Source: an uncultured Gammaproteobacteria bacterium (lineage in GTDB: Bacteria; Patescibacteriota; Microgenomatia; UBA12405; JAHJSD01). Taken from it: DNA of 42,586 nucleotides. Below are positions 1-42,586 of the stretch, piece after piece (within the stretch, counting starts at the first letter, position 1; each line of letters starts with the position of its first letter). The stretch spans positions 1 through 42,586 of the forward strand of contig CAYSLZ010000002.1 of the NCBI GenBank assembly GCA_964432015.1, given 5' to 3'. The translations under genes were made by a program, and so were the position numbers. The notes below the pieces were generated by a model, which saw nothing but the letters and a program-made list of their open reading frames with translations, ran no database searches and had not been told where the DNA came from.

Positions 1-270
1 CCAACAAATACCAGCGTTCCGGGGGCAACGAATACACCTGAGCCGACGCCGACTGAAGAGCCGAGCGGATGTAAACCTTGTCCGGATGGTAGTTATGTCG
101 ATTCCGTTGCTGATTATGATTGTGACGGTACTGTAAATATGGAAGACTTCGCTGCTTGGTACGATGATTATAAAGCAGGCAGTGATTTACTCTATGGAGA
201 CTTTAATTGTAATGGAGAATTGGATCAAGGAGATGTTACTCAGTGGTATCAGGAATTACCGAAATTTTAA
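1..270 (+). CDS. C-terminal fragment of a secreted protein ending in a dockerin-like module (5' end outside window)
   Basis: Frame 1 is open from the window edge to TAA 268-270. It encodes a Pro/Thr linker (TNTPEPTPTEEPSG), then two Ca-loop-like repeats, DCDGTVNMEDF and DFNCNGELDQGDV, as in dockerin EF-hand pairs. Confidence 0.55.
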   Translation, partial: PTNTSVPGATNTPEPTPTEEPSGCKPCPDGSYVDSVADYDCDGTVNMEDFAAWYDDYKAGSDLLYGDFNCNGELDQGDVTQWYQELPKF

Positions 271-279
271 TAAAATACT

Positions 280-1398
280 ATGAAAAAACATAATAAAGAA
301 AAAATATTAGCTTTACTTTTTATAATGCCATTGTTGGCTGTTATTGCCGGTTTGGTTTTAGTTCAGCAAACACAAGAATTACGGCGGCGAGCTGCCTATG
401 GCGAAATAAACGTCCAGCTTTTACCTAGTGAACAAGAAGTAGAACTTGATGAGGAAACAGTTAATGTTCGGGTTCAGGTTTTACCGGATGAATTTTTGGT
501 CAGCGGTGGAAAATTTGGTATAAGTTATGACCCGAATATTTTAGAATTTCAATCATTTAATCTTAATGAAAAATATAATGGTTTATCACAAGCTTCAGAT
601 GAAGGTGTTGTTGAGACCGTTTCTTATTTAAAATCCGACCAGGAAGCGCCGACAGAAACTTTTAATTTAGTTACCTTAACTTTTAATTTGGTGAGTGAAG
701 GTTCAACAACTTTGTCTAAAACTGGAGAAGTTTCTTATGTTGGTTCAAGAGGGAGAGAGGGGCTAATGGATCGGGTTTTAAGTATTAATTCATTTACTAA
801 GTCAGAAGTTGATGTTTTAGCTGGTGAGCCGACACCGATTCCAACAGAACCACCTTCTGGTTGGCCGGAATTAAGCTTCAAAGTTAAATTTAGTGGAACA
901 AACTATCGAGTTGGTGATCAGGAAATAGTTGTCGATGATATTGGGACGCGTCCTGTAGACATAATTGTTAAAGGAAATGGAATTAACCAGAAGTATAAGG
1001 ATGTTATGGTTGAATTTAATGACCAAGCAGTAGGTGAAGGATATCTGGAATTAGTTGGAGTTGAGCCGGGGGATAATTATGCTGTCTTGATAAAAGGGCC
1101 GGTTCATTTAGCCCGTAGATTTTGTGTTGAAGAACAAGTAGAACACTGTTGGCTGGGTGAAGAGGAAATTAGTCTTCAGCCAGGAGAGAATAGCTTTGAT
1201 TGGACCGGGCTGAATCTAGAGCCAGGTGATATTGACCAGAATGGTGTGGTTAATAGCTCTGATTTCACAACCTTAAAACAGGCTTTAATGAGGAAAGGTG
1301 ATATTCAGGAAGATATTAATTTTAATGGTATAGTTAATGGGCAGGATATAACCTTTTTCTTACAAACACTGAGTACTAAATATGAAGATGAAATCTAA
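280..1398 (+). CDS. Membrane-anchored cohesin-domain protein with C-terminal dockerin
   Basis: N-terminal TM helix (ILALLFIMPLLAVIAGLVLV). Cohesin-like beta module (VNVRVQVLPDEFLVSGGKFGISYDPNILEF ... FNLVTLTFNLVSEGSTTL). PT linker and second beta domain. C-terminal duplicated GDIDQNGVVNSSDF / DINFNGIVNGQDI dockerin loops. Confidence 0.65.
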   Translation: MKKHNKEKILALLFIMPLLAVIAGLVLVQQTQELRRRAAYGEINVQLLPSEQEVELDEETVNVRVQVLPDEFLVSGGKFGISYDPNILEFQSFNLNEKYNGLSQASDEGVVETVSYLKSDQEAPTETFNLVTLTFNLVSEGSTTLSKTGEVSYVGSRGREGLMDRVLSINSFTKSEVDVLAGEPTPIPTEPPSGWPELSFKVKFSGTNYRVGDQEIVVDDIGTRPVDIIVKGNGINQKYKDVMVEFNDQAVGEGYLELVGVEPGDNYAVLIKGPVHLARRFCVEEQVEHCWLGEEEISLQPGENSFDWTGLNLEPGDIDQNGVVNSSDFTTLKQALMRKGDIQEDINFNGIVNGQDITFFLQTLSTKYEDEI

Positions 1399-1449
1399 CA
1401 CTTGAAAAAGGTACTTAAAAAATGTTATTAATTAATATAAGGAGAAAAA

Positions 1450-2031
1450 ATGAAATTAAATTTAAAAAAATCTAAATGGTTAGTTCCGGCTTTGGCTTTA
1501 TTAATTATTATAGAGAGTGTTCTAGTTGTTAATAGTTTGGGAACAAGCGGAGAATTTAAAACTAAAGTGCCAAGTTTGACAAAGGTTGCCGAAGAGGAAA
1601 ATCCGGCTATTATTAGTTTTCAAGGTGAAAAAGAAGCGGCTGTCGGCGAGGAGTCAAGTGTGAAAGTAGTAATGACAGCCTTAAAGAACTTGAATTTAGA
1701 TGGGGTTGATGTTTATTTAAAATACAATCCGGAAGAAGTAGAGATAATCGGGGTTGACCCGACCGATGAATTTTCTTTTGTTGCCAGAAATTGGATAGAG
1801 CCGGAGAAAGAAAGGGTTCTAGTATCTTTGGTAGAGCCGGAAGCTCCAAAGGGGGTTAATTTTGAGCCGGGCAGTCAAACTACTTTGGCTTTGGTTGAAT
1901 TTAAACCGCTTACTTCCGGGCAGACAACGCTTGAAATTTATGCTCCAAAGGGAGCCGAAGGGACAGTTCTTGCTGGGGAAGGTGAAGAATTTGAATTCAG
2001 CAAGGAGGACTTTATCTTAAATGTTGATTGA
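1450..2031 (+). CDS. Membrane-anchored single-cohesin protein
   Basis: AAGGAG RBS at 1439-1444. TM helix (WLVPALALLIIIESVLVV). Cohesin-like strands (SSVKVVMTALKNLNLDGVDVYLKYNPEEVEIIGV ... TTLALVEFKPLTSGQTTLEI). TGA stop. Confidence 0.6.
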   Translation: MKLNLKKSKWLVPALALLIIIESVLVVNSLGTSGEFKTKVPSLTKVAEEENPAIISFQGEKEAAVGEESSVKVVMTALKNLNLDGVDVYLKYNPEEVEIIGVDPTDEFSFVARNWIEPEKERVLVSLVEPEAPKGVNFEPGSQTTLALVEFKPLTSGQTTLEIYAPKGAEGTVLAGEGEEFEFSKEDFILNVD

Positions 2032-2038
2032 TAATAAT

Positions 2039-2710
2039 ATGAGAAAGCTTTTAAGAAAGGTGATTTTTCCTTTAGTTGTTTTTATTGGCTTATGGCAGGT
2101 GGGTGCTGTGTCAGCTAGTGCTGGTCCTCGGCTTCATTTCCAGCCGGATAGCGGCAATTATAATGTTGGTGATAATTTTGATGTTGTTGTCAAAATTGAT
2201 ACCGGTGATAAAGAGGCAATGGCGGTTGACGCTCTGGTTAGTTTTGACCAGAATAAATTGGAAGTTAATCAAGTGAGCACCGGCGATTTTTTTCCGGGTT
2301 TTGATTACAACATTGAAAACAGCAATGGCAAGTTAACAATTTATTCTTTTTCAGAACAGGCTTTGATGACCAAAAGTGGAGTAGGGGACATTGCAACAAT
2401 AACTTTTGAAGCAACAGCGGAAGGAACAGCAGAAACAACCTTTCTTTGTCAATCTGGAGTGGATACCGATTCTGCAATTTGGGACCAACAGGGTAATGAT
2501 TTGATTGACTGTGCTGCCTGCGGCAGTGGAAGTTACACAATTGGTAAAACTACTACAGCTAATACACCTACTCCAGAACCGACAACAGCGCCGGAGGCGC
2601 CAACACCAACTCCTAGTAGTTTGCCAGAAACCGGAATAGAAACGCCTTTAATAATTGCCGCCCTCGGAGGCGGGATTATGTTATTATTTAGCTGGATGTT
2701 AGCGTTATGA
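2039..2710 (+). CDS. Secreted cohesin-domain protein with LPXTG (LPETG) sortase anchor
   Basis: The ORF track starts at 2021. ATG 2039 gives a classical signal peptide (MRKLLRKVIFPLVVFIGLWQVGAVSASA). Cohesin-like module (NVGDNFDVVVKIDTGDKEAMAVDALVSFDQNKLEV ... GDIATITFEATAEGTAETTF). PT linker, then LPETG (2621-2635) plus a hydrophobic tail. Confidence 0.7.
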   Translation: MRKLLRKVIFPLVVFIGLWQVGAVSASAGPRLHFQPDSGNYNVGDNFDVVVKIDTGDKEAMAVDALVSFDQNKLEVNQVSTGDFFPGFDYNIENSNGKLTIYSFSEQALMTKSGVGDIATITFEATAEGTAETTFLCQSGVDTDSAIWDQQGNDLIDCAACGSGSYTIGKTTTANTPTPEPTTAPEAPTPTPSSLPETGIETPLIIAALGGGIMLLFSWMLAL

Positions 2711-3420
2711 AAAAGAAAGTAAAAACAGTTATTATTGTTGTTATTTTGCTTTTAGTAGGCGTTTTGGCTGCTGTCGGGGTAAGGACGGCAAGAACTTATT
2801 TAAGTGGTGCTTCTGGTGGTAAGGAACCGCAGAATGTTCGGGTTGAGGCAGATGTTAAGTCGGCAACAGTTACTTGGCAAACAGACAATGAGGTACAGGG
2901 TACTGTCGAGTATGGAACAACACCGGCCAGTTTGTTATTAAGAGCATTGGAAAACCAGCCGAGTACAACCCATCGGGTAGTTTTATCACCCTTGAAGGAA
3001 GCAACGACATATTATTTTCGAGTTCGGGTAGGTGATGAAGTATTTGATAATAACGGTATTCCTTATTCTTTTAAAACAAAGCAGGGTGAAGGAACAGCAG
3101 GTGAAACACAACCGGTTGAACCGACACAGTCAGCTGAACGACCAACACAACCAGACGAGTCACCAACACAGTCAGCTGAACGACCAACACAACCAGACGA
3201 ACCAACAGCAACTGAAGCTGTTGAGCCGACAACGACTGTTGAACCAACGGAAGTACCTGATGAAACTTCGGAAAGTACTGAGTCGGCAACAAAAGTGACC
3301 AGCTGTGATAAATCTGAATTTAAAGAGAAATTTGGTACCAGCGATTCCGAATATGACTTTGATGATAATGGGGTAGTCAATAGTCGTGACTGGATTCAAT
3401 GTCTTAACCAGAATAAATAA
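2707..3420 (+). CDS. Membrane-anchored FN3-like protein with a repeat linker and a single dockerin-like loop
   Basis: ATGA overlap with the upstream gene. TM helix. FN3 / purple-acid-phosphatase-N-like segment (VTWQTDNEVQGTVEYGTTP...THRVVLSPLKEATTYYFRV). Duplicated PTQSAERPTQPDE linker. C-terminal DFDDNGVVNSRDW loop. Confidence 0.5.
   Translation: MKKKVKTVIIVVILLLVGVLAAVGVRTARTYLSGASGGKEPQNVRVEADVKSATVTWQTDNEVQGTVEYGTTPASLLLRALENQPSTTHRVVLSPLKEATTYYFRVRVGDEVFDNNGIPYSFKTKQGEGTAGETQPVEPTQSAERPTQPDESPTQSAERPTQPDEPTATEAVEPTTTVEPTEVPDETSESTESATKVTSCDKSEFKEKFGTSDSEYDFDDNGVVNSRDWIQCLNQNK
3121..3204 (+). repeat. 42-nt tandem duplication (2 copies) inside the linker of CDS 2707-3420
   Basis: ccgacacagtcagctgaacgaccaacacaaccagacgagtca is followed by a near-identical copy. 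It encodes PTQSAERPTQPDES/P twice. Confidence 0.9.
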
Positions 3421-3506
3421 AGAAGCAAGTTAAATTTTGATTATTGTTCTTCAATAAATTCTTTGTTACACTAATAATAAGATTTGAAGGGAGGTGCATT
3501 TATGCA

Positions 3507-3680
3507 ATGCCGCTTGTTGTCAAAAGAAAAAAAGGAGAGTCTATACATGATATGCTTAACCGGTTTTATCAGCTAATTAAACAAACGAATATTATTGAGG
3601 AAATTAGGGAAAAACAAGAGTTTGTTAAGCCTTCTCAAAAAAGGCACGAAAAAAAGAAGGCTTTAGAAAGGAGCAACTAA
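3507..3680 (+). CDS. rpsU: 30S ribosomal protein S21
   Basis: MPLVVKRKKGESIHDMLNRF... is a typical S21 N-terminus. GAAGGGAGG RBS lies about 11 nt upstream of ATG 3507. The track ORF start at 3444 is an upstream extension. Confidence 0.85.
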   Translation: MPLVVKRKKGESIHDMLNRFYQLIKQTNIIEEIREKQEFVKPSQKRHEKKKALERSN

Positions 3681-3681
3681 A

Positions 3682-4116
3682 ATGGAATTAATGGAAGAAA
3701 TAAAAAAGGATGTTCAAGAGGCAGTAAGAGAAGGTAAAAAGTCTTTAGCCAGTAGTCTAAAATATCTCTATTCTCTTCTTCAAGCCCAAGAAGCCAGAGA
3801 AGGTGATTTTCAGCCAATCAAAATACTTCAGAAAGAAATGAAAGCAAAAAAGGAGGCTTTAAAAATGTTTGAGAAGGCAGGTCGTCAAGATTTAGTTGAA
3901 AATGAGAAAGAGGAAATTAGAATATTGCAAAAATATTTGCCAGAGATGATGTCCGAAGAGGAAATAGAAGCAGTAGTTGTGGAAGTGATGTCCAAGCTTA
4001 AGGCGCCTAGTTTTGGTCAGGTAATGGGTATGGTCATGGCTAAGGTTAAAGGTAAGGCAGAAGGCTCTAAAGTTGCCCAAGTAGTTAAAAACAAGCTGAA
4101 AGATAATCGTGAATAG
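3682..4116 (+). CDS. yqeY: GatB/YqeY domain protein
   Basis: 144 aa with the full-length YqeY pattern (IKKDVQEAVREGKK ... EIRILQKYLPEMMSEEEIEAVV ... FGQVMGMVMAKVKGKAEGSKV). Confidence 0.8.
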   Translation: MELMEEIKKDVQEAVREGKKSLASSLKYLYSLLQAQEAREGDFQPIKILQKEMKAKKEALKMFEKAGRQDLVENEKEEIRILQKYLPEMMSEEEIEAVVVEVMSKLKAPSFGQVMGMVMAKVKGKAEGSKVAQVVKNKLKDNRE

Positions 4117-4477
4117 CAAACAGCGTATATTAATTAAAAAAGACCCCCGCTATCCGTTAGATGTAAAAGAAATGCGGGAAATTGTTAAGGATATTTTGAA
4201 AGAATATGATTTGGCCGAAGAAATTGAGTTGAGTGTTAATTTTGTTGGTAAAAGAAAGGCTAAAAATTTAAATAAGGATTATCGTGATATGGATTATATT
4301 CCGAAAGTATTAGCTTTTCCAATGGAAGAGCAGTCTCCTGAAGGAAGAAAGCTACTCGGAGATGTTGTTGTTTGTTTTCCTTTGGCCAGAAAAGAGGCAC
4401 GACAGCGTAAACGTATGGTCAACGAAATCATTGAAGAATTATTAGAACATGGAATAGATAATTTAATTACTAATTGA
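4109..4477 (+). CDS. YbeY-like protein, C-terminally short, lacking the complete H..H.....H zinc motif
   Basis: GTG start overlapping yqeY. YbeY-like core (LSVNFVGKRKAKNLNKDYRDMDYIPKVLAFP ... GDVVVCFPLA). It ends ...LLEHGIDNLITN, directly where HGxLHLxGYDH would be expected. Confidence 0.5.
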   Translation: MNSKQRILIKKDPRYPLDVKEMREIVKDILKEYDLAEEIELSVNFVGKRKAKNLNKDYRDMDYIPKVLAFPMEEQSPEGRKLLGDVVVCFPLARKEARQRKRMVNEIIEELLEHGIDNLITN

Positions 4478-4489
4478 ACTCTCAGCGTT

Positions 4490-4513
4490 GTAATAGCAGA
4501 CTCTAGTCTGCGT
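4490..4513 (+). repeat. Copy 1 of a 24-nt post-stop hairpin element, GTAATAGCAGACTCTAGTCTGCGT
   Basis: Stem GCAGACT/AGTCTGC. It starts 12 nt after the ybeY-like stop. See copies at 6352, 33351(-) and 39096(-). Confidence 0.85.
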
Positions 4514-4568
4514 CACGCAAGCTGAAGCACGAAACAATTTCAAAATTATTAATTTTAAAATTTTTAAT

Positions 4569-6041
4569 ATGTATTTTTTAAAATATCGACCACAAACAAT
4601 TGAGGAACTAGATTTAAAAGACGTTCGACAGGAGCTAAAAAATATTTTAAAAAAAAGCTCTATTCCGCAAGCCTTTTTATTTGCCGGACCAAAAGGTACG
4701 GGAAAAACTTCAGCCGCTCGAATTTTAGCTAAGACGGTTAATTGTCTTAATACAAGAAAAAAGAAAAAAAAACAGAAAAAAAAGAAATTTATTGAACCCT
4801 GTAATCAGTGTGACGTATGTCAGGAAATTACCCGGGGAACAAGTTTAGATGTAGTTGAAATTGACGCCGCTTCTAACCGCGGTATTGATGATATTCGGGA
4901 ATTGAAAGAAAAAATCGGTTTAGCTCCTATTAAGGCAAAATACAAAGTTTATATAATCGATGAGGTGCACATGTTAACCAACCAGGCGTTTAATGCTTTG
5001 TTAAAAACACTGGAGGAGCCGCCGAGTCATGTCATTTTTATACTCTGTACAACAGACCCGGATAAAATTATCCCGACGGTATTGTCGAGATTAATGCGGA
5101 TTGATTTTCACCGCGGTTCGAGTGAAGAAGTTAAAAGAAGCCTAAAAAAAGTAATTTCCGGAGAGAATTTAAAAGTTGATAAAAGAGTAATTGAAAATAT
5201 TGTCCGCTTGTCAGAAGGAGGTTTTCGGGATGCCCAAAAAATATTGGAAAATTTAGTTTTAAGTTTAGGTGATGAAATTAAATGGAAAAAAGCTCAAACT
5301 TTGTTAGGTCATTGGGAAAAAAGAAAACCGGAAACAGTTCTTAATTTGATTGCTGATGGAGAGATTAATCAGGTAGTAAAAATAGGTGAGGATTTGGCTG
5401 AAGAAGGGGCCTCATTTAGTGATTATTTAAAGCGATTAATATCTTTGATTCAGCGTTTAATTTTAATCAAATCGGGAGTAGAAAAAGAAGATGAGTTAAA
5501 AAAATTAGCCGACAAATTTAATATTTATTCTTTAGTAGAATTATCCGATTTTTTTGGTCAAGCCGCTTATCAGCAGAAGAATACGCTTTTGCCTCAAATG
5601 CCTTTTCAACTGGCAGTGATTAAGTATTTGGGAGATAGGCCAAATGCTAAAGGCCAAACGCCTAATGCTGTTGATAAAAAAGCAAAAAAAGTTAAAGGCC
5701 AAAGGCTAAATGCTAAAGGCCAAAAGCAAATTGCTAAAGGCAGTAACATAAATTTAAAGGAAATTGAGAAAAAATGGGATGAGTTGCTCAAAGCGGTTAA
5801 GCCGATGAACCATTCAGTTGCCGCTTTTTTAAAGGCAGCTCGACCGAAGGAGGTTAACGGTAAATATTTAGTTTTGGAGGTTTTTTATCCCTTTCATAAG
5901 GAGAAGCTGGAGGAGCACCGCAATCGGCAAATTGTAGAAGAAGGAGTTGAAAAAGTGTTTAATTCTTATGTTAAGATAAAATGCATACTTGGAAACAGAA
6001 AAGAAGACTTGTATAATGCGGCAAAGGATATATTTAAATAG
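4569..6041 (+). CDS. dnaX: DNA polymerase III subunit gamma/tau
   Basis: YRPQTIEEL, Walker A GPKGTGKTS, CNQCDVCQ zinc module, VVEIDAASNRGIDDIRELK, IIDEVHMLT, LLKTLEEPP and SRL sensor motifs. Confidence 0.9.
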   Translation: MYFLKYRPQTIEELDLKDVRQELKNILKKSSIPQAFLFAGPKGTGKTSAARILAKTVNCLNTRKKKKKQKKKKFIEPCNQCDVCQEITRGTSLDVVEIDAASNRGIDDIRELKEKIGLAPIKAKYKVYIIDEVHMLTNQAFNALLKTLEEPPSHVIFILCTTDPDKIIPTVLSRLMRIDFHRGSSEEVKRSLKKVISGENLKVDKRVIENIVRLSEGGFRDAQKILENLVLSLGDEIKWKKAQTLLGHWEKRKPETVLNLIADGEINQVVKIGEDLAEEGASFSDYLKRLISLIQRLILIKSGVEKEDELKKLADKFNIYSLVELSDFFGQAAYQQKNTLLPQMPFQLAVIKYLGDRPNAKGQTPNAVDKKAKKVKGQRLNAKGQKQIAKGSNINLKEIEKKWDELLKAVKPMNHSVAAFLKAARPKEVNGKYLVLEVFYPFHKEKLEEHRNRQIVEEGVEKVFNSYVKIKCILGNRKEDLYNAAKDIFK

Positions 6042-6059
6042 ATTGAAAGGAGGTGGATT

Positions 6060-6338
6060 ATGGCATTTGATAAATTCAAAAAATTAGGAAAACTAAAAAA
6101 ATTACGAGATGATGCAATGAAAATGAAAAAAGCCCTTAGTAAAGAAGAGGTTGAAATCGAGGAAAAAGGTGTAAAAGTGGTTATGGACGGCACCCAGAAA
6201 TTAAAAGAAGTTTTAATTAACGGTGAAAAAAATCAAAATTTGGTGGATGCAGTCAATAAGGCAATTAAAAAGTCACAAAAAATGGCGGCTAAAAAGATGC
6301 AGGAAATGGGCGGCGGACCGTTAGAAGGGTTGATGTAA
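6060..6338 (+). CDS. ybaB: YbaB/EbfC family nucleoid-associated protein
   Basis: 92 aa, directly after dnaX, with an AGGAGG RBS. Pattern ...KMKKALSKEEVEIEEKGVKVVMDGTQKLKEVLING...AVNKAIKKSQ. Confidence 0.8.
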   Translation: MAFDKFKKLGKLKKLRDDAMKMKKALSKEEVEIEEKGVKVVMDGTQKLKEVLINGEKNQNLVDAVNKAIKKSQKMAAKKMQEMGGGPLEGLM

Positions 6339-6351
6339 TTAACACGTGAAC

Positions 6352-6375
6352 GTAATAGCAGACTTCAGTCTGCGT
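6352..6375 (+). repeat. Copy 2 of the 24-nt post-stop hairpin element, GTAATAGCAGACTTCAGTCTGCGT
   Basis: Differs from copy 1 only at the two apical positions. It starts 13 nt after the ybaB stop. Confidence 0.85.
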
Positions 6376-6382
6376 TGTATTT

Positions 6383-6922
6383 ATGTCAAATAAACCTAAA
6401 ATTTTATCTAATACTGTTAAAGGGATAGGAAAATTGGCCGGTGAAACAGTAAAAGAAGCAACAAAACAAGCCGGTAAAACAGCCGAGGATGCGGCTGGAG
6501 AGTTGATTGGAAGCAGTAAAAGCAGTGATGATAAAACAAAGGGAGACAATAGTCTTCAGCAGTTGAAAGAAATGAATAAGGACAAAAGCGATAAGGAAAT
6601 AGCGGAATTAATGGAAAGTATTAAAGAGGATAAGCCGGATAAGCCAAAAGTTAGTCCGAAGAAGTCTCCTCAAGTTGGCGGCCGTGACGTGGATAAAGAA
6701 ATCCAAGATGTGCGAAATAAAAAAGAGAAAAAAGAAAAGGAGGAAGAACAGCTCTTAGAAGAGATGAAAAAACAGCGGGAGGCAGAAAAGCAGCAGGCTG
6801 AAAAAGAAGCCCAAATAGCTGGTAATGGTCCATTAAACCAGACCGGCAGTAAAAAGAAAAGGGGAACAGCATTAATTCAGCAAAGAGGTAAGAGCAGGGA
6901 GATAAAAGGTGGTAAAAATTAA
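6383..6922 (+). CDS. Hypothetical Lys/Glu-rich low-complexity protein
   Basis: Long ORF with no recognisable domain. The highly charged composition suggests disorder. Its 3' end overlaps cysS. Confidence 0.4.
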   Translation: MSNKPKILSNTVKGIGKLAGETVKEATKQAGKTAEDAAGELIGSSKSSDDKTKGDNSLQQLKEMNKDKSDKEIAELMESIKEDKPDKPKVSPKKSPQVGGRDVDKEIQDVRNKKEKKEKEEEQLLEEMKKQREAEKQQAEKEAQIAGNGPLNQTGSKKKRGTALIQQRGKSREIKGGKN

Positions 6923-8270
6923 GCTATTTAATTCCTTAACTGATAAAAAAGAAACTTTCAGATCAATAGAGAATGGCAGGGTTAAACTCTATACTTGCGG
7001 TCCAACTGTTTACGGGCCGGGTCATTTGGGTCATGCCCGGTCTTATGTTAGCTTTGATTTGCTCAAAAGGACTTTTCTTTATAACGGCTATCAGGTGAAC
7101 CATATTTTGAATATTACTGATGTTCACGATGATATGATAAAAACCGCTAATAAATTAGATATTTCTATTCAGGAATTAGCCGATAAATATATTCCTCTCT
7201 TTAAAAAAGATTTAGCCGATTTGAATGTTCTACCGGCTGATAAATATCCCCGGGTTACCGACCATATTGAGGAGATTATAGAAATGGTTAAAAAATTAAT
7301 TGATAAAGGTTATGCTTATGTTAAAAAAGACGGGTCAGTTTATTTTGATGTCGGTAAATTTAACGATTACGGCCAACTTTCCGGAATAAAACTTGAGGAG
7401 TCAAAAACAGGAACCAGAGTAGAGACGGATAAATATGACAAAGAAAACGCCGCTGATTTTGCTTTGTGGAAAGGACATAAAGAAGGGGAGCCTTTTTGGA
7501 AAAGTCCCTGGGGTAAAGGCAGGCCGGGCTGGCATATTGAGTGTTCTGTTATGGCAACGAAATATTTAGGCGAAACTATTGATATCCATGCTGGAGCAAT
7601 GGATTTAAAGTTTCCTCATCATGAAAATGAAATTGCCCAATCGGAAGCCGCTAACGGCCAAAATTTTGTCAATTATTGGCTCCATGCGGGATTACTGGAA
7701 GTGGAAGGTCAAAAAATGAGTAAATCTTTAGGAAATTATTTAGAAATAGCGGATGTTGTTGACAAGGGGTTTGAGCCTCTTTCTTTACGTTATTTATTTT
7801 TAATGACCCATTATCGGTCACAATTAAATTTTACTTGGAAAGGGCTGAACTCAGCTCAACGGGCGTTGAAAAAATTACGTCAAAAAATTGTTGATTTTAA
7901 ATTAGAACAACAAAAAATAAGTCAACAGGAGATCAAAAAATATCGTCAGGAGTTTGTTGATTTGATTAATGATAATTTAGCTGTACCACAAGGTTTAGCC
8001 TTGTTATGGGAGGTAGTTGACAGTGATTTAACCGATGGAGAGAAGATGTTTTTAGTTAAAGATTTTGACCAGATTTTGGGTTTAGATTTGATAGGACAAG
8101 AAAAAGGAGTTGAAATTCCCGAAGTTATTTTAAAATTAGCTGAGAAAAGAGAACAACTGCGTCAGCAAAAAAAATGGGAGGAAGCAGATACGCTTCGATT
8201 AAAAATAAACCAAAAAGGTTATCGGGTAAAGGATACAGAATCCGGTTATAAAATTCATCAGCTTGACTAA
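6909..8270 (+). CDS. cysS: Cysteine--tRNA ligase
   Basis: GTG start. CGPTVYGPGHLGHARSY (HIGH), WHIECS, HHENE and KMSKSLGN motifs. Confidence 0.95.
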   Translation: MVKIKLFNSLTDKKETFRSIENGRVKLYTCGPTVYGPGHLGHARSYVSFDLLKRTFLYNGYQVNHILNITDVHDDMIKTANKLDISIQELADKYIPLFKKDLADLNVLPADKYPRVTDHIEEIIEMVKKLIDKGYAYVKKDGSVYFDVGKFNDYGQLSGIKLEESKTGTRVETDKYDKENAADFALWKGHKEGEPFWKSPWGKGRPGWHIECSVMATKYLGETIDIHAGAMDLKFPHHENEIAQSEAANGQNFVNYWLHAGLLEVEGQKMSKSLGNYLEIADVVDKGFEPLSLRYLFLMTHYRSQLNFTWKGLNSAQRALKKLRQKIVDFKLEQQKISQQEIKKYRQEFVDLINDNLAVPQGLALLWEVVDSDLTDGEKMFLVKDFDQILGLDLIGQEKGVEIPEVILKLAEKREQLRQQKKWEEADTLRLKINQKGYRVKDTESGYKIHQLD

Positions 8271-8303
8271 AGGGTCAACTTGCAAGTATAATAATCAAGA
8301 AAA

Positions 8304-8594
8304 ATGGCAGTAAATTATGAATTTGTTTTTTTAACACCGACAGAAATAGATAAGGAGAAGGTCGAGAAGACATTCTCGCAGTTAGAAAAACAGCTAAAGA
8401 CAATTGACGGAAAAATTACAAAAAAGGAAGATTGGGGTAAAAAGAATCTGGCCTACAAGATTAAGGGGAACGACCAGGCTGACTTTTGGGTTTGGGATTT
8501 AGAGCTCCCCGAAGAAACCAAGTTTTCTTCTTTGAATACCTTTTTAAATCGTAATGAAATAATTATTCGTTATTTATTATTAAAAAAGGATTAA
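8304..8594 (+). CDS. rpsF: 30S ribosomal protein S6
   Basis: YEFVFLTP... start, WGKKNLAYKI motif, and the conserved rpsF-ssb-rpsR gene order. Confidence 0.9.
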   Translation: MAVNYEFVFLTPTEIDKEKVEKTFSQLEKQLKTIDGKITKKEDWGKKNLAYKIKGNDQADFWVWDLELPEETKFSSLNTFLNRNEIIIRYLLLKKD

Positions 8595-8604
8595 AGGAGG
8601 ATTT

Positions 8605-9129
8605 ATGTCAACTCGCTGTCTTAATCGCATCATGTTATTAGGTAATTTAACCCGTGATCCGGAACTGCGTTATACCCCGAGTGGAACAGCAGTTTGTAAT
8701 TTTGGATTAGCGACAAATCGTCGGTGGACGACTAGTGACGGAGATGAGAAGGAAGCAGCCCAATTTCACCGGATAGTTGCCTGGGCGCAGTTAGCCGAAC
8801 TTTGTTCTCAACTGCTTTATAAAGGGGCTAAAGCTTATGTTGGCGGAAGAATCCAGTATCGTGAATGGACCGGTGACGATGATGTTAAGCGTCAGACAAC
8901 AGAAGTTGTTATTGACGACATGATTTTACTTTCTTCACGTGAAGATTCCGGGTATAATGCTCAGTCTGATGAGTCAGCTGAAACAGAACCAGAGCCGCCG
9001 GTTGAAGAGGATGAAGAAAGCGGCAGTGACGATAGCGATGAAGAGAAAAGCATAGAAGAGGATTTTGAAAAAAAACAAGCTGAGGATAAAAAAAAGGAAG
9101 ATGACGAGGATAAAGATATTCCTTTTTAA
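8605..9129 (+). CDS. ssb: Single-stranded DNA-binding protein
   Basis: LNRIMLLGNLTRDPELRYTPSGTAVCNFGLATNR OB fold, acidic tail ending DIPF, and an AGGAGG RBS. Confidence 0.9.
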   Translation: MSTRCLNRIMLLGNLTRDPELRYTPSGTAVCNFGLATNRRWTTSDGDEKEAAQFHRIVAWAQLAELCSQLLYKGAKAYVGGRIQYREWTGDDDVKRQTTEVVIDDMILLSSREDSGYNAQSDESAETEPEPPVEEDEESGSDDSDEEKSIEEDFEKKQAEDKKKEDDEDKDIPF

Positions 9130-9157
9130 TATAAATTTAAAACTCAAATAAAGATAA

Positions 9158-9391
9158 ATGGCCAGAAGAAAAAAACAACGACCAGTAAAAAGAAATTGTC
9201 AGTTTTGCCAGCAGGGGATTACCCCTTATTGGCAGGATTATCAAGATTTAAAAACTTATTTGTCACCGAGAATGAGGATTTTGTCCCGGGAGAAAACTGG
9301 TGTTTGTGCAAAACATCAGCGCTTGTTGGCAAAATCAGTTAAGCATGCACGGCACTTGGGTTTACTTCCCTTCATTACTCGTGTAAGCTAG
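9158..9391 (+). CDS. rpsR: 30S ribosomal protein S18
   Basis: CQFC..., YLSPRMRILSREKTGVCAKHQRLLAKSVKHARHLGLLPF. Confidence 0.9.
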   Translation: MARRKKQRPVKRNCQFCQQGITPYWQDYQDLKTYLSPRMRILSREKTGVCAKHQRLLAKSVKHARHLGLLPFITRVS

Positions 9392-9402
9392 TTAGTACTT
9401 TG

Positions 9403-9921
9403 ATGAGTAAAACAGTATGGGTTATCAAACTACCAGAAGAAGCCGAAGTTTTGGTTGAAAGTGGAAAAAAGGTTAGTCAAAAAGAACTTTTAGCTAAAAA
9501 AAAGGATAAAGAAATAAAGGCCCCTACTAAGGGGACAGTTGTAGAATTAGGGAACGGGAAAATAAAACTAGAGTTTAAGACAGAAAAAATTACTGGACAG
9601 GGTTTAAATAATCTTCATCGTTGGGGTGTTTTAACTTGGCATCCTGAATTGAGTTTTACTCAGCTTGACCACAGCTTCCAAAATCAAATTCTTGTTCTTC
9701 AGGCGGAAAATTTTACTTCTCATTTGATTTCTAAAGCTAGGACTTTGGGCGTCAGCGGGTTAATAGTTTTTGGTGAGAAAATAAAGAAAAATAATTGGCC
9801 GATACCGGTTTTGGTTGTTGACAAAGACAATGCAGAATTGATAAAAAAAAGACATGGAGTGAAATGTTTATTAAATGCAAACAGCAATTGTTTGTTAATA
9901 CCAGAAGGGGCTGAAAGCTGA
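9403..9921 (+). CDS. Hypothetical protein
   Basis: ORF in the operon after rpsR. ATG 9403 is preferred over TTG 9400. No recognisable motif. Confidence 0.4.
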   Translation: MSKTVWVIKLPEEAEVLVESGKKVSQKELLAKKKDKEIKAPTKGTVVELGNGKIKLEFKTEKITGQGLNNLHRWGVLTWHPELSFTQLDHSFQNQILVLQAENFTSHLISKARTLGVSGLIVFGEKIKKNNWPIPVLVVDKDNAELIKKRHGVKCLLNANSNCLLIPEGAES

Positions 9922-9926
9922 GGGCT

Positions 9927-9951
9927 TAATGCTCAATGCGTAATGCTCAAT
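9927..9951 (+). repeat. Direct repeat TAATGCTCAAT x2 with a 14-nt period
   Basis: taatgctcaat gcg taatgctcaat lies in the 44-nt gap between CDS 9403-9921 and ctpA. Confidence 0.8.
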
Positions 9952-9965
9952 ATTGAAAAATATAA

Positions 9966-11207
9966 ATGCAAAGAAAAGAAATGTTTAGAAAAATTAGAAA
10001 AGTCGTTTTAATTTTAGCTTTAGTTGTAACGGCAAGCTATATAGGGTATGGGGTTGGTCTTCGTCGTAGGGACAAGTCGCGACTTGTCCCAACAGGTAAA
10101 AATACTAAATCGATTGACCTTTCTAATTTTTGGCTTGTTTGGAACAAATTAGAAGAAAAATATTTAAATGAAGAAAAGCTGGATGCCGAGACAATGGTTC
10201 ATGGGGCAATTTCCGGCTTGGTAAACTCTCTAGATGACCCCTACACAGTTTATATGCCTCCCGAGGATAATAAGGTTAGCCAGGAAAATTTAACTGGAAG
10301 TTTTGGCGGTGTGGGAATCAGACTGGGCTGGAAAGATAATCAACTAGCGGTTATTTCGCCTTTAAAGCAAACTCCAGCGGCAGAAGCCGGGGTAAAAGCT
10401 GGTGACTATATTTTAAAAATAACTGATCAAGACAATGGTATTGAGAGAACAACTGAAGACATTACTTTGCCGGAGGCGGTTAAACTTATTCGGGGTGAAA
10501 TTGGAGATGCAGTTACTTTGACTTTAGCTCGAGAATCAAAGTCGGAATCATTTGATGTTGAAATAGTTAGAGGTGAAATTACCATTCCAGCCTTGGAAAC
10601 TAGCTGGGTTGAAAAAGATGGCCGTCAATTCGGCCATGTTCATTTAATGCAGTTTAGTAAAATTATGTATGAAGAGTGGGATAAATGGGTGGAGGAAGTA
10701 AATCAAAAAAAGAATCAGCCTGATTTTGGGGGAGTAGTTTTAGACCTGCGAAATAATCCCGGGGGTTATCTTCAGGGAGCCGTTTATATAGCTGGTGAAT
10801 TTTTACCGCGTGGAAAAACGGTTGTTTGGCAGGAAGATTACCGGGGGACCACTGAAAGTTTTGAGGTTCAACGGTCTGGGAGCTTGTCTGACGTTCCATT
10901 GGTTGTTTTAGTTAACAATGGTTCAGCCTCAGCCTCTGAGATTTTAGCTGGGGCCTTAAGAGACTACCAGCGGGCGCCGGTTATTGGTCAGAAAACTTTT
11001 GGAAAAGGGTCAATACAAGAACCAGTGGAGTTGCCGGATGACGCTGGTTTGCATGTTACCACAGCCAGATGGTTATTTCCGGACAAAAAATCAGTTGATG
11101 AAGGGTTGGAACCGGACATCCAGGTTGAGATTCCAGAAGAAGGAGAAGATTTTGAAAACGATATAATTTTGGAGGAAGGATTAGAAGAGCTGATGGCGGA
11201 AGGCTAA
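9966..11207 (+). CDS. ctpA: Carboxy-terminal processing peptidase (S41) with PDZ domain
   Basis: N-terminal TM helix, DPYTVYMPP, GGVGI, PDZ (PAAEAGVKAGDYILKI), LDLRNNPGGYL, GSASASEILAGAL and KTFGKGSIQ. Confidence 0.85.
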   Translation: MQRKEMFRKIRKVVLILALVVTASYIGYGVGLRRRDKSRLVPTGKNTKSIDLSNFWLVWNKLEEKYLNEEKLDAETMVHGAISGLVNSLDDPYTVYMPPEDNKVSQENLTGSFGGVGIRLGWKDNQLAVISPLKQTPAAEAGVKAGDYILKITDQDNGIERTTEDITLPEAVKLIRGEIGDAVTLTLARESKSESFDVEIVRGEITIPALETSWVEKDGRQFGHVHLMQFSKIMYEEWDKWVEEVNQKKNQPDFGGVVLDLRNNPGGYLQGAVYIAGEFLPRGKTVVWQEDYRGTTESFEVQRSGSLSDVPLVVLVNNGSASASEILAGALRDYQRAPVIGQKTFGKGSIQEPVELPDDAGLHVTTARWLFPDKKSVDEGLEPDIQVEIPEEGEDFENDIILEEGLEELMAEG

Positions 11208-12365
11208 ATGCTTAATGCAATGAAAAAATTAAAGTTTTTTCTAGCCGGTTTTGGAGTTGGCTTACTTCTTTTGATATCACTAGTTTTGGGTGGAATTGGC
11301 AGTCGGTTGGGGTGGTTTGGATTTCTTGACCAATATTTTCCTACTGTCATTGGAGAGCCGGGCCAAGCTTATGTTGAAAACAAAGTGCTTAAAGAAGAAT
11401 CAGTGGTTATTGATGTTGTTGAAAATTCAGCTCCTTCAGTAGTTACGGTTTCGATAAGTAAAACCCAGCAGGTCCCCCGTTTAAATTTTGACCCTTTTGG
11501 TTTTTTTGATTATGAAACAGAAAAGCGGCAGATTGAACAAAATATTGGTTCAGGTTTTATTCCGAAGAAGAATTTAGTTATAACTAATAAGCATGTGGTT
11601 AATGATACATCGGCAACTTACAAAGTAGTCGATCAAGACGGGGAAGAGTATTCAGTCGAGAATATTTATCGTGATCCAGCCAATGATTTAGCTATTTTAA
11701 AAATAAATGCTGATATTTCTCCTATAGAATTAGGCAGCTCGGAAGAATTGCAGGTTGGCCAACTTGCAGTGGCTATTGGAACTGCCTTAGGTGAATTTAG
11801 ACACACAGTAACTACCGGAGTTATCTCGGGTTTAGGTCGAGGGATTACTGCTGGGTCGGTTTATCAAGGTTATGTGGAAAGAATTGATAATGTTATTCAA
11901 ACAGATGCGGCTATAAATCCGGGAAATTCCGGAGGCCCGTTGATTAACTCTGATGGTCAGGTTATTGGAGTTAATGTTGCGGTAGCTGGTCAGGCTGAAA
12001 ACATCGGTTTTGCTATTCCAATTGATATTGTTAAAGATAGTTTAAAGACTTTTGAGGAAACTGGAGAGTTTAGGCGGGCGTTTTTGGGTGTTGAGTATCA
12101 GATGATTTCAGAAAGGGCGGCACTGCTTAATGAAGTTCCTCAGGGAGCCTATGTTGGCAATGTGGTTTCTGATTCTGCCGCAGGCCGGGCTGGTTTAAAA
12201 GAAGGAGATATTATTACTCACCTGGATGGACAGAGGGTTTCAGAGAAGGAAAAGGATTTAGCCGAAATTATTAATCAGAAAAAAGTCGGCGATACAATTG
12301 AAATTAAATACTGGCGAGAAGGAGAAGAAAAGACAGCTAGTGTTCGGTTGGGGGAGAGAGAGTAA
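11208..12365 (+). CDS. htrA: HtrA/DegP-type serine protease with PDZ domain
   Basis: Catalytic triad contexts TNKHV, NDLAILKI and GNSGGPL. C-terminal PDZ (AAGRAGLKEGDIITHLDG). TAAATG junction with ctpA. Confidence 0.85.
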   Translation: MLNAMKKLKFFLAGFGVGLLLLISLVLGGIGSRLGWFGFLDQYFPTVIGEPGQAYVENKVLKEESVVIDVVENSAPSVVTVSISKTQQVPRLNFDPFGFFDYETEKRQIEQNIGSGFIPKKNLVITNKHVVNDTSATYKVVDQDGEEYSVENIYRDPANDLAILKINADISPIELGSSEELQVGQLAVAIGTALGEFRHTVTTGVISGLGRGITAGSVYQGYVERIDNVIQTDAAINPGNSGGPLINSDGQVIGVNVAVAGQAENIGFAIPIDIVKDSLKTFEETGEFRRAFLGVEYQMISERAALLNEVPQGAYVGNVVSDSAAGRAGLKEGDIITHLDGQRVSEKEKDLAEIINQKKVGDTIEIKYWREGEEKTASVRLGERE

Positions 12366-12371
12366 AAAATT

Positions 12372-12404
12372 CACAATTTTCAAATTTTCAAATTTTCAAA
12401 AATA
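12372..12404 (+). repeat. 8-nt tandem repeat (CAAATTTT), about 3.5 units
   Basis: cacaatttt caaatttt caaatttt caaaaata, directly after the htrA stop and overlapping the putative rpmE -35. Confidence 0.8.
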
Positions 12405-12422
12405 AGTATTTTATGGTACAAT
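12395..12422 (+). promoter_or_regulatory. Putative sigma70-type promoter for rpmE-prfA
   Basis: TTCAAA (12395-12400), a 16-nt spacer, then TGgTACAAT (extended -10, hexamer 12417-12422), 10 nt before the rpmE ATG. Confidence 0.4.
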
Positions 12423-12432
12423 TTTTAGCGTA

Positions 12433-12702
12433 ATGAAACAAGGAATACATCCAAAATACCATGATCAAGCAAAAGTAACTTGTACGTGTGGGAATACTTT
12501 TACTACCGGGTCAACTTTGGCTGAAATTGAAGTAGAAATTTGTTCTCAATGTCATCCCTTTTTTACTGGAGAAACTAAATATTTAGATACTGAGGGCAGA
12601 ATTGAACGTTTTGAAAGAAAAAGGAAAATGGCAAAAGGCTCAAAGCCTAAGCCTAAAAGCAAGAAAAAGACTTCGAAAAAGAAAAAAAACGATGAAGATT
12701 AA
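12433..12702 (+). CDS. rpmE: 50S ribosomal protein L31 (Cys4 type) with a Lys-rich tail
   Basis: [15 protein letters not shown]...[10 protein letters not shown], plus an extra [15 protein letters not shown] tail. Confidence 0.9.
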
Positions 12703-13372
12703 CTCCAATGTGGCAATACTGGAAATACAACCTGGTGCAGGAGGTACAGAGGCTAAAATATGGACCAAAGATCTTTTACGAATGTATTTGCAGTATGCTA
12801 AAAAAAAGGGTTGGCGGGTAGGGAAAATAGACGAAGATAAATTTCAAATTGTTGGTAAAAACGCATTTAATCAACTTCGACAGGAAACTGGTACTCATCG
12901 AGTACAGCGTATTCCGGAAACAGAAAAACATGACCGGATACACACTTCAACAGCAGTTGTTGTTGTTTTGCCTAAGGTAGCAGTTAATCCAAAAGAAATA
13001 AAAGAGGAGGATTTGGAATGGGATTTTTTCAGATCAGGTGGTCATGGCGGTCAAAACGTTAATAAAGTTTCCACTGCTGTGCGCCTAACTCACAAACCAA
13101 GTGGAATAACCGTAGAGTGTCAAAAAGAGCGCAGTCAACAAAAAAACCGTCAAATTGCCTTAAATTTACTTGCTTCACAGCTTTGGCAGCGGGCTCAGGC
13201 TAAAAAGAAAGGTTACGTTGGTCAAATTCGTCAGTCAGCCGGTTCAGGCCGTCGGTCAGATAAGATTAGAACCTATAACTTTCAGCAAAATCGGGTAACC
13301 GATCATCGCACCGGTAAAAAATCCCGTCAACTCGAAGATATCCTCAACGGCTCACTTAATTTAATCAAGTAA
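12692..13372 (+). CDS. prfA: Peptide chain release factor 1, short form lacking N-terminal domain 1
   Basis: ATG 12692 overlaps the rpmE end. [22 protein letters not shown] (PxT-type decoding tripeptide), [20 protein letters not shown] (GGQ) and [14 protein letters not shown]. Only 226 aa. Confidence 0.8.
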
Positions 13373-13378
13373 TACTCC

Positions 13379-13407
13379 TTGACAAGATTAATATGTTGTG
13401 GTTAAAT
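13379..13407 (+). promoter_or_regulatory. Putative promoter for vapBC
   Basis: TTGACA (13379-13384), a 17-nt spacer, TTAAAT (13402-13407), and the ATG 9 nt downstream (very short leader). Confidence 0.45.
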
Positions 13408-13416
13408 TAATATATT

Positions 13417-13677
13417 ATGCAGCAAGTAGTATCAATTACATCGCAAGGTCAAATGACAATTCCTGCTAGTATGAAGAGAAAATTGAATTTTGACAATAAA
13501 GCCCTTGTAAAGGTTAGGGGGAAAAAACTGGTTGTAGAACCGGTTGGAGATATATTGAAACTTGGGGGTGTTTTTAAGGATAAAGCCTTAAAAGATAAAT
13601 CTATTGAGGAGATAATTGAGTTGGAGAAGAAAGCGGTTGTTGAGGCAATATCCAAGGATGAATTGAAAAATGACTAA
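13417..13677 (+). CDS. AbrB/SpoVT-type antitoxin (VapB-like)
   Basis: 86 aa. SQGQMTIPASMKRKLNF...KVRGKKLVVEP looped-hinge-helix pattern. Overlaps the downstream PIN gene by 8 nt. Confidence 0.7.
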   Translation: MQQVVSITSQGQMTIPASMKRKLNFDNKALVKVRGKKLVVEPVGDILKLGGVFKDKALKDKSIEEIIELEKKAVVEAISKDELKND

Positions 13678-14053
13678 AAATTATCTTGTAGATACTAATG
13701 TTTTTCTACGTTATTTCCTTCAGGATAACGAAGAACAGTATCAAAAGGCAAAAAAATGGTTAAACAAGGCCAAGAAAAAGAAGTTTAATCTGGTTGTTTT
13801 TCCCCAGGTGATTTTTGAAATAAATTATGTGCTTTCGAACGTATACGGATTGAGTAAAAAAGAGGTTGCGGATTGTTTAAAAGAAATTATTGTTACTCCA
13901 TATTTGGAAATTATAGATAGAGGAGTTCTTCTGTCAACAATAAATGAGTTTAGGAAAATAAATGTCGATTTGATTGACATTTATTTGCATTTTCAGGCCA
14001 AAGACAAAAAAGCAAAAGTACTCACTTTTGATAAGGATTTTAACAAGTTGTAG
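13670..14053 (+). CDS. vapC: PIN-domain toxin (VapC-like)
   Basis: 127 aa. YLVDTNVFLRYF N-terminal acidic motif and later D residues (LIDIYL, TFDKDF) typical of PIN. Confidence 0.7.
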   Translation: MTKNYLVDTNVFLRYFLQDNEEQYQKAKKWLNKAKKKKFNLVVFPQVIFEINYVLSNVYGLSKKEVADCLKEIIVTPYLEIIDRGVLLSTINEFRKINVDLIDIYLHFQAKDKKAKVLTFDKDFNKL

Positions 14054-14071
14054 CTTTGATGGAATTCATTG

Positions 14072-15307
14072 TCAAGAAGAAAGTTTTTTGATGGTTTCTT
14101 CTAGCGAAAGGGTTTTTTGGTTGCCGGATTTCATGTTTTTGAGGGCTAAACAATCTTTTTCTGCTTCTTCTGGGCCGATGATAACCACCCATGGAATGTT
14201 TTTCTTATTGGCATAGTCCAATTGTTTATCTAATCTTTCATCTTCTTCTAGATACAATTCAGTGTTAATATTTTCTTTTCGCAAATTTTTTGCTGTTTGG
14301 ATTGACTTTTCTTTTAATTCCGGTGAAAAAACAGTAACTAAAACTTTAGTTGGGTTAGGGGAGAGGTCAGGCAGTTTATTTACTTCCTTTAGTAATTCAT
14401 AAATAGGCATATCTCCTACGGCAAATCCAATGCCGGTTATTTTTTTTCTGCCGCCGACTTGTTTGGTCAAATCATCGTAGCGTCCGCCGCCGAATAAAGC
14501 CCGATTAAGAGTAGAATTAATACTCCAGGCTTCAAAGACTGTTCCGGTGTAATAATCTAAGCCGCGGACCAAACTTTTGTCAAATTCTACGTATTCGCTT
14601 AGGTCATATTTTTCCATTTGATTAAAAATAACAGTTAAACGTTTTGAGTCGGAATAATCATTATCCTTAATTAAATCTAAAAGCTCTTCAGTTTTATTTT
14701 TTTCAATTCCTTCACTAACCAACCAGTTTTGCCAATCTTCCTCGGACAATTTGTCCAGCTTATCAATATAAGGAAAGAATTTCTTGTCAATAGATTTTTC
14801 TAAAAATTGACGGTCGTTGATTTTAATCTTTACTTCTTGAGGAGTTAGACCGAGATTTTTTAATGATAAACAGGCAAGAGTTAAAATTTCAATATCTGCT
14901 TGTATGTTATTTGATCCTAATATATCAATGTTCCACTGAAAAAAAGAACGTCCACGACCTTTTTGGGGCGATTCATATCGGAAAAAGCGTCCGTATGACT
15001 GCCATTTAACCGGCAGTTCTAATTGATATTGTTTTTGGGCGATGATTCTCGCCAAGGTTGGAGTTAGCTCTGGCCTTAATATGTAGCTTTTATCTTTGTC
15101 AGTAAATTTAAAAGTCTGATTTTCAATTATTTCTTGGCTTGTTTTAGATTCATATAGCTCGACCGGTTCCATTAATGGACCCTCATATTCCTGGTAGCCA
15201 TAGGATTTACCCAAGTTTATCCATTTTTCTTTTAACCAGCTTTGAAACGCCCAGTCGTTAGGATAAAAATCCCGAAAACCTTTTATTGGCTGTAATTTGT
15301 TAGTCAT
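14072..15307 (-). CDS. hisS: Histidine--tRNA ligase
   Basis: GFRDFYP, LRPELTP, FRYESPQKGRGRSFFQWNIDILG (motif 2), GGGRYDDL, GFAVG, and a C-terminal anticodon-binding domain. Confidence 0.9.
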   Translation of the reverse strand: MTNKLQPIKGFRDFYPNDWAFQSWLKEKWINLGKSYGYQEYEGPLMEPVELYESKTSQEIIENQTFKFTDKDKSYILRPELTPTLARIIAQKQYQLELPVKWQSYGRFFRYESPQKGRGRSFFQWNIDILGSNNIQADIEILTLACLSLKNLGLTPQEVKIKINDRQFLEKSIDKKFFPYIDKLDKLSEEDWQNWLVSEGIEKNKTEELLDLIKDNDYSDSKRLTVIFNQMEKYDLSEYVEFDKSLVRGLDYYTGTVFEAWSINSTLNRALFGGGRYDDLTKQVGGRKKITGIGFAVGDMPIYELLKEVNKLPDLSPNPTKVLVTVFSPELKEKSIQTAKNLRKENINTELYLEEDERLDKQLDYANKKNIPWVVIIGPEEAEKDCLALKNMKSGNQKTLSLEETIKKLSS

Positions 15308-15324
15308 GATTATATTTTAGCAGA

Positions 15325-16125
15325 TTATTCTTCGGAAGTTAGGGTAGGGGAGGCGTCGGTAGATTCTGGGGCGGTTTGACCAGATTCAGTAGCCGCTTCT
15401 GATTCTGATTCTGATTCTGATTCTTCTTCTGCTGCTTCAGGTGAAGAGATAACGAGCAGCTCTTCCACTTTATAGGTAGCAGTATTACCGTTAGTTGGGG
15501 AAGTAATAACGACAATTTTTTGATTTGTAGCTAAATCTTGATATTCAATTTCTCCTGTTTCACTATCCTGACGTTTTTTCATGGTTGAATTTTGATCAAA
15601 TATTAGTTCATAACTTTCCTCACCGTTTTTAATGAGGATTATTTCATCCTGTGCTGCTTTTTCAGTGATTGTTCCAAAAAATGACTGTCTTTCCCGCGGT
15701 TCTTTTTCTCCCACTAAAACTATTCTTCTGGCATCTAAACTGCCGTCTACTTGAACATAGCCCATGACAATTGCCCGCTGATTTGTTTCCAGGTCCTGAA
15801 AATCGATTTTTTGGCGGTTTTGGTTAATAATTACTGCTTCGTCGTTTAAAACTGTTGTTCGAATATCTTCGTTGACATTAATTTTAAACCCGGTTGCACT
15901 AGTTTCAGTGATTGTTCCAATCCAGCCCCTTTTTTCTTCTTTATTCAGTATTTCTCCTATTTTTTCCTCAATTTTATCTTTAACAGCGTCACGGACTCCT
16001 TTAGTTTTTGGGTCAACTGTTGGTGTGGGACTAGTTGTTGAGGTTTCCTGTGCCTGTGATCTAAAAGGCAGGAAAAAAATACTGGCGGCGGTTAAACTGA
16101 TAATCAAGAAAAACTTTTTATTCAT
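15325..16125 (-). CDS. Secreted hypothetical protein with two internal repeats and an acidic SE-rich tail
   Basis: Signal peptide MNKKFFLIISLTAASIFFLPFRSQAQE. Two related ~70-aa beta-rich segments (GTITE...). C-terminal ESESESE. Confidence 0.45.
   Translation of the reverse strand: MNKKFFLIISLTAASIFFLPFRSQAQETSTTSPTPTVDPKTKGVRDAVKDKIEEKIGEILNKEEKRGWIGTITETSATGFKINVNEDIRTTVLNDEAVIINQNRQKIDFQDLETNQRAIVMGYVQVDGSLDARRIVLVGEKEPRERQSFFGTITEKAAQDEIILIKNGEESYELIFDQNSTMKKRQDSETGEIEYQDLATNQKIVVITSPTNGNTATYKVEELLVISSPEAAEEESESESESEAATESGQTAPESTDASPTLTSEE
15397..15423. repeat. Hexanucleotide microsatellite (TTCTGA)x4 within the coding sequence
   Basis: ttctgattctgattctgattctgattc on the + strand encodes the (SE)n tract of CDS 15325-16125. 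Confidence 0.9.
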
Positions 16126-16138
16126 TGTCTTTAGCTAT

Positions 16139-16582
16139 TTAAAATTTAGCAGTAGAATAGGTAACTGTCAAGGTTTGGGTAGCTTTATTACCTTGATTGT
16201 CATAGGAAGAAATATTAATTATGTTTTCTCCGCCAATAAGTTCAATATTCGTTTCAAACTCCCCATTCTTATCGGCAACTGAAATTTCTTCCCCTTCTTC
16301 CCAAATGACGACAATTGTGGCGTTGGGTATTGTTTCGCCTTTGATGATTAAATTTTCGTTGGAAGCAACAATTTCATTGTCTGGTTGAATGATGTTTAAA
16401 AAAACCTCTTTTTCAGTTGTTTTAGTTGGAATTGCTGTTGGGGTGGTTTGTGCTAGGGTTGGCGAGGTTTGATTATTTAAAGCTAGTTTTTTTTGACCTT
16501 TGTTTTTAGTCCAAAGAAAAGCGCTTATCCCAAAGCCAAGAAGTATTCCGATAAAAATTGCTACACCCAATTCCTTTTTCAT
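16139..16582 (-). CDS. Membrane-anchored protein with an Ig-like beta-sandwich domain
   Basis: ATG 16582 (MKKELGVAIFIGILLGFGISAFLW) is preferred over the track start 16639. PT linker, then IIQPDNEIVASNENLIIKGETIPNATIVV...DKNGEFE Big-like pattern. Confidence 0.45.
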   Translation of the reverse strand: MKKELGVAIFIGILLGFGISAFLWTKNKGQKKLALNNQTSPTLAQTTPTAIPTKTTEKEVFLNIIQPDNEIVASNENLIIKGETIPNATIVVIWEEGEEISVADKNGEFETNIELIGGENIINISSYDNQGNKATQTLTVTYSTAKF

Positions 16583-16707
16583 CCTTACTCTTATAATATG
16601 AAAACCCTCAGGTGATGTCAAGCAGGAGTTTTGATACATTATGATATATTATTTATCATTTAACATTTGACAATTAGCATTTGGCCTTGAGCATTAAGCT
16701 TTAAGCT

Positions 16708-16729
16708 ATGCCTTGTTTTGACAAGGCAT
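16708..16729. promoter_or_regulatory. 8-bp-stem palindrome in a divergent promoter region
   Basis: ATGCCTTG ttttga CAAGGCAT. It overlaps a TTGACA hexamer (16718-16723) about 30 nt upstream of ATG 16751. Confidence 0.4.
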
Positions 16730-16750
16730 TAATGCTAACATTTATTAATT

Positions 16751-17299
16751 ATGTTAACGGTCAAATACTCGGAGGAAAATTTGTTTCGGCTCAGAGTCAA
16801 GCGAAATTATATAGGTTTAGGTGTTCCTGAAAATAAGATAAAGGTTGATATTGTTTTGGCTTGTAATGGGAGTAAAGTAGATCCTAAAGTTGTAGAACCG
16901 GTAAGCCGAGATTTACCGTTTGTTATTCCCGGACCAGGAGAGTATGAAATTGGTGGAACCCAGCTGGCCAGTTTGGGAGATGGTTATTGGTCGATTAGGA
17001 CAGAGGGGTGGAGATTGTGCTTCCTTTGCGGCCAGTGGAAAAAGCCGAACCATAAAAAAGTTGATCAACTAGGTCAGCTGGATCTGCTTTTTTTGAATTT
17101 AGAGGGCTCCAAAAAAGAAGCTAAAAAAGCGGTTGAAGCTGTTAAAAGAATTTCGCCGAAAGGGATAATTTTTGGCTATAAAATTGGTAAAGAGTTTTTG
17201 GATAAAATTGACCGAGAGGATATTGAACCAATTGGAAAAGTAAAACTTAAACAAAGTGATTTAAGCGAAGATGGTAGTGACTATTTTGCTTTGAAATAA
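16751..17299 (+). CDS. Hypothetical protein, possibly a degenerate MBL-fold hydrolase-like protein
   Basis: IPGPGEYEIGG and LLFLNLEG...AVKRISPKGIIF resemble the C-terminal half of UlaG-like MBL proteins, but no HxHxDH motif is present. Confidence 0.3.
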   Translation: MLTVKYSEENLFRLRVKRNYIGLGVPENKIKVDIVLACNGSKVDPKVVEPVSRDLPFVIPGPGEYEIGGTQLASLGDGYWSIRTEGWRLCFLCGQWKKPNHKKVDQLGQLDLLFLNLEGSKKEAKKAVEAVKRISPKGIIFGYKIGKEFLDKIDREDIEPIGKVKLKQSDLSEDGSDYFALK

Positions 17300-17305
17300 A
17301 AAATT

Positions 17306-18628
17306 ATGGCGCAAAGAAGTTCACCTCAAAAACTAAAAATCCCGCCTCATTCAAAAGAAGCAGAAACTTCTGTGCTTGGCTCTATTTTAATTGATAAGGA
17401 TGCCGTTGTTGAAGTAGCTGATATTTTATCTCCTGAATGTTTTTATGAATCTGCCCATAAGTTTATATTTGAATCGGCTTTAGAGTTGTATGAGGAGCGA
17501 GTACCGATCGATTTGGTAACTATGGCCCAACGGATAAAAAAGAAAAAAAAGCTTGATGAAGTTGGGGGAAGAAGTTATTTGGCTAAGCTGGCCAATTCTG
17601 TGCCTACTTCCGCTCACGCTGTTTCTTATGCTCAGATTGTCAAGGATTTGTATACAAAAAGGGAGCTGGCGGCCGCTTCGTCAAAGATTAACCAGGTTGC
17701 TTTTAATGATGAAATAGACGCTGATGAGGCTTTAGATGAAGCCGAACAGGAAATTTTTTCTTTAAGTCAACAGCATTTAAAAAAAATACCAACTTCTTTA
17801 AGAGAAGCTTTAGCCGAGAGTTTTGATCGTTTGGACGAACTGCAAAAAAGAGCTGACGGTTTAAGGGGGGTTCCGAGTGGGTTTAAGGATTTAGACGATT
17901 ATTTGGCTGGTTTTCAGGACAGTAATTTGATTATTTTAGCTGCTCGGCCGGGAGTAGGGAAGACAGCTTGGGCGTTAAATATTGCCCGCCATGTTGCCGT
18001 TGAAAAAAATCTGCCTTCCTGTTTTTTTTCATTAGAGATGAGCAAAGAAGAGTTGGTTGATCGGCTGTTGGTTCGTCAGGCTGATATAGATGCTTGGAAA
18101 ATGAAAACAGGTCAACTAAATGATGACGATTTATCCCGCTTATCTGAGGCAATGGGTGTTTTGGCAGAAGCTCCTTTGTATATTGATGATACTCCGGGTT
18201 TAAATATACTTCAGATTAGAACTAAAGCCAGACGTTTGCAGATTGAGAAAGGTTTAGATTTAATTATTGTCGATTATCTACAATTAATGCATTCACGCCG
18301 GCGCTGGGACAGTCGGGTCCAGGAGGTATCAGATATTTCTCAGGGGTTGAAGAATCTTGCCCGGGAATTAAAAGTTCCTGTCTTGGCTCTTTCCCAACTT
18401 TCAAGGGCAGTAGAAAAAAGAGGCGGCAACCGGCCGAGATTAGCTGATTTACGTGAGTCAGGCTCGATTGAACAGGATGCAGACGTAGTTATGTTTTTGT
18501 ATCGCGATGATGAAGAAAATAGGGAATTGGTCAACTGCGATATTGCCAAGCATCGAAACGGTCCGGTTGGTCAATTTGAACTTTACTTTAATCCGAAAAA
18601 GGTAAGCTTCTTTGGCGTCAAGAAATAG
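17306..18628 (+). CDS. dnaB: Replicative DNA helicase DnaB
   Basis: PPHSKEAETSVLGSILID, Walker A ARPGVGKTA, IVDYLQLM, LSQLSRAVE and LRESGSIEQDADVV. Confidence 0.95.
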   Translation: MAQRSSPQKLKIPPHSKEAETSVLGSILIDKDAVVEVADILSPECFYESAHKFIFESALELYEERVPIDLVTMAQRIKKKKKLDEVGGRSYLAKLANSVPTSAHAVSYAQIVKDLYTKRELAAASSKINQVAFNDEIDADEALDEAEQEIFSLSQQHLKKIPTSLREALAESFDRLDELQKRADGLRGVPSGFKDLDDYLAGFQDSNLIILAARPGVGKTAWALNIARHVAVEKNLPSCFFSLEMSKEELVDRLLVRQADIDAWKMKTGQLNDDDLSRLSEAMGVLAEAPLYIDDTPGLNILQIRTKARRLQIEKGLDLIIVDYLQLMHSRRRWDSRVQEVSDISQGLKNLARELKVPVLALSQLSRAVEKRGGNRPRLADLRESGSIEQDADVVMFLYRDDEENRELVNCDIAKHRNGPVGQFELYFNPKKVSFFGVKK

Positions 18629-18635
18629 TCTAAAG

Positions 18636-18724
18636 TGGTGCCGCGAGCCGGAGTTGAACCGGCACGAGGGGTAAGCCTCACAGGTTTTTGAGACCTGCGT
18701 GTCTGCCAATTCCACCATCGCGGC
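18636..18724 (-). tRNA. tRNA-Leu (anticodon CAA), class II, with CCA encoded
   Basis: The reverse complement is GCCGCGA-TG-GTGGAATTGGCAGACAC-G-CAGGT-CTCAAAA-ACCTG-(16-nt variable arm)-GCCGG-TTCAACT-CCGGC-TCGCGGC-A-CCA. All stems pair. Confidence 0.9.
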
Positions 18725-18806
18725 TAATGCTTAATTTTAACATTTCTTTAATACACCGACAACCGGGATAAAAATCGATATCATTCTGAGGTTAGTGGTC
18801 GGCGCG

Positions 18807-18815
18807 TGTTATAAT
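18807..18815 (+). promoter_or_regulatory. Extended -10 element (TGtTATAAT) 6 nt upstream of ATG 18822
   Basis: gcgTGtTATAATcatcaaATG. The spacing implies a leaderless or near-leaderless mRNA. Confidence 0.4.
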
Positions 18816-18821
18816 CATCAA

Positions 18822-19382
18822 ATGGAAAAATTACGCCTCGGGCTGCAAATTTTGGCTGGTTTTATATTTTTGTTTCAAATGTTTCGTCTTCTAAAAGAGG
18901 ATTATCCGGAAAAACAGATTGTCAAAGCAAGTTTGTTGGGATTGGTTTTAGCTTTTGGGTTTAATTATTTAAACGGTTATTTAAAACTTAATTTAAATGT
19001 TTGGAGCCTAATATTTTCTGCTGTTATCGTGGTGCTTATTTTTAGCTCCCAATTAGAATGGCGGTTTTGGTCAGTTTTAGAATTAATTACCTGGCCGGGT
19101 TTAGTTTGTTTAGCGGTTGCTTTTGCTGGTCAACTGGAAGGCGTTTTTTATCTTTTCTTAGTTTTAGCTAGTTTTTATTGGAGGAATTATCGTAATTTTC
19201 GGTGGTATCCCAGTGGAAAAGCCGGCTTCTTCTTTCTTATTAATCTTAGTTTTCTTTCAGTATTTTTCGTTGGACTTGATTTTTGGCTCCAACGGCTGGT
19301 AGAATTAAGCGTTTGGTCGATAACTTTACTTGCTGGGATAAGTGCAATTGTTTTGCTTTCCGGAAGAAAAACAAGCAGTTAA
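18822..19382 (+). CDS. Hypothetical multi-pass membrane protein
   Basis: About 5 hydrophobic helices. ATG 18822 (MEKLRLGLQ) is preferred over the track's 18795. Confidence 0.4.
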   Translation: MEKLRLGLQILAGFIFLFQMFRLLKEDYPEKQIVKASLLGLVLAFGFNYLNGYLKLNLNVWSLIFSAVIVVLIFSSQLEWRFWSVLELITWPGLVCLAVAFAGQLEGVFYLFLVLASFYWRNYRNFRWYPSGKAGFFFLINLSFLSVFFVGLDFWLQRLVELSVWSITLLAGISAIVLLSGRKTSS

Positions 19383-19399
19383 AATTTAAAAAAGAACAA

Positions 19400-19786
19400 A
19401 TGACAAACAAAAAAAGTGATAAAAATAATTTTACCTTTCCGCAGGCTGTTCTGGAGCCGGTAAAAACTTTTTTGACCGAAGAATTAAAAAAAATCAAAAA
19501 ACAAGTAGCCCAAGTAGAGAAAGATGACCCGTTTGCTAATGAGGACCGGGTTGATGATAATGCCAAACCGGATATGGAAGCGGATGAGCAATTTGGTCAT
19601 GCTCGGGCAAAAGCTATTTCTGGACAGTTAAATAAGCGGATGATACAGATTAAAAAGGCTTTATCCAGGGTCAAAATCGGCCAATATGGGATTTGTGAGG
19701 AATGTGGTGAGTTTATTAATACTAAGCGATTGATGGTTTATCCGGAATCTACTAAATGTGTCTCCTGTCAAGAAAAGAAATCTTAA
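19400..19786 (+). CDS. DksA/TraR-family C4 zinc-finger protein
   Basis: ATG 19400 (MTNKKSDK). Coiled-coil region, then CEECGEFINTKRLMVYPESTKCVSCQ. The track ORF from 19283 overlaps the previous gene. Confidence 0.7.
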   Translation: MTNKKSDKNNFTFPQAVLEPVKTFLTEELKKIKKQVAQVEKDDPFANEDRVDDNAKPDMEADEQFGHARAKAISGQLNKRMIQIKKALSRVKIGQYGICEECGEFINTKRLMVYPESTKCVSCQEKKS

Positions 19787-20453
19787 ACCTGAAATAATTT
19801 TTGAGGATAGTGATATTTTTTTGATTAATAAACCGGCTGGTTGGGTGACTCTCAATGTTCAAACTTATCAGGGAATAACACTTCAAGATTGGGTAAGTAA
19901 AAATGTAAATATAAATTTTGTACATCGTTGTGGAATTGTGCATCGGCTGGACAAGGGTACTTGGGGCATAGTTTTGGCGGCTAAAAATAAAATTTGTTTT
20001 GAAGAACTTCAAAAACAATTTAAACAACGAAAAGTTAAAAAGGAATATCTAGGCTTAGTCAGGGGAGAGTTAAGAAGTAAAGGGGAGCTGGTCAGCCCGG
20101 TTGGCCGGCTGCCGTATAATAAATTGAGGTATGGGGTAACCTTGGAAGGAAAACCGGCTCAAACAAAGTTTAAACCGGTTAAAACCTATCTTGTAGATGG
20201 AGATATTTATACTTTAGTTAAGGTTTGGCCGAAAACCGGGCGGACACATCAAATTCGGGTGCATTTTAAACATTTAGGCCATCCATTGTATGGAGATAGT
20301 CTTTATGGGGGAAAAAAAGAGGAAGAAAAGCCGATGTTTTTAGTAGCTCGAAAAATTAATTTTTTGCATCCAAAATTAAGGAAAAGAATGACATTTAAAA
20401 TAAAACTGCCAGACGTTTTAAAGGAGGTTATTAAAAATGGCAAGAAGAAATAA
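19758..20453 (+). CDS. RluA-family pseudouridine synthase (no S4 domain)
   Basis: IIFEDSDIFLINKPAG, HRLDKGTWG (catalytic Asp context), GRTHQIRVHF. Confidence 0.85.
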   Translation: MSPVKKRNLKPEIIFEDSDIFLINKPAGWVTLNVQTYQGITLQDWVSKNVNINFVHRCGIVHRLDKGTWGIVLAAKNKICFEELQKQFKQRKVKKEYLGLVRGELRSKGELVSPVGRLPYNKLRYGVTLEGKPAQTKFKPVKTYLVDGDIYTLVKVWPKTGRTHQIRVHFKHLGHPLYGDSLYGGKKEEEKPMFLVARKINFLHPKLRKRMTFKIKLPDVLKEVIKNGKKK

Positions 20454-21339
20454 AAACAAAAAAAACTGGTTATTATTAGTATTTTTAGTATTTGTTGCCG
20501 GTGTTTTATTTCTTTTGGCTAGAAAGTTGGCTGGTGTTGTTAAAAATTCTTGGTCTGGGAGTGAACAAATATCTTTAGCTGTTGAGGCGGAAAATAAAGA
20601 TAGTCTAATTTTAACTTTAACCCCTGGAAAGGAAATGGTTGTTGTAACCAGAATTCCGTCGAAAACAATGATTGAAACCCCTTGGTTTGGTTACTATCAG
20701 GTAGGCAAACTGCCGCTTTTGACTGAGCAGGAGGGGAGTCTGGAAATTTATAATCGAAGTTTAAGCTATTATTTAGGAGTAGCAGTTGACGCTAGTTTAA
20801 TGGATTCCGGTTTTAATTTTAATAAAGAGAATAAAAATAAACTGAAAAACAAGTTAACAAAGCTTTTTTTTCTGCCTCGTAGTTTGACGTTTGGTCGTGT
20901 ATGGCGTTTTTTGTCTCGGAAAGATTTGGTTTGGGAAGTAATTGATCTTGAAGATTTCGGCCAAGAGGATTATTTAGCTGATGGTTCGGCAGTATTTAAT
21001 ATTAATCCCGAATCTATTGACCAGAAATTTTGGGGGTATTTTTCCGACCCGGTCATAAATAAGGAAAATTTAACTTTATCGATTTTCAATGTTGGCGATC
21101 AAAGTGGATTAGCTCAAAAAATTTCTTTTATTGCCGAAAATATGGGAGTTAGGGTAGTTGAAATTAGTGATATGGAGGTAGAAGTTAATGATTGTTTGAT
21201 TGCCGTATCCAACGAGGAGGCAGTTCAAAGCCGGACGGTTCAACGTTTACATCGGGTTTTTGGTTGTCCAATTGAAACTAATCAGTTAAAAGGTATCGGT
21301 GAAATAAAATTGTTGATTGAAAATGTTAAAATAGACTAA
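20437..21339 (+). CDS. Divergent LytR/CpsA/Psr-like protein with a LytR_C-like C-terminus
   Basis: N-terminal TM helix. Central SLSYYLGVAVDASLMDSGFNF resembles the LCP core. C-terminal LTLSIFNVGDQSGLAQKISFIAENMGVRVVEISD resembles LytR_C. Confidence 0.45.
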   Translation: MARRNKNKKNWLLLVFLVFVAGVLFLLARKLAGVVKNSWSGSEQISLAVEAENKDSLILTLTPGKEMVVVTRIPSKTMIETPWFGYYQVGKLPLLTEQEGSLEIYNRSLSYYLGVAVDASLMDSGFNFNKENKNKLKNKLTKLFFLPRSLTFGRVWRFLSRKDLVWEVIDLEDFGQEDYLADGSAVFNINPESIDQKFWGYFSDPVINKENLTLSIFNVGDQSGLAQKISFIAENMGVRVVEISDMEVEVNDCLIAVSNEEAVQSRTVQRLHRVFGCPIETNQLKGIGEIKLLIENVKID

Positions 21340-21340
21340 C

Positions 21341-22039
21341 ATGTCTGGGCACTCTAAATGGGAAAATATTAAACGCCAAAAAAATTCTCAGGATCGGGCT
21401 AGAGCAAAAGTTTTCAGCAAATTGTCACGGTTAATCACTAATGCTGTTAAAGAGGGAGGTTCTGTTGATCCTGAGAAGAATGTCCAACTGCGTCAGGCTA
21501 TTGAACGGGCTAAAGAAGAGGATATGCCTAAGGATAATATTGAGCGGGCAATAGATAATGCTTTAAAAAGTCAGGAGGCTTCTGAAGAACTTGTCCTTGA
21601 AGGCTACGGTCCGTTTGGCTTAGCTGTTCTTATGAAAGCGATTACAGATAATAGACAAAGAACTATCCAAGAGATTAAAAACATTTTTGAAAAACACGGG
21701 GGGAATTTGTCTGAACCGGGGGCAGTTAGTTATAAATTTTTTCGGCAGGGTAGGGTAGTGGTTAAAAAGCCTGACCAGGAGTCGATAATTGAGCTTATTG
21801 ATTTTGGAGTTGAAGAAATAGAAGAAAAAGAAGATAAGTTAGTTCTTTATATTAATCCGGAAGATTTTAAAAAGGCTGTTGATCAAATAGGGCGGAATTA
21901 CCAAATTATTTCTTCAGATATAGAGTTAGTATCCAAAGAAAGTTTGAAATTCAGCCAATCGGGAAAGGAAAAAATTAACCAGTTTGTCAGTCTGCTTAAA
22001 GATCATCCTGATATAGAGAAGGTATTTACCAATGACTAA
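21341..22039 (+). CDS. yebC: YebC/PmpR-family transcriptional regulator
   Basis: MSGHSKWENIKRQK and KLSRLITNAVKEGG..DPEKNVQLRQAIERAKEEDMPKDNIERAI. Confidence 0.9.
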   Translation: MSGHSKWENIKRQKNSQDRARAKVFSKLSRLITNAVKEGGSVDPEKNVQLRQAIERAKEEDMPKDNIERAIDNALKSQEASEELVLEGYGPFGLAVLMKAITDNRQRTIQEIKNIFEKHGGNLSEPGAVSYKFFRQGRVVVKKPDQESIIELIDFGVEEIEEKEDKLVLYINPEDFKKAVDQIGRNYQIISSDIELVSKESLKFSQSGKEKINQFVSLLKDHPDIEKVFTND

Positions 22040-22805
22040 ACGCGCTTATTTTCTAATCTCGAGTATAATTTTAACAATAATTTTTGGTTTATTAAATCTT
22101 GTTTCCTTTCAATGGAAATATGCTGGTATTGTTGGGTTTTCAGTTGGGGTAGCTGTTTATCAGGCTATACTTTTTTATTTTATGGTTGATAAAAAAACTA
22201 ACTTGGTAATCAGCGGCGTTTTACCTGCTTTTTTTGGCTTAGGAACAAGTTTATTCAGGTTTTTATTTGCCGTTAACTGGATTTGGCAGTCGATTTTAGT
22301 TTTAGTATTTTTATTTGGTATTTATACTTTGTTTTTAGTAGAAAATGTATTTTTGGTTTCCACTGAGGTTAAAACAGTTCCGCTTTATCGAGCAGCTAGT
22401 ACGGTTGGTTTTTTAATTACACTGATTACTGCTTTTTTTCTTTATGAAGTAATTTTTTCATTTCGTTTACCAGTATGGCAGAACAGCTTGTTAATTTTGG
22501 GAGCAAGTTTGCCTTTACTAAATCATTATTTTTGGTCAATAAGATTAAATCAGCCTTTAAGCTGGAAAAATATAAGGTTATCGCTAGTTTTTGCCTTAAT
22601 AATGGCTGAAATGGCAGCGGCAGTTTCGTTTTGGCCTTTAGAAACAACCAAATCAGCTCTTTATCTTGGCAGTGTCTTTTACGTCTTTTTAGGTTTGGCT
22701 CAAGCATATTGTCAGGAAAAACTATTTAAACAAACTATTCGTGAATTTATATTAGTTGGGTTAGGCACGTTAATGGCTTTGTTTTTAGTGACCAGCTGGC
22801 GTTGA
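22032..22805 (+). CDS. Hypothetical polytopic membrane protein
   Basis: About 8 predicted TM helices, no recognisable motif, overlaps the yebC end. Confidence 0.45.
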   Translation: MTKRAYFLISSIILTIIFGLLNLVSFQWKYAGIVGFSVGVAVYQAILFYFMVDKKTNLVISGVLPAFFGLGTSLFRFLFAVNWIWQSILVLVFLFGIYTLFLVENVFLVSTEVKTVPLYRAASTVGFLITLITAFFLYEVIFSFRLPVWQNSLLILGASLPLLNHYFWSIRLNQPLSWKNIRLSLVFALIMAEMAAAVSFWPLETTKSALYLGSVFYVFLGLAQAYCQEKLFKQTIREFILVGLGTLMALFLVTSWR

Positions 22806-22853
22806 TAAGGCTTAGATATATAGTCGAGTAGAGAAGTGGTCCAAAACTAAAGC

Positions 22854-22925
22854 GTCCTATAATAGTATTTATAAATATCCTATAATACAATATCCTCTTC
22901 GTGAAAATTATAGGACTATTTTCAC
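22854..22925 (+). promoter_or_regulatory. Nested, mutually exclusive inverted repeats containing three TCCTATAAT boxes
   Basis: GTCCTATAAT (22854-63) is the reverse complement of ATTATAGGAC (22907-16). GTGAAAAT (22901-08) pairs with ATTTTCAC (22918-25). A third TCCTATAATA lies at 22878-87. Confidence 0.5.
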
Positions 22926-23224
22926 ATTTAGCAGTCGCAATCCTTAATTGATAATTAAATATAACTACTAAAGTTAATCCGGAGAATACGCAAAAAATAG
23001 CTACTAAATGTGGAAAAGTTCACTTGAGAAGTTAACCCCTCTTCAATCTGTTAGCTTGGTTAAATCAGCTTTTATGAGGTTCTAATCAACAACTGCCAAA
23101 ATATAAACATGGCTGATCAAACAAAAAGTGTTATTTTTGCTTCTCTCGTTGACAGCTTATTGGTGTTTATTAAGAATAAAAAGATTGATAGATAGATGTT
23201 AATTGGGGAAGCTTCGCTTACTGT

Positions 23225-23248
23225 GTCGCACAATGTTTCTTTTGCGAC
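23225..23248. promoter_or_regulatory. Inverted repeat GTCGCA-N12-TGCGAC (candidate protein or recombinase binding site)
   Basis: GTCGCAcaatgtttctttTGCGAC. The left decamer GTCGCACAAT recurs at 23745-23754. Confidence 0.4.
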
Positions 23249-23654
23249 GCGATAAATAGTAGGAGAGTGAAGAGGATTAAAAGTTTAAAGTTTCAGCTAA
23301 AGGCTGATGGGCCTCTGGCCCAAAAATTTAAATATTTATTTTGGATTATTTATTTTTGAATTTTTTGACTTCTTCTAATTTAACTTTTTCGATTTAAATT
23401 TATATTCAACCATTTCCCCACTACTCTTTGATAAAAAATATGCAATAAATAAATTTTGACTGCAGAGCTGATGACCAAAGATACTGCTATATTATTAAAA
23501 ATGCCTTAGAATGCCTCTAACGAGTTTATGCCTCTAGATTGGTAGAATATTAATATTGTTGCAATACACTACTGTTTAATTGTAATTATTTATAAAAATT
23601 ATTGCTGATTACTGTCTATATTTTTTGTGGTTTGCTAATTACAATAAAAACTTT

Positions 23655-23676
23655 AGTCCAGATTAAGTCCAGATTA
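23655..23676 (+). repeat. Tandem 11-mer AGTCCAGATTA x2
   Basis: agtccagatta agtccagatta, perfect copies, about 120 nt upstream of the recombinase start. Confidence 0.85.
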
Positions 23677-23740
23677 CCTCCAGCTAGAAAAACGGTCCGG
23701 ATAAGATGATGGCTGCAAAATTATCGTTGGTGGTTTTTTT
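23676..23740 (+). terminator. Terminator-like long hairpin followed by a T7 run
   Basis: ACCTCCAGC (23676-84) pairs with GTTGGTGGT (23726-34), 8 of 9 positions including one G-U, and is followed by TTTTTTT (23734-40). Confidence 0.3.
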
Positions 23741-23744
23741 CAAC

Positions 23745-23754
23745 GTCGCACAAT
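23745..23754 (+). repeat. Second copy of GTCGCACAAT, abutting a TTGACA hexamer upstream of the recombinase gene
   Basis: caacGTCGCACAATtTTGACA, with TTGACA at 23756-61 and the ATG at 23794. Confidence 0.5.
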
Positions 23755-23793
23755 TTTGACAGAAATAAAAAGATGTGCTAGTTTTAAATTAGA

Positions 23794-24771
23794 ATGGTTA
23801 AATCAAAAAATAAAAAACAAAACAAACTCAGTAAAAATCTTTGGACAATGGTTGATAAGTTTTTAGAAGCTTTGGAAATTGAACGCAACTGTTCTCCATT
23901 AACTATTCGGAATTATCGTCATTATTTAAAAAGGTTTAATAGGTTTTTAAAAAACGATGATAAAGACTACTCCCCTACTCTATCCGATCTTACCCTGGAA
24001 AATATACGGAAATTCCGACTTCATTTAGCCAGAATTAAAACTCGCAAGGGAACTTTTTTAAAAAAGAAAACCCAGGGTTACCACATAATTGCTTTGCGGT
24101 CATTTTTAAGCTGGTTGATTAAAGATAATTATAATGTGGTTGCACCTGATAAGATTGATTTGCCCAAAACACCAGAAAGACAGGTAAAATTTTTAAATGA
24201 GAAACAGCTAAATAAATTTTTAAATCAGCCTCAAATTTCAACTAAAATTGGTTTAAGAGATAAAGCTATTTTGGAAACTTTGTTTTCAACTGGTTTAAGA
24301 GTTAGTGAATTAGTAAGTTTAGATCGGAATGAGATTAATCTAAAAACTCAAGAGGTTGGTGTGGTTGGTAAAGGCCAAAAAGCGCGTGTTGTTTTTCTTT
24401 CTGACCGGGCAGTAAAATGGCTTGATCGCTATTTAGTTTCCCGCGATGACCATTATGACCCGTTGTTTATAAGATATTCTGGTAAAAAAGATCCGTCTAT
24501 GGATGATGAAGAAATGCGGCTTTCAGCCCGGTCGGTTCAAAGACTAGTTGAAAAATATCGTAAAAAAGCAAAAATACCAATCAAGGTGACTCCGCATGTT
24601 TTGCGTCATTCATTTGCTACTGATCTTCTTCGTCAGGGAGCCGATCTTCGGTCTGTTCAGGAACTGCTTGGGCATAAAAACATTTCCACAACTCAAATTT
24701 ATACCCACGTTACCGACCGCCATCTCCACGAAACTCACAAAAAGTACCACTCTGGCAATAAAGAATCCTAA
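23794..24771 (+). CDS. xerC: Tyrosine recombinase, XerC/XerD family
   Basis: N-terminal SAM-like core-binding domain (FLEALEIERNCSPLTIRNYRHYL). Catalytic set GLRVSEL (R), GKGQKAR (K), HVLRHSFAT (HxxR), LGHKNISTTQIYTHV (H, Y). Confidence 0.9.
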   Translation: MVKSKNKKQNKLSKNLWTMVDKFLEALEIERNCSPLTIRNYRHYLKRFNRFLKNDDKDYSPTLSDLTLENIRKFRLHLARIKTRKGTFLKKKTQGYHIIALRSFLSWLIKDNYNVVAPDKIDLPKTPERQVKFLNEKQLNKFLNQPQISTKIGLRDKAILETLFSTGLRVSELVSLDRNEINLKTQEVGVVGKGQKARVVFLSDRAVKWLDRYLVSRDDHYDPLFIRYSGKKDPSMDDEEMRLSARSVQRLVEKYRKKAKIPIKVTPHVLRHSFATDLLRQGADLRSVQELLGHKNISTTQIYTHVTDRHLHETHKKYHSGNKES

Positions 24772-24776
24772 AACCT

Positions 24777-24812
24777 TTTTAAAGATAGTGTTACGATCGT
24801 ATTGCTATTTTG
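24777..24812 (+). repeat. Copy 1 of a 32-nt perfect direct repeat / imperfect palindrome
   Basis: TTTTAAAGATAGTGTTACGATCGTATTGCTAT (24777-24808), starting 5 nt after the xer stop. Stem AAAGATAG/CTATTTTG includes one G-U. Central ACGATCGT palindrome. Confidence 0.9.
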
Positions 24813-24845
24813 ACAATTGAATATATTTTGGTGTAGAAATAGTTA

Positions 24846-25518
24846 ATGAGGAAGAAGAGATCAAAGACACTACAAATACTTGCTGCGGCTGAAGATCTTA
24901 TGCTTAATTTTGGAGACTATTTTAGCCGAGATAGGAGAAAAGGAACTGACTTAGCTGAGTGGTTAAGTATTGGCACGCGGGCGACCACATATTATTTTGT
25001 CAAAAAGGGTGTATTAAACCCGGATTTGACATTTAAGGAAAAACCAAATTCGATTTTAAGATTAATAAAAAAACCATGGGATGGTAAATGGAGATTTGTT
25101 ATTTTTGATATTCCTCAGAAAGAGGTTAATTTCAGAAATATTATTAGACGACGCTTGAAAGAATTGGACTTTAGGCAGTTGCAGCGTTCTGTTTGGTTTT
25201 CACCCTTACCCCTTACGCAAAGTTGTGAAAAAAATGGATAAACGAGTCGATGATTACAATTACTTGACTGTAATAGAAGGTAAGATATATCGTGATGATC
25301 CAAAAAGGATTGTTAGAAATAAATGGGAAATTGATGATTGGAGGCAACGTGTACTAAACTGGAAGAATTTAATTCAAGACAAGAGAAAACTTAGTGAAAT
25401 AAACCAAAAAACCTTTTGGAATTTAGTTTTGGACCATCCAAAGGTTCCTCTGGATCTTCTTCCTAAAAATTGGCCCTTAAAAGATTTAGTGAAACAATTT
25501 GACTTGAGAAAGTTTTAA
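24846..25518 (+). pseudogene. PaaX-like regulator (wHTH + central Cas2-like domain + C-terminal domain) split by a frameshift in an A7 run
   Basis: ORF 24846-25241 ends ...WDGKWRFVIFDIPQKEVNFRNIIRRRLKELDFRQLQRSVWFSP.. (PaaX central Cas2-like signature). ORF 25225-25518 continues in the +1 frame. Removing one A from A7 (25228-25234) fuses them (..SCEKMDKRVDDY..). Confidence 0.55.
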
Positions 25519-25548
25519 AGATAGTGTTACGATCGTATTGCTATCTTT
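25513..25548 (+). repeat. Copy 2 of the 32-nt perfect direct repeat; here the stem is a perfect 8 bp
   Basis: TTTTAAAGATAGTGTTACGATCGTATTGCTAT (25513-25544) followed by CTTT. AAAGATAG/CTATCTTT pair perfectly. It overlaps the TAA stop of the PaaX-like gene. Confidence 0.9.
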
Positions 25549-25613
25549 AATAATTAAATATAATTATGGTGGGGATAAGTTCTGCCTTTACACTTTATTT
25601 ACATCTCGCTTAG

Positions 25614-28244
25614 TTAATTTCCATTATCACGGAGGCAGGTCATGGCAGAAACCTTTTCGGATTTTGTTTTGAAGCGCATTAAAATAACACCTTGAGTGGT
25701 TCTGCCTAAAACGGGAATATTTTTAAGAGGCAGTTTAATAATTTTACCTTTTAATGAAGTTAAAATTACTTTATCCGTATTTTGGTCGACAATTTGAGCT
25801 TCAGCAACTAAGCCGGTTTTTTTATTGATGTTAGCTACTTTTACGCCTACGCCGGCTCTTTTTTGAAGAGGATATTTATAGGCGTTTGTGCGTTTACCCA
25901 GTCCCCTTTCGGTAACTACCAAAAGGTGGCGGAATAATTTCCGCCGTTTATCTTCCGGAACCGGTTTCTTGTCTGGAATGGTATCGAGAGAAATAACATG
26001 GTCTCCCTTTTTAAGTTCAATTCCTTTAACTCCCTGAGCTGTTCTACCCATTGTCCTGACATCTGTTTCTTTAAAGCGGATACATTTGCCTTTTTTAGTA
26101 ATTAAGAAAGCATGTTTCCTACCATTAGTTAATTTCGCATCAACTAATTGATCATTATCCTTTAGACTTATTGCAATAATTCCGGTTTTCCTAATATTTT
26201 CAAAATCTTCAATTTTTGTTCGTTTAACTTGACCTTGGTCAGTGGCTAAAAGTATGTATTTTTCCTCCGGCGTTTTTTTGGCAGAAAGTTTAAGAAACGC
26301 CTGTACTTTTTCGCCTTGTTCAATGTTAATTAAGTTAATTATTGCTTGGCCTTTAGATTTTCTTGAACCCTCCGGTATTTCCCAAACACGTTTTTCATAA
26401 ACTTTACCTTGATCGGTAAAGAAATAGATTATGTCGTGGGTTGTACATGAAAATAAGTTTTTAATTGAATCTTCTTCTTTAGTTGTCATTCCCTGAACGC
26501 CTTTACCACCTCGTCTTTGACTTCGGTAAGTTCCGCGGCCCACCCTTTTGATATAACCAGTTTTAGTAATAGTGACAATAACTTCTTCTTTAGCAATTAA
26601 ATCCTCCTCACTTAACTCACCAACTTTTCGTTTATATATCTTGGTTTTTCTTTTGTCTCCGTATTTTTCTTTTATCTCTTTAAGCTCGTTTTTTATTTCT
26701 TTTAGCATAATTTTTGGCTTGGTGAGAAGCGTTTCTAGTTTTTCCAATGTTTCCTTAATTTCCTCATATTCGGCTTCTATTTTTTGGCGTTCCAAAGCAG
26801 CTAATCTTTTTAACTGCATATCTAAAATTGCTTGAGCCTGAATGTCAGTTAATTCAAATTTGTTCATTAAGTTGGATTTAGCTGTTTCAGTGTCTTTGGA
26901 TTTTTTAATTGTTTCAATTATTTCATCAAGATTATCAAGAGCTATTTTTAGACCTTCTAAAATGTGGGCTCTGAATTTTGCTTCTCTAAATTCATAAAGG
27001 GTTCTTCGTCTGATAATTTCATGTCGATGGCGGATGAAAAGAAGCAGAATTTGGCGTAAATTTAAGGTTTGTGGAACTCCATCAACCAAGGCAACTATGT
27101 TTGCCGGATAGTTTTTTTGAAGATAGGTGTATTTATAAAGCTTGTTAAGAATTGATTTTGGTCGAGCTGTTCGTTTTAATTCAACTACAACTCTAATTCC
27201 ATCCCGGTCGGATTCATCTCGCAAATCTGATATGCCGGTAATCTTTTCATCTTTAGCCAGTTTAGCAATTTTTGCCACTAGTTTAGCCTTGTTGACCTGA
27301 TATGGCAATTCACTGATAATAATGTTGTGTTTTCCCATATTGGCTTCTTTTATTTCTGCTTTACCGCGCATGAGAATTTTACCTTTTCCAGTAGTGTAGG
27401 TTTTATTGATTGATTCTTGGTCAAATATTTCTCCTGATGTTGGGAAATCAGGTCCTTTAATAAATTCTAAAAGATCTGTACTTGATAATTTTGATTCAAA
27501 TTCAAACTGCCAGTCAGCTAATTTTTTAACCTCTTGCATAATTACGTATTCAGCAGTCTTTTTTTTGTTTTCGGTTAGTTTTTTAAATTCAATTTTTTCC
27601 TCATTTTCCTTTTTCTTAAGCTTGCCTTCGTCAATCATGTGAATTATGGCGTTAATTACCTCGGTTAGGTTATGAGGAGGAATTTTTGTTGCCATGCCAA
27701 CAGCAATTCCGTCTCCTCCGTTGATAAGAAGGTTGGGAATTTTTGTTGGTAAAACAACCGGTTCTTTTAAAGTTCTATCAAAATTATCAGTAAAGTCTAC
27801 TGTTTCCTTGTTAATGTCTCGAAGCATTTCTTGGGCAATTTTGGCCATCTTTGCTTCGGTATAACGCATAGCAGCTGGCGGGTCACCGTCAATTGACCCG
27901 AAATTACCTTGTCCGTTAATTAAACAATAACGCATAGCAAAGTCCTGGGCCATATGAACGAGAGCTCCATAGCTTGAACTGTCACCATGAGGATGATATT
28001 TTCCTAAAACTTCTCCAACTATCTTGGCTGATTTGCTGTAGCTGGCACCGCTGGTTAAATGCATTTGGTGCATGGCGTAAAGTATTCTTCTTTGTACCGG
28101 TTTTAGACCGTCACGGACATCAGGTAAAGCTCGTGAAACAATAACACTCATTGCGTAGTCTAAGTACGCTTGTCGCATTTCGTCGGTAATTTTTACTGGT
28201 TTTATTTGATCAGCCTTTGGGGCTATTTTTGTTTTCTTTGCCAT
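25614..28244 (-). CDS. gyrA: DNA gyrase subunit A
   Basis: [29 protein letters not shown] (catalytic Tyr), GPDFPT, and C-terminal beta-pinwheel repeats. Confidence 0.95.
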
Positions 28245-28747
28245 CTTTGTTTACTTTTTTTAATTACTTGATAAGCCTCTTTTTTAGTTAACCATTCGCC
28301 GACTTTAATTTCTTTGTTAAGTTCTAATTTGGCGTAACTCTCCCAGAAATCAACAATCTCGTTTTTAGTTGCTGTGCTTAAATCTTTTAAGCTTTTAAAA
28401 TGATCCATTCTCGGGTCATTTTTGGCAGCGGCAATAATTTTAGTGTCTTTTTCACCAGTGTCATGAAGTTCTAAACCTCCAATAACACGAGACCGAATTA
28501 AACAACCGGGAATAGTTGGTGACGAAACTAAAACCATTATATCTAACGGGTCATTATCCTCTGCTAGTGTGGAGGGAATGTATCCGTATTCAGTTGGATA
28601 AAAAACCGAGCCCGGTAAAACTCGATCTAAAATAAGCTGGTTTAATTGGTGGTGAAACTCATATTTATTAGTCCCCCCTTTAGGAATTTCCACTCGACAG
28701 TAGACTGTTTTCGGTGAATTTGGTCCACAAGGTATTTTTTTATTCAT
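28223..28747 (-). CDS. ppa: Inorganic pyrophosphatase, family I
   Basis: [47 protein letters not shown] overlap with the gyrB stop and a 22-nt overlap with the gyrA start. Confidence 0.9.
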
Positions 28748-30708
28748 ATATCCAAGGTCGCCATTTTAGCGTGTGTTTGAATAAAGTGCCTTCTTGGCGG
28801 TACTTTTTTACCCATTAAAATTGAAAATGTTTCATCGGCTTTTTCAGCGTCATCAATGTTGACTAGTTTTAATATCCGGTTTTCCGGATTCATAGTTGTT
28901 TCCCATAACTGGTTCGGGTTCATTTCTCCAAGCCCTTTGTAACGTTGAATATTGATGTTTTTATAATCCTTACTGTATTTAGCGACTAGTTTGTCTTTTT
29001 CCTTTTCAGAATAAGCATATTGCTCATTCTTGCCTGCTTTTACTTTGAATAAAGGCGGTTGGGCAATATATAAATTGCCCTGTTTAATTATCTGCGGCAG
29101 ATATCTAAAGAAAAAAGTCAGCAGTAAAGTGGCAATATGGGCGCCGTCAACATCAGCGTCAGTCATAATAATAACTCGGTGGTAACGAAGTTGCTCCATA
29201 TCAATTTCCTCACCAATACCAACGCCTAAAGCGACAATCAGGTCTTTGAGCTCCGGAAATTCAACGATTCTATCCAAAGCTGCTTTTTCAGTATTTAAAA
29301 CTTTACCTCTTAAAGGTAAAATAGCTTGAAATTTGCGGTCTCTGCCTTGCTTAGCTGAACCTCCGGCAGAGTCTCCCTCAACAATAAATAACTCTGATTT
29401 TTTTGGTTCTTTAGTTTGGCAATCAGCTAGTTTTCCCGGCAAACCTAATGAGTCAAAGACACCTTTTCTTGATATAGCGTCGCGGGCTGCTTTAGCCGCT
29501 TTTCTGGCTCTGACAGTCAACATGACTTTTTCCAGTATGGCATTAGTGTCAGAAGGATGTTCCTCAAAAAAAGTTTCCAGCCCTTCCCTGGCAATTTTAG
29601 CCACTAAGGGGCGAATTTCACTGTTACCCAGTTTGCCCTTAGTTTGCCCTTCAAACTGAAGGTCTTTGGATGGCATTTTTACAGAAATTATTGCTGTTAG
29701 GCCTTCGCGGGTGTCCCGGCCGCGAATAGTACCGTTTTTAATTTTTTTCAACAAGTCATTTTTTTGAGCATATTTTTTAATTGACCTAGTTAAGGCGCTT
29801 TTAAAACCAGATTCGTGGGTTCCGCCTTCTTGTGTATTTATAACGTTAACGTAGGAAATAATGTTTGTTCTATTGCTGTCAGTGTATTGAATAGCAATTT
29901 CAACCTCTTTATCATCTTCTTGTCCATTAATATATATTGGTTGATGAAAAGTATCCTTACCTTGGTTTATTTGATCAAGCAGTGAACGGATACCGCCTTC
30001 AAAATAAAAATGATATTCTTTGTCTTTAATTTTATTATTAAAATGAAAGAATAAGCCGGAGATTAAAAAAGCTCGATCGCGGAGAGAATTTTTAATTGTT
30101 TTGGGGTTAAATTCGGTTGTTTCAGTAAAAATTTTGGGGTCAGGTGTGAAATTTACAATTGTTCCGGTTTTTCCTTTTAAAAATTCTTTTGATTCCGTAA
30201 ACTTAGTTTCTTTTATTTCCTTTACCTTTGTTTCTGGATTACCTCTTTTATATTTTTGGTAATAAATTTTATCGTCACGGTGAACTTCTACTTCCATAGA
30301 CGTGGATAAAGCATTAACTACACTTGACCCGACACCGTGCAGTCCGCCCGAAATTTTATAAGCCTCACCTTCAAATTTTCCTCCGGCATGAAGTTTGGTC
30401 ATTACAATTTCTAAAGTGGATTTTTTATATTTCGGGTGTTCATCAACGGGAATTCCCCGGCCGTCGTCAACAACAGTTACTGAACCGTTTTGGTTTAAAC
30501 TGACCCAGACGTTTTCAGCCGCTCCAGCCAAAGCTTCATCAATGGCATTATCAACAATTTCATACACACAGTGGTGCAGACCGGTTTCATTGGTTGAGCC
30601 TATATACATTGCCGGCCGTTTACGAACCGGAGCTAGTCCTTCTAGAACGACTATTTGTTCTCCGGTATATTTATCAATAGTATCCAGTTTTTTCTTCTTT
30701 TTTGCCAT
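28744..30708 (-). CDS. gyrB: DNA gyrase subunit B
   Basis: GLEPVRKRPAMYIGST, LHHCVYEIVDNAIDE, GGLHGVGSSVVNALS, EGDSAGGSAKQGRDR, PLRGKVLN and IMTDADVDGAHI. Confidence 0.95.
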   Translation of the reverse strand: MAKKKKKLDTIDKYTGEQIVVLEGLAPVRKRPAMYIGSTNETGLHHCVYEIVDNAIDEALAGAAENVWVSLNQNGSVTVVDDGRGIPVDEHPKYKKSTLEIVMTKLHAGGKFEGEAYKISGGLHGVGSSVVNALSTSMEVEVHRDDKIYYQKYKRGNPETKVKEIKETKFTESKEFLKGKTGTIVNFTPDPKIFTETTEFNPKTIKNSLRDRAFLISGLFFHFNNKIKDKEYHFYFEGGIRSLLDQINQGKDTFHQPIYINGQEDDKEVEIAIQYTDSNRTNIISYVNVINTQEGGTHESGFKSALTRSIKKYAQKNDLLKKIKNGTIRGRDTREGLTAIISVKMPSKDLQFEGQTKGKLGNSEIRPLVAKIAREGLETFFEEHPSDTNAILEKVMLTVRARKAAKAARDAISRKGVFDSLGLPGKLADCQTKEPKKSELFIVEGDSAGGSAKQGRDRKFQAILPLRGKVLNTEKAALDRIVEFPELKDLIVALGVGIGEEIDMEQLRYHRVIIMTDADVDGAHIATLLLTFFFRYLPQIIKQGNLYIAQPPLFKVKAGKNEQYAYSEKEKDKLVAKYSKDYKNINIQRYKGLGEMNPNQLWETTMNPENRILKLVNIDDAEKADETFSILMGKKVPPRRHFIQTHAKMATLDI

Positions 30709-30729
30709 TTTAATCAGCTTTTCGGGAGC

Positions 30730-30755
30730 AAAAAAAAATTCTGCTTAGCAGAATT
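30730..30755 (-). terminator. Intrinsic-terminator-like hairpin inside the gyrB leader
   Basis: Minus sense reads AAATTCTGC-TAA-GCAGAATTT followed by a T run, ending 22 nt upstream of the gyrB ATG. Confidence 0.5.
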
Positions 30756-30799
30756 TCCTGCAGTATAAAAAAGCAGGTCAGCTCATTTGCACTAAGTAC

Positions 30800-30828
30800 A
30801 TTATAGTCTATTTATATACGGTATTCAA
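30800..30828 (-). promoter_or_regulatory. Near-consensus sigma70 promoter upstream of gyrB
   Basis: Minus sense reads TTGAAT (30828-30823), a 17-nt spacer, then TATAAT (30805-30800). Confidence 0.6.
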
Positions 30829-30845
30829 GTTATTACTTTATCCGA

Positions 30846-31640
30846 TTAATCGCATATTTTAGGCGGGTTATTAAAAGCGGAGCAAAGGGCAGTGATTAGA
30901 TATTCAGAAGAAGCAATTTGATTATTTTGAAAGTAGCTGTTGTTGATTTTTACTATTATTTTACTGCCTCCTTGTTGAGAATTAATCGGCAGTTGACTGT
31001 CGTTGATAAAAATTTGCGGAGTTTGACGAATATTTTTATTTTCTAAAAATTTTATTTCATTTTCCAAAATTTCAATACTTTGAGTACTAAAACAGTCTTG
31101 TATTTGATTTGTCGGCAAATTTACCTTTTTAGCTTGTTCTTGCCAACAATGGTCAACGTTTTCTAATGAGCAGTTTTCTTCCACATTATTAACAAATTCC
31201 CACCAGTCTAGTGGATTATTGGTTAATCTCCAAGCGCAAATTTCCCGAATATTTTGATTTAGTTGTCGTTTACCTTTTGGTGAACAGTAATATTTATTGT
31301 TTTTGGCGGCAATACATTGATTTTCTGTTTTGGGGCCGTTTTTTGTAGTATAAAAATAATAATGGGGCTGCCAATTTACTTTTTGGTTAAAAAATTGGAC
31401 CGCTTTTTGTAAATTTGTTCTTAATAATTTATCTTTATTTCCAAAGCTTTCTTGAAACATTACTATGTTTGGTGTATTTGTTTGTGAGGGTTGAAAGAGG
31501 ATGTTTTTAGCTCGGGAGTTTTTAGTTTCCGGCGGGCATTGGGTTTCTAAATTTACTTTTTTACGGATGGAGCCGGCTAAAAAGGCAGATATAATCAAAA
31601 GTATAAAAACAGGCCAAGGAAGCTTTATATTTTTAGTCAT
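30846..31640 (-). CDS. Hypothetical Cys-rich exported or membrane-anchored protein
   Basis: N-terminal TM helix (PWPVFILLIISAFLAGS). Several conserved-looking Cys residues. A weak DsbA-like C-terminal pattern but no CxxC. Confidence 0.35.
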   Translation of the reverse strand: MTKNIKLPWPVFILLIISAFLAGSIRKKVNLETQCPPETKNSRAKNILFQPSQTNTPNIVMFQESFGNKDKLLRTNLQKAVQFFNQKVNWQPHYYFYTTKNGPKTENQCIAAKNNKYYCSPKGKRQLNQNIREICAWRLTNNPLDWWEFVNNVEENCSLENVDHCWQEQAKKVNLPTNQIQDCFSTQSIEILENEIKFLENKNIRQTPQIFINDSQLPINSQQGGSKIIVKINNSYFQNNQIASSEYLITALCSAFNNPPKICD

Positions 31641-31827
31641 TTTTTTCTATGTTTATTGCTGAAACAGGGCAGTTGTCAATAGTAGATTTGATTTCTTTAG
31701 TAATTTCCTCGGGCTGATTTTTTACTTGAGCTTTTCCTTTTTTATAGTCAATCGAAAAAATATTTGGGTCTAACGTGGCACACAAGCCGCAGCCAATGCA
31801 TTTTTCTTCGTCAATTTTTATTTTCAT
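31633..31827 (-). CDS. Small single-cluster ferredoxin
   Basis: 64 aa. CIGCGLC ... CP(VSAI) cluster-binding pattern. Confidence 0.75.
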   Translation of the reverse strand: MKIKIDEEKCIGCGLCATLDPNIFSIDYKKGKAQVKNQPEEITKEIKSTIDNCPVSAINIEKND

Positions 31828-32137
31828 TTTTGAGTATTAAGCGTAAATTTAAAAAAACAATGATCGACTTGCCGAGTATACCACTTGTTGAAGTCAGTAT
31901 AAATATAGTTAGGGGTAAAAGGATGATTGGTAAGAGTTGCCTGATTTCTTTTTTAGGAAAAACCCAGTCAACTTCCATAATTAAATAACCGACAACTGCC
32001 CCGGAGATTAATAAAAAATAATTCGTCCACTGAGTATCCTGCCAAATTAAAATTATTTCCCAGATGATTAAGACAACCCCACCGTAAAGTATCGTTTCCG
32101 GCAAATTCTTAATTTTCGATTTAATATTTTCAATCAC
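31811..32137 (-). CDS. Hypothetical small membrane protein
   Basis: Three hydrophobic helices. GTG start at 32137; the start is uncertain. Confidence 0.35.
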   Translation of the reverse strand: MIENIKSKIKNLPETILYGGVVLIIWEIILIWQDTQWTNYFLLISGAVVGYLIMEVDWVFPKKEIRQLLPIILLPLTIFILTSTSGILGKSIIVFLNLRLILKNENKN

Positions 32138-32183
32138 TATTCGCTGTTCGCTATTAACTATTAACTATTAACTATTAACTAGG
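32137..32183. repeat. Heptamer tandem array (6.5 units), CTATTCG CTGTTCG (CTATTAA)x4 CTAGG
   Basis: Read directly from the sequence. In minus sense the units are TTAATAG. It spans from the last codons and stop of tyrS to the GTG of the next gene. Confidence 0.9.
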
Positions 32184-33304
32184 CCTTTCATGAGCCTTAA
32201 TCCTTCTTTCGCTGTTCCTGACTGAAAATGGCTCCGAGCTGGTTTTAACTTTTCAATCAGCCAGTCGGATATTCCATTTTTTAAATCCAGCGGATGAAGA
32301 TTTCCGATTTTATAATCTTCTTTTAATTTATTTATATTTTTGTATTCTATGTTACCGCCGTGTTTTTCGGCTCTTTCAATTTTTAAGCCTTTGTCCACTT
32401 TTTCTTCGCCCCAGAAAACTAACATTTCTACCCAATTAATAATTGGATTAAATTTAATTTCTTTTGGCGGACAGTAAGCATCGTGGATTTTTTGTTTAAT
32501 TATTTTTGGTGAATCATGAATAAAAATTGCCGATTTAGGTTTAGATTTACTCATTTTTAGTTCTTCCGAAGAATCGTTCTTTGACTTTGGTCCCTCTAGG
32601 CCGGCAATTGTATTTTGATGAACGGCCACCGGTGAAATTATATTTCCCTGTTTATCTTTAAGGGGATTAATAGTTATTTTGGAGGCAACGTCACGGGCAT
32701 TGGCATGGGCCTTGCGTTGGTCAATTCCGGCATGGACCAAATTAGCTTGAAGAGTAAAAATATCGGCTACTTGCAGTGGTGGGTAAAAAAGAGTTGCCAT
32801 ATCGACGCTTTTTCCCTCTTTTTTGCCCATAATTGAAATTGACCTTAAATTTCGAGCAAGCGTGATATGTTTGCCGACTTCCATAAACGTTTCCCAGTGG
32901 ATTAGATTATCTTTGTACAAATTTTTTCCGATTACAAATTTTAAGCTGCCTTTTTTAACTTCTTTGTCAGTATTTACGTTAAAGCATTTCAGTGAGGCAA
33001 TTAGCCCTTGTTTAAAATAAGAGTTAGTTGCTTTTCTGATGTTTTCCCAGTTACCGCCAAGTTTGTTATTTAAGTAAGAATGAAAATCAGCCAATAAAAT
33101 AGTGCATTTAACGCCGGCTTCTAGAAAGTCGGCAATTTTGCCCATACTCATTAAGCCGGTTCCCAGATGAACCATACCGGAAATTTCGAAACCGATGTAG
33201 TGGTTTAACGGGGTTTTGGACTTAATTAACTTCTTTAAATCTTCTTCCGTCATTATTTCTTGGCAGTTTCTGGTGATTAAATCAATTTGCTTATTAATAT
33301 CCAT
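32168..33304 (-). CDS. tyrS: Tyrosine--tRNA ligase, archaeal/eukaryal type
   Basis: Collinear with M. jannaschii-type TyrRS as recalled: YIGFEISGMVHLGT, ILLADFHSYLN, FYPPLQVADI, KMSKSK, HDAYCPP, FNPI, LHPLDLKN. No bacterial S4-like C-terminal domain. Confidence 0.9.
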   Translation of the reverse strand: MDINKQIDLITRNCQEIMTEEDLKKLIKSKTPLNHYIGFEISGMVHLGTGLMSMGKIADFLEAGVKCTILLADFHSYLNNKLGGNWENIRKATNSYFKQGLIASLKCFNVNTDKEVKKGSLKFVIGKNLYKDNLIHWETFMEVGKHITLARNLRSISIMGKKEGKSVDMATLFYPPLQVADIFTLQANLVHAGIDQRKAHANARDVASKITINPLKDKQGNIISPVAVHQNTIAGLEGPKSKNDSSEELKMSKSKPKSAIFIHDSPKIIKQKIHDAYCPPKEIKFNPIINWVEMLVFWGEEKVDKGLKIERAEKHGGNIEYKNINKLKEDYKIGNLHPLDLKNGISDWLIEKLKPARSHFQSGTAKEGLRLMKGLVNS

Positions 33305-33343
33305 TATTTTTATTTTACCACTCCCCTACCCTATTTTAAAATG

Positions 33344-33374
33344 TCGAAAAACGCAGGGTAAACCCTGCTATTAC
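33344..33374 (-). terminator. Copy 4 of the post-stop hairpin family, with a covarying stem and a U-tract (intrinsic terminator)
   Basis: Minus sense reads GTAATAGCAGGGTTTACCCTGCGTTTTTCG. Flanks match copies 1-3, and the stem changes from GCAGACT/AGTCTGC to GCAGGGT/ACCCTGC. Confidence 0.65.
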
Positions 33375-33431
33375 AAAGGTTGGGGGTGGGGTTCGCTTTT
33401 GTACTAGTACGCTTTAGCGTGCGTATCAATC

Positions 33432-34385
33432 TTATTCGGCTTTATCTTCAATTAAGTCAGTGATAAGTTTGTTTAATCTAACGGCGGCGACGCCGACTGC
33501 CTGGTCGGCTCCACCGTAATACACGTAGAGTGTACCGTTTATGACAACTGCTCCGCAGGGATAGACCACATTATTGACCTCTCCTTCCAGTTCAAATTGC
33601 ATTCTTGGCTCAAGCAAGGGATATTTTGACCGGGCAATTACTTGAGTTGGGTTATCAAGGTCAAGGAGCATTGCCCCTACCCGATAATGCCGGTCTTTAT
33701 TGGCAATTCCGTGGTACAAAAGCAGCCAGCCGGCTTCTGTTTTTATTGGCGGGGCGGCAATACCGATTTTTCGGTCATCCCAACTGTTAGCTCCGGTTTT
33801 AAACCAAAGGCTACCTTTAATCCATTTTTTTTCTTTTTTAAACTCCAAGTCGTCAACAAAGTCTAACCAAATACCCGGATAAATGCGGTGAAAAATTCCG
33901 TATTTACCGTCCTTCATATTGGGAACAATACAAGAGTTTTTGTCATCAATTCCGGGAGGCGAGATTAATTTTGGTTTAGCCCATTTCCATCTGCGGTTTA
34001 AAAAATCATCAATTTTTATTGATGACATAGCGATTCTGGTTGGGCCGACCCCATCATAAGCTGTGTAGCAAATATAAAGTCGATCGCCAATTTGGGTTAT
34101 CCGCGGGTCTTCACAACCAGAATATGCACCTTGTTTTTTCTTTTTTTCTTCTTTAATTCTCGGAACATAAATTGGCCGTGGGTATCTCTCTGATATTGTA
34201 AATCCATCCTCACTAATCGCGTAGCCTAAAGTAGAAGTATTGTTTTTTGCTGTTGCCCGATAAAGAATATGAACTTTATTGTCCAAATATATGGCGGCTG
34301 GATTAAAGGTTAGTTTCGCCTCCCACTCGTGTTCTGGAATCGGTGTAATTATCGGGTTTCTGACGTACCTTTTTAGTCTAATCAT
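33432..34385 (-). CDS. GH130-family glycoside phosphorylase/hydrolase (DUF377-type beta-propeller)
   Basis: NPIITP..HEWEAKLTFNPAAI, VHILYRA, SGCEDPRIT, LYICYTAYDG, IGIAAPPIKT..GWLLLYHG, YYGGAD. Confidence 0.8.
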   Translation of the reverse strand: MIRLKRYVRNPIITPIPEHEWEAKLTFNPAAIYLDNKVHILYRATAKNNTSTLGYAISEDGFTISERYPRPIYVPRIKEEKKKKQGAYSGCEDPRITQIGDRLYICYTAYDGVGPTRIAMSSIKIDDFLNRRWKWAKPKLISPPGIDDKNSCIVPNMKDGKYGIFHRIYPGIWLDFVDDLEFKKEKKWIKGSLWFKTGANSWDDRKIGIAAPPIKTEAGWLLLYHGIANKDRHYRVGAMLLDLDNPTQVIARSKYPLLEPRMQFELEGEVNNVVYPCGAVVINGTLYVYYGGADQAVGVAAVRLNKLITDLIEDKAE

Positions 34386-35346
34386 TGGTTAGTTCGTTAA
34401 GTAAATCTTTTAATGAACAAGTTGCCAAACAGCAATAGGTATCGGTTCCTCCGTAGTAAATATGGAGTCTGTCATTTTCAACTAATTCCCCGCTTGGAAA
34501 AACAACTTCAGGAATAATACCTTCTCTTTCGTATTTTTTTTCAGGGATTAATAAGGGAAAATTAGAGCGGCCGATTACTTGTTTTGGCTTTTTGGGGTCT
34601 AAAAGAGCCGCCTCAATATTAAATATTCTTTTTTGTTCATTAAAATAATTATTGATGTAGGAATAAATTAACAGCCATCCTTTATTAGTTTTGATTGGTG
34701 GGGCTCCAACCTCCACGTGGTCCTGAGGTCTTCTGATTAAACGCAAGGTATGGGTTTCTAGTTCATCCAGCCAATTATCCCAATAATCTTTGTTCCAAAT
34801 ATCACTGATTTGTTTAAATTCCGCCGTTGCAACATTTACCGGGGGTTGATCAGTTTGGGCGCTTAAGATAGCAAATATTTTGCCGTTTATTTTTTCCGGG
34901 AATAAAGCCATTGCTTTAGCATTAAAAGGAGTAACTAACCGTTTATCAGTGATTTTTTTTAGGTCAGGTGATATTGCTAAACCAACTTTAATAGTGTAGC
35001 GATTAGGGGGATGATCTGATATGGCGGTGTAAAAAATGTAGTAGTTGTTATTAAAATAAGTTACTCTTGGATCTTCACAACCGAACTTTTCCCATTCTTG
35101 TTCCGGTTTAATAAATTGACGCCGGTGGTTGAGTTTAGTTCCACATTGACCAGAAGCGATTCCAATAGTCGATAATTCAACTGTTTTGCCCTGATATTCT
35201 TGAGGATGAGATAAACCACGGTAGACAAGATAAATATTTTGTCCCTTTTTCACAGCACACCCGTTGTAAGCTCCTTTTGCTTCCCAATCGTGGTCGGGGT
35301 TAGGTGATAAAATCGGGTTATTTGGATGTCGGTTTACGTCAATCAT
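34378..35346 (-). CDS. GH130-family paralog 2
   Basis: NPILSP..HDWEAKGAYNG, IYLVYRG, FGCEDPRVT, YYIFYTA, VGAPPIKTNKGWLLIYS, IYYGGTD. Overlaps paralog 1 by 8 nt. Confidence 0.8.
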   Translation of the reverse strand: MIDVNRHPNNPILSPNPDHDWEAKGAYNGCAVKKGQNIYLVYRGLSHPQEYQGKTVELSTIGIASGQCGTKLNHRRQFIKPEQEWEKFGCEDPRVTYFNNNYYIFYTAISDHPPNRYTIKVGLAISPDLKKITDKRLVTPFNAKAMALFPEKINGKIFAILSAQTDQPPVNVATAEFKQISDIWNKDYWDNWLDELETHTLRLIRRPQDHVEVGAPPIKTNKGWLLIYSYINNYFNEQKRIFNIEAALLDPKKPKQVIGRSNFPLLIPEKKYEREGIIPEVVFPSGELVENDRLHIYYGGTDTYCCLATCSLKDLLNELTND

Positions 35347-35350
35347 TGTT

Positions 35351-37204
35351 TTAGTTTATCGTATTCCATTGGTTAAGGCAACGGCTGTTTTGTTTTTTAA
35401 GTGAACTGACCAGGCTTTCTATTTTTGTGTAAGCAACACAACTGACTGTATCTGCTCCTCCGTAATAAACAAGCAGTTTTTTATCTTTAACTGCTGCACC
35501 GCAAGCATAAACCACGCCGCTTTTAAAGCCTACGTTTTCATAGTCCATATCCGGCTCAAGGAGTGGATAATTAGTTCGATATTTTATTTTAGTTGGGTCA
35601 TTACTCTCTAAAATCATTGCCCCTACTTTATATCTTCCCGGGTCGTGGTTATCCATGGCGTGATAAAAAATCAGCCAGCCGTCATTTGTTTTTATTGGTG
35701 TCGGGCCGACTCCCCTCATCCAGTTGTCCCAGTGATTTTTTCTTCCAGAAGGAGAATAATAACTTTTGATTGGCCCGTTTTTGTCAAAGTTTAAATCATC
35801 AAAATAATCAACCAAAATTTTGGGCGATAAACTGTGTAAAACAGCATATTTACCGTTAATTTTGTCTGGAAATAATGCCCAATTTTTATGGATTTCTCCC
35901 TTTGGTGAGAGTCTGGTTGGTTCCGACCAGTTCCAATTTTGATTTTTAAAATCATTTACTTTTATTGAAGTAAGTGCGACCCCGGGTGGTTCGACGCCGT
36001 TCCAGGCAGTATAAGTCATGTAAATAGTATCTTTTATTTTAGTTAATTTTGGGTCCTCACAGCCGCCGCATCCCCATCCAGAGGTATAATGATAGGTTGC
36101 TTTTGGAGCTTGGCGGTTTATTTCAAATTTTTCTCTGGGAATGTAAGCGGGCTTATTTGAACGGTAGTCTATTTCAAATCCGCTTTTTGTGTTAGCGTAG
36201 CCAAAAACGGAAATATCATTTTCACCTACCGCCCGGTATATCAAGTGAATTTTATCGTCGATGTTAACAGCAGCAGGATTAAAGACTAATTTTGACTCCC
36301 ATTTATTTTCTGGTTTTGGCTCTAAAATCGGGTTTTTCTTATGCCTTTTAAGTTTTTCAAGGTAAGGAAAAGGAGATGGCCCGGTTGAATCTCTGATTTC
36401 AAAAAACGGTTGAGTTAAAGCATAGATATTTTCACTGCCGATTTGCCAATAAGAAATTAATTTATTTTTTAATTTAACCGCCCCAAGAGGGTTAATTTTT
36501 GTTTCAGTTGTGGTTGGTATAGAGGCACTGATTGGTATTTGCTTCGACCAAATAATTTGTTGAGGATTATCCTTATCAACCAGCAGTAACTGCCAGGAGT
36601 AATCTTCCCAGATATCCGGATCTTGATAACGGTAAAGAAGGATTAATATTCCTTGCTGATGATTGAAAATTTGACAAATTTTAAGATTGGTTTGGCCTAA
36701 AATCTTTTCTTTAGGTTGAAAAATTGTTTTTCTTTTTTGAGGTTGACGGGTAAGTTTTTTAAAATATCCTAAATCAATTTTTTTTCTGCCGAATATTAAT
36801 CTTTTTTCTTTTTTGGGGAAGGGAATAAGCATTCCTGCCTCATGAATAGAGTCAACTTTTTCATCTTCTGACCATTTTATTAAATCCGGTGATTGACGAT
36901 ATTTTAAATAGTATCGGTCTTTATCTTTCTCCAGAAAAGTCAGTAGATATTTATTTTTGATTCTACTAACTCGGAAATCTTTTATTTTTGGCTTTTTATT
37001 AAACCATGGCCAACGTGGTGGAAAGGAAAGTTTATCATTTATTGGTCGAAAATTTAATCCATTTTTATCAGAAAGTGCAATATTAAACGGATAATTTTTT
37101 TTTGTTGAATAAAAAAGAACAGCTTTATTTTCAAGTTTTGCCACACCTAAACCAGATAGGAAAAAACGACTGCGGCTAGTATCTTTGTTTTGAGCTGGTG
37201 TCAT
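35351..37204 (-). CDS. GH130-family paralog 3 with a ~330-aa N-terminal extension
   Basis: The C-terminal half has NPILEP..NKWESKLVFNPAAV, IHLIYRA, GGCEDPKLT, IYMTYTAWNG, VGPTPIKTNDGWLIFYHA, VYYGGAD. ATG 37204 is chosen because the track ORF's first 38 codons overlap tRNA-Tyr. Confidence 0.75.
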   Translation of the reverse strand: MTPAQNKDTSRSRFFLSGLGVAKLENKAVLFYSTKKNYPFNIALSDKNGLNFRPINDKLSFPPRWPWFNKKPKIKDFRVSRIKNKYLLTFLEKDKDRYYLKYRQSPDLIKWSEDEKVDSIHEAGMLIPFPKKEKRLIFGRKKIDLGYFKKLTRQPQKRKTIFQPKEKILGQTNLKICQIFNHQQGILILLYRYQDPDIWEDYSWQLLLVDKDNPQQIIWSKQIPISASIPTTTETKINPLGAVKLKNKLISYWQIGSENIYALTQPFFEIRDSTGPSPFPYLEKLKRHKKNPILEPKPENKWESKLVFNPAAVNIDDKIHLIYRAVGENDISVFGYANTKSGFEIDYRSNKPAYIPREKFEINRQAPKATYHYTSGWGCGGCEDPKLTKIKDTIYMTYTAWNGVEPPGVALTSIKVNDFKNQNWNWSEPTRLSPKGEIHKNWALFPDKINGKYAVLHSLSPKILVDYFDDLNFDKNGPIKSYYSPSGRKNHWDNWMRGVGPTPIKTNDGWLIFYHAMDNHDPGRYKVGAMILESNDPTKIKYRTNYPLLEPDMDYENVGFKSGVVYACGAAVKDKKLLVYYGGADTVSCVAYTKIESLVSSLKKQNSRCLNQWNTIN

Positions 37205-37257
37205 TAGATACAGATTAGCATATTTTGAATTTGATTTGCAAGGAAGAGTTTTTTTTG

Positions 37258-37340
37258 TCCAGGGGGTAGGATTCGAACCTACGCAGGGAAAACCCGACGG
37301 TTTTACAGACCGTTCCATTTGACCACTCTGGCACCCCTGG
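37258..37340 (-). tRNA. tRNA-Tyr (anticodon GTA), long variable arm, C1-G72, no encoded CCA
   Basis: The reverse complement is CCAGGGG-TG-CCA-GAGTGGTCAAA-TGG-A-ACGGT-CTGTAAA-ACCGT-CGGGTTTTCCCTGC-GTAGG-TTCGAAT-CCTAC-CCCCTGG-A. All stems pair. Confidence 0.9.
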
Positions 37341-37369
37341 TGTTAGACCAAGTTTGACTTGGTATGTCT

Positions 37370-37398
37370 ATTTTATAATGAAGCTGGCCTTGTTGCAA
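37370..37398 (-). promoter_or_regulatory. Putative promoter for tRNA-Tyr and the GH130 operon
   Basis: Minus sense reads TTGCAA (37398-37393), a 17-nt spacer, TAAAAT (37375-37370), then hairpin ACCAAGT-CAA-ACTTGGT (37363-37347) before the tRNA. Confidence 0.4.
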
Positions 37399-37435
37399 AT
37401 AGCTGACACCGTTGAAAAATATCCTAACATCATTT

Positions 37436-37972
37436 TTAGAGCTTTTTTAGAAACATAGCTGTTTGTGTATTCGGCTTTTTTTTAATTTTTGCACTAGCGA
37501 CTTTTTTAAAACCATAGTTTTTGAGGAAGTTTAAAGAAGCTTTATTGGCTATTGGTTTTGATGTTGCTGAAGCAAATAAATTTTCATAACCTTGTTTTTG
37601 AAGTTGGTCAACTATTTTTTCAAATAATTGGGAACCAATTCCTTGGTGTAGGTGGTTAGGGTCAATGACTCCTAAATAAGCAGTAGCTGACTTTTTTTTA
37701 TCAAAATAAAGCTTTTTAAATTTTTCTTTTTTCCACTTAATCTTTTTCTTTGTTGGTTTTTTCTGCGGATAAGCATTCATAAAACCAATAATTTTATTGT
37801 TTTTAACATAAACAAACGCTACCAAAGAATTATTAATAATCCTTTTTACTTTTTTAGGACTTCTTTTGTAGCGTAAAAAGCCTTGCTTTTTATCTTTTTT
37901 TTGGTTGAGATGATTTTTTTTTATTAAACGGCTGATTTTTTGAGCATCGCTTTTTCTTGCTTTTCGAATCAT
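37436..37972 (-). CDS. GNAT-family N-acetyltransferase
   Basis: HLHQGIGSQLFEKIVDQLQKQGYENLF (acetyl-CoA motif A) and NKASLNFLKNYGFKK. Confidence 0.7.
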   Translation of the reverse strand: MIRKARKSDAQKISRLIKKNHLNQKKDKKQGFLRYKRSPKKVKRIINNSLVAFVYVKNNKIIGFMNAYPQKKPTKKKIKWKKEKFKKLYFDKKKSATAYLGVIDPNHLHQGIGSQLFEKIVDQLQKQGYENLFASATSKPIANKASLNFLKNYGFKKVASAKIKKKPNTQTAMFLKKL

Positions 37973-37993
37973 AGTTAAAACACACCTTAATTT

Positions 37994-38725
37994 TTACTTT
38001 GGATGTCCAATTGGGATAACGTAAATTGGTTGATGATTATCAGGTAATTGAAAAGTATCAATTAAGTTTTGGTCATTAAAAGCTCCGATAACAACCATTC
38101 CTAATTTTAATGATTCAGACTGTAGATAAGCATTTTGAGCTGCATGACCAGCTTCCATATAAACATATCTTTCTCCCCGATTGCCGTATTTATCTTGTGT
38201 TCTTTTAAAAACGCCGGTGATTATTATTGATATTGGCGCCTGATTAATTGAATCTTGGCCGAGACAAATTTGGCTTAATTTTGATTTTACGTTTTGGTTA
38301 ACTATTAAGTCTAAGGAATGTGATTTCGGCCGGTAATGATAAACGCCACTATTAAGGTTATTTACTCCGTTTTCTCCAACAACTAAATAAATTTCTAACG
38401 GATAAAGTGCCCCAGCCGAAGGTGCTGACCGAAAACCGCTGGTTTGGTTGGTAATTCCTTGAACTGCCCAAACTAATTGTGAAATTTGGTCTAATTCTAG
38501 GGATTGGTTTTTAAACTGGCGCTGAGACCGGCGTTGACTAATTGCTTCTTCAAGCGATAAATCACCTTTTTGATTTGGTTGTGGAAGTTGGGTTTGATTT
38601 TGGTTTTCTATTTTATCCATTGGCTGGTGATTAATTTTAGTATTTTTCGGCCGGGTTGACAAAAAAGCATAAATTATTATCCCTGTTATTAAGCTCAATC
38701 CAATAATTTTAGGCTTCGGTTTCAT
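37994..38725 (-). CDS. Membrane-anchored SagB-type dehydrogenase / nitroreductase-fold protein
   Basis: ATG 38725 (MKPKPKIIGLSLITGIIIYAFL) is preferred. RRSQRQF, SAPSAGALYPLEIYLVV, YVYMEAGHAAQNAYLQSESLKLG. Confidence 0.65.
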   Translation of the reverse strand: MKPKPKIIGLSLITGIIIYAFLSTRPKNTKINHQPMDKIENQNQTQLPQPNQKGDLSLEEAISQRRSQRQFKNQSLELDQISQLVWAVQGITNQTSGFRSAPSAGALYPLEIYLVVGENGVNNLNSGVYHYRPKSHSLDLIVNQNVKSKLSQICLGQDSINQAPISIIITGVFKRTQDKYGNRGERYVYMEAGHAAQNAYLQSESLKLGMVVIGAFNDQNLIDTFQLPDNHQPIYVIPIGHPK

Positions 38726-38999
38726 CACGGAGTTGTTTAAGTTTCCACATAAATAATCGGGCGCGGCTTTTGATTTCTCCTTTTGGTTGGTCCTTGACAA
38801 AGTTAAGCGCTTTTTCCAATAGACGGCGGGGTGTTTCCTTGGCCAGTTTGATATAAAGTGATTTATTTTTCCAATCGTTTAATTCTTCAGCCAATTCCAG
38901 GCCGTAAGCCTGAAATTCTTTTTTGACATATTTTTTACGCTGATCAAGCTTATCTAAAACTTGCTGAAAAGCGTTTGATTCACCAATTTTCTTAACCAT
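38709..38999 (-). CDS. Hypothetical basic helical protein (97 aa)
   Basis: The only in-frame ATG outside tRNA-Ala is 38999, 3 nt downstream of the tRNA discriminator base. No recognisable domain. Confidence 0.4.
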   Translation of the reverse strand: MVKKIGESNAFQQVLDKLDQRKKYVKKEFQAYGLELAEELNDWKNKSLYIKLAKETPRRLLEKALNFVKDQPKGEIKSRARLFMWKLKQLRDETEA

Positions 39000-39002
39000 A
39001 AG

Positions 39003-39073
39003 TGGACTTGCCGGGAATTGAACCCGGAATACACCCATGCGAAGGGTGTGGTATACCGTTTACCTACAAGCCC
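39003..39073 (-). tRNA. tRNA-Ala (anticodon CGC) with G3-U70, no encoded CCA
   Basis: The reverse complement is GGGCTTG-TA-GGTA-AACGGTA-TACC-A-CACCC-TTCGCAT-GGGTG-TATT-CCGGG-TTCAATT-CCCGG-CAAGTCC-A. Confidence 0.85.
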
Positions 39074-39095
39074 GGTAATTAATTTTATCATAATT

Positions 39096-39119
39096 ACGCA
39101 GACTTAAGTCTGCTGTTAC
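39096..39119 (-). repeat. Copy 3 of the 24-nt post-stop hairpin element (minus sense GTAACAGCAGACTTAAGTCTGCGT)
   Basis: It starts 13 nt after the stop of CDS 39133-39510 and lies 22 nt upstream of tRNA-Ala. Confidence 0.85.
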
Positions 39120-39132
39120 AGGGGGTTGGAAA

Positions 39133-39510
39133 CTAGAGGTCTTTGTAAAACTCGGTAATGGAAATAAAGTTTTTGGGTTCGATAATTGTATAAACCGCAT
39201 CTGCAATTTTCTCCAATTTTCTAACTTCTTCGTGTTTGTAAATTGGCAAACCAATAAGAATTTTTTTTGGGTTTTTCCTGCGATAAAGTTTTACAGCATG
39301 AACCAGTTTTTTAGGGGAAATATTTCCGTCGTCGACAATTAAGATAGATGCTCGGCGTTTGTGGTTAGTGGCTTGTGATAATAATTTTTTTAAATATTTG
39401 GCGATTTTTCTACCTCCAGGAGTTAAGGCGATGATATTTAGGTTTTTAATATCATCTTTTTTTATTTTTTCAGTCAGCTGTTTGGCAGCGTCAAGTCTGT
39501 TTTTGAACAT
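39133..39510 (-). CDS. Short phosphoribosyltransferase-like protein
   Basis: FKNRLDAAKQL...IIALTPGGRKIA...ILIVDDGNIS follows the type-I PRTase layout, but the PRPP loop is degenerate and the protein is only 125 aa. Confidence 0.45.
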   Translation of the reverse strand: MFKNRLDAAKQLTEKIKKDDIKNLNIIALTPGGRKIAKYLKKLLSQATNHKRRASILIVDDGNISPKKLVHAVKLYRRKNPKKILIGLPIYKHEEVRKLEKIADAVYTIIEPKNFISITEFYKDL

Positions 39511-39515
39511 AGGTT

Positions 39516-39543
39516 AGTAATCAGTAATCAGTAATCAGTAATT
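39516..39543. repeat. Heptamer tandem array (AGTAATC)x3 + AGTAATT
   Basis: Minus sense reads TTACTGA x3. It occupies most of the 31-nt gap between the EndoQ-like stop (39542) and the ATG at 39510. Confidence 0.9.
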
Positions 39544-40837
39544 AGAATAGGGATTTTTGTTGTTGGCCACCTTTACTCTTTTGATTATCATCCCATATTT
39601 TAACTTTGCCGTAAAGCCCGTCATACCCCGGCTGGACAGAAATTTTACCTAATCTATTTTTCTTAATCCCCCGGCTGATTTTTTTGCCTAATACCGGTTG
39701 TAATTTTTTTATCGGGGCATTAATTAAAAGATTTATTTCGTTTTTAAAATGGTTTACGGCCAATTGGTATTTTTTTTTGACTGTTTTGGTTTTTACACCG
39801 ACATTTTCTGCTTCAGCAATGATTTCTTGAAGAGGAATCAAGCGGATAAAAGGTGGATGGGTATTCTGGGGGTGAGAAATTAGTTTAAGACCCTTTTTTA
39901 ATTTTGTTTCAGGTTTAATTTTCTGTTGTCTGGAAAGTTCGGATACTCGATGCATTACGCCGACAGTCAGCGGTTTACCACAGACCGGACAGCTGCTTCC
40001 GAGTTTTTTTGTCTTTTCAGGTGACTGGCAAACTTTACATTTTCGGTGGCCGGTATAGTGATATTTGCCCTCTTCCGGGTAAAATTCCAGAGTCATTACA
40101 ACTTTTGCTTTGGGGTTTGTTTTTGTTTTTAAAGCAGTGAGTATATCTTGGTAATTAAATTTTTCTGGCAGTTTGAAAATAGTAACTTCCCGGCCTAAAT
40201 TAGGTAGACTGTGGGCATCAGAAAAACTGACAATCACTTTATTATCTAATTGTTTAATCTGCCAGTTCATTAATGGGTCGGAGGAAAGACCGGTTTCAAC
40301 GGCGGTAATTTGGTTGGCGTATTTGCCAAAACAGGCTTCAATTGAATCATAACCGGATTTTGATCCAAATAAAGAAAACCAAGGTGTCCAGATGTGGGCT
40401 GGTAGATAAAGAATATTCGGATTTATTTTTTGACTCATTTTGATAAATTGTTTTGGCGGGATGCCTAAAATAGGCCGGCCGTCTGAGAGAAGATTAAACT
40501 CTTTGGTTGTTAACAATTGGTTGATTTCTTCAGCGGTTTTGATATTGGGAGCAAAGACTAACATGTGGATTCGGTGTTGGTTGTAAATAAATGAAAGTTC
40601 AGTGTTGATTATAAATTTAGGTGATTGACAATTATTTTTAAGTTGATAAATACCGCTTCTGATTTCATCTAATTTATTTTTAATATTTCTAATCCATAAG
40701 GGATGAGTAAAATCAGTAACAGTAACTAAATCCAAGCCTTTTTTGTTTGCCCATTGACCAATATTTTCTAATTGCATTTTAGGGCTGACCGCCCGGGAGT
40801 ATTTGGAGTGGAAATGTAAATCAGCGTATATTTTCAT
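39542..40837 (-). CDS. PHP-domain endonuclease Q-like protein
   Basis: N-terminal ADLHFHSKYSRAVS PHP motif, later HIWTPW, SDAHS, and zinc ribbon CKVC...CPVCG as in EndoQ. Confidence 0.7.
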   Translation of the reverse strand: MKIYADLHFHSKYSRAVSPKMQLENIGQWANKKGLDLVTVTDFTHPLWIRNIKNKLDEIRSGIYQLKNNCQSPKFIINTELSFIYNQHRIHMLVFAPNIKTAEEINQLLTTKEFNLLSDGRPILGIPPKQFIKMSQKINPNILYLPAHIWTPWFSLFGSKSGYDSIEACFGKYANQITAVETGLSSDPLMNWQIKQLDNKVIVSFSDAHSLPNLGREVTIFKLPEKFNYQDILTALKTKTNPKAKVVMTLEFYPEEGKYHYTGHRKCKVCQSPEKTKKLGSSCPVCGKPLTVGVMHRVSELSRQQKIKPETKLKKGLKLISHPQNTHPPFIRLIPLQEIIAEAENVGVKTKTVKKKYQLAVNHFKNEINLLINAPIKKLQPVLGKKISRGIKKNRLGKISVQPGYDGLYGKVKIWDDNQKSKGGQQQKSLF

Positions 40838-40839
40838 TT

Positions 40840-41916
40840 TTAAGAAACTAAACGGTAGTAAGCTCCTTTTGTGCTTCCTTTTTTTTCAACAATGCCGGCA
40901 TCAATAAGTTTTCTTAAATCGCGCCAAATAGTGTCATCAGAGACCATGGGAATTATTTCACGGGCATCAGCCATTCTTAGGGCATTATATTCACGCATAT
41001 ATCCAACTAGTTTTATCTGTCTTTTATTAAGGGGAATTTGTTTATTACCTAATTTTTTCTTTAAAGTAATGTCTGAGGAAATTTGGCGGACTTTTTCCTC
41101 CACTTTTTTCAATTCTGTTGACAGGGCGGTTGTAAAAAATTCCAACCAGGGTGTTTGGTCGCGGTCGCCAACTTCGCCTTTTTGCAAAGAAACTGCTTGT
41201 AAAGAGTTATAATATTTTTCAGCATGACGGTCAAAATATTCTTCTAAGGCAAATAATCTTCGGATATTGTATCCTTCCTGCATTAATACTAAAGTTGTCA
41301 TTGCTCTAGCTGTGCGTCCGTTTCCTTCTGTAAAAGGATGAATAGCAACAAGAGTATAGTGAGTGATTCCGGCTTTTAAAACCGGATGAGTTTGTTTAGC
41401 AGAGCTGCTGTTTAACCATGAAAAAAAGTCTTTGATTAAATAGTCTACCTCGGCCGGCGGTGGTGGTCTGAAAAAAACTTCATCAGTAACACTATTGCGG
41501 ACAGTTACTTGTAAGTCACGAAGTTGACCAGTCTGTTCTTCAGGAACAATGTCTCCAACGGTTTTTTGATGGATGTCCAGAAGTGTTTGTTTACTGTATA
41601 GATTATCGGTTGTTTCTTTTTGTTGACTAATTTCTTCAAGAAAGCTCATTACTTCGCGATAGTTGATTACTTCCTGGATATCCCGTTTAGCGGCATATAC
41701 CTGTTTTCCTTCAATTACTTTTGCTACTTGATTAAAACTAAGATCGTTTCCCTCTAGTTTTGTACCATAATGAACCGCATTAACAATTGCTTCTTCTTGA
41801 AACTGCTTTTCATAAGCGGGAATAATCGGAGAAGCATCAATTATTGCTTTTGAGCTTTCGATTTGTGAAATGTTGTTTAATATCTGGCCGTTTATCGAGA
41901 ATTTAGGGTTGAACAT
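40840..41916 (-). CDS. Fic-family protein with a C-terminal winged-helix domain
   Basis: Core motif HPFTEGNGRTARAM. Fic_N-like HYGTKLEGNDLSF. The C-terminal end resembles a wHTH. Confidence 0.9.
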   Translation of the reverse strand: MFNPKFSINGQILNNISQIESSKAIIDASPIIPAYEKQFQEEAIVNAVHYGTKLEGNDLSFNQVAKVIEGKQVYAAKRDIQEVINYREVMSFLEEISQQKETTDNLYSKQTLLDIHQKTVGDIVPEEQTGQLRDLQVTVRNSVTDEVFFRPPPPAEVDYLIKDFFSWLNSSSAKQTHPVLKAGITHYTLVAIHPFTEGNGRTARAMTTLVLMQEGYNIRRLFALEEYFDRHAEKYYNSLQAVSLQKGEVGDRDQTPWLEFFTTALSTELKKVEEKVRQISSDITLKKKLGNKQIPLNKRQIKLVGYMREYNALRMADAREIIPMVSDDTIWRDLRKLIDAGIVEKKGSTKGAYYRLVS

Positions 41917-41926
41917 TAGTTTAATT

Positions 41927-42586
41927 TTATAATTTTAAAACCAACCAATCAACAGCGTGTTTTTGGTTAACATTATTGTTAATCATTTGTCGGCAGGTTA
42001 TTAAATTTTCCAACCACTCCCCTATTTGGTTTTTGGTTGTTTGGTTTTCCACCATTTTGTGATGTAAGACCTGAATATATTTTTCGAGTTCTGCTGAATT
42101 AATTTTTGCTGATCGATTTAATTTTTCGTCAATGTTTACTTCTACTAATTTTTGCCATTTTGACCAATATTTTTTTATTTCTTTTTTCTTAATCCTTTTT
42201 GCATGGCGGAGTTGAATTATTTGACATCTGGAAATAATTGTCGGTAAAAGAGCGTTTTTTGTAGAACTGGTAACAATGATTATTGAGTTAGGTGGCGGTT
42301 CTTCCAAAGTTTTTAGAAAAGCATTTTGTGCCGGAGGTGTCATTGTTTCACCCTGGTAAACAATGACAATTTTTTTATTGGTGCTTTGCCAGCTTTTTTT
42401 ACTTAAAAAGGATTTAATTTTTCTGATTTGGTCAATACCAATAGATTTATCCGGTTGGATTTTAAGGAGGTCAGGGTTATTAAGATTAAAGTCGATATTT
42501 TCACTTTTTACTATTTGTTTAATTTTTTTTTGTTGTCGGCTTTTTGTTCCCCCGATTATTAAAAAACTCATATTTAATTTTAACAT
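41927..42586 (-). CDS. holB: DNA polymerase III delta' subunit
   Basis: NAFLKTLEEPPPNSIIIVTS and LPTIISRCQII. The start is at 42586 (window edge) or ATG 42571 (MSFLIIGG). Confidence 0.75.
   Translation of the reverse strand: MLKLNMSFLIIGGTKSRQQKKIKQIVKSENIDFNLNNPDLLKIQPDKSIGIDQIRKIKSFLSKKSWQSTNKKIVIVYQGETMTPPAQNAFLKTLEEPPPNSIIIVTSSTKNALLPTIISRCQIIQLRHAKRIKKKEIKKYWSKWQKLVEVNIDEKLNRSAKINSAELEKYIQVLHHKMVENQTTKNQIGEWLENLITCRQMINNNVNQKHAVDWLVLKL

What the first reader, a model, noticed from the sequence alone, without database searches (positions are those of the whole stretch)
1..3420. Five consecutive cohesin/dockerin-module genes with no enzyme partner
Seen: five co-oriented, tightly spaced or overlapping genes. 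Three carry cohesin-like beta modules (280-1398, 1450-2031, 2039-2710). Three carry dockerin-like Ca-loop repeats (1-270, 280-1398, 2707-3420). Every complete protein has a TM anchor or a signal peptide, and one has LPETG. One protein has both a cohesin and a dockerin, so chains or networks are possible. Established: cohesin-dockerin pairs build cellulosomes in Clostridia, where dockerins sit on glycoside hydrolases. Here no catalytic domain is attached to any dockerin. Inference: this is a non-cellulolytic, self-assembling surface scaffold. In a reduced genome it could mediate cell-cell or host attachment.
Basis: partly seen in the sequence, partly recalled or inferred. Interest (0 to 1): 0.7.

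Follow-up and report, generated by a model that had tools for sequence, protein, structure and literature searches.

The report
Mini scaffoldin gene cluster in Patescibacteria
A small-genome (Patescibacteria-type) bacterium carries a conserved operon-like cluster of surface-anchored cohesin and dockerin proteins, laid out like a miniature cellulosome scaffold cluster; the dockerin-tagged partners found so far are mostly cysteine-rich proteins with no recognisable enzyme domain.

Summary
Window 1-3420 encodes five co-oriented, tightly packed genes made of cohesin and dockerin modules, and none carries a catalytic domain.

- **280-1398:** Coh-X-Doc. Its AF2 model matches the C. thermocellum CipA CohI9-X-DocII end and dozens of solved cohesins.
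- **2039-2710:** a clear Pfam cohesin, followed by LPETG and a hydrophobic tail.
- **1450-2031:** a membrane-anchored, probable cohesin. Three independent lines support it, all weak.
- **2707-3420:** an fn3-like domain plus only one Ca loop, so not a full dockerin.
- **1-270:** the cut first gene is, in full, a 412-aa protein with two cohesin-like modules and a Cys-containing dockerin.

The four complete genes are syntenic in at least 7 related MAG loci. In four of the five loci that extend downstream, yqeY-ybeY-dnaX follow. The layout parallels the Ruminococcus flavefaciens sca cluster (ScaA/ScaB-XDoc/ScaE-LPXTG).

"No enzyme partner" is true for the cluster but unproven for the genome. Proteins with the same Cys-type dockerin are mostly 6-11% Cys, and none of those scanned has a recognisable catalytic domain. 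However, one metagenome contig encodes a pectate lyase with a closely related form of this dockerin.

"Cellulosome" components have already been reported in CPR Microgenomates. I read this as a new variant of a known kind, of moderate interest.

The parts
1..270 (+). 3' end of gene 1. The full protein is P0078 (412 aa): N-terminal helix with QNLETRRGAA motif, two cohesin-like modules, a Pro/Thr linker, and a Cys-containing 'type A' dockerin (Ca loops at nt 112-147 and 199-234). It looks like an adaptor scaffoldin, ScaA-like.
   Evidence: Translation. Loops. The full-length protein, 100% identical over the 69-aa query (window 61-267), was recovered. Two cohesin modules by custom HMM, full E 9.7e-8. 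Pfam Cohesin 19.2 bits, sub-threshold. Pfam Dockerin_1 15 bits, sub-threshold.
280..1398 (+). Coh-X-Doc protein (372 aa). N-terminal helix with QELRRRAAYG motif (about nt 304-366), cohesin (about nt 394-831), beta-sandwich X-like module with 2 invariant Cys (about nt 862-1209), and a two-loop dockerin (about nt 1216-1395). Proposed mini primary scaffoldin.
   Evidence: Pfam Dockerin_1 27.4 bits (above GA) and Cohesin 21.8 bits. AF2 model. Foldseek top hits are CipA CohI9-X-DocII (4fl4_C, 3kcp_A; E 2e-12, about 349 aligned columns), followed by many cohesins. Profile hits to solved dockerins. Family alignment A1.
1450..2031 (+). 193-aa protein: N-terminal membrane helix plus one probable, divergent cohesin module. 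Proposed membrane-anchored cohesin.
   Evidence: Pfam Cohesin 22.5 bits, E 1.4e-4. hhalign against the LPETG-cohesin family, E 1.7e-4. PDB profile best hits are NagJ cohesins. Custom HMM. Conserved in 8 orthologs. Single-sequence AF2 failed, pLDDT 41.
2039..2710 (+). 223-aa protein: Sec signal peptide (..ASA|G), cohesin, Pro/Thr linker, LPETG (nt 2621-2635) and a C-terminal hydrophobic tail. Proposed anchoring scaffoldin, ScaE-like.
   Evidence: Pfam Cohesin 52.5 bits. 38 homolog clusters, all 215-266 aa and all with Pfam Cohesin. LP[ED][TA]G and tail conserved.
2707..3420 (+). 237-aa protein: N-terminal membrane helix, fn3-like domain (N-terminal-domain type of purple acid phosphatase, with no phosphatase domain), Pro/Thr/Glu linker, and a Cys-bracketed single EF-hand-like Ca loop (nt 3355-3390). 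This is a 'half dockerin'.
   Evidence: Pfam Pur_ac_phosph_N 39.7 bits, fn3 20.1 bits. Only one loop. C-terminal module of about 42 aa is highly conserved, with invariant C200 and C232.

Best explanation
The region is the downstream half of a conserved scaffoldin-type gene cluster of a Patescibacteria (CPR) bacterium. It encodes a small cohesin-dockerin assembly on the cell surface.

**Proposed wiring (inferred, not shown).**
1. The LPETG cohesin (2039-2710) and the membrane-helix cohesin (1450-2031) are the cell-bound anchors.
2. The Coh-X-Doc protein (280-1398) plugs into an anchor through its X-dockerin. This would mirror CipA with SdbA, or ScaB with ScaE. Its own cohesin is then offered outward.
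3. The 2xCoh-Doc protein (gene 1) acts as an adaptor that multiplies binding sites.
4. Cargo proteins carrying the clade-specific Cys-containing dockerin are hung on these cohesins. They are mostly large, Pro/Thr-linked and 6-11% cysteine, and none of those scanned has a recognisable catalytic domain. At least one relative has a pectate lyase as cargo.
5. The fn3 protein with a single Ca loop is an accessory surface component.

The likely role is Ca-dependent display of binding or adhesive proteins, and possibly some glycan-active proteins, on a cell that has no outer membrane.
For: **Shown.**
- Module identities.
- The same Coh-X-Doc order as the CipA C-terminus, by structure search.
- All proteins carry export or anchor signals.
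- Tight co-orientation of the genes.
- The four complete genes are syntenic in L002/L005, L004, L007, L008, L009, L010 and L011. In L002, yqeY-ybeY-dnaX follow them, as in the window.
- Upstream extension in relatives adds more cohesin proteins and dockerin-tagged proteins, most of them Cys-rich.
- The full-length gene 1 product is 2xCoh+Doc.
- The type-A dockerin family has only 17 representatives among 1.84 billion proteins. They are adaptors or Cys-rich cargo, and the ten scanned have no enzyme Pfam domain.
- A pectate lyase carries a closely related form of this dockerin.

**From established knowledge.** XDoc-ScaE anchoring and the content of the sca cluster (PMC5301203).
Against: - No cohesin-dockerin pairing was tested; the tools offered no multimer prediction.
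- Two cohesin calls and one dockerin call are below Pfam thresholds.
- The dockerin part of the AF2 model has low confidence (pLDDT 33-50).
- The fifth protein has only one Ca loop.
- No sortase signature (TLxTC) is found in the window or within 10 kb of any related locus.
- The LPETG tail lacks the usual positively charged end.
- What the cargo does is unknown: no Pfam or PDB match.
- The rest of the genome was not available.
Confidence: 0.55

Rival explanations
1. It is an ordinary, if minimal, cellulosome-like system. The cluster is just the scaffoldin (sca-type) locus, and dockerin-bearing carbohydrate-active enzymes encoded elsewhere in the genome are the real cargo. The function would be polysaccharide degradation.
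For: - A pectate lyase carries a clade-specific dockerin on L018. L018 comes from the same metagenome accession (Ga0180430) as L017, which encodes a cluster ortholog.
- A GH39 lies next to the cluster in L008, L009 and L011.
- Three GH130 genes lie in the window.
- sca clusters of true cellulosome producers also lack enzymes.
- Published work interprets cohesin/dockerin proteins of CPR Shapirobacterales and Roizmanbacterium as a cellulosome.
Against: - Among the type-A dockerin proteins examined, only one is an enzyme. The set comprises 17 representatives from the library search plus the proteins encoded in the related loci; ten representatives and the locus-encoded cargo were scanned against Pfam.
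- No scaffoldin-like protein has a CBM.
- The GH39 and GH130 proteins carry no dockerin.
- L018 is a 2.5-kb contig whose organism is unproven.
Confidence: 0.25
2. The modules do not pair with each other. The cohesin-like beta-sandwiches and EF-hand-like Ca loops are independent structural or adhesive domains of surface proteins (for example Ca-stabilised stalks or glycan binders). They would be co-located only because they are co-regulated envelope components.
For: - Several module scores are sub-threshold.
- One protein has a single loop.
- Non-cellulosomal cohesin- and dockerin-like modules of unknown function are widespread (Peer et al. 2009, as cited in PMC10066038).
- EF-hand models score nearly as well as Dockerin_1 on gene 1.
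Against: - Cohesins and dockerins co-occur in one conserved cluster across at least 7 loci.
- The Coh-X-Doc order is identical to a known anchoring dyad.
- The same dockerin type recurs on otherwise unrelated cargo proteins. This is the hallmark of a docking tag.
Confidence: 0.15

Closest known systems
Ruminococcus flavefaciens sca gene cluster (ScaC-ScaA-ScaB-CttA-ScaE)
   Same: - A dedicated cluster of scaffoldin genes without enzymes.
- A 2-cohesin+dockerin protein (like ScaA).
- A cohesin protein ending in an X-dockerin (like ScaB).
- A single-cohesin protein with LPXTG (like ScaE).
- A non-catalytic, dockerin-tagged surface protein (like CttA).

See PMC5301203.
   Different: - Patescibacteria rather than Firmicutes.
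- One cohesin instead of many on the X-Doc protein.
- An extra membrane-helix cohesin.
- The cargo dockerin carries 3-4 conserved Cys.
- Cargo is mostly Cys-rich and non-catalytic.
- No CBM.
- Sequence similarity to known modules is only marginal.
Clostridium thermocellum CipA C-terminus (CohI9-X-DocII) bound to SdbA cohesin II (PDB 3kcp, 4fl4)
   Same: It is the best structural match to the 372-aa protein, with the same cohesin - X module - dockerin order over about 349 aligned columns.
   Different: - Domain orientations differ (rmsd 16-19 A over the whole chain).
- CipA has 9 cohesins and a CBM3, and is held by SLH-anchored proteins.
- The dockerin part of the model here has low confidence.
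Non-cellulosomal cohesin-dockerin systems (Clostridium perfringens NagJ/NagH toxin-glycosidase complexes; Archaeoglobus fulgidus cohesin)
   Same: Cohesin-dockerin modules are used outside cellulose degradation. NagJ cohesins are the nearest PDB sequences to two of the window cohesins, and 2jh2 and 2xdh are among the structural hits.
   Different: Those modules sit on large enzymes or isolated proteins. They do not form a multi-gene scaffoldin cluster with anchors and adaptors.
Reported 'cellulosome' components of CPR Microgenomates (Ca. Shapirobacterales BG1-G2; Ca. Roizmanbacterium)
   Same: Cohesin- and dockerin-domain proteins in CPR genomes, reported as expressed genes in groundwater (PMC9123182).
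   Different: Those reports rest on domain annotation only. No cluster architecture, dockerin subtypes or cargo analysis was given. Whether they belong to the same protein families as here was not tested.

Membership tests
Cohesin module (Pfam PF00963) | Score at or above the Pfam gathering threshold (24.1 bits) | tested here: inconclusive
   2039-2710: 52.5 bits (met). 280-1398: 21.8 bits, 1450-2031: 22.5 bits and P0078: 19.2 bits (all below)..
Cohesin module (Pfam PF00963) | Beta-sandwich fold superposable on solved cohesins | tested here: met
   Tested for the 280-1398 protein only. Foldseek E 1e-9 to 1e-7 and target TM 0.7-0.77 to 4ums, 6kgf, 1g1k, 2vn5 and 2xdh. The 193-aa protein's model failed, pLDDT 41. 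The 2039-2710 protein was not modelled.
Cohesin module (Pfam PF00963) | Binds a dockerin | not testable with these tools
   No multimer prediction or binding assay was available.
Dockerin (Pfam PF00404) | Two duplicated segments, each a 12-residue Ca loop (D/N at positions 1, 3, 5 and 9; D/E at 12) followed by a helix | tested here: inconclusive
   Met in gene 1 and in 280-1398, with two loops each and starts 28-29 residues apart. Not met in 2707-3420, which has a single loop..
Dockerin (Pfam PF00404) | Score at or above the Pfam gathering threshold (22.9 bits) | tested here: inconclusive
   280-1398: 27.4 bits (met). Gene 1: 15.0 bits (not met). 2707-3420: no hit.. The A1 profile hits solved dockerins at E 2e-5.
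Cellulosome (multi-enzyme polysaccharide-degrading complex) | Dockerins borne by carbohydrate-active enzymes of the same organism | tested here: inconclusive
   None in the 42.6-kb window. None in the related clusters. One pectate lyase with a closely related form of the clade dockerin on metagenome contig L018. The whole genome was not available.
Cellulosome (multi-enzyme polysaccharide-degrading complex) | Scaffoldin carries a substrate-targeting CBM | tested here: not met
   No CBM family was hit in any cluster protein of the window, L002 or L009.
Cellulosome (multi-enzyme polysaccharide-degrading complex) | Cell-surface anchoring scaffoldin (SLH or LPXTG) | tested here: met
   A cohesin protein with a conserved LP[ED][TA]G motif and a hydrophobic tail.
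Sortase-anchored LPXTG surface protein | LPXTG, a hydrophobic segment and a positively charged C-terminal tail, with a sortase in the genome | tested here: inconclusive
   The motif and hydrophobic segment are present and conserved. There is no charged tail (it ends ..SWMLAL). Pfam Gram_pos_anchor scores 13.1 bits against GA 20. No TLxTC sortase motif in the window or in any fetched locus.
sca-type scaffoldin gene cluster (R. flavefaciens) | Clustered genes for an adaptor (Coh+Doc), an X-Doc scaffoldin and a single-cohesin LPXTG anchor, where the XDoc binds the anchor cohesin | tested here: inconclusive
   Gene content and order are analogous. The XDoc-anchor interaction could not be tested. 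Sequence relationship is at the module-superfamily level only.

The most novel reading that the evidence does not exclude
A Patescibacteria-specific "adhesosome". In this reading, a cohesin-dockerin scaffold serves mainly to display disulfide-rich, non-catalytic proteins rather than to organise enzymes. Some of these proteins have knottin-like cysteine spacing, and they are attached through a Cys-containing dockerin subtype. The display would mediate attachment to, or manipulation of, a host cell by an episymbiont.
Probability: 0.3. Interest if true: 0.75.

Novelty: new variant of a known kind. Interest (0 to 1): 0.55.

Why it matters
How CPR/Patescibacteria cells build their surface and attach to hosts is largely unknown beyond type IV pili. 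A conserved, compact cohesin-dockerin cluster gives a directly testable molecular model: a handful of small modules, Ca-dependent binding, and defined anchors.

If the cargo proves to be adhesins rather than enzymes, it would extend the cohesin-dockerin principle from enzyme organisation to symbiont-host contact. It would also correct the current habit of reading any CPR cohesin/dockerin hit as a "cellulosome".

If the cargo proves to be enzymes, it is the smallest scaffoldin system known, in a reduced genome. The Cys-containing dockerin and its cognate cohesins could also serve as orthogonal parts for designer scaffolds.

Tried and rejected
1. **The window's own contig.** I tried to recover the 47.7-kb NCBI contig to see the genes upstream. 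Only a 3.2-kb Logan copy was retrievable.
2. **Genome-contig scan with the single protein.** It found nothing. The alignment-based scan gave 13 loci.
3. **Word-indexed protein search with the type-A dockerin alignment.** Only 2 short hits, so the search was wasted. The exhaustive HMMER search worked instead.
5. **Structure of the 193-aa protein.** The single-sequence model reached only pLDDT 41 and is unusable.
7. **Sortase search by motif.** None found in the window or in any locus.
8. **Cargo identity.** Pfam even at E<=5, NCBIfam and PDB gave nothing for the Cys-rich cargo.
9. **Promoter and terminator scans.** Uninformative.
10. **Chance or artefact.** Rejected. The modules are conserved, syntenic and structurally confirmed.
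11. **Taxonomy below phylum level.** Not obtained. Most related MAG records are titled "uncultured Gammaproteobacteria", which I regard as a labelling artefact: the named homologs found in the protein searches are all Patescibacteria, and two of the more distant loci are titled Patescibacteria and Paceibacterota.


Full report
**What is in the sequence.** Window 1-3420 holds five co-oriented + strand ORFs: 1-270 (3' end only), 280-1398, 1450-2031, 2039-2710 (alternative ATG at 2021) and 2707-3420. They are separated by 9, 51 and 7 nt, and the last pair overlaps by 4 nt. Downstream come an S21-like ORF, yqeY, ybeY, dnaX, cysS and other housekeeping genes. The window is AT-rich (GC 0.37). Its gene content and its homologs point to Patescibacteria/CPR.

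**Module identification.**
- 2039-2710 scores 52.5 bits on Pfam Cohesin.
- 280-1398 scores 27.4 bits on Dockerin_1 (above threshold) and 21.8 bits on Cohesin (just below).
- 1450-2031 scores 22.5 bits on Cohesin (just below).
- 2707-3420 has an fn3-like Pur_ac_phosph_N domain (39.7 bits) and no phosphatase domain.
- The 1-270 fragment scores only 15 bits on Dockerin_1.

A regular-expression scan of all six frames finds five dockerin-type Ca loops in the whole window, all inside these genes. Gene 1 has two, 280-1398 has two and 2707-3420 has one. Its single loop nevertheless sits in a strongly conserved helix-loop-helix of about 42 aa, bracketed by two invariant Cys.

**Structural confirmation.** An AF2 model of the 372-aa protein was built on 18 homologs (mean pLDDT 71). 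The cohesin part is at about 90, the middle beta-sandwich at 62-87, and the dockerin is poor at 33-50. Foldseek against the PDB gives the C. thermocellum CipA CohI9-X-DocII constructs as top hits (4fl4_C, 3kcp_A; E about 2e-12, about 349 aligned columns). Dozens of type I/II/III cohesins follow, including the non-cellulosomal ones of C. perfringens and A. fulgidus, with target TM 0.7-0.77. The family profile also hits many solved dockerins by sequence, for example 1ohz_B at 2e-5 and 3kcp_A at 5e-4. The protein is therefore Coh-X-Doc.

For the 193-aa protein the evidence is weaker but consistent. It comprises the Pfam near-hit, hhalign to the LPETG-cohesin family (E 1.7e-4, prob 49.5%), NagJ cohesins as best PDB profile hits, and a custom cohesin HMM that reaches E 2e-8 in the best ortholog. 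Its single-sequence model failed.

**The cut first gene.** An exhaustive HMMER search with the gene 1 dockerin recovered a 412-aa protein (P0078) that is 100% identical over the 69-aa query (window 61-267). It consists of an N-terminal helix, two cohesin-like modules, a Pro/Thr linker and the dockerin. Four of the five proteins thus contain cohesins, two combine cohesin and dockerin, and none has a catalytic domain.

**Conservation and wider cluster.** The Coh-X-Doc family has only 29 clusters (at 90% identity) in 5.8 billion proteins, and the LPETG cohesin family has 38. The four complete genes occur in the same order in loci L002/L005, L004, L007, L008, L009, L010 and L011. In L002, yqeY-ybeY-dnaX follow them, as in the window.

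Upstream, relatives carry more of the same. L002 has:
- a 694-aa Cys-rich CARDB protein with a dockerin;
- a paralogous Coh-X-Doc plus 193-aa cohesin pair;
- an 833-aa Cys-rich repeat protein with a dockerin;
- a 163-aa cohesin;
- the 441-aa 2xCoh-Doc ortholog of gene 1.

L009 has 775- and 651-aa Cys-rich dockerin proteins. Pfam finds no enzyme domain in any of them.

**Dockerin types and cargo.** Three kinds are distinguishable.
- Type A is preceded by CKPCP(D)G and has a Cys at loop position 4 in both loops. It is found on gene 1 and on cargo.
- The second kind is the X-linked dockerin of Coh-X-Doc.
- The third is the single-loop module.

Among 1.84 billion representative proteins, only 17 carry type A. 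They are cohesin adaptors, Cys-rich proteins (6-11% Cys) and fragments. The ten scanned have no enzyme Pfam domain, and one tested (P0090) has no PDB sequence relative.

There is, however, an exception. Metagenome contig L018 (GC 0.40) comes from the same metagenome accession (Ga0180430) as L017, which encodes a Coh-X-Doc ortholog. L018 encodes a secreted pectate lyase (9buj E 8.8e-44; PelZ-like 2.7e-51). Its C-terminal dockerin is 51% identical, without gaps and with the same Cys pattern, to the dockerins of L009's cluster-encoded cargo. It is 37% identical to the window's dockerin.

A membrane-anchored GH39 without a dockerin lies divergently upstream of the cluster in L008, L009 and L011. 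The window itself has three GH130 genes without dockerins.

**Mechanism.** The layout mirrors known scaffoldin systems. In R. flavefaciens the sca cluster encodes ScaC, ScaA, ScaB, CttA and ScaE. The XDoc of ScaB binds the single cohesin of ScaE, which is sortase-anchored through LPXTG (PMC5301203).

By analogy I propose the following. The X-dockerin of the 372-aa protein binds one of the two cell-bound cohesins. Its own cohesin and those of the 2xCoh adaptor take up type-A dockerin cargo. All pairings are inference, because no multimer prediction was possible.

Weak points are that no sortase was found nearby, that the LPETG tail has no positively charged end, and that the cargo has no known function.

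**Comparison with the literature.** Non-cellulosomal cohesin/dockerin modules are known across the three domains (Peer et al. 2009, cited in PMC10066038). Cohesin- and dockerin-domain genes were reported as expressed in Ca. Shapirobacterales, and "cellulosomes" were reported in Ca. Roizmanbacterium. Both are CPR Microgenomates, and both findings were read as cellulose degradation (PMC9123182). A dockerin-domain protein is essential in a cultivated Saccharibacterium (PMC10633639). I found no paper that describes the cluster architecture, the Cys-type dockerin or the cargo.

**Verdict.** The "self-assembling surface scaffold" reading is plausible and fits the anatomy. "No enzyme partner / non-cellulolytic" is not established and is partly contradicted by the dockerin-tagged pectate lyase in a relative. 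I class it as a new variant of a known kind, with interest about 0.55.

Noticed in passing
window 280-400; L002, L007, L008, L009, L011 cluster proteins; P0078-P0157: Most cluster proteins, the cargo proteins and the neighbouring GH39 share an N-terminal motif: a hydrophobic helix followed by L-V-x-x-x-Q-E-T-R-R-x-A-A (in the window, VQQTQELRRRAAYG and VRQNLETRRGAAGG). It looks like a clade-specific export or processing signal. I know of no description of it.
   Followed up: partly
L002 5596-8097; L009 3806-6133 and 6673-8628; P0080-P0090, P0123, P0146: The dockerin-tagged cargo proteins are 6-11% cysteine, joined by Pro/Thr linkers. Some repeats have knottin-like spacing (C-x6-C-x5-CC-x3-C-x10-C). 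No Pfam, NCBIfam or PDB match. P0146 adds a C-terminal cohesin after its dockerin.
   Followed up: partly
L018 215-1909: A secreted pectate lyase, followed by thrombospondin-type-3-like Ca repeats and a clade-specific Cys-containing dockerin. It is the only enzyme found with this kind of dockerin.
   Followed up: yes
L008 1540-2934 (-), L009 2081-3448 (-), L011 7182-8678 (-): A membrane-anchored GH39 glycoside hydrolase (Pfam 1e-30 in L009) lies divergently just upstream of the cluster in three relatives. L002 instead has Wzy_C and Bac_transf polysaccharide-synthesis genes there.
   Followed up: partly
window 33432-37315 (-): Three tandem GH130 (beta-1,4-mannooligosaccharide phosphorylase family) genes. 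The third (654 aa) has an unassigned N-terminal half of about 320 aa, and its predicted 5' end overlaps tRNA-Tyr (37257-37340), so the start is probably over-called.
   Followed up: no
window 22805-25600: About 1 kb of AT-rich sequence without a long ORF (22805-23794) precedes a tyrosine recombinase (23794-24771) and a PaaX_M-like gene. Gene orientation switches from + to - near 25.4 kb, and cumulative GC skew levels off there. This could be a terminus/dif-type region or an integration site.
   Followed up: no
window 15325-16639 (-): Two small genes on the opposite strand. One has a Glucodextran_B/Big_6 Ig-like domain and the other (265 aa) has no family hit. They may be further surface proteins.
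   Followed up: no
window 13670-14053 and 40840-41916: A PIN-domain protein and a Fic/DOC-family protein lie among the housekeeping genes.
   Followed up: no
L004-L012, L014 record titles: Ten of the 13 related loci come from MAG records titled "uncultured Gammaproteobacteria bacterium". The named homologs found in the protein searches are Patescibacteria, and two of the more distant loci (L013, L015) are titled Patescibacteria and Paceibacterota. The titles look like placeholder mislabels.
   Followed up: no
window 1480-1530 (residues 10-28 of the 193-aa protein): The membrane helix of the 193-aa cohesin protein contains an invariant Glu-Ser pair (..LLIIIESVLVV..) in all 9 orthologs. This is unusual for a plain anchor and may mark an intramembrane contact.
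   Followed up: no

What the first reader, a model, noticed from the sequence alone, without database searches (positions are those of the whole stretch)
4490..4513. 24-nt hairpin family GTAAYAGCAG-N-CTGCGT: four sense-oriented copies after stop codons, with stem covariation
Seen: GTAATAGCAGACTCTAGTCTGCGT (4490-4513, +), GTAATAGCAGACTTCAGTCTGCGT (6352-6375, +), GTAACAGCAGACTTAAGTCTGCGT (39119-39096, -) and GTAATAGCAGGGTTTACCCTGCGT (33374-33351, -). Three copies begin 12-13 nt after the stop of the upstream gene, and the fourth begins 57 nt after. All are in the transcribed orientation. Copy 4 keeps the flanks GTAATAGCAG / CTGCGT but swaps the inner stem ACT/AGT for GGT/ACC, a compensatory change. 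Only copy 4 has a clear U-tract. Inference: an RNA-level element, such as a terminator, 3'-end stabiliser, processing site or protein-binding hairpin with a conserved GUAAUA 5' flank, rather than a DNA palindrome.
Basis: partly seen in the sequence, partly recalled or inferred. Interest (0 to 1): 0.6.

Follow-up and report, generated by a model that had tools for sequence, protein, structure and literature searches.

The report
Orphan REP hairpin repeats in Patescibacteria
The four hairpins are real copies of a small repeated DNA palindrome (a REP element) that in other bacteria surrounds its own spreading enzyme; this tiny genome holds about 40 copies but no such enzyme, so it is a known kind of element in a group where I found no published description of it.

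Summary
All four 24-nt copies are at the stated coordinates (0 expected by chance). A fifth copy lies at 33401-33424 (+).

They belong to a family of about 40 copies in this 0.62-Mb Patescibacteria-type genome, all between genes. The layout is GTA(A/G/T)-TA, a 6-bp stem GCNNNC, a TTYA loop, GNNNGC, then GT. The stem covaries strongly (93% Watson-Crick at unconstrained positions).

The family occurs as singles, inverted heterodimers, alternating 61-nt arrays and long forms with an inner hairpin. It is present or absent at orthologous sites and ranges from 0 to about 75 copies among congeners. Orientation relative to genes is not consistently sense, and copies also sit in divergent spacers.

The same element, with an invariant GTAG tag, immediately flanks a REP-associated tyrosine transposase (RAYT) gene in Verrucomicrobia, Armatimonadota, Planctomycetota, Poribacteria, Anaerolineae and two other candidate-phyla lineages.

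I therefore read it as a GTAG-tagged REP/BIME family. It is orphan here: no cognate RAYT is found in this genome or its five congeners.

This scan has noted REP-like repeats in other candidate-phyla genomes before. I rate it a new member of a known kind.

The parts
4490..4513 (+). REP copy 1 (tag GTAA, stem GCAGAC/GTCTGC, loop TCTA). It lies 12 nt after the ybeY stop and 55 nt before dnaX.
   Evidence: model R1 37.9 bits. The orthologous spacer in five congeners has no copy.
4514..4537 (-). Probable decayed inverted partner of copy 1 (AAG-type, tags outward, 0-1 nt spacer).
   Evidence: Read on the minus strand, the 3' half GCTTCAGCTTGCGT is intact and the 5' half is eroded. R1 does not detect it. 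The same AGA/AAG dimer is intact at G000 C10:2228-2276.
6352..6375 (+). REP copy 2, a single copy. It lies 13 nt after the ybaB-like stop and 7 nt before the next start.
   Evidence: The site is filled in G000 and G002 with a compensatory stem change (AGAC/GTCT vs AGGC/GCCT). It is empty, with a 0-2 nt spacer, in G001, G003, G004 and G005.
33351..33374 (-). REP copy 4 (stem GCAGGG/CCCTGC, followed by TTTTT). It lies 57 nt after the GH130 stop and before tyrS.
33401..33424 (+). It forms a dimer with copy 4 (tags inward, 26-nt spacer) and is antisense to the flanking genes.
   Evidence: 33.8 bits. A similar ACG-type copy lies at the corresponding G003 site.
39096..39119 (-). REP copy 3 (tag GTAA followed by CA, loop TTAA). 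It lies 13 nt after the PRTase-like stop and 22 nt before tRNA-Ala.
   Evidence: G003 has a copy at the same site that shares the rare C at position 5 and has a compensatory stem.

Best explanation
The hairpins are REP elements (repetitive extragenic palindromes) of the GTAG-tagged kind. The layout is an unpaired tag GTA(A/G/T), an unpaired TA, a 6-bp stem that starts with GC, a TTYA loop, and a short GT(T) tail.

In REP systems a RAYT (a Y1/HUH single-strand DNA transposase) binds the folded hairpin plus its tag on one DNA strand. It then cuts and rejoins nearby, which spreads singles, inverted dimers and tandem arrays through intergenic DNA.

Shown here:
- The family's anatomy, copy number, arrangements and gain/loss among species.
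- The same element brackets RAYT genes in at least five other phyla and two other candidate-phyla lineages.

Inferred:
- This genus acquired the family together with such a RAYT and then lost the enzyme, or the enzyme is hidden in assembly gaps.
- The copies are now orphan. They are kept as hairpins either by selection on structure or by exchange between copies.
- Transcribed copies will fold in mRNA as a by-product.
For: Family size and position:
- About 40 copies in G000 (35 at E<=1e-3; my curated list holds 43), while the genome is 92% coding.
- None of the 33 short copies checked lies inside an ORF, and all 9 long forms fall between ORF calls.

Structure:
- At the three unconstrained stem positions of 84 pattern-defined copies, 93% are Watson-Crick, with at least 13 paired variants and G.T 11 vs A.C 3.
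- The structure beats all 500 shuffles and all slid registers on cells paired, cells changed on both sides and covariation score. That alignment was picked with a pairing-aware score, so one search is the unbiased test.

REP/BIME arrangements:
- Dimers with tags outward and with tags inward.
- Recurrent heterodimers (AGA+AAG, short+long).
- Alternating arrays with a 61-nt period.
- Long forms with an inner hairpin.

Patchy distribution:
- 0-1 copies in G001, 4-6 in G004, at least 43 in G005, about 75 in G002 and G003.
- 2 single hits in 95 other genomes of the order.
- 21-48 copies in four unrelated small genomes and 6 in a fifth.

Filled versus empty orthologous sites.

RAYT link:
- A 197-aa ORF scoring 100 bits on NF047646 (REP-associated tyrosine transposase, cut-off 80) is bracketed by GTAG-TA-GCGCGC-TTCA-GCGCGC-GT copies in a Verrucomicrobia MAG. 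A 54%-identical ORF is bracketed likewise in an Armatimonadota MAG.
- 16 of 80 homologous RAYT loci, all among the closest 35, have R1 matches next to the ORF ends.
- Two candidate-phyla genomes have the RAYT flanked and invaded by the element.

Literature:
- The layout equals the GTAG-1/-2 type of Di Nocera et al. 2013 (PMC3733652).
- A TTTA loop with specific base requirements is known for the Marinomonas group 3 REPtron (PMC8266576).
Against: - No cognate RAYT in G000. PF01797 gives none. NF047646 gives only a truncated remnant of another clade at C16:115-525. tblastn finds nothing.
- None in the five congeners either.
- The congeners' own RAYT-like genes are framed by a different hairpin family, CACCT-N-AGGTG.
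- The fourth tag base is free here (A 35, T 26, G 22, C 11). Known RAYTs often need GTAG.
- No transposition event, target duplication or tag/flank covariation was seen.
- Orthologous copies stay intact hairpins across species with about 70-80% protein identity. That fits selection for a host function at least as well as selfish persistence.
Confidence: 0.8

Rival explanations
1. A dedicated RNA element. The hairpin with its GUAAUA flank would be selected to act in mRNA 3' untranslated regions as a stabiliser against 3'-5' exonucleases, a processing site, or a brake on terminating ribosomes. Its repetition would reflect a common function, not mobility.
For: - All four window copies, and 6 of 7 single copies between co-directional genes in G000, are sense.
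- Three window copies start 12-13 nt after a stop.
- G.T exceeds A.C 11:3 on the tagged strand.
- Orthologous copies keep pairing through compensatory changes.
- Mean RNA folding energy of the short form is -8.9 kcal/mol.
- From my own knowledge: E. coli REPs stabilise upstream mRNA, and when within about 15 nt of a stop they lower translation (Newbury 1987; Liang, Rudd and Deutscher 2015).
Against: - Sense:antisense is 7:6 in G002/G003.
- Copies lie in divergent spacers, 5 of 26 occupied.
- Inverted dimers, alternating arrays, and 0 to about 75 copies among congeners with compact empty sites.
- The same element brackets RAYT genes in other phyla.
- G.T pairs are also tolerated in single-stranded DNA.
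Confidence: 0.12
2. Intrinsic (Rho-independent) transcription terminators.
For: A GC-containing hairpin just after stop codons. Copy 4 and two other copies are followed by T runs.
Against: Only 3 of 43 copies have 6 or more T in the next 9 nt. Many lie within apparent operons 7-13 nt before the next start, in divergent spacers, or antisense.
Confidence: 0.03
3. A double-stranded DNA binding site (operator-like palindrome) for a lineage-specific regulator or nucleoid protein.
For: Palindromic core and intergenic position, including promoter-containing divergent spacers.
Against: - The central stem bases vary freely as long as they pair. That conserves a fold, not a duplex sequence.
- The asymmetric tag and tail, and the G.T bias, point to one strand.
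- Dozens of copies appear in distant phyla, next to a single-strand transposase gene.
Confidence: 0.03

Closest known systems
GTAG-tagged REPs of the GTAG-1/GTAG-2 layout (Di Nocera, De Gregorio and Rocco 2013, PMC3733652), e.g. Pseudomonas REPs
   Same: - Unpaired 5' tag, then an unpaired dinucleotide, a 6-9 bp stem, a very short loop and a conserved 2-3 nt tail.
- Sub-families with complementary stem changes and G.T pairs.
- Singles, tag-out and tag-in dimers (often heterodimers), and tandem clusters.
- Loop variants holding an inner palindrome.
- Mostly intergenic, with lineage-specific abundance.
   Different: - The fourth tag base is degenerate here (GTAA > GTAT > GTAG), the dinucleotide is TA and the tail is GT.
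- The host is a 0.6-Mb candidate-phyla genome at 37% GC.
- No RAYT is found in the genome.
- Copies in divergent spacers are not rare.
REPtrons: REP plus RAYT/TnpA-REP (Nunvar 2010 PMC2817692; Ton-Hoang 2012 PMC3333891; Corneloup 2021 PMC8266576)
   Same: - The same REP type brackets a RAYT gene (NF047646, 100 bits) in Verrucomicrobia, Armatimonadota, Planctomycetota, Poribacteria, Anaerolineae and two candidate-phyla genomes.
- A TTTA loop with base-specific needs is described for the Marinomonas group 3 REPtron.
   Different: In this genome and its five congeners the cognate RAYT was not found. No binding or cleavage has been tested for this clade.
BIMEs of enterobacteria (alternating Y/Z REPs with linkers)
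   Same: - Tandem units made of two different REP subtypes in alternating orientation, with a conserved linker (TTCAAACC...) and a 61-nt period.
- Short/long heterodimers.
   Different: Much shorter REPs. No evidence here for gyrase, IHF or Pol I binding. The arrays were seen in congeners (G002, G003, G005), not in the window.
CGTC-tagged REPs and other REP families without a dedicated transposase (Di Nocera 2013)
   Same: An abundant, structured REP family with no RAYT in the same genome (abstract).
   Different: This family does have a cognate RAYT in other lineages, so the orphan state is secondary or an assembly artefact.

Membership tests
REP (GTAG-tagged superfamily) | Short (20-40 nt) imperfect palindrome that folds as a stem-loop | tested here: met
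   24 nt with a 6-bp stem and 4-nt loop. 98% of cells are paired in the alignment (copies chosen with a pairing-aware score) and 93% are Watson-Crick at free positions. Long forms are 44-56 nt.
REP (GTAG-tagged superfamily) | Unpaired GTAG (or a near variant) at one end | tested here: inconclusive
   In the genus the tag is GTAN (A 35, T 26, G 22, C 11), with some GGAN/GCAN. Copies in other phyla have an invariant GTAG. The published variants are degenerate at positions 2-3, not 4.
REP (GTAG-tagged superfamily) | GTAG-1/-2 layout: unpaired dinucleotide between tag and stem, and a conserved short tail | tested here: met
   TA follows the tag, and the tail is GT followed mostly by T. Definition.
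REP (GTAG-tagged superfamily) | Many dispersed copies, essentially extragenic | tested here: met
   35-45 copies in 0.62 Mb. None of the 33 short copies checked is inside an ORF, in a genome that is 92% coding.
REP (GTAG-tagged superfamily) | Sub-families with complementary stem changes, and G.T pairs | tested here: met
   At least 13 fully paired stem variants. G.T 11 vs A.C 3.
BIME / REP dimers | Inverted dimers (often heterodimers) and clusters with alternating orientation | tested here: met
   Dimers in G000. Short/long and AGA/AAG heterodimers. Alternating 61-nt arrays at G005:C5 and G002:C3.
REPtron (REP + RAYT) | A RAYT gene flanked by the same REP in the same genome | tested here: not met
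   No cognate RAYT in G000 or in G001-G005. 16 RAYT-like loci of the congeners lack flanking copies. Caveat: these are draft assemblies (G000 is 88% complete) whose contigs often end in REP copies.
REPtron (REP + RAYT) | The REP type is bracketing a RAYT somewhere (a cognate enzyme exists) | tested here: met
   L143/L178, L131/L205, L184, L185, L192, L204 and others; 16 loci in all. The candidate-phyla genomes are L259 and L258. NF047646 scores 100.1 bits against a cut-off of 80.
REPtron (REP + RAYT) | The RAYT binds and cleaves the folded single-stranded REP | not testable with these tools
   Needs EMSA and the cleavage/strand-transfer assay of PMC8266576.
Intrinsic terminator | Stable hairpin directly followed by a U-tract, in the sense orientation at operon ends | tested here: not met
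   3 of 43 copies have 6 or more T in the next 9 nt. Orientation is mixed.
Known RNA families (Rfam 15) | Match at the gathering score | tested here: not met
   Only three tRNAs match in the window.

The most novel reading that the evidence does not exclude
In these ultra-small genomes the REP family has outlived its transposase and is kept by the host. Copies at orthologous sites remain perfect hairpins, through compensatory changes and even swaps of short and long forms, across species whose proteins are only about 70-80% identical. They sit against stop codons and even supply them. That would make them domesticated structural punctuation, for example mRNA 3'-end protection or ribosome and transcription pausing between tightly packed genes, in organisms with a minimal RNA-decay and termination toolkit.
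Probability: 0.25. Interest if true: 0.55.

Novelty: new member of a known kind. Interest (0 to 1): 0.35.

Why it matters
It places a classic selfish or domesticated repeat system, REP/BIME with a RAYT, in candidate-phyla (Patescibacteria) bacteria. My literature searches found no description of REPs in that group.

It also shows one REP type, with its enzyme, shared across at least six phyla. That implies horizontal spread of the whole REPtron.

Practically, these repeats break assemblies of such genomes: many contigs of the congeners end in a copy. They mark sites of gene-cassette gain and loss, and they can serve as lineage markers.

The orphan state, with hairpins kept intact at orthologous sites, offers a clean natural test of whether REPs are retained for a host function once the transposase is gone.

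Tried and rejected
1. Sense-orientation rule. It holds for the window and for G000 singles (6:1) but not in G002/G003 (7:6). Pooled p = 0.26.

2. Replication-strand rule. G000 singles lie on the G-rich strand 11:1, but relatives give 20:13 using short windows that mostly mirror gene direction. Left unresolved.

3. Link to the congeners' own RAYT-like genes. Rejected: these are framed by CACCT-N-AGGTG inverted repeats, not by this element.

4. Guide-model test, looking for covariation between tag base 4 and flanking dinucleotides. None found; the upstream TTY is constant.

5. 'Genus-specific element', my reading. Overturned by the collection scan and by counts in other genomes.

6. Transposase hidden inside the about 1-kb cassettes bounded by copies. 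Rejected: the cassettes encode a methyltransferase-like protein and an AbiE-like pair, judged from the translated sequence only with no family search run.

7. Rfam gives only tRNAs. A PDB sequence search with a congener RAYT-like protein gives nothing.

No 3'-end or expression data were examined.

9. My gene calls are a simple longest-ORF heuristic, so distances to starts are approximate.

Full report
OBSERVATION

It matched none of 100 dinucleotide-preserving shuffles. The copies start 12, 13, 13 and 57 nt after the stops of ybeY, a ybaB-like gene, a PRTase-like gene and a GH130 gene. Copy 4 has the compensatory stem GCAGGG/CCCTGC and is the only one followed by a T run.

A covariance model built later finds a fifth full copy at 33401-33424 (+). 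It is antisense, lies 7 nt after the GH130 stop, and forms a dimer with copy 4. Directly after copy 1 there is what looks like the eroded remnant of an inverted partner.

THE FAMILY IN THE GENOME

The window lies in a 622-kb, 37% GC, 48-contig genome that is 88% complete. Earlier notes of this scan call it Patescibacteria-type.

A mismatch search, a descriptor scan and the model R1 all find the same set:
- 35 copies at E<=1e-3 and 45 at E<=1.
- One hit in shuffled sequence.

The consensus is tttY GTA(A/T/G) TA GCNNNC TTYA GNNNGC GT (T)(A).

By a simple ORF call the genome is 92% coding, yet none of the 33 short copies checked lies inside an ORF. A few overlap a stop codon by 1-7 nt.

STRUCTURE

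I took 84 copies defined by a pattern that leaves three positions free on each arm. Of 252 position pairs, 235 are Watson-Crick, against 25% expected. Eleven are G.T and three are A.C. At least 13 fully paired stem variants occur.

On a 22-copy alignment, no shuffle of 500 and no slid register reaches the observed pairing, cells changed on both sides or covariation score. That set was chosen with a pairing-aware score, so one search is the unbiased test.

The 5' arm is purine-rich. Most variants differ by transitions, the path that runs through G.T intermediates.

Nine copies are long forms of 44-56 nt (one of 79 nt), with the same tag and outer stem plus an inner hairpin of either the GTACC..GGTAC or the GGGCC..GGCCC type.

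ARRANGEMENT

Copies occur in several arrangements:
- Singles.
- Dimers with tags outward, with a 0-7 nt spacer.
- Dimers with tags inward, with a 10-46 nt spacer.
- Recurrent heterodimers: AGA with AAG stems, and short with long forms.
- In congeners, arrays of two subtypes in alternating orientation with a 61-nt period and a conserved linker.

This is the architecture described for REP dimers and BIMEs.

ORIENTATION AND CONTEXT

Single copies between co-directional genes are 6 sense to 1 antisense in G000. They are 7:6 in 40 loci fetched from two congeners, and pooled they give 13:7, p = 0.26.

Occupied spacers in G000 break down as follows:

| Spacer type | Occupied | Total | Total length |
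|---|---|---|---|
| Co-directional | 17 | 433 | 31.6 kb |
| Divergent | 5 | 70 | 10.4 kb |
| Convergent | 4 | 64 | 4.7 kb |

Copy density (21, 8 and 8 copies) roughly follows spacer length in co-directional and divergent spacers. It is about 2.5-fold higher in convergent ones.

Only 3 of 43 copies have a T-tract. A bias of G000 singles towards the G-rich strand (11:1) is not reproduced clearly in relatives (20:13), and it is confounded with gene direction.

RELATIVES

Model counts are 41-45 in G000, about 75 in G002 and G003, at least 43 in G005, 4-6 in G004 and 0-1 in G001. In 95 genomes of other genera of the order there are two single hits.

At the ybaB site, G000 and G002 carry the element, with AGAC/GTCT against AGGC/GCCT. 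Four congeners have the two genes 0-2 nt apart or overlapping.

I could map 30 sites occupied in G002 or G003 onto G000. About 12 are also occupied in G000 and about 18 are empty, several with spacers of only 7-20 nt.

Orthologous copies, recognised by similar flanks, behave in four ways:
- Some are identical.
- Some differ by compensatory pairs.
- Some switch between long and short form.
- Some carry different inner hairpins.

BEYOND THE GENUS

The pattern is loose enough that my own rough estimate is on the order of a hundred chance matches in that collection, so single hits mean little. Some genomes, however, have many hits:
- A Verrucomicrobia MAG, with at least 10 identical GTAGTAGCGCGCTTCAGCGCGCGT copies.
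- Armatimonadota MAGs.
- Several Patescibacteria.

Whole-genome counts in five small genomes that are not among the order-level relatives are 39, 6, 48, 46 and 21. The family is therefore patchy across phyla, not genus-specific.

THE ENZYME

In the Verrucomicrobia contig, a 197-aa ORF sits between copies: two upstream and one 14 nt after its stop. A 54%-identical ORF in an Armatimonadota genome is framed in the same way. The first scores 100.1 bits on NCBIfam NF047646, REP-associated tyrosine transposase, whose cut-off is 80. Both show the HUH (NHYHLLL) and tyrosine (YIHxNP) motifs.

I fetched 80 loci encoding relatives of this protein. They contain 46 R1 matches in 20 loci, 16 of them loci where the matches lie within about 150 nt of the ORF ends. 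All 16 are among the closest 35 relatives: Poribacteria, Planctomycetota, Verrucomicrobia, Armatimonadota and Anaerolineae. All have the form GTAG TA GCNNNN TTCA NNNNGC GT, preceded by GTTY.

Two candidate-phyla genomes, a Candidatus Blackburnbacteria MAG and G103, encode a 230-240 aa relative. It is flanked by the AT-richer version of the element and carries two to three copies in frame inside the ORF.

STATUS IN THIS GENUS

- G000 has no PF01797 match.
- It has no tblastn match to either RAYT clade.
- It has only a truncated remnant of a third Y1 clade at C16:115-525. That remnant is cut off at a 28-nt GTAG...CTAC palindrome.
- The congeners have 3-7 Y1 matches each. None is the cognate clade.
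- None of the 16 loci examined is flanked by this element. Of four examined for repeats, three are framed by 31-49 nt inverted repeats containing CACCT-N-AGGTG hairpins and the fourth by a 26-nt inverted repeat.
- Two of those genes are missing from intact syntenic sites in G000.

The family is thus orphan in the available assemblies. One caveat applies: these are drafts whose contigs often end in a copy, which is exactly where a REP-framed gene would be lost.

MECHANISM

Shown: the anatomy, the covariation, the arrangements, the turnover among species, and the physical association of this REP type with a RAYT clade elsewhere.

From established knowledge of REPtrons (PMC3333891, PMC8266576): the RAYT binds the folded single-stranded hairpin together with the 5' tetranucleotide and cleaves at a nearby dinucleotide. 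The tag can act as a guide for choosing the cut site. Some systems need particular loop bases, including a TTTA loop.

Inferred: the genus obtained the system horizontally and lost the enzyme, or the enzyme is unassembled. The relaxed fourth tag base reflects that loss or AT pressure. The copies persist as hairpins through selection on structure or through exchange between copies.

Transcribed copies must fold in mRNA.

COMPARISON AND NOVELTY

All structural and distributional criteria of GTAG-tagged REPs of the GTAG-1/-2 layout are met. The exact tag is only partly met. The criterion of a RAYT in the same genome is not met.

My searches found no paper on REPs in candidate-phyla bacteria. This scan has already noted REP-like families in other such genomes. 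I therefore rate it a new member of a known kind, of moderate interest.

The more novel possibility is host retention of orphan REPs as structural punctuation. The evidence does not exclude it, and I give it about one chance in four.

Noticed in passing
window 39002-39073 (tRNA-Ala) with 39096-39119: tRNA-Ala(CGC) is on the same strand as the upstream PRTase-like gene in G000. In G001 and G004 (and, from a partial read, G002) it is inverted, so the two are convergent. This is a one-gene local inversion with REP copy 3 at its border.
   Followed up: partly
G000 C6:24329-25400; L059:1943-3017 (G002); L072:2001-3024 (G002): Accessory cassettes of about 1 kb are bounded by REP copies with tags outward and are absent from the orthologous site in another species. 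One holds a SAM-methyltransferase-like ORF and one an AbiE-like two-gene pair, both judged from the translation only. REP sites seem to be hot spots of gene gain and loss.
   Followed up: partly
L012:1321-2099, L013:1240-2044, L015:1231-2016 (congeners): The genus' own RAYT-like genes (PF01797, about 223-245 aa) are framed by 31-49 nt inverted repeats containing CACCT-N3-5-AGGTG hairpins, like the 'TIRtrons' of Di Nocera 2013. G000 keeps only three intergenic relics of that hairpin and has empty sites where two of these genes sit in G005 and G001.
   Followed up: partly
G000 C16:115-525 (L272): The only Y1/HUH-like reading frame in G000 is a truncated N-terminal part (HUH motif present, tyrosine region missing). 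It is the orthologue of 180-189 aa genes in G002 and G005. It is cut off at a perfect 28-nt palindrome with GTAG...CTAC ends, which would be another REP-like family.
   Followed up: partly
L259:1389-1461 and L258:1753-1843: In two other candidate-phyla genomes the cognate RAYT gene carries two to three copies of its own REP in frame inside the ORF, which stays open.
   Followed up: partly
G000 C9:5394-5396, C20:4155-4157, C1:48000-48002, C30:2737-2739, C13:5032-5034: Both ends of the element carry stop codons: G-TAA-TAG-C on the tagged strand, and TAA-CGC on the other strand (from GCGT-TA). Five genes use them as their actual stop codon.
   Followed up: yes
G000 C5:6384-6438 vs L046:2029-2052; G000 C18:5562-5617 vs L059:1943-1996: Orthologous sites hold a long form in one species and a short form in another, or long forms with different inner hairpins. 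The inner module is therefore exchanged or deleted in place.
   Followed up: partly
   Followed up: no

What the first reader, a model, noticed from the sequence alone, without database searches (positions are those of the whole stretch)
22806..23793. 990-bp ORF-free, AT-rich, repeat- and hairpin-dense gap directly upstream of a tyrosine recombinase
Seen: elsewhere in this window intergenic spacers are about 0-130 nt, but this stretch has no ORF of 60 aa or more on either strand. It contains nested inverted repeats (22854-22925), a GTCGCA-N12-TGCGAC palindrome (23225-48), and a GGGCC-tct-GGCCC hairpin (23309-21). It also holds three ATGCCT boxes (23501, 23511, 23528), a 10-bp inverted repeat AATTGTAATTA/TAATTACAAT (23577-87 / 23636-45), a tandem 11-mer (23655-76), and a terminator-like hairpin with a T7 run (23676-23740). 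I could not match it to tmRNA, RNase P, SRP or 6S signatures. Inference: either one or more novel structured ncRNAs, possibly functionally tied to the adjacent recombinase, or a recombination/att region, or a fully decayed gene remnant. This is the least explained sequence in the window.
Basis: partly seen in the sequence, partly recalled or inferred. Interest (0 to 1): 0.65.

Follow-up and report, generated by a model that had tools for sequence, protein, structure and literature searches.

The report
Chromosomal Xer recombination (dif-like) site region
The long gene-free gap is not an RNA gene or a dead gene; it most likely holds the 28-bp DNA site cut and rejoined by the neighbouring Xer recombinase, its promoter control site and conserved protein-binding boxes, and the same site occurs across candidate-phyla-radiation bacteria and is used by their phages.

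Summary
The 988-bp ORF-free gap is real and is kept in 14 syntenic relatives. It is made of short invariant DNA blocks set in filler that varies by insertions and deletions.

The key block is a 28-bp 11-6-11 inverted repeat, GTGTCGCACAA-TGTTTC-TTTTGCGACGC (23223-23250). Its arms are invariant and its central 6 bp vary, which is the geometry of a tyrosine-recombinase core site. A lone copy of the arm (23743-23753) abuts the -35 hexamer of the xer promoter. Arm-like 9-mers are enriched upstream of xer in 23 of 77 diverse CPR loci (P about 2e-14).

The core occurs once per contig in at least 120 metagenome contigs and at least 120 viral contigs. Inovirus-like prophages without an integrase lie exactly at it, with a hybrid second junction and a matching empty site.

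No Rfam hit, covariation or gene remnant was found. GC3 skew does not switch at the gap, so it is neither terminus nor origin by skew. An oriented DnaA box and other boxes accompany the core and remain unexplained.

Verdict: a CPR dif-like/Xer control region, a new variant of a known kind.

The parts
23223..23250 (.). 28-bp dif-like core recombination site. Left arm GTGTCGCACAA (23223-23233), central region TGTTTC (23234-23239), right arm TTTTGCGACGC (23240-23250).
   Evidence: The 9-bp arm cores are invariant or near-invariant (0-2 changes) and the central 6 bp vary in 14 synteny-anchored relatives. There is one full site in the window. It folds better than shuffles (z -2.9). The extended 11-6-11 consensus ATGTCGCACAA-TATATC-TTTTGCGACAT comes from 123 unique sites. 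Prophage insertion occurs exactly at the homologous site in other CPR lineages.
23743..23753 (+). Isolated copy of the left arm (ACGTCGCACAA), 2 bp upstream of the xer -35 hexamer. Candidate Xer operator for autoregulation.
   Evidence: ACGTCG(C/T)ACAAT-TTGACA is kept in 8 of 8 close relatives. Arm-like 9-mers in the 200 bp before xer: 26 observed against 3.6 expected, in 23 of 77 diverse CPR loci, P about 2e-14.
23756..23784 (+). Promoter-like element of xer: TTGACA (23756-61), 17-bp spacer, TGcTAGTTT extended -10-like element (23776-84). The ATG is at 23794, so the leader would be very short.
   Evidence: TTGACA is invariant and TGnTAnnnT-like is kept in most of the 8 relatives. The -10 is weak (3 of 6 matches) and the consensus scan did not call it. 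This part is inference.
23794..24771 (+). Xer-family tyrosine recombinase gene (325 aa).
   Evidence: Pfam Phage_integrase 5e-44 plus an N-terminal SAM-like domain. NCBIfam: XerC 258 bits and XerD 254 bits, both below their cutoffs; XerA_Arch 235 bits, above its cutoff of 220. Closest solved structure is E. coli XerD, 4e-44. Residues at the positions expected for the catalytic R..K..H-x-x-R..H..Y set are invariant in 18 homologues (R169, K193, H268, R271, H294, Y303); their catalytic role is my assignment by position.
23009..23017 (-). Canonical DnaA box TTTTCCACA, read TGTGGAAAA on the + strand, 216 bp before the core.
   Evidence: It is the only TTWTCCACA in the 42.6-kb window. It is conserved as TGTGGA(A/T)AA in 21 of 25 family loci and always has the same orientation relative to the core. 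Density is 9-55 times higher within 650 bp of the core than outside in the metagenome sets, and about 4 times in the viral set.
22855..22925 (.). Block A. TCCTATAAT twice as direct repeats (22855-63, 22878-86) plus an inverted copy (22907-15), interleaved with GTGAAAAT (22901-08) and ATTTTCAC (22918-25). The last two resemble weak DnaA boxes.
   Evidence: All three CCTATAAT copies in the window lie here. The block is conserved in 8 close relatives. In more distant relatives the TTTTCAC boxes are direct repeats 21-23 bp apart, with a CCTATAA box in either orientation between them. There are 0 compensatory pairs.
22826..22839 (+). Purine-rich box GAGTAGAGAAGTGG, just after the DUF5656 stop codon.
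   Evidence: GTAGrGrAGAGGGG-type box present in all 8 close relatives and in L007, L008, L010 and L014. Function unknown.
23262..23276 (+). Purine-rich box GGAGAGTGAAGAGGA, about 40 bp after the start of the core arm (23225).
   Evidence: A G-rich box at about +35 to +60 is seen in most of 22 family loci. Pairing with the C-rich box is not consistent.
23416..23427 (+). Pyrimidine-rich box CCCCACTACTCT (block D).
   Evidence: Conserved in close relatives. CCCCTCTCCCCC-type boxes are present at about +190 in more distant family loci and in Saccharibacteria-like loci.
23497..23542 (+). Block E: AAAAATGCCTTAGAATGCCTCTAACGAGTTTATGCCTCTAGATTGG.
   Evidence: Conserved in 7 of 8 close relatives. TTAGAAT stays 278-328 bp from the core even where xer is more than 1 kb further away (L007, L157, L191). 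No conserved structure was found.
23560..23735 (.). Non-conserved AT-rich filler. It holds the 10-14-bp inverted repeat, the tandem 11-mer and the supposed terminator.
   Evidence: Largely deleted or unalignable in L001, L003, L329, L331 and L333. The 23676-23742 fold has z +0.45.

Best explanation
The gap is the non-coding dif/xer control region of a candidate-phyla-radiation (Microgenomates-type) chromosome.

**Proposed mechanism**
1. The adjacent Xer recombinase binds as a pair to the two nearly identical 11-bp arms of the 28-bp core at 23223-23250.
2. Two such cores synapse, and strands are cut and exchanged at the edges of the 6-bp central region. This resolves chromosome dimers. The same site serves as the attachment site for integrase-less mobile elements.
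3. A lone arm at 23743-23753 next to the -35 hexamer lets Xer repress its own promoter.
4. The other conserved boxes are protein-binding accessory or architectural DNA around the core. These are the oriented DnaA box, the TTTTCAC and CCTATAAT boxes, the purine- and pyrimidine-rich boxes and block E. Their factors are not identified.
5. The rest of the gap, about 23560-23735, is filler.

**Shown:** geometry, conservation pattern, linkage to xer, arm enrichment at xer promoters, and insertion of prophages at the homologous site in related lineages.

**Inferred:** Xer binding and cleavage at this core, autorepression, the dimer-resolution role, and any role of the flanking boxes.
For: **Conservation and synteny**
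- The arrangement DnaB...YebC-DUF5656-[790-1070 bp with no called gene]-xer-gyrA(-) is kept in all close relatives.
- Relatives were retrieved through the Xer protein, not through the site. In them the 9-bp arm cores are invariant or near-invariant (0-2 changes) while the central 6 bp vary (TGTTTC, TATTTC, TATCTC, TGATAC, TAATAC, TATTAC, TGTATA/TATACA). Mean column identity of the surrounding DNA is only 37%.

**Link to xer**
- Arm-like 9-mers are enriched 7-fold (25-fold for exact copies) just upstream of xer in 23 of 77 loci from many CPR lineages, P about 2e-14.
- The arm abuts an invariant TTGACA in 8 of 8 close relatives.

**Distribution of the core**
- An exact-pattern scan found one copy per contig in at least 120 metagenome contigs and at least 120 viral contigs.
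- Positions not fixed by the search pattern extend the palindrome to 11-6-11.

**Use by mobile elements**
- L283 and L318 carry a 5.4-kb inovirus-like prophage (Zot, G2P-type Rep, no integrase). It is bounded by the intact core on one side.
- On the other side is a hybrid junction that keeps the left arm and central region but has a different right arm.
- L174 is the matching empty site.
- Only 3 of 120 viral loci have a tyrosine recombinase within 5 kb of the site.
- A 2.4-kb tandem (probably circular) element also carries the core.

**Hairpin function unlikely**
- 47% of cores have G to A in the right arm without compensation in the left.
Against: - **No terminus signal.** Third-codon-position GC skew on the + strand is positive for genes of both orientations on both sides (+0.33, +0.225, +0.22). 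The same holds in relatives, and 0 of 27 site loci show a +/- switch. The site is therefore not at a skew-defined terminus, where bacterial dif normally lies.
- **Sequence match to known dif is not informative.** Identity to E. coli or B. subtilis dif (13-17 of 28) is within chance for this AT-rich window; 57 other 28-mers reach 16.
- **Copy number untested.** No closed genome could be examined.
- **Ascertainment.** The metagenome and viral sets were retrieved with a pattern that fixes the arms, so arm invariance in those sets is by construction.
- **Not universal next to xer.** Most site-bearing contigs have no xer nearby. Some relatives (L013, L015, L016) have no core within 4 kb of xer.
- **Most of the conserved gap is unexplained.** About 700 bp of conserved flanking boxes, including a DnaA box, are not accounted for by a bare dif site.
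- **No biochemical data.**
Confidence: 0.75

Rival explanations
1. A DnaA-binding replication-control locus. This could be oriC itself, or a datA/DARS-like DnaA-box cluster, with the palindrome as an unrelated or auxiliary element.
For: - The only canonical DnaA box in the window lies here.
- It is conserved and oriented in 21 of 25 family loci and enriched 9-55 times near the core in the metagenome sets (about 4 times in the viral set).
- Two further TTTTCAC(A/G) boxes fit the relaxed consensus at 8 of 9 positions and are spaced 21-23 bp apart.
- An AT-rich stretch lies at about 23322-23414.
- dnaB, gyrA and gyrB are neighbours.
Against: - There is only one strict box per locus. TTWTNCACA and one-mismatch counts in the window are at chance.
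- There is no GC3-skew switch of either polarity here or in relatives.
- No dnaA or dnaN lies in the window, and no DnaA signature was found in about 200 loci.
- Genes converge on the region rather than diverge from it.
- This reading does not explain the arm at the xer promoter or the prophage junctions.
Confidence: 0.1
2. The palindrome and the promoter arm are operators of an ordinary transcription factor, not Xer, that regulates xer. No recombination occurs at them in this genome.
For: An inverted repeat plus a half-site at a promoter is also typical of repressor operators. The full site is not at a terminus.
Against: - The full site lies more than 500 bp from the xer promoter. In most lineages it is far from any xer, in convergent intergenic spaces without promoters.
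- Prophages and a small tandem (probably circular) element use it as a junction.
- A variable central 6 bp between invariant arms is the signature of a crossover region.
Confidence: 0.07
3. One or more structured non-coding RNAs are encoded in the gap.
For: Block A and the core fold better than shuffles (z -2.5 and -2.9). Several blocks are strongly conserved.
Against: - No Rfam match at gathering thresholds; the best hit in the permissive scan has E 0.11.
- Whole-gap z-scores are -1.08 and -0.44.
- Alignment folding found 0 compensatory pairs in block A and in blocks D-E.
- The CCTATAA box flips orientation between relatives.
- Spacers between blocks are rich in insertions and deletions.
- G-rich and C-rich box pairing is inconsistent (mean z -0.33).
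Confidence: 0.05
4. A fully decayed gene, or remnants of elements once integrated at the site.
For: The segment between block E and xer varies among relatives and hosts insertions: a GIY-YIG-like ORF in L010, two ORFs in L007, and DUF4230 in L012.
Against: - Six-frame Pfam gives nothing below E 0.05.
- tblastn with 17,044 ORFs from related loci gives only short hits on the conserved non-coding blocks.
- No match in phage records.
- The ORF-free state and block order are conserved over Xer identities of 55-88%.
Confidence: 0.03

Closest known systems
Archaeal XerA/dif
   Same: A single recombinase acts on a nearly palindromic 11-6-11 site. The site need not lie opposite the origin, and xerA and dif form one module in some species (PMC5357621, PMC2958812). 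The window's protein passes the NCBIfam XerA_Arch cutoff.
   Different: The host is a bacterium. The arm sequence differs. The protein scores higher against the XerC and XerD models, though below their cutoffs, so membership in XerA proper is not established. FtsK independence is not tested.
XerS/difSL (streptococci, lactococci) and XerH/difH (Helicobacter, Campylobacter)
   Same: One recombinase gene is genetically linked to its own chromosomal site, forming a module (PMC1914069, PMC5357621).
   Different: - difSL is 31 bp with an 11-bp central region, and it lies at the terminus.
- The window's protein scores 128 bits against the XerS model, whose cutoff is 267. It matches the XerH structure only at 1e-14.
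- Here the site is 544 bp from xer, it is not at a skew switch, and in most other CPR lineages it is unlinked to xer.
Bacterial XerCD/dif with IMEX (CTXphi, VGJphi, TLCphi, gonococcal island)
   Same: The core is 28 bp, 11-6-11. Integrase-less filamentous phages integrate at it and leave a hybrid site that keeps one arm and the central region but has a divergent other arm (PMC5357621).
   Different: Canonical dif has two different arms for two paralogous recombinases, lies at the terminus and depends on FtsK. Here the arms are near-identical, one xer gene is seen, and there is no skew switch.
Plasmid Xer sites cer and psi with accessory sequences
   Same: A core site is accompanied by 150-200 bp of conserved flanking DNA bound by accessory proteins that impose resolution selectivity (PMC5357621). 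Here conserved boxes extend from about -400 to +320 around the core.
   Different: This site is chromosomal, the boxes lie on both sides, the accessory proteins are unknown (one box is a DnaA box), and no function has been shown.
DnaA-box clusters outside oriC (datA and DARS in E. coli, DnaA-box clusters in B. subtilis; from my own knowledge)
   Same: A conserved canonical DnaA box plus weaker boxes lies in a non-coding region away from the skew-defined origin.
   Different: There is only one strict box per locus, and it is tied in distance and orientation to a recombination core. That association is not described for those loci.

Membership tests
dif-type Xer core site | Two inverted arms of about 11 bp around a 6-8 bp central region | tested here: met
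   GTGTCGCACAA-TGTTTC-TTTTGCGACGC at 23223-23250. The consensus of 123 sites extends the palindrome to 11-6-11 at positions not fixed by the search pattern.
dif-type Xer core site | Arms conserved across taxa while the crossover (central) region is free to differ | tested here: met
   In 14 relatives retrieved through the Xer protein the 9-bp arm cores carry 0-2 changes and the central region takes at least 7 different forms.
dif-type Xer core site | One copy per chromosome | tested here: inconclusive
   There is one full site in the 42.6-kb window and one per contig in more than 240 contigs, except the tandem L123. No closed genome could be read.
dif-type Xer core site | Located at the replication terminus (GC-skew switch) | tested here: not met
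   + strand GC3 skew is positive on both sides for genes of both orientations. The same holds in relatives, and 0 of 27 site loci are +/-.
dif-type Xer core site | Site of actual strand exchange (recombination junctions) | tested here: met
   Met for homologous sites in other CPR lineages, not for this genome. L283 and L318 show a prophage bounded by the core and a hybrid junction, and L174 is the matching empty site.
dif-type Xer core site | Bound and cleaved by the cognate Xer recombinase | not testable with these tools
   The only support is indirect: arm copies at xer promoters in 23 of 77 CPR loci.
dif-type Xer core site | Sequence similarity to characterised dif sites | tested here: inconclusive
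   13-17 of 28 matches to E. coli and B. subtilis dif (sequences from memory). 57 and 80 other 28-mers in the window reach 16.
XerC/XerD two-recombinase system | Recombinase is an equivalog of XerC or XerD, with two different arms | tested here: not met
   XerC scores 258 bits against a cutoff of 335, and XerD 254 against 330. The arms differ at one core position. One xer gene is seen in the window.
Single-recombinase Xer modules (XerA, XerS, XerH) | Recombinase belongs to XerA, XerS or XerH | tested here: inconclusive
   XerA_Arch scores 235 bits, above its cutoff of 220, but lower than the XerC and XerD scores. XerS scores 128 against a cutoff of 267. The XerH structure matches at 1e-14.
Single-recombinase Xer modules (XerA, XerS, XerH) | Recombinase gene adjacent to its site | tested here: met
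   The core ends 544 bp before the xer ATG, and this is kept in 14 relatives. It is not so in most other CPR lineages.
oriC | Cluster of several DnaA boxes with an unwinding element | tested here: inconclusive
   There is one strict box plus two 8-of-9 boxes. Window-wide counts are at chance. An AT-rich stretch is present, but unwinding was not tested.
oriC | GC-skew switch from negative to positive, usually next to dnaA/dnaN | tested here: not met
   There is no switch. No dnaA or dnaN lies in the window or in any locus.
Structured ncRNA (any Rfam family or a new one) | Covariance-model match, or helices supported by compensatory changes | tested here: not met
   Rfam gives nothing in the gap at gathering thresholds, and only chance-level matches (E 0.11 or more) in the permissive scan. 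There are 0 compensatory pairs in blocks A and D-E. The alignments are shallow (7-8 sequences).
cer/psi-type site with accessory sequences | Conserved flanking DNA bound by accessory proteins and needed for selectivity | tested here: inconclusive
   Conserved, position-locked boxes flank the core. The binding proteins and any requirement are unknown.

The most novel reading that the evidence does not exclude
CPR bacteria use one Xer recombinase on a phylum-wide, near-palindromic dif that lies away from the replication terminus. Its activity, or its use by integrating phages, is controlled by flanking accessory DNA rather than by FtsK at the terminus. That accessory DNA includes a DnaA box held at a fixed orientation 135-390 bp from the core, so DnaA or replication status would be an accessory factor of Xer recombination.

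A still more radical version is also not formally excluded by the lack of any skew switch: origin-like and dif functions might coincide at one locus.
Probability: 0.12. Interest if true: 0.8.

Novelty: new variant of a known kind. Interest (0 to 1): 0.6.

Why it matters
- **A testable site for CPR biology.** If correct, this gives candidate-phyla-radiation bacteria a concrete, searchable chromosome recombination site, ATGTCGCACAA-N6-TTTTGCGACAT, and assigns a substrate to their ubiquitous Xer-like gene. These bacteria are a large, mostly uncultured part of bacterial diversity.
- **A way to find their mobile elements.** It shows that integrase-less filamentous prophages, many tailed-phage contigs and at least one small probably circular element carry or occupy this site. 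That offers a handle for finding CPR mobile elements and linking phages to CPR hosts in metagenomes.
- **An open mechanistic question.** The site lies off the skew-defined terminus and travels with an oriented DnaA box. This raises the question of how dimer resolution is made directional in these small genomes.
- **A practical annotation rule.** Long 'empty' gaps next to xer in these genomes should be annotated as recombination and control regions, not as RNA genes or pseudogenes.

Tried and rejected
- **Rfam.** Neither the gathering-threshold scan nor the permissive scan found anything credible in the gap. ARAGORN found no tmRNA or tRNA there.
- **Whole-gap folding.** Both strands were folded; the energies are not special.
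- **Alignment folding.** Block A and blocks D-E showed no covariation.
- **Long-range pairing.** Pairing of the G-rich and C-rich boxes was tested and is inconsistent.
- **Terminus hypothesis.** I first favoured it because genes converge at 25.5 kb. I rejected it for this locus after GC3 skew showed the + strand is G-rich for genes of both orientations on both sides. Relatives and other site loci show the same.
- **oriC hypothesis.** I raised it because of the DnaA box. Skew, the lack of further strict boxes and the absence of dnaA do not support it.
- **Similarity to known dif.** Similarity to E. coli and B. subtilis dif is not above chance, so I did not use it as evidence.
- **Gene-remnant searches.** All were negative:
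  - Pfam on small ORFs
  - Pfam on six frames
  - tblastn with 17,044 ORFs from related loci
  - blastn against phage records
- **Promoter and terminator scan.** There was no enrichment, and no terminator at the T7 run.
- **parS, matS and LexA-box resemblance.** I considered these from memory for the TTTTCAC/GTGAAAA boxes and the palindrome. I dropped them because the half-site order and spacing do not fit.
- **Literature.** Three full-text searches found no paper on a dif site in Patescibacteria, Saccharibacteria or CPR.
Full report
**Setting.** The window is a low-GC (36.6%) chromosome fragment of a candidate-phyla-radiation (Patescibacteria, Microgenomates-type) bacterium. The finding lies between a DUF5656 membrane-protein gene (22032-22805, +) and a tyrosine recombinase gene (23794-24771, +). 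Further right are a split PaaX_M-like gene and then gyrA, ppa and gyrB on the minus strand. The nearest named homologues of the recombinase come from Shapirobacteria, Woesebacteria, Daviesbacteria and Roizmanbacteria MAGs.

**Checking the observation.**
- The gap has no ORF of 60 aa or more on either strand.
- At 988 nt it is 3.6 times longer than the next spacer.
- The gap is only slightly more AT-rich than other intergenic DNA (30.8% against 32.7% GC).
- As a whole it does not fold better than shuffled sequence (z -1.08 and -0.44).
- The supposed terminator before the T7 run has z +0.45 and the terminator scan did not call it.
- Taken one at a time, block A (22850-22930, z -2.5) and the GTCGCA palindrome (z -2.9) clearly exceed shuffles, and the 23570-23655 inverted repeat does so more weakly (z -2.0).

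**Conservation in relatives.** I retrieved relatives through the recombinase protein, not through the DNA.
- All close relatives (Xer identity 71-88%) keep the order DnaB...pseudouridine synthase-YebC-DUF5656-[790-1070 bp without a called gene]-xer-gyrA(-).
- The PaaX-like gene is absent from five of them and is in either orientation in two. It is a variable insertion, not part of the unit.
- Alignments of the gaps show short invariant blocks in DNA that otherwise diverges freely and is full of insertions and deletions. Mean column identity is 37-63%.
- The conserved blocks are:
  - a purine-rich box (22826-39)
  - block A (22855-22925)
  - TGTGGAAAAC (23009-19)
  - the palindrome with GCGATAA (23223-58)
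  - a second purine-rich box (23262-76)
  - CCCCACTACTCT (23416-27)
  - block E with the three ATGCCT boxes (23497-23542)
  - ACGTCGCACAAT-TTGACA at the xer promoter (23743-61)
- The GGGCC hairpin, the 23575/23636 inverted repeat, the tandem 11-mer and the stretch up to the T7 run are missing or unalignable in close relatives.

**The core site.**
- The palindrome reads GTGTCGCACAA-TGTTTC-TTTTGCGACGC, that is 11-6-11.
- In 14 synteny-anchored relatives down to 55% Xer identity the 9-bp arm cores carry 0-2 changes, including a C/T variant in L329 and L012. The central six bases vary: TGTTTC, TATTTC, TATCTC, TGATAC, TAATAC, TATTAC, and TGTATA/TATACA in L011 depending on the strand read.
- Invariant arms around a variable crossover region is the pattern expected of a tyrosine-recombinase core, not of an RNA helix.
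- There is one full site in the window.

**Link to xer.**
- A lone copy of the arm sits 2 bp from an invariant TTGACA. This is followed 17 bp later by a TGnTAnnnT-like element and then, within about 10 bp, by the xer ATG. All 8 close relatives keep this arrangement.
- Across 77 xer loci from many CPR lineages (Saccharimonadales, Kaiserbacteria, Nomurabacteria, Doudnabacteria and others), 9-mers within one mismatch of GTCGCACAA occur 26 times in the 200 bp before xer.
- Only 3.6 are expected from the rest of the same loci. They occur in 23 loci, with Poisson P about 2e-14.
- The arm sequence is thus tied to xer genes well beyond this family. This is what one expects if Xer recognises it and regulates itself. 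Binding itself is inferred, not shown.

**Distribution of the core.**
- Only about a quarter of those contigs have DUF5656 or xer nearby. The others lie in other conserved CPR contexts, next to genes I read by eye as an M23-type peptidase, FtsQ-like/MurG, GltX and ribosomal proteins L27 and L9 (only MurG was confirmed by Pfam, in L283).
- 11 of 14 non-family loci place the core in a convergent intergenic space.
- The arms in this set are fixed by the search pattern. The positions that were free extend the palindrome to ATGTCGCACAA-TATATC-TTTTGCGACAT.
- 47% of sites carry G to A in the right arm with no compensating change in the left. This argues against a hairpin function.
- Identity to E. 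coli or B. subtilis dif (13-17 of 28) is not above chance in this AT-rich window, and I do not count it as evidence.

**Evidence that strand exchange happens at this core.**
- Only 3 of 120 viral loci encode a tyrosine recombinase within 5 kb of the site.
- Many are tailed-phage contigs with a large terminase (PHROG match) and proteins I read as portal proteins. About 23 are 5.4-kb inovirus-like elements with a Zot-like ATPase and a G2P-type rolling-circle Rep.
- In L283 and L318 such an element lies between host genes (DUF3048 on one side, FtsQ-like and MurG on the other).
  - One boundary is the intact core.
  - 5413 or 5432 bp away is a hybrid, GTCGCACAATATATCTTTT-ttgtg. It keeps the left arm and the central region but has a different right arm.
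- L174 carries the same left and right host flanks joined at a single intact core, so it is the empty site.
- This is the arrangement described for integrative elements that exploit Xer, such as TLCphi, VGJphi and the gonococcal island (PMC5357621).
- L123 is a 2398-bp unit assembled 3.1 times in tandem, with one core and one HTH protein per unit. It is probably a small circle that carries the site.

**The recombinase.**
- It has the N-terminal SAM-like and catalytic domains, and invariant residues at the positions expected for the catalytic set.
- Its best NCBIfam scores are to XerC and XerD, both below their cutoffs. It passes only the archaeal XerA cutoff. XerS and XerH are distant.
- Together with the near-identical arms, this fits a single-recombinase system, but membership in XerA proper is not established.

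**Not a terminus and not an origin, by skew.**
- Genes converge at 25.5 kb, which first suggested a terminus.
- Third-codon-position GC skew says otherwise. Plus-strand genes have coding-strand skew +0.33. Minus-strand genes have -0.22, whether they lie left (three genes) or right (fifteen genes) of the gap. The + strand is therefore G-rich everywhere.
- Relatives show the same. Among 27 loci with at least 2.5 kb on both sides of a core, none shows the +/- pattern of a terminus and only two show -/+.
- On the standard reading of skew, one replication fork passes through the locus. This is a real difference from bacterial dif. It resembles what is reported for some archaeal XerA systems (PMC2958812, PMC5357621).

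**Unexplained companions of the core.**
- The single canonical DnaA box of the window (TTTTCCACA, 23009-17, minus strand) is conserved in 21 of 25 family loci.
- In other lineages a strict box lies 135-390 bp from the core, always with its TTWT end towards the core: 25 of 75 other metagenome loci and 32 of 100 viral loci.
- Density is 0.26-0.67 per kb within 650 bp of the core, against 0.012-0.07 per kb outside.
- In the family it is preceded by two TTTTCAC(A/G) boxes 21-23 bp apart, with a CCTATAA box in either orientation between them. All three CCTATAAT copies of the window are here.
- Block E keeps its distance of 278-328 bp to the core even where xer is more than 1 kb further away.
- These features look like protein-binding accessory DNA, loosely comparable to the accessory sequences of cer and psi. 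I could not assign factors or functions.
- An origin is not supported: one strict box only, relaxed counts at chance, no skew switch, and no dnaA in the window or in about 200 loci.

**RNA and pseudogene readings.**
- Rfam found nothing in the gap at gathering thresholds; its best hit in the permissive scan has E 0.11.
- Alignment folding of block A (8 sequences) and blocks D-E (7 sequences) gave weak consensus structures with no compensatory change.
- Pairing between the G-rich and C-rich boxes is inconsistent (mean z -0.33; +1.06 in the window).
- Small ORFs and all six frames have no Pfam match better than E 0.05.
- tblastn with 17,044 ORFs from all fetched loci hit only the conserved non-coding blocks.
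- Phage records have no similar DNA.

**Conclusion.**
- The gap is best read as the dif-like core and xer control region of this chromosome, with conserved accessory boxes and some filler (confidence about 0.75).
- The kind of system, Xer/dif, is known. New here are the CPR-wide core sequence, its off-terminus position, its oriented DnaA-box companion, and its use by integrase-less phages of CPR bacteria.
- Three full-text searches found no description of these.
- All functional statements about Xer binding, cleavage and autorepression in this genome are inference from sequence.

Noticed in passing
window 24846-25518: The PaaX_M-like gene downstream of xer is split by a frameshift. The 131-aa part is 80% identical to residues 1-129 of the intact 220-aa gene in L333, and the 97-aa part is 56% identical to residues 127-220. 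The gene is absent from five close relatives and lies in either orientation in two others.
   Followed up: partly
window 25614-42586: All 15 minus-strand genes right of the gap, including gyrA, ppa, gyrB, a class I tRNA synthetase and three GH130 genes, lie on the lagging strand by skew: 14 of them have negative coding-strand GC3 skew and pooled they give -0.22. That is 17 kb of head-on genes, and the arrangement is conserved in relatives.
   Followed up: partly
L283 2195-7631 (also L318 and about 20 further IMG/VR loci): A 5.4-kb inovirus-like prophage (Zot PF05707, G2P-type Rep PF23343, DUF2726 nuclease-like protein, no integrase) is integrated at the dif-like core between host FtsQ-like/MurG and DUF3048 genes. 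It has a hybrid second junction, and L174 is the matching empty site.
   Followed up: yes
L123 1-7490: A 2398-bp unit is repeated 3.1 times at 97% identity. Each unit has one dif-like core and a 169-aa ORF with a weak, sub-threshold HTH_17 match. It is probably a small circular element that relies on host Xer.
   Followed up: partly
IMG/VR loci L207-L326: At least 120 viral contigs, including many tailed-phage contigs with a large terminase and portal-like proteins, carry one copy of the core. Only 3 have a tyrosine recombinase within 5 kb. Whether the core is their attachment site was not examined.
   Followed up: partly
L010 3400-3900: A 97-aa ORF that looks GIY-YIG-like by eye, flanked by GTCATTGCGAG-type inverted repeats, is inserted between block E and xer in a Woesebacteria genome. 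It looks like a small mobile insertion.
   Followed up: no
L007-L009, L011, L014 (record titles): The GTDB records closest to the window are titled 'uncultured Gammaproteobacteria' or 'Pseudomonadales'. They nevertheless carry the same DUF5656-gap-xer-gyrA synteny as Woesebacteria-type CPR genomes, so the titles look like mislabelled taxonomy.
   Followed up: no
PDB 9i5v chain 14: A 401-residue chain labelled 'ribosome-associated translation inhibitor RaiA' aligns with the whole Xer protein (residues 20-324, E 2.8e-28). It may be a mislabelled chain.
   Followed up: no
window 23794 and the 8 relatives: The xer ATG lies only about 10 bp after the putative -10 element in all relatives. The mRNA may therefore be leaderless or nearly so.
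   Followed up: no

What the first reader, a model, noticed from the sequence alone, without database searches (positions are those of the whole stretch)
24777..25548. Perfect 32-nt direct repeat (imperfect palindrome) brackets a single gene next to the tyrosine recombinase
Seen: TTTTAAAGATAGTGTTACGATCGTATTGCTAT occurs at 24777-24808 and 25513-25544, identical over 32 of 32 nt, 736 bp apart. The two copies enclose only the PaaX/Cas2-fold gene. Each copy folds as AAAGATAG-(TGTT ACGATCGT ATTG)-CTAT(C/T)TTT. Copy 2 has a perfect 8-bp outer stem. In copy 1 the C-to-T change keeps a G-U pair on the + strand RNA and also creates a TTGACA box. Both copies start at or just after a stop codon. Inference: (a) a shared terminator or processing hairpin, (b) recombination sites defining a mobile single-gene cassette served by the adjacent recombinase, or (c) operators for the PaaX-like regulator. 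The R'/R'' attC consensus is not evident, so this is not a classical integron.
Basis: partly seen in the sequence, partly recalled or inferred. Interest (0 to 1): 0.6.

Follow-up and report, generated by a model that had tools for sequence, protein, structure and literature searches.

The report
Palindromes framing a mini-PaaX gene
The two identical 32-base repeats are most likely the paired binding sites of the small DNA-binding protein encoded between them, one instance of an apparently undescribed "gene framed by its own palindromes" unit that ultra-small bacteria gain and lose as a block and whose palindromes also spread alone through the genome.

Summary
In detail: 32/32 identical copies at 24777-24808 and 25513-25544, the only two full matches in the 622-kb genome. 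They are not a one-off. Every PaaX-like ("mini-PaaX": predicted winged helix + Cas2-like + helical tail) paralog in this genome, and most in relatives, is framed by two direct copies of its own 30-40-bp GATC-centred palindrome. The upstream copy carries the -35 box of the gene's promoter in its outer arm. Symmetry is strongest at the dyad itself, which could not pair in a hairpin, so this is a double-stranded site for a dimer. The best reading is a self-repressing regulator with paired operators. The whole block is missing, with no palindrome left, at the same recombinase/gyrA junction in three same-genus genomes. The adjacent recombinase is not involved: dif, integron and terminator readings fail. 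Same-type palindromes also occur alone, once as an in-frame 36-nt insert in trxB, and they co-occur with the gene family across genomes, much as REP elements do with RAYT. The window's gene carries a 1-nt frameshift. This scan has noted the same layout before on other DNA (about 190 notes). I found no paper describing it.

The parts
24781..24812 (.). Proposed operator O-left.
   Evidence: The arms and core are conserved in G002 while the 3-nt spacers vary. The same geometry recurs family-wide.
24810..24815 (+). -35 box TTGACA. Its first 3 nt are the last 3 nt of the upstream dyad.
   Evidence: Conserved in the left copy of G002 (CTATCTTGACA). A TTGAC-type hexamer lies at the outer end of the upstream palindrome in about 16 of 19 modules. 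The consensus scan did not list it because the -10 box lacks the final T.
24834..24840 (+). -10-like TAGAAAT, 18 nt after the -35 box and 6 nt before the ATG. This suggests a leaderless or nearly leaderless mRNA (inferred).
   Evidence: G002 and L085 have the identical TAGAAAT at the same spacing.
24846..25241 (+). Mini-PaaX gene, 5' part (131 aa): variable N-terminal region (predicted DNA-binding) and Cas2-like domain with the invariant FDIP...QRSVW motif. It stops prematurely after a +1-nt frameshift near 25215-25218.
   Evidence: (PaaX_M, E 2.2e-15).
25216..25518 (+). Mini-PaaX gene, 3' part in the +1 frame (the listed ORF is 25225-25518): end of the Cas2-like domain and the helical C-terminal domain.
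   Evidence: It is 57% identical to the G002 ortholog, which is a single 220-aa frame.
25517..25548 (.). Proposed operator O-right. It lacks the -35 and -10 boxes.
25549..25581 (+). Decayed duplicate of the promoter segment: the 3' extension of the repeat, about 75% identical to 24813-24844.
24772..25613 (+). The whole block that is present or absent relative to same-genus genomes. It lies between the recombinase stop (24771) and the gyrA stop (25614).
   Evidence: In G003, G004 and G005 the two stop codons are 2-45 nt apart and no palindrome lies between them.

Best explanation
The two repeats are the paired, double-stranded binding sites (operators) of the dimeric mini-PaaX protein encoded between them. 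The protein has a variable N-terminal DNA-reading part, a Cas2-like dimerisation domain and a helical tail. A dimer would sit on the 32-bp dyad, with the paralog-specific outer arms (positions 10-16 from the axis) read by the variable N-terminal domains and the shared CGATCG centre read by a conserved part of the protein. The upstream site overlaps the -35 box, so binding would shut off the gene's own promoter, as PaaX does at Px. The downstream site, at the stop codon, would give a second anchor for looping or a roadblock that insulates the inserted gene from the converging gyrA. Gene plus both sites form a self-contained unit that is gained and lost as a block. Copies of the same palindromes also spread alone. 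In this genome the gene is frameshifted, either recently or through an assembly error.

Shown: the repeat, the family-wide architecture, the symmetry profile, the -35 overlap, block presence/absence, the lone copies, and the PaaX-like fold.

Inferred: that this protein binds these sites, repression, and the role of the downstream copy.
For: - Only two full-length copies exist in the genome, so this is not a generic signal.
- Six of 7 paralogs in G000 have their own flanking direct-repeat palindrome, spaced 735-873 bp.
- About 15 of 25 unique modules from relatives have both palindromes and about 21 of 25 have at least the upstream one, with fixed geometry: 49-61 nt before the ATG and 8-38 nt after the stop.
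- Across 38 palindromes, half-site mismatch is 0-5% at positions 1-3 from the axis, 29-42% at positions 6-9, and mostly under 10% at positions 10-19. Positions 1-2 cannot pair in a hairpin. Mismatches show no G-U bias (30 vs 23, p = 0.41).
- Between G000 and G002 the arms and core are kept while the 3-nt spacers change.
- The -35 box TTGAC(A) lies in the outer arm of the upstream copy in about 16 of 19 modules.
- Fold and sequence point to PaaX: 3KFW at 1.8e-7 and E. coli PaaX 8A39 at 7.3e-7, TM 0.54; PaaX_M in 5 of 5 members.
- E. coli PaaX binds TGATTC(N27)GAATCA and autorepresses by blocking RNA polymerase (PMC9493321).
- The core TACGATCGTA occurs 5-10 times in same-genus genomes with the gene, once in G003 which lacks it, and about 0.2 times per genome in 104 gene-free genomes.
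Against: - No binding experiment exists.
- The N-terminal 60 residues are poorly modelled (pLDDT 41-58) and have no Pfam wHTH hit.
- A plain autoregulator does not need a second site after its stop codon.
- Lone copies lie between convergent genes and inside coding regions (trxB, GT2), not mainly at promoters.
- G005 keeps a lone palindrome of this type without the matching gene.
- The window's own gene is frameshifted, yet its two sites are 32/32 identical.
- Co-occurrence across related genomes is not independent evidence, and G003 is only 91% complete.
Confidence: 0.6

Rival explanations
1. The unit is, or recently was, a selfish mobile element. The palindromes would be its ends and the mini-PaaX protein its mobilising enzyme, using the Cas2-like domain as a nuclease and the N-terminal domain for end recognition. 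Lone palindromes would be non-autonomous copies or solo remnants, as with REP/REPIN elements and RAYT, or MITEs. This partly overlaps the main reading, since binding to the palindromes is common to both.
For: - The whole block is present or absent at three loci, with bare or solo-type empty sites.
- On the recombinase tree G002 and G005 are sisters, yet only G002 has the block, so at least two events are needed.
- A different paralog sits inverted at the same junction in genus g5.
- The left and right copies are more alike within G000 (31/32) than either is to its G002 ortholog (27-28/32).
- A 36-nt in-frame insert in trxB is 33/36 identical to the C40 palindrome and is absent from same-genus orthologs.
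- Each module type has its own lone copies.
- Distribution is patchy: 9 of 12 genomes in family f1 against 0 of 104 in f4.
- The invariant Asp aligns with the beta1 Asp of Cas2 nucleases, and canonical PaaX has lost it.
Against: - The paralogs within a genome are old (37-62% amino-acid identity), so there is no sign of recent transposition.
- No target-site duplication is visible.
- No known transposase or recombinase domain is present.
- The Cas2 Asp may be structural.
- Symmetry at dyad positions 1-2 argues against hairpin-type ends of the IS200/IS605 or REP kind.
- No hits on phages, and only one weak partial hit (23% of the query, 35% identity) on a Streptomyces plasmid.
Confidence: 0.22
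2. The repeats act as RNA: a stem-loop that terminates, stabilises or processes the transcripts of the recombinase gene and the PaaX-like gene.
For: Both copies fold better than shuffles as RNA: -8.3 kcal/mol (z = -2.1) and -13.9 kcal/mol (z = -4.2). Both lie at or just after stop codons.
Against: - There is no U-tract and no terminator-like site in 24600-25750.
- Only two full copies exist in the genome, so it is not a generic terminator.
- There is no excess of G-U-compatible mismatches on the sense strand.
- The best-kept symmetry is at the loop tip, where pairing is impossible.
- The upstream copy lies upstream of its gene's own promoter.
Confidence: 0.06
3. The repeats are recombination sites (dif-like, attC-like or att sites) used by the adjacent XerC/D-type tyrosine recombinase to insert or excise a one-gene cassette.
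For: A tyrosine recombinase gene ends 6 nt before copy 1. The repeats are direct and bracket one gene. The copies lie where gene orientation converges.
Against: - Empty sites in G003, G004, G005 and G006 keep the recombinase next to gyrA with no palindrome at all, so there is no resident attB or dif site and no single site left after excision.
- G000 has only two tyrosine recombinases, and the other modules are not next to one.
- The arms differ between modules while the centre is shared, which is the reverse of what one recombinase would need.
- GC skew does not change sign at the site.
Confidence: 0.03

Closest known systems
PaaX, the phenylacetyl-CoA-responsive repressor of E. coli and Pseudomonas (PDB 8A39; relatives 3KFW/Rv0674 and 3L09)
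   Same: Both have a three-part build with a central Cas2-like domain (PF20803) and a helical C-terminal domain. PaaX is the best full-length fold match. PaaX is a dimer that binds widely spaced inverted half-sites, TGATTC(N27)GAATCA, 39 bp in all, and represses its own promoter by blocking RNA polymerase. Here there is a 32-40-bp dyad overlapping the -35 box.
   Different: - About 220 aa against 316 aa.
- There are no paa genes nearby, and the host is a 0.6-Mb genome.
- An extra conserved CGATCG centre lies in the site.
- A second site follows the stop codon.
- A genome carries 3-9 paralogs, each with its own site.
- Lone copies of the sites are dispersed, including inside genes.
- The Cas2 beta1 Asp is retained here and lost in PaaX.
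REP/REPIN sequences with their RAYT gene (REP-associated tyrosine transposase)
   Same: A single-copy protein gene is flanked by the same short palindromes that are also dispersed through the genome. Each gene variant has its own palindrome type, and palindrome and gene co-occur across genomes.
   Different: The protein here is not an HUH/Y1 transposase. The copy number is tiny (2-5 per type, not hundreds). The sites look like duplex dyads, not single-strand hairpins. The comparison with REP/RAYT rests on my own knowledge of that system.
Rickettsia palindromic elements (RPE) and similar MITE-like palindromes that insert in frame into genes
   Same: A 36-nt (12-codon) palindrome sits in frame in a surface-loop-like variable region of trxB. 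It is absent from same-genus orthologs.
   Different: RPEs are 100-150 bp and have no known partner gene. Here the insert is a copy of the site that frames a resident regulator gene. The comparison rests on my own knowledge.
IS200/IS605-type elements (hairpin ends in direct orientation)
   Same: A small unit with similar imperfect palindromes near both ends on the same strand, and no terminal inverted repeats.
   Different: There is no TnpA or TnpB. Symmetry at the hairpin tip argues for duplex recognition. There are no near-identical copies within a genome.
Xer/dif and IMEX elements; integron attC cassettes
   Same: Direct repeats bracket a single gene next to a tyrosine recombinase.
   Different: Empty sites contain no site at all. 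Arm sequences differ between cassettes while the centre is constant. There is no IntI/attI and no R'/R'' consensus, and there is no link to a recombinase at the other modules.

Membership tests
PaaX-like regulators (Pfam PaaX_M PF20803, with PaaX N-terminal wHTH and PaaX_C) | Central Cas2-like PaaX_M domain | tested here: met
   PF20803 at E 2.2e-15 for the window ORF. It matches 5 of 5 aligned members, best E 5.5e-23.
PaaX-like regulators (Pfam PaaX_M PF20803, with PaaX N-terminal wHTH and PaaX_C) | Overall fold like solved PaaX proteins | tested here: met
   Foldseek gives 3KFW at 1.8e-7 and 8A39 at 7.3e-7, TMq 0.54. The model is only moderate (pLDDT 69.7). The profile hits 3KFW at E 9.3e-6 over the middle and C-terminal domains.
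PaaX-like regulators (Pfam PaaX_M PF20803, with PaaX N-terminal wHTH and PaaX_C) | [quoted passage not shown] | tested here: inconclusive
   There is no Pfam hit for residues 1-70. The model has helices there, but pLDDT is 41-58.
PaaX-like regulators (Pfam PaaX_M PF20803, with PaaX N-terminal wHTH and PaaX_C) | Association with phenylacetate (paa) catabolic genes and an aryl-CoA effector | tested here: not met
   The neighbours are a tyrosine recombinase, gyrA, ppa and gyrB. The other modules lie among unrelated housekeeping genes. Effector binding cannot be tested here.
PaaX-like regulators (Pfam PaaX_M PF20803, with PaaX N-terminal wHTH and PaaX_C) | Wide inverted-repeat operator overlapping its own promoter | tested here: met
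   This was tested in silico only. The site is a 32-bp dyad with symmetric arms at positions 10-19 from the axis. The -35 box lies in the outer arm of the upstream copy. The PaaX operator is TGATTC(N27)GAATCA. Actual binding cannot be tested with these tools.
Cas2 (CRISPR adaptation protein) | Cas2 sequence signature with the beta1 Asp | tested here: met
   PADLOC Cas2 models hit down to E 1.9e-9. FDIP...QRSVW aligns with YDITDD...QYSVF of SSO1404 and with SSO8090. D88 is invariant in 20 sequences.
Cas2 (CRISPR adaptation protein) | Partner Cas1 and a CRISPR array | tested here: not met
   There is no Cas1 (PF01867) in G000, which is 88% complete. The repeats are 736 bp apart and enclose a gene, so they are not a CRISPR array.
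REP/RAYT systems | Gene flanked by its cognate palindromes, which are also dispersed | tested here: met
   The C2-type site has 2 flanking and 2 lone copies in G000.
REP/RAYT systems | HUH/Y1 (IS200-like) transposase | tested here: not met
   Only PaaX_M and Cas2 similarity was found.
Xer/dif and IMEX | A resident dif site that remains when the element is absent | tested here: not met
   In G003, G004 and G005 the recombinase and gyrA stop codons are 2-45 nt apart with no palindrome; G006, in another genus, also lacks a palindrome at this junction.
Integron gene cassette | attC with the R''/R' consensus, next to intI and attI | tested here: not met
The recombinase is a conserved XerC/D-like gene present in all 41 relatives searched. 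The other modules have no recombinase next to them.
Intrinsic (Rho-independent) terminator | G+C-rich stem followed by a U-tract | tested here: not met
   There are 0 terminator-like sites in 24600-25750. The stem is A+T-rich and is followed by AATAATT.

The most novel reading that the evidence does not exclude
Mini-PaaX proteins and their palindromes may be a new class of selfish DNA in ultra-small bacteria. In this reading a site-specific DNA binder with a still-active Cas2-type nuclease centre cuts or synapses its own GATC-centred palindromes. Solo palindromes would serve as landing pads: a cut solo site repaired from a gene-bearing copy would acquire the gene between two full palindromes. 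Recombination between the two copies would regenerate solos. The same activity would scatter palindromes, even in frame into housekeeping genes. This would be a REP/RAYT-like or homing-like system built on a Cas2 fold, and it would bear on where Cas2 came from.
Probability: 0.15. Interest if true: 0.85.

Novelty: new variant of a known kind. Interest (0 to 1): 0.62.

Why it matters
PaaX-like proteins are filed as regulators of aromatic catabolism. Here a shortened branch of the family (5,035 cluster representatives at E <= 1e-3) lives in genomes with no such pathway. It comes in several copies per genome, each framed by its own long palindrome.

If the main reading holds, this is a compact, portable, self-insulated regulatory unit. 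It would be a rare handle on transcription control in uncultivated Patescibacteria, with specificity pairs (protein and site) that could be read directly from sequence.

If the more novel reading holds, it is a new kind of mobile or domesticated DNA built on a Cas2 fold, relevant to the origin of the CRISPR adaptation machinery. It would also explain short palindromic inserts in housekeeping genes of these organisms.

For genome annotation, it shows that these repeats should not be called terminators, dif sites or integron cassettes.

Tried and rejected
1. **dif/XerS-like site next to its recombinase, with an IMEX-type insertion.** Rejected. The empty sites have no palindrome, GC skew does not change sign, and the other modules have no recombinase next to them.

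2. **A 7-nt tandem duplication (CCCTTAC, 25203-25216) as the cause of the frameshift.** Rejected. SPLPL is conserved in the G002 ortholog (SPLPLGKVVKK), so the shift is one extra base near 25215-25218.

3. **A decayed, inverted second module in the ORF-free gap 22806-23793.** Suggested by a 15-nt perfect complement and a 41-nt 71% complement. Rejected. The profile search of all six frames scores about 0, and BLASTN gives only short A+T-rich matches in mixed orientation.

4. **Sense-strand RNA hairpin.** No G-U bias and no terminator signal.

5. **CRISPR link.** No Cas1.

6. **Methylation switch at the GATC centre.** No Dam-type methyltransferase found. This is weak evidence because the genome is 88% complete.

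7. **Carriage on phages or plasmids.** No phage hit; on plasmids only one weak partial hit in a Streptomyces plasmid (23% of the query, 35% identity). These databases hold hardly any CPR elements.

8. **Read-level tests** of the frameshift, excision, circles and empty sites.

9. **Protein-site covariation statistics.** Not attempted. Gene and flanks duplicate together, so correlation would not separate binding from shared descent.

10. **Literature.** Five searches found no description of this layout.
Full report
**1. The observation**

The 32-mer TTTTAAAGATAGTGTTACGATCGTATTGCTAT occurs exactly twice in the window, at 24777-24808 and 25513-25544. No further match appears at up to 3 mismatches, and none is expected in shuffles. 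A 28-nt version with up to 3 mismatches finds only these two sites in the whole 621,762-bp, 48-contig assembly, which is 87.9% complete. The window is bases 1-42586 of contig C2.

Similarity runs on 3' of the repeat: 35 nt at 97% and about 68 nt with gaps. Each copy is a 32-bp imperfect dyad, AAAGATAG-TGT-TACGATCGTA-TTG-CTAT(C/T)TTT, at 24781-24812 and 25517-25548.

Copy 1 begins 6 nt after the stop of a XerC/D-type tyrosine recombinase (23794-24771; Phage_integrase, E 5e-44). Copy 2 overlaps the stop codon of the enclosed gene and lies 66 nt before the converging gyrA stop at 25614.

The enclosed gene has a PaaX_M (Cas2-like) domain. It is split into two ORFs (24846-25241 and 25225-25518). 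Compared with the intact 220-aa ortholog in the same-genus genome G002 (SPLPLGKVVKK), the window has one extra base near 25215-25218. All the paralogs examined are single frames.

**2. It is one member of a family of units**

The core ACGATCGT occurs 15 times in the genome. Nearly every occurrence sits inside a longer palindrome whose outer arms differ from site to site but stay self-complementary.

tblastn finds six further PaaX-like paralogs in G000. Five of them are framed by two direct copies of a paralog-specific palindrome:

| Module | Palindrome | Spacing |
|---|---|---|
| C3a | AAATAAGCTCAGCATATACTGAACTTATTT | 737 bp |
| C3b | CCCGACTCT...TACGATCGTA...AGAGTCGGG | 873 bp |
| C40 | GGCGAGAATAGTTCACGATCGTGAACTATATTTGCC | 749 bp |
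| C8 | TTTTCAACTATAGTTCYGGATCCAGAGTTATAGTTGAAAA | 735 bp |
| C1 | TTTTCATWATGCGCGATCGCGCAATGTGAAAA | 863 bp |

C4 has only the upstream site.

In loci fetched from other genomes, about 15 of 25 unique modules have both palindromes and about 21 of 25 have at least the upstream one. The upstream dyad axis lies 49-61 nt before the ATG. The downstream axis lies 8-38 nt after the stop. The window fits this pattern at 49.5 nt and 14.5 nt.

**3. Double-stranded dimer site, not a hairpin**

I pooled 38 palindromes, oriented with the gene, and scored the half-site mismatch rate by distance from the axis:

- positions 1-3: 0-5%
- positions 6-9: 29-42%
- positions 10-19: mostly below 10%

Positions 1-2 could never pair in a hairpin loop, yet they are the most symmetric. 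That is what a dimer reading duplex DNA produces.

Mismatches that would be G-U on the sense RNA (30) do not outnumber A-C mismatches (23; p = 0.41). There is no U-tract or other terminator-like signal, although the RNA would fold moderately well.

Between G000 and G002 the four copies keep the arms AAGATAG/CTATCTT and the core TACGATCGTA. All other differences fall in the 3-nt spacers, apart from the -35-creating change in the G000 left copy.

Because the centre (CGATCG, less often GGATCC or CATATG) is shared by most paralogs and the arms are paralog-specific, I infer two reading heads. A conserved part of the protein would read the centre, and the variable N-terminal region (residues about 27-70) would read the arms.

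**4. Link to the promoter**

In the window TTGACA (24810-24815) shares its first three bases with the end of the upstream dyad. It is followed after 18 nt by TAGAAAT (24834-24840), and 6 nt further on by the ATG. G002 has the same TTGACA-17-TAGAAAT-6-ATG layout.

A TTGAC-type hexamer lies at the outer end of the upstream palindrome in about 16 of 19 modules. The downstream copies in G000 and G002 lack both boxes.

A protein on the upstream dyad would therefore cover the -35 box. E. coli PaaX binds TGATTC(N27)GAATCA and represses its own Px promoter by hindering RNA polymerase (PMC9493321). The span and the logic are the same here.

**5. The protein**

- Profile and fold searches put it with PaaX-like proteins: 3KFW/Rv0674 and E. 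coli PaaX 8A39 (Foldseek 1.8e-7 and 7.3e-7, TM 0.54). Genuine Cas2 proteins match the middle domain only.
- The model is moderate (pLDDT 69.7) and poor for residues 1-60.
- The middle domain also hits Cas2 sequence models directly, down to E 1.9e-9.
- Its invariant Asp (FDIP) aligns with the beta1 Asp of the Cas2 nucleases SSO1404 and SSO8090. PaaX and Rv0674 have other residues there.
- G000 has no Cas1.
- The wider family is large: 5,035 cluster representatives at E <= 1e-3 and 1,412 at E <= 1e-10. Where sources name it at all, they call it a "PaaX" regulator.

**6. The unit comes and goes as a block, without the recombinase**

G002 has the same recombinase, palindrome, gene, palindrome, gyrA layout. 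In the same-genus genomes G003, G004 and G005 the recombinase stop and the gyrA stop are only 2-45 nt apart, with no palindrome between them; G006, from another genus of the family, also has no palindrome at this junction. Genus g5 carries a different paralog, inverted, at the same junction.

On a recombinase tree the genus is star-like except that G002 and G005 are sisters (97/95). So this locus needs at least two events (one gene only).

The C3a module is present in G002 and G005 but missing in G003 and G004. The C3b module is present in G001, G004 and G005 but missing in G003. The G003 C3b site keeps a decayed remnant, CCCTAACTCT-8 nt-AGAGTTGTCGG, against CCCGACTCT-22 nt-AGAGTCGGG in G000. 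That looks like a solo palindrome left by recombination between the two copies. The G003 C3a site holds another lone GATC palindrome, and G001 has a methyltransferase-like gene at that position.

G000 has only two tyrosine recombinases, and the other modules are not next to one. Together with the bare empty sites, this removes the dif/IMEX, att-site and integron readings.

**7. Lone palindromes**

Eight lone sites with this architecture occur in G000. Their positions are:

- two between convergent genes
- two in promoter-compatible positions
- one squeezed between co-directional genes
- one at a contig end
- two inside coding regions

Two are of the window's own type: C19:11192-11223 and C36:4851-4882. 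The C36 site is 28/32 identical to the G002 left copy and lies in a variable linker of a GT2 glycosyltransferase with no net length change.

A C40-type copy (33/36) forms a 36-nt, 12-codon in-frame insert in a variable loop of thioredoxin reductase. It is absent from the G001, G004 and G005 orthologs.

In G002, G004 and G005 each module type likewise has its own few lone copies. G005 keeps a lone copy of the window's type without the matching gene.

Across genomes, the core TACGATCGTA is found 5-10 times in same-genus genomes that have the gene family. It is found once in G003, which has no PaaX_M hit (91% complete). It occurs about 0.2 times per genome in the 104 gene-free genomes of family f1's sister family f4. 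The reversed control gives about 0.1. These genomes are related, so this is a small number of independent events.

**8. Reading**

The best-supported mechanism is a self-repressing mini-PaaX dimer with paired operators framing its own gene (confidence about 0.6). The role of the downstream site (loop, roadblock or insulator) is inferred, not shown.

A plain regulator does not account for several findings:

- block gain and loss
- left and right copies in G000 being more alike (31/32) than either is to its ortholog (27-28/32)
- solo remnants and in-frame inserts
- the retained Cas2 Asp

These keep alive a REP/RAYT-like or homing-like selfish reading, at about 0.15-0.22. That reading is compatible with the protein binding these sites.

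**9. Known or new**

Five literature searches found no description of this layout. This scan has noted it before on other DNA: about 190 notes in at least 165 genomes. I treated those notes as leads and re-tested the main claims on this genome.

I class the finding as a new variant of a known kind: a PaaX-type repressor with operators, in an unusual self-framing, dispersing form.

Noticed in passing
window 25215-25218 (gene 24846-25518): The framed mini-PaaX gene has one extra base relative to the intact G002 ortholog and all paralogs, which splits it into 131-aa and 97-aa ORFs. There are no other stops. It is either a recent pseudogene or an assembly error, yet the two palindromes are still 32/32 identical.
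   Followed up: partly
window 22806-23793: A 988-nt A+T-rich stretch (about 32% G+C) just upstream of the recombinase. It has no ORF of 50 aa or more, no Rfam family and no tRNA. It is not a decayed mini-PaaX module. Unexplained.
   Followed up: partly
window about 25550 (whole contig): Gene orientation switches sharply. Almost all genes in 1-25518 are on the + strand and all genes in 25614-42586 are on the - strand. AT skew flips sign, but GC skew only falls from about +0.25 to about 0 and never turns negative. So this may not be a replication terminus.
   Followed up: no
G000:C10:1510-1549 (L026/L037): A 36-nt palindrome, 33/36 identical to the C40 module's site, sits in frame (LANIVHDREVYSP) in a variable loop of thioredoxin reductase. 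Same-genus orthologs lack it. G002 has a different, weaker palindromic insert (14/20) in the same loop.
   Followed up: yes
G000:C40:996-1025 versus 1745-1774 (L020): The left repeat of the C40 module includes a 30-nt, 97% identical copy of the gene's own 3' coding end. The duplicated unit is therefore about 97 nt and LTR-like, which hints at an origin by tandem duplication or re-insertion.
   Followed up: no
G001:C2:21850-22500 (L120); G003:C4:7985-8012 (L117): The intergenic spot that holds the C3a module in G000, G002 and G005 holds a SAM-methyltransferase-like ORF in G001 and a different lone GATC palindrome in G003. It appears to be a hot spot for small insertions.
   Followed up: partly
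L027-L035 record titles: The public records of the closest relatives are titled 'uncultured Gammaproteobacteria bacterium' (TPA MAGs). Genome size, gene content and the one named neighbour (Candidatus Gottesmanbacteria) point instead to Patescibacteria/CPR, so the label is probably wrong.
   Followed up: no

What the first reader, a model, noticed from the sequence alone, without database searches (positions are those of the whole stretch)
32168..37340. Archaeal-type TyrRS together with a tRNA-Tyr that has a bacterial long variable arm but the archaeal/eukaryal C1-G72 identity pair
Seen: the tyrS translation is collinear with M. jannaschii-type TyrRS. The recalled motifs YIGFE.SG..HLG, LLAD.H.YLN, YP..QV.DI, KMS.SK, AYCP and HP.DLKN all match, including the Tyr- and Asp-containing tyrosine-binding contexts. 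HIGH reads HLGT, and there is no bacterial C-terminal S4-like domain. The tRNA-Tyr 4 kb away folds unambiguously as 83 nt with all stems paired. It has a 14-nt variable arm, as in bacteria, but its acceptor stem is 5' CCAGGGG / CCCCUGG 3', giving C1-G72 with A73. Established: bacterial TyrRS recognise G1-C72 and the long variable arm. Archaeal and eukaryal TyrRS use C1-G72 and A73, and this orthogonality underlies the M. jannaschii pairs used in genetic code expansion. Inference: the synthetase was replaced by an archaeal-type enzyme and the tRNA acceptor end co-evolved, giving a hybrid tRNA.
Basis: partly seen in the sequence, partly recalled or inferred. Interest (0 to 1): 0.65.

Follow-up and report, generated by a model that had tools for sequence, protein, structure and literature searches.

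The report
Archaeal-type TyrRS with flipped-pair tRNA-Tyr
A tiny-genome (CPR/Patescibacteria) bacterium uses an archaeal-style tyrosine tRNA synthetase together with a bacterial-looking tyrosine tRNA whose first base pair has been flipped to the archaeal form; this is real, but it was described for this bacterial group in 2017.

Summary
Window 32168-33304 (-) encodes a 378-aa archaeal/eukaryal-type TyrRS. It scores 361 bits on NCBIfam NF006330 but stays below the cut-off of the bacterial tyrS model. It is 43% identical to and collinear with PDB 2cyc, and it has no S4 domain. Window 37258-37340 (-) is an 83-nt tRNA-Tyr(GUA) with C1-G72, A73 and a 14-nt variable arm.

The host is bacterial (DnaX, DnaB, GyrA/B). 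tyrS sits in a gyrA-gyrB-fdx-tyrS neighbourhood that is conserved in relatives, including MAGs named Ca. Shapirobacteria.

In a metagenome sample of the same tRNA-Tyr body type that did not constrain positions 1 and 72, 91 of 117 copies have G1-C72 and 24 have C1-G72. Wherever a tyrS lies in the same locus, C1-G72 goes with the archaeal type (10/10) and G1 with the bacterial type (8/8).

It is also already published: Mukai, Reynolds, Crnkovic and Soll, Life 2017 (PMC5370408), reported this for CPR bacteria and named Shapirobacteria.

Small additions here: the variable-arm stem is kept by compensatory changes, and the top four acceptor pairs (CCAG/CUGG) are invariant in all 20 distinct C1-type tRNAs. 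Absence of a second, bacterial-type tyrS could not be tested.

The parts
32168..33304 (-). tyrS: archaeal/eukaryal-type tyrosyl-tRNA synthetase, 378 aa. HIGH motif = HLGT at 46-49; KMSKS at 250-254. No C-terminal S4-like domain. Predicted C1-G72 readers are R154, R197 and K198. Tyrosine-pocket residues are Y36, Y174, Q178 and D181. Anticodon G34 readers are H337 and D340.
   Evidence: NF006330 361 bits, and TIGR00234 below its cut-off. Pfam PF00579 only. PDB 2cyc E = 3.6e-97, 43% identity. Residue mapping against 1j1u.
37258..37340 (-). tRNA-Tyr(GUA), 83 nt, type II. It has C1-G72, C2-G71, A3-U70, G4-C69 and A73, and a 14-nt variable region with a GGG/CCC stem. CCA is not encoded.
   Evidence: ARAGORN. 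Rfam RF00005 58.4 bits. Covariation across 20 relatives.
37370..37399 (-). Weak sigma-70-like promoter match (TTGCAA, 17 nt, TAAAAT), about 30 nt upstream of the tRNA 5' end. It is tentative only.
   Evidence: Consensus scan: 21 sites found in the region against 15.3 +/- 3.5 expected, so it is not significant on its own.
33312..33340 (-). Weak promoter-like match with an extended -10 TG (TTTAAA, 17 nt, TAAAAT), just upstream of the tyrS start codon. A terminator-like hairpin at 33353-33368 (-) follows the preceding GH130 gene. Together they suggest that tyrS is its own transcription unit. This is tentative.
   Evidence: No T-box or other Rfam leader was found.

Best explanation
This is the native tyrosine-charging pair of a CPR (Patescibacteria, Microgenomates/Shapirobacteria-related) bacterium. 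An ancestor acquired an archaeal-type TyrRS, which replaced the bacterial enzyme.

The resident bacterial type-II tRNA-Tyr was kept, but the top of its acceptor stem was rewritten to C1-G72 (with C2-G71, A3-U70 and G4-C69). This lets the new enzyme read it through its conserved Arg/Arg/Lys acceptor-end contacts, A73 and anticodon G34.

The long variable arm no longer has a protein partner, because there is no S4 domain. It is tolerated by the enzyme and kept as a folded stem-loop.

Shown here: gene identities, tRNA structure, the bacterial chromosomal context, vertical inheritance, and the strict co-variation of enzyme type with the 1-72 pair. Inferred: actual charging specificity, loss of the bacterial enzyme, and the direction and donor of the transfer.
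For: Enzyme type. C1-G72-reading residues conserved.

tRNA fold and register.

Bacterial host.

Context and inheritance: the gyrA-ppa-gyrB-o264-fdx-o108-tyrS order is conserved in L001-L003 and L014 (GyrB 86-88% identity, TyrRS 79-80%), in L010 (Ca. Shapirobacteria; 67% and 67%) and in L122 (64% and 64%). TyrRS divergence therefore tracks housekeeping-gene divergence. This indicates vertical inheritance and rules out mis-binning.

Named homologues are Ca. Shapirobacteria or Patescibacteria; 5479 hits have E <= 1e-20.

Co-variation: tRNA-Tyr next to the archaeal-type tyrS is C1-G72 in 10/10 loci, and next to the bacterial-type tyrS it is G1 in 8/8.

Bacterial ancestry of the tRNA: its body is identical to that of a G1-C72 tRNA-Tyr.

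Variable arm: the stem is kept with GC-to-CG compensation.

Literature: PMC5370408 reports the same system in CPR bacteria, including Shapirobacteria. PMC7590224 shows that an archaeal TyrRS charges V-arm-bearing tRNA chassis once C1:G72 and A73 are installed.
Against: No whole genome is available, so a second bacterial-type tyrS or a G1-C72 tRNA-Tyr elsewhere cannot be excluded.

There are no aminoacylation data for this pair.

The donor lineage was not tested here; DPANN is taken from the literature.

The 18-locus correlation contains some related genomes, so the counts are not fully independent.
Confidence: 0.88

Rival explanations
1. The archaeal-type TyrRS and the C1-G72 tRNA are an additional, orthogonal second pair. 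A canonical bacterial TyrRS and a G1-C72 tRNA-Tyr would be encoded elsewhere in the genome. This would resemble the dual TrpRS-A/TrpRS arrangement in Ca. Beckwithbacteria.
For: Only 42.6 kb of the genome is visible. Mukai et al. describe coexisting bacterial and archaeal Trp pairs in one CPR bacterium, and two C1-G72 tRNA-Tyr genes in one Roizmanbacterium.
Against: None of the 10 loci with an archaeal-type tyrS carries a G1 tRNA-Tyr, and none of the 8 with a bacterial-type tyrS carries a C1 tRNA-Tyr. Both tRNAs would carry the GUA anticodon, so a second pair would add no coding capacity. CPR genomes are small and usually hold one copy of each synthetase (general knowledge). Mukai et al. report no bacterial-type TyrRS alongside the archaeal-type one.
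Confidence: 0.06
2. Assembly or binning artefact: an archaeal (DPANN) tyrS fragment was wrongly joined to bacterial sequence.
For: CPR and DPANN organisms co-occur, and composite genomes are sometimes cross-contaminated (noted in PMC5370408).
Against: tyrS lies inside a 42.6-kb contig between bacterial genes. The same gene order recurs in at least 7 independent assemblies from different studies. GC content is uniform at 0.33-0.39 across the region. The partner tRNA has a bacterial body.
Confidence: 0.01
3. The history runs the other way. The C1-G72/archaeal-type system would be ancestral in these CPR lineages (or transferred from bacteria to DPANN archaea), and the G1-C72/bacterial-type state would be derived.
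For: Mukai et al. state that transfer from bacteria to archaea is an alternative, and they discuss an archaeal identity set in LUCA.
Against: G1-C72 with a V-arm is the majority state among tRNAs sharing the same body (91 of 117). The C1 tRNAs keep the V-arm, which only the S4 domain of the bacterial enzyme is known to bind. That is most simply a relic of a bacterial-type past. The enzyme is 43% identical to a euryarchaeal TyrRS, while its match to bacterial TyrRS is negligible.
Confidence: 0.05

Closest known systems
CPR bacterial archaeal-identity TyrRS/tRNA-Tyr systems (Mukai, Reynolds, Crnkovic and Soll 2017, Life 7:8, PMC5370408)
   Same: Archaea/eukarya-type TyrRS in a CPR bacterium. tRNA-Tyr has C1-G72 and retains the bacterial V-arm. 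Shapirobacteria is listed among the major groups that carry it. The same evolutionary interpretation is given.
   Different: Nothing essential. This window is another genome of the group: its best match in public data is 80% identical, and the named Shapirobacteria matches are 63-69% identical. The analyses added here appear neither in the parts of that paper's text I read (parts 1-2 of 4) nor in the passages my term searches returned. They are the locus-level correlation, the invariance of acceptor pairs 1-4, and the V-stem covariation.
PDB 2cyc TyrRS (from memory, Pyrococcus horikoshii; Kuratani et al. 2006), with 2cya and 7fg6
   Same: 43% identity and collinear over residues 1-373, including the insertions and the C-terminal helices that the 306-aa M. 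jannaschii enzyme lacks.
   Different: The natural substrate of the archaeal enzyme is a type-I tRNA-Tyr without a long variable arm. Here the substrate keeps a 14-nt arm.
M. jannaschii TyrRS/tRNA-Tyr pair (1j1u), the orthogonal pair used in genetic code expansion
   Same: The same enzyme type and the same identity set (C1-G72, A73, G34). Residues R132, R174, K175, H283 and D286 are conserved here as R154, R197, K198, H337 and D340.
   Different: Only 32% identical, and about 70 residues shorter than the window enzyme. M. jannaschii F261 is H315 here. The M. jannaschii tRNA has G3-C70 and no V-arm (recalled from memory).
Synthetic V-arm-bearing tyrosine tRNAs charged by Ca. Methanomethylophilus alvus TyrRS (Mukai 2020, PMC7590224)
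   Same: These show by experiment that an archaeal TyrRS accepts a tRNA with a long variable arm once C1:G72 and A73 are present.
   Different: They are engineered allo-tRNA chassis (9/3 acceptor branch) tested in E. coli, not a natural cloverleaf.
Canonical bacterial TyrRS/tRNA-Tyr (for example T. thermophilus or G. stearothermophilus)
   Same: The tRNA body is that of a bacterial type-II tRNA-Tyr: long V-arm, A73 and the GUA anticodon.
   Different: The enzyme does not reach the bacterial tyrS model's cut-off and has no S4 domain. The 1-72 pair is inverted.

Membership tests
Archaeal/eukaryal-type TyrRS (NCBIfam NF006330 / PRK08560) | Scores above the curated family cut-off | tested here: met
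   361.1 bits against a cut-off of 220; match covers query 1-365 and model 1-333 of 342.
Archaeal/eukaryal-type TyrRS (NCBIfam NF006330 / PRK08560) | Class I HIGH and KMSKS motifs and a Tyr/Gln/Asp tyrosine pocket | tested here: met
   HLGT at 46-49; KMSKS at 250-254. Y36, Y174, Q178 and D181 align to M. jannaschii Y32, Y151, Q155 and D158.
Archaeal/eukaryal-type TyrRS (NCBIfam NF006330 / PRK08560) | No C-terminal S4-like (V-arm-binding) domain | tested here: met
   Pfam finds only PF00579, spanning residues 30-352 of 378. The protein is collinear with 2cyc to residue 373.
Archaeal/eukaryal-type TyrRS (NCBIfam NF006330 / PRK08560) | Conserved residues that read C1-G72 (M. jannaschii R132, R174, K175) | tested here: met
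   R154, R197 and K198 by pairwise alignment with 1j1u.
Archaeal/eukaryal-type TyrRS (NCBIfam NF006330 / PRK08560) | Charges C1-G72 tRNA-Tyr but not G1-C72 tRNA-Tyr | not testable with these tools
   This needs an aminoacylation assay.
Bacterial-type TyrRS (TIGR00234) | Scores above the curated cut-off and has an S4 domain | tested here: not met
   97 bits, below the 113.8 cut-off. No S4 domain. The only bacterial-type TyrRS among the PDB hits (6bqy) matches residues 4-84 alone at 27 bits.
CPR archaeal-identity Tyr system (Mukai et al. 2017) | The host is a CPR bacterium | tested here: met
   Bacterial replication genes lie on the contig. TyrRS homologues and syntenic loci are named Ca. Shapirobacteria, Patescibacteria or Parcubacteria. 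No rRNA or marker-gene phylogeny was run.
CPR archaeal-identity Tyr system (Mukai et al. 2017) | tRNA-Tyr has C1-G72 and A73 | tested here: met
   The pair is invariant in 20 distinct relatives.
CPR archaeal-identity Tyr system (Mukai et al. 2017) | The V-arm of bacterial origin is retained | tested here: met
   The variable region is 14 nt here and 13-16 nt in all 24 C1-type copies. The tRNA body is identical to that of a G1-C72 bacterial tRNA-Tyr.
CPR archaeal-identity Tyr system (Mukai et al. 2017) | The archaeal-type enzyme is the only TyrRS in the genome (replacement, not addition) | not testable with these tools
Indirect support: no mixed loci among 18.
Bacterial type-II tRNA-Tyr | Long variable arm with a paired stem | tested here: met
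   GGG/CCC stem with a UUUU loop. Pair 48-55 switches GC to CG in 3 of 20 sequences.
Bacterial type-II tRNA-Tyr | G1-C72 first pair | tested here: not met
   The first pair is C1-G72.

The most novel reading that the evidence does not exclude
The switch may have involved more than flipping one base pair. In all 20 distinct C1-type tRNAs the top four acceptor pairs are frozen as C1-G72, C2-G71, A3-U70 and G4-C69. Their linked TyrRSs are only 48-100% identical to the window enzyme. Every other helix in these tRNAs shows compensatory change. In G1-type tRNAs with the same body, pairs 2-71 to 4-69 vary freely (1.35-1.94 bits of entropy).

This could mean that the CPR archaeal-type TyrRS clade uses an extended acceptor-stem identity set. 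Alternatively the set may include anti-determinants, for example against ProRS, because C1-G72 plus A73 mimics the bacterial tRNA-Pro acceptor end.

The variable arm, kept by compensatory substitutions although its S4 partner is absent, may likewise have a retained or new function. If so it would not be a passive relic.
Probability: 0.3. Interest if true: 0.45.

Novelty: already known. Interest (0 to 1): 0.2.

Why it matters
Tyrosine identity (G1-C72 plus V-arm and S4 domain, versus C1-G72) is the textbook example of a domain-specific tRNA identity rule, and it underlies the orthogonal M. jannaschii pairs used in genetic code expansion. Natural bacteria that crossed this barrier show that such rules are not hard-wired to a domain of life. 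They also show the minimal path a tRNA takes when its synthetase is replaced.

That point was made in 2017, so this window adds one more example and no discovery. Its practical value is modest. These natural hybrid tRNAs (bacterial body, archaeal acceptor end) and their enzymes are candidate parts for orthogonal-pair engineering. The invariant CCAG acceptor top and the maintained V-arm are also cheap hypotheses to test in vitro.

Tried and rejected
- **Alternative acceptor register.** I looked for a register giving G1-C72. Both Rfam and ARAGORN give C1-G72. Sliding the 3' partners by 1-3 columns drops pairing from 98.7% to 35-54%.
- **Single-sequence MFE fold.** It reproduces the acceptor stem, the V-arm stem and the T arm but misfolds the D and anticodon arms. 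I disregarded it in favour of the covariance model and the covariation.
- **Contamination or mis-binning.** Rejected on synteny in several independent assemblies and on uniform GC content.
- **DPANN archaeon as host.** Rejected because DnaX, DnaB, GyrA/B, CtpA and HtrA are on the contig.
- **T-box or other leader upstream of tyrS.** No Rfam family other than tRNA reached its gathering score in the window.
- **Promoter and terminator scan.** The number of matches is not above the shuffled expectation, so the sites are listed as tentative only.
- **Extra V-arm-binding domain in this TyrRS.** None was found. The protein is collinear with 2cyc, whose own tRNA has no V-arm.
- **Second bacterial-type tyrS in the same genome.** Not possible.
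- **Donor phylogeny (DPANN or other archaea).** Not attempted. The 120 listed homologues are 63-100% identical, and nearly all that carry a source name are Ca. Shapirobacteria or Patescibacteria, with no archaeal name among them. The DPANN origin is cited from PMC5370408 and was not tested.
Full report
**1. What is in the sequence**

ARAGORN finds three tRNA genes in the window, one of them a tRNA-Tyr(GUA) at 37257-37340 on the minus strand. The Rfam tRNA covariance model matches 37258-37340 (-) end to end at 58.4 bits, against a gathering score of 29.

The RNA is 83 nt: CCAGGGGUGCCAGAGUGGUCAAAUGGAACGGUCUGUAAAACCGUCGGGUUUUCCCUGCGUAGGUUCGAAUCCUACCCCCUGGA. Its features are:
- The acceptor stem is CCAGGGG/CCCCUGG, so the first pair is C1-G72 and the discriminator is A73.
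- The variable region is 14 nt (C, GGGUUUUCCCU, GC) with a GGG/CCC stem.
- CCA is not encoded.

The ORF at 32168-33304 (-) encodes 378 aa. Its classification rests on these results:
- Pfam finds only the class I W/Y catalytic family, PF00579, over residues 30-352.
- NCBIfam places it in NF006330 (PRK08560) at 361 bits, above the cut-off of 220.
- The bacterial tyrS model TIGR00234 gives 97 bits, below its cut-off of 113.8.
- Against solved structures the best matches are 2cyc (E = 3.6e-97), 7fg6 and 2cya. M. jannaschii TyrRS (1j1u) scores 124 bits. The only bacterial-type TyrRS that matches at all (6bqy) scores 27 bits over the N-terminal 80 residues.
- The protein is 43% identical to 2cyc and collinear with it over residues 1-373. 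It is 32% identical to M. jannaschii TyrRS.

The one correction is that the enzyme resembles the longer 2cyc form, not the minimal M. jannaschii form.

**2. Host and context**

The window encodes DnaX, DnaB, GyrA, GyrB, CysRS, HisRS, a CtpA-type protease and HtrA, so the organism is a bacterium. GC content is about 0.32-0.41 throughout.

Between tyrS and the tRNA lie three tandem GH130 genes. Downstream of tyrS come a small membrane protein, a ferredoxin, a thioredoxin-like protein, gyrB, an inorganic pyrophosphatase and gyrA.

TyrRS homologues are abundant: 5479 have E <= 1e-20. Where they carry names, these are Ca. Shapirobacteria or Patescibacteria. The best non-self match is 80% identical.

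A scan of GTDB species genomes returned 20 loci. Many of their records are titled 'uncultured Gammaproteobacteria', which is evidently a mislabel. The informatively named ones are Ca. Shapirobacteria, Ca. Parcubacteria or Patescibacteria.

The order gyrA-ppa-gyrB-o264-fdx-o108-tyrS is conserved, and TyrRS divergence tracks housekeeping-gene divergence:

| Loci | GyrB identity | TyrRS identity |
|---|---|---|
| L001-L003, L014 | 86-88% | 79-80% |
| L010 (Ca. Shapirobacteria) | 67% | 67% |
| L122 | 64% | 64% |
| L137 | 70% | 54% |

The gene is thus a long-resident, vertically inherited part of a bacterial chromosome. It is neither a contaminant nor a recent island.

**3. Is the tRNA/enzyme pairing systematic?**

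Three of the 20 TyrRS-anchored loci also hold a tRNA-Tyr. All three have C1-G72, A73 and a long variable arm. One shows a G7-C66 to A7-U66 compensatory change.

To avoid circularity I scanned metagenome contigs with a pattern taken only from the D arm and anticodon arm. This left positions 1 and 72 and the variable arm free. Parsing the 117 complete tRNA-Tyr genes across all loci held at that point (the 120 from this scan, the earlier TyrRS-anchored loci and the window) gave:
- 91 copies with G1-C72, 24 with C1-G72 and one with G1-U72.
- A73 in all of them.

- Every locus with both a C1-G72 tRNA and a tyrS has the archaeal type (10/10).
- Every locus with a G1 tRNA and a tyrS has the bacterial type (8/8).
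- Fisher's exact test gives p = 2.3e-5. It gives 7.8e-4 after dropping the window, the three TyrRS-anchored loci and one duplicate.

**4. The tRNA is a bacterial tRNA with a rewritten acceptor end**

The body of the window tRNA (positions 8-43 plus the T arm, 54 nt) is identical to that of a G1-C72 tRNA-Tyr in the sample. That tRNA is L114: GCUGCGG...CCGCAGCA. In body sequence, C1 and G1 tRNAs are intermixed. These short sequences do not support a phylogeny.

All 24 C1-type copies keep a 13-16-nt variable region.

On an alignment of the 20 distinct C1-type tRNAs, I counted pairs for the cloverleaf with a 4-bp variable-arm stem:
- 98.7% of cells are paired.
- 12 of 24 pairs have changes on both sides.
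- No shuffle out of 500 reaches the observed covariation score.
- Pairing collapses to 35-54% when partners are slid by 1-3 columns.
- The variable-arm stem itself shows GC-to-CG compensation at pair 48-55.

**5. How it most likely works**

In the M. jannaschii complex, C1-G72 is read by R132, R174 and K175, and A73 by the main chain at V195 (PMC1934993). I verified my copy of the M. jannaschii sequence against 1j1u: identical residue for residue over all 306 positions in the printed alignment. Mapping onto the window enzyme gives:
- R132, R174, K175 correspond to R154, R197, K198.
- Y32, Y151, Q155, D158 (tyrosine pocket) correspond to Y36, Y174, Q178, D181.
- H283 and D286 (recalled from memory as contacting G34) correspond to H337 and D340. 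M. jannaschii F261 is H315 here.

The enzyme has no domain beyond those of 2cyc, whose own tRNA has no long arm. The variable arm is therefore presumably tolerated and not bound.

Experimental precedent exists. An archaeal TyrRS from Ca. Methanomethylophilus alvus charges V-arm-bearing tRNA chassis in E. coli once C1:G72 and A73 are installed (PMC7590224).

The steps that remain inferred are charging specificity, loss of the bacterial enzyme, and the donor.

**6. Comparison with what is known**

This system was described by Mukai, Reynolds, Crnkovic and Soll (Life 2017, PMC5370408). [quoted passage not shown] '

Their Figure 2 legend lists Shapirobacteria among the major bacterial groups carrying the enzyme. 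They propose transfer from DPANN archaea, and they note that the opposite direction is also possible.

I rate novelty as 'already known'.

**7. What is slightly new here**

- A strict locus-level correlation was found in a sample that was independent and unbiased for the 1-72 pair.
- Synteny shows vertical inheritance.
- In all 20 distinct C1-type tRNAs, pairs 1-72, 2-71, 3-70 and 4-69 are invariant (CG, CG, AU, GC). G1-type tRNAs of the same body type have 1.35-1.94 bits of entropy at 2-71 to 4-69. The C1-type tRNAs vary with compensation everywhere else. This may reflect an extended identity set or anti-determinants, or simply a single origin under strong constraint. It is untested.
- The variable-arm stem is maintained by compensation even though its known protein partner is absent.

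**8. Limits**

The absence of a second, bacterial-type tyrS and tRNA-Tyr in this genome could not be tested. I ran no donor phylogeny and no biochemistry. The promoter-like and terminator-like matches around tyrS and the tRNA are not above chance expectation.

**Verdict**

The feature is real and correctly interpreted, but it was published in 2017 for this bacterial group. Interest is 0.2.

Noticed in passing
P0031 (homologue; not in the window): A 554-aa relative, 64% identical, carries an N-terminal YbaK-like aminoacyl-tRNA editing domain (PF04073, aa 45-142) fused to the archaeal-type TyrRS (aa 197-527). It is seen on 4 contigs, the longest 257 kb. Mukai et al. reported a PheRS-B2 fusion; neither the text I read nor my term searches turned up this one. 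It could be a real editing-domain fusion or a gene-calling artefact.
   Followed up: partly
L029 (- strand, tRNA at about 59-133 of the reverse complement) and L043 (+ strand, starting at about position 50): These are two tRNA-Tyr(GUA) genes with the same body as the CPR family and a G1 first base, but no long variable arm (6 and 5 nt). L029 has G1-U72 and lies next to a bacterial-type tyrS that is cut by the contig end, so whether that enzyme still has its S4 domain is unknown.
   Followed up: partly
window 35351-37318 (-): The mechanical 655-aa ORF starts inside the tRNA-Tyr gene on the same strand, so part of its N-terminus is translated tRNA sequence. The real start is probably the ATG at 37204, giving 617 aa. 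The GH130 domain occupies residues 285-603, leaving an N-terminal region of about 280 aa with no family match.
   Followed up: partly
window 33432-37204 (-): Three tandem GH130 (beta-1,4-mannooligosaccharide phosphorylase family) paralogues sit between tyrS and tRNA-Tyr. All three are also present in L003, in a different position relative to tyrS.
   Followed up: partly
window 25614-28244 (-): The Pfam and NCBIfam matches to GyrA are split into residues 38-209 and 251-868. This implies an insertion of about 40 aa in the N-terminal breakage-reunion domain.
   Followed up: no
window 280-1398 (+): A 372-aa protein whose only family match is a C-terminal dockerin type I domain (PF00404, E = 4e-6). 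That is unusual for a CPR bacterium.
   Followed up: no
window 40840-41916 (-) and 39542-40837 (-): A Fic/DOC-domain protein lies next to a TIGR00375-family protein. The TIGR00375 gene is also found near tyrS in L010 (Ca. Shapirobacteria).
   Followed up: no
L001-L003, L005, L006 and other loci: Many GTDB-representative MAG records that are clearly Patescibacteria (syntenic, with 79-88% protein identity to this window) are titled 'uncultured Gammaproteobacteria bacterium'. This is a labelling problem in the public records.
   Followed up: no
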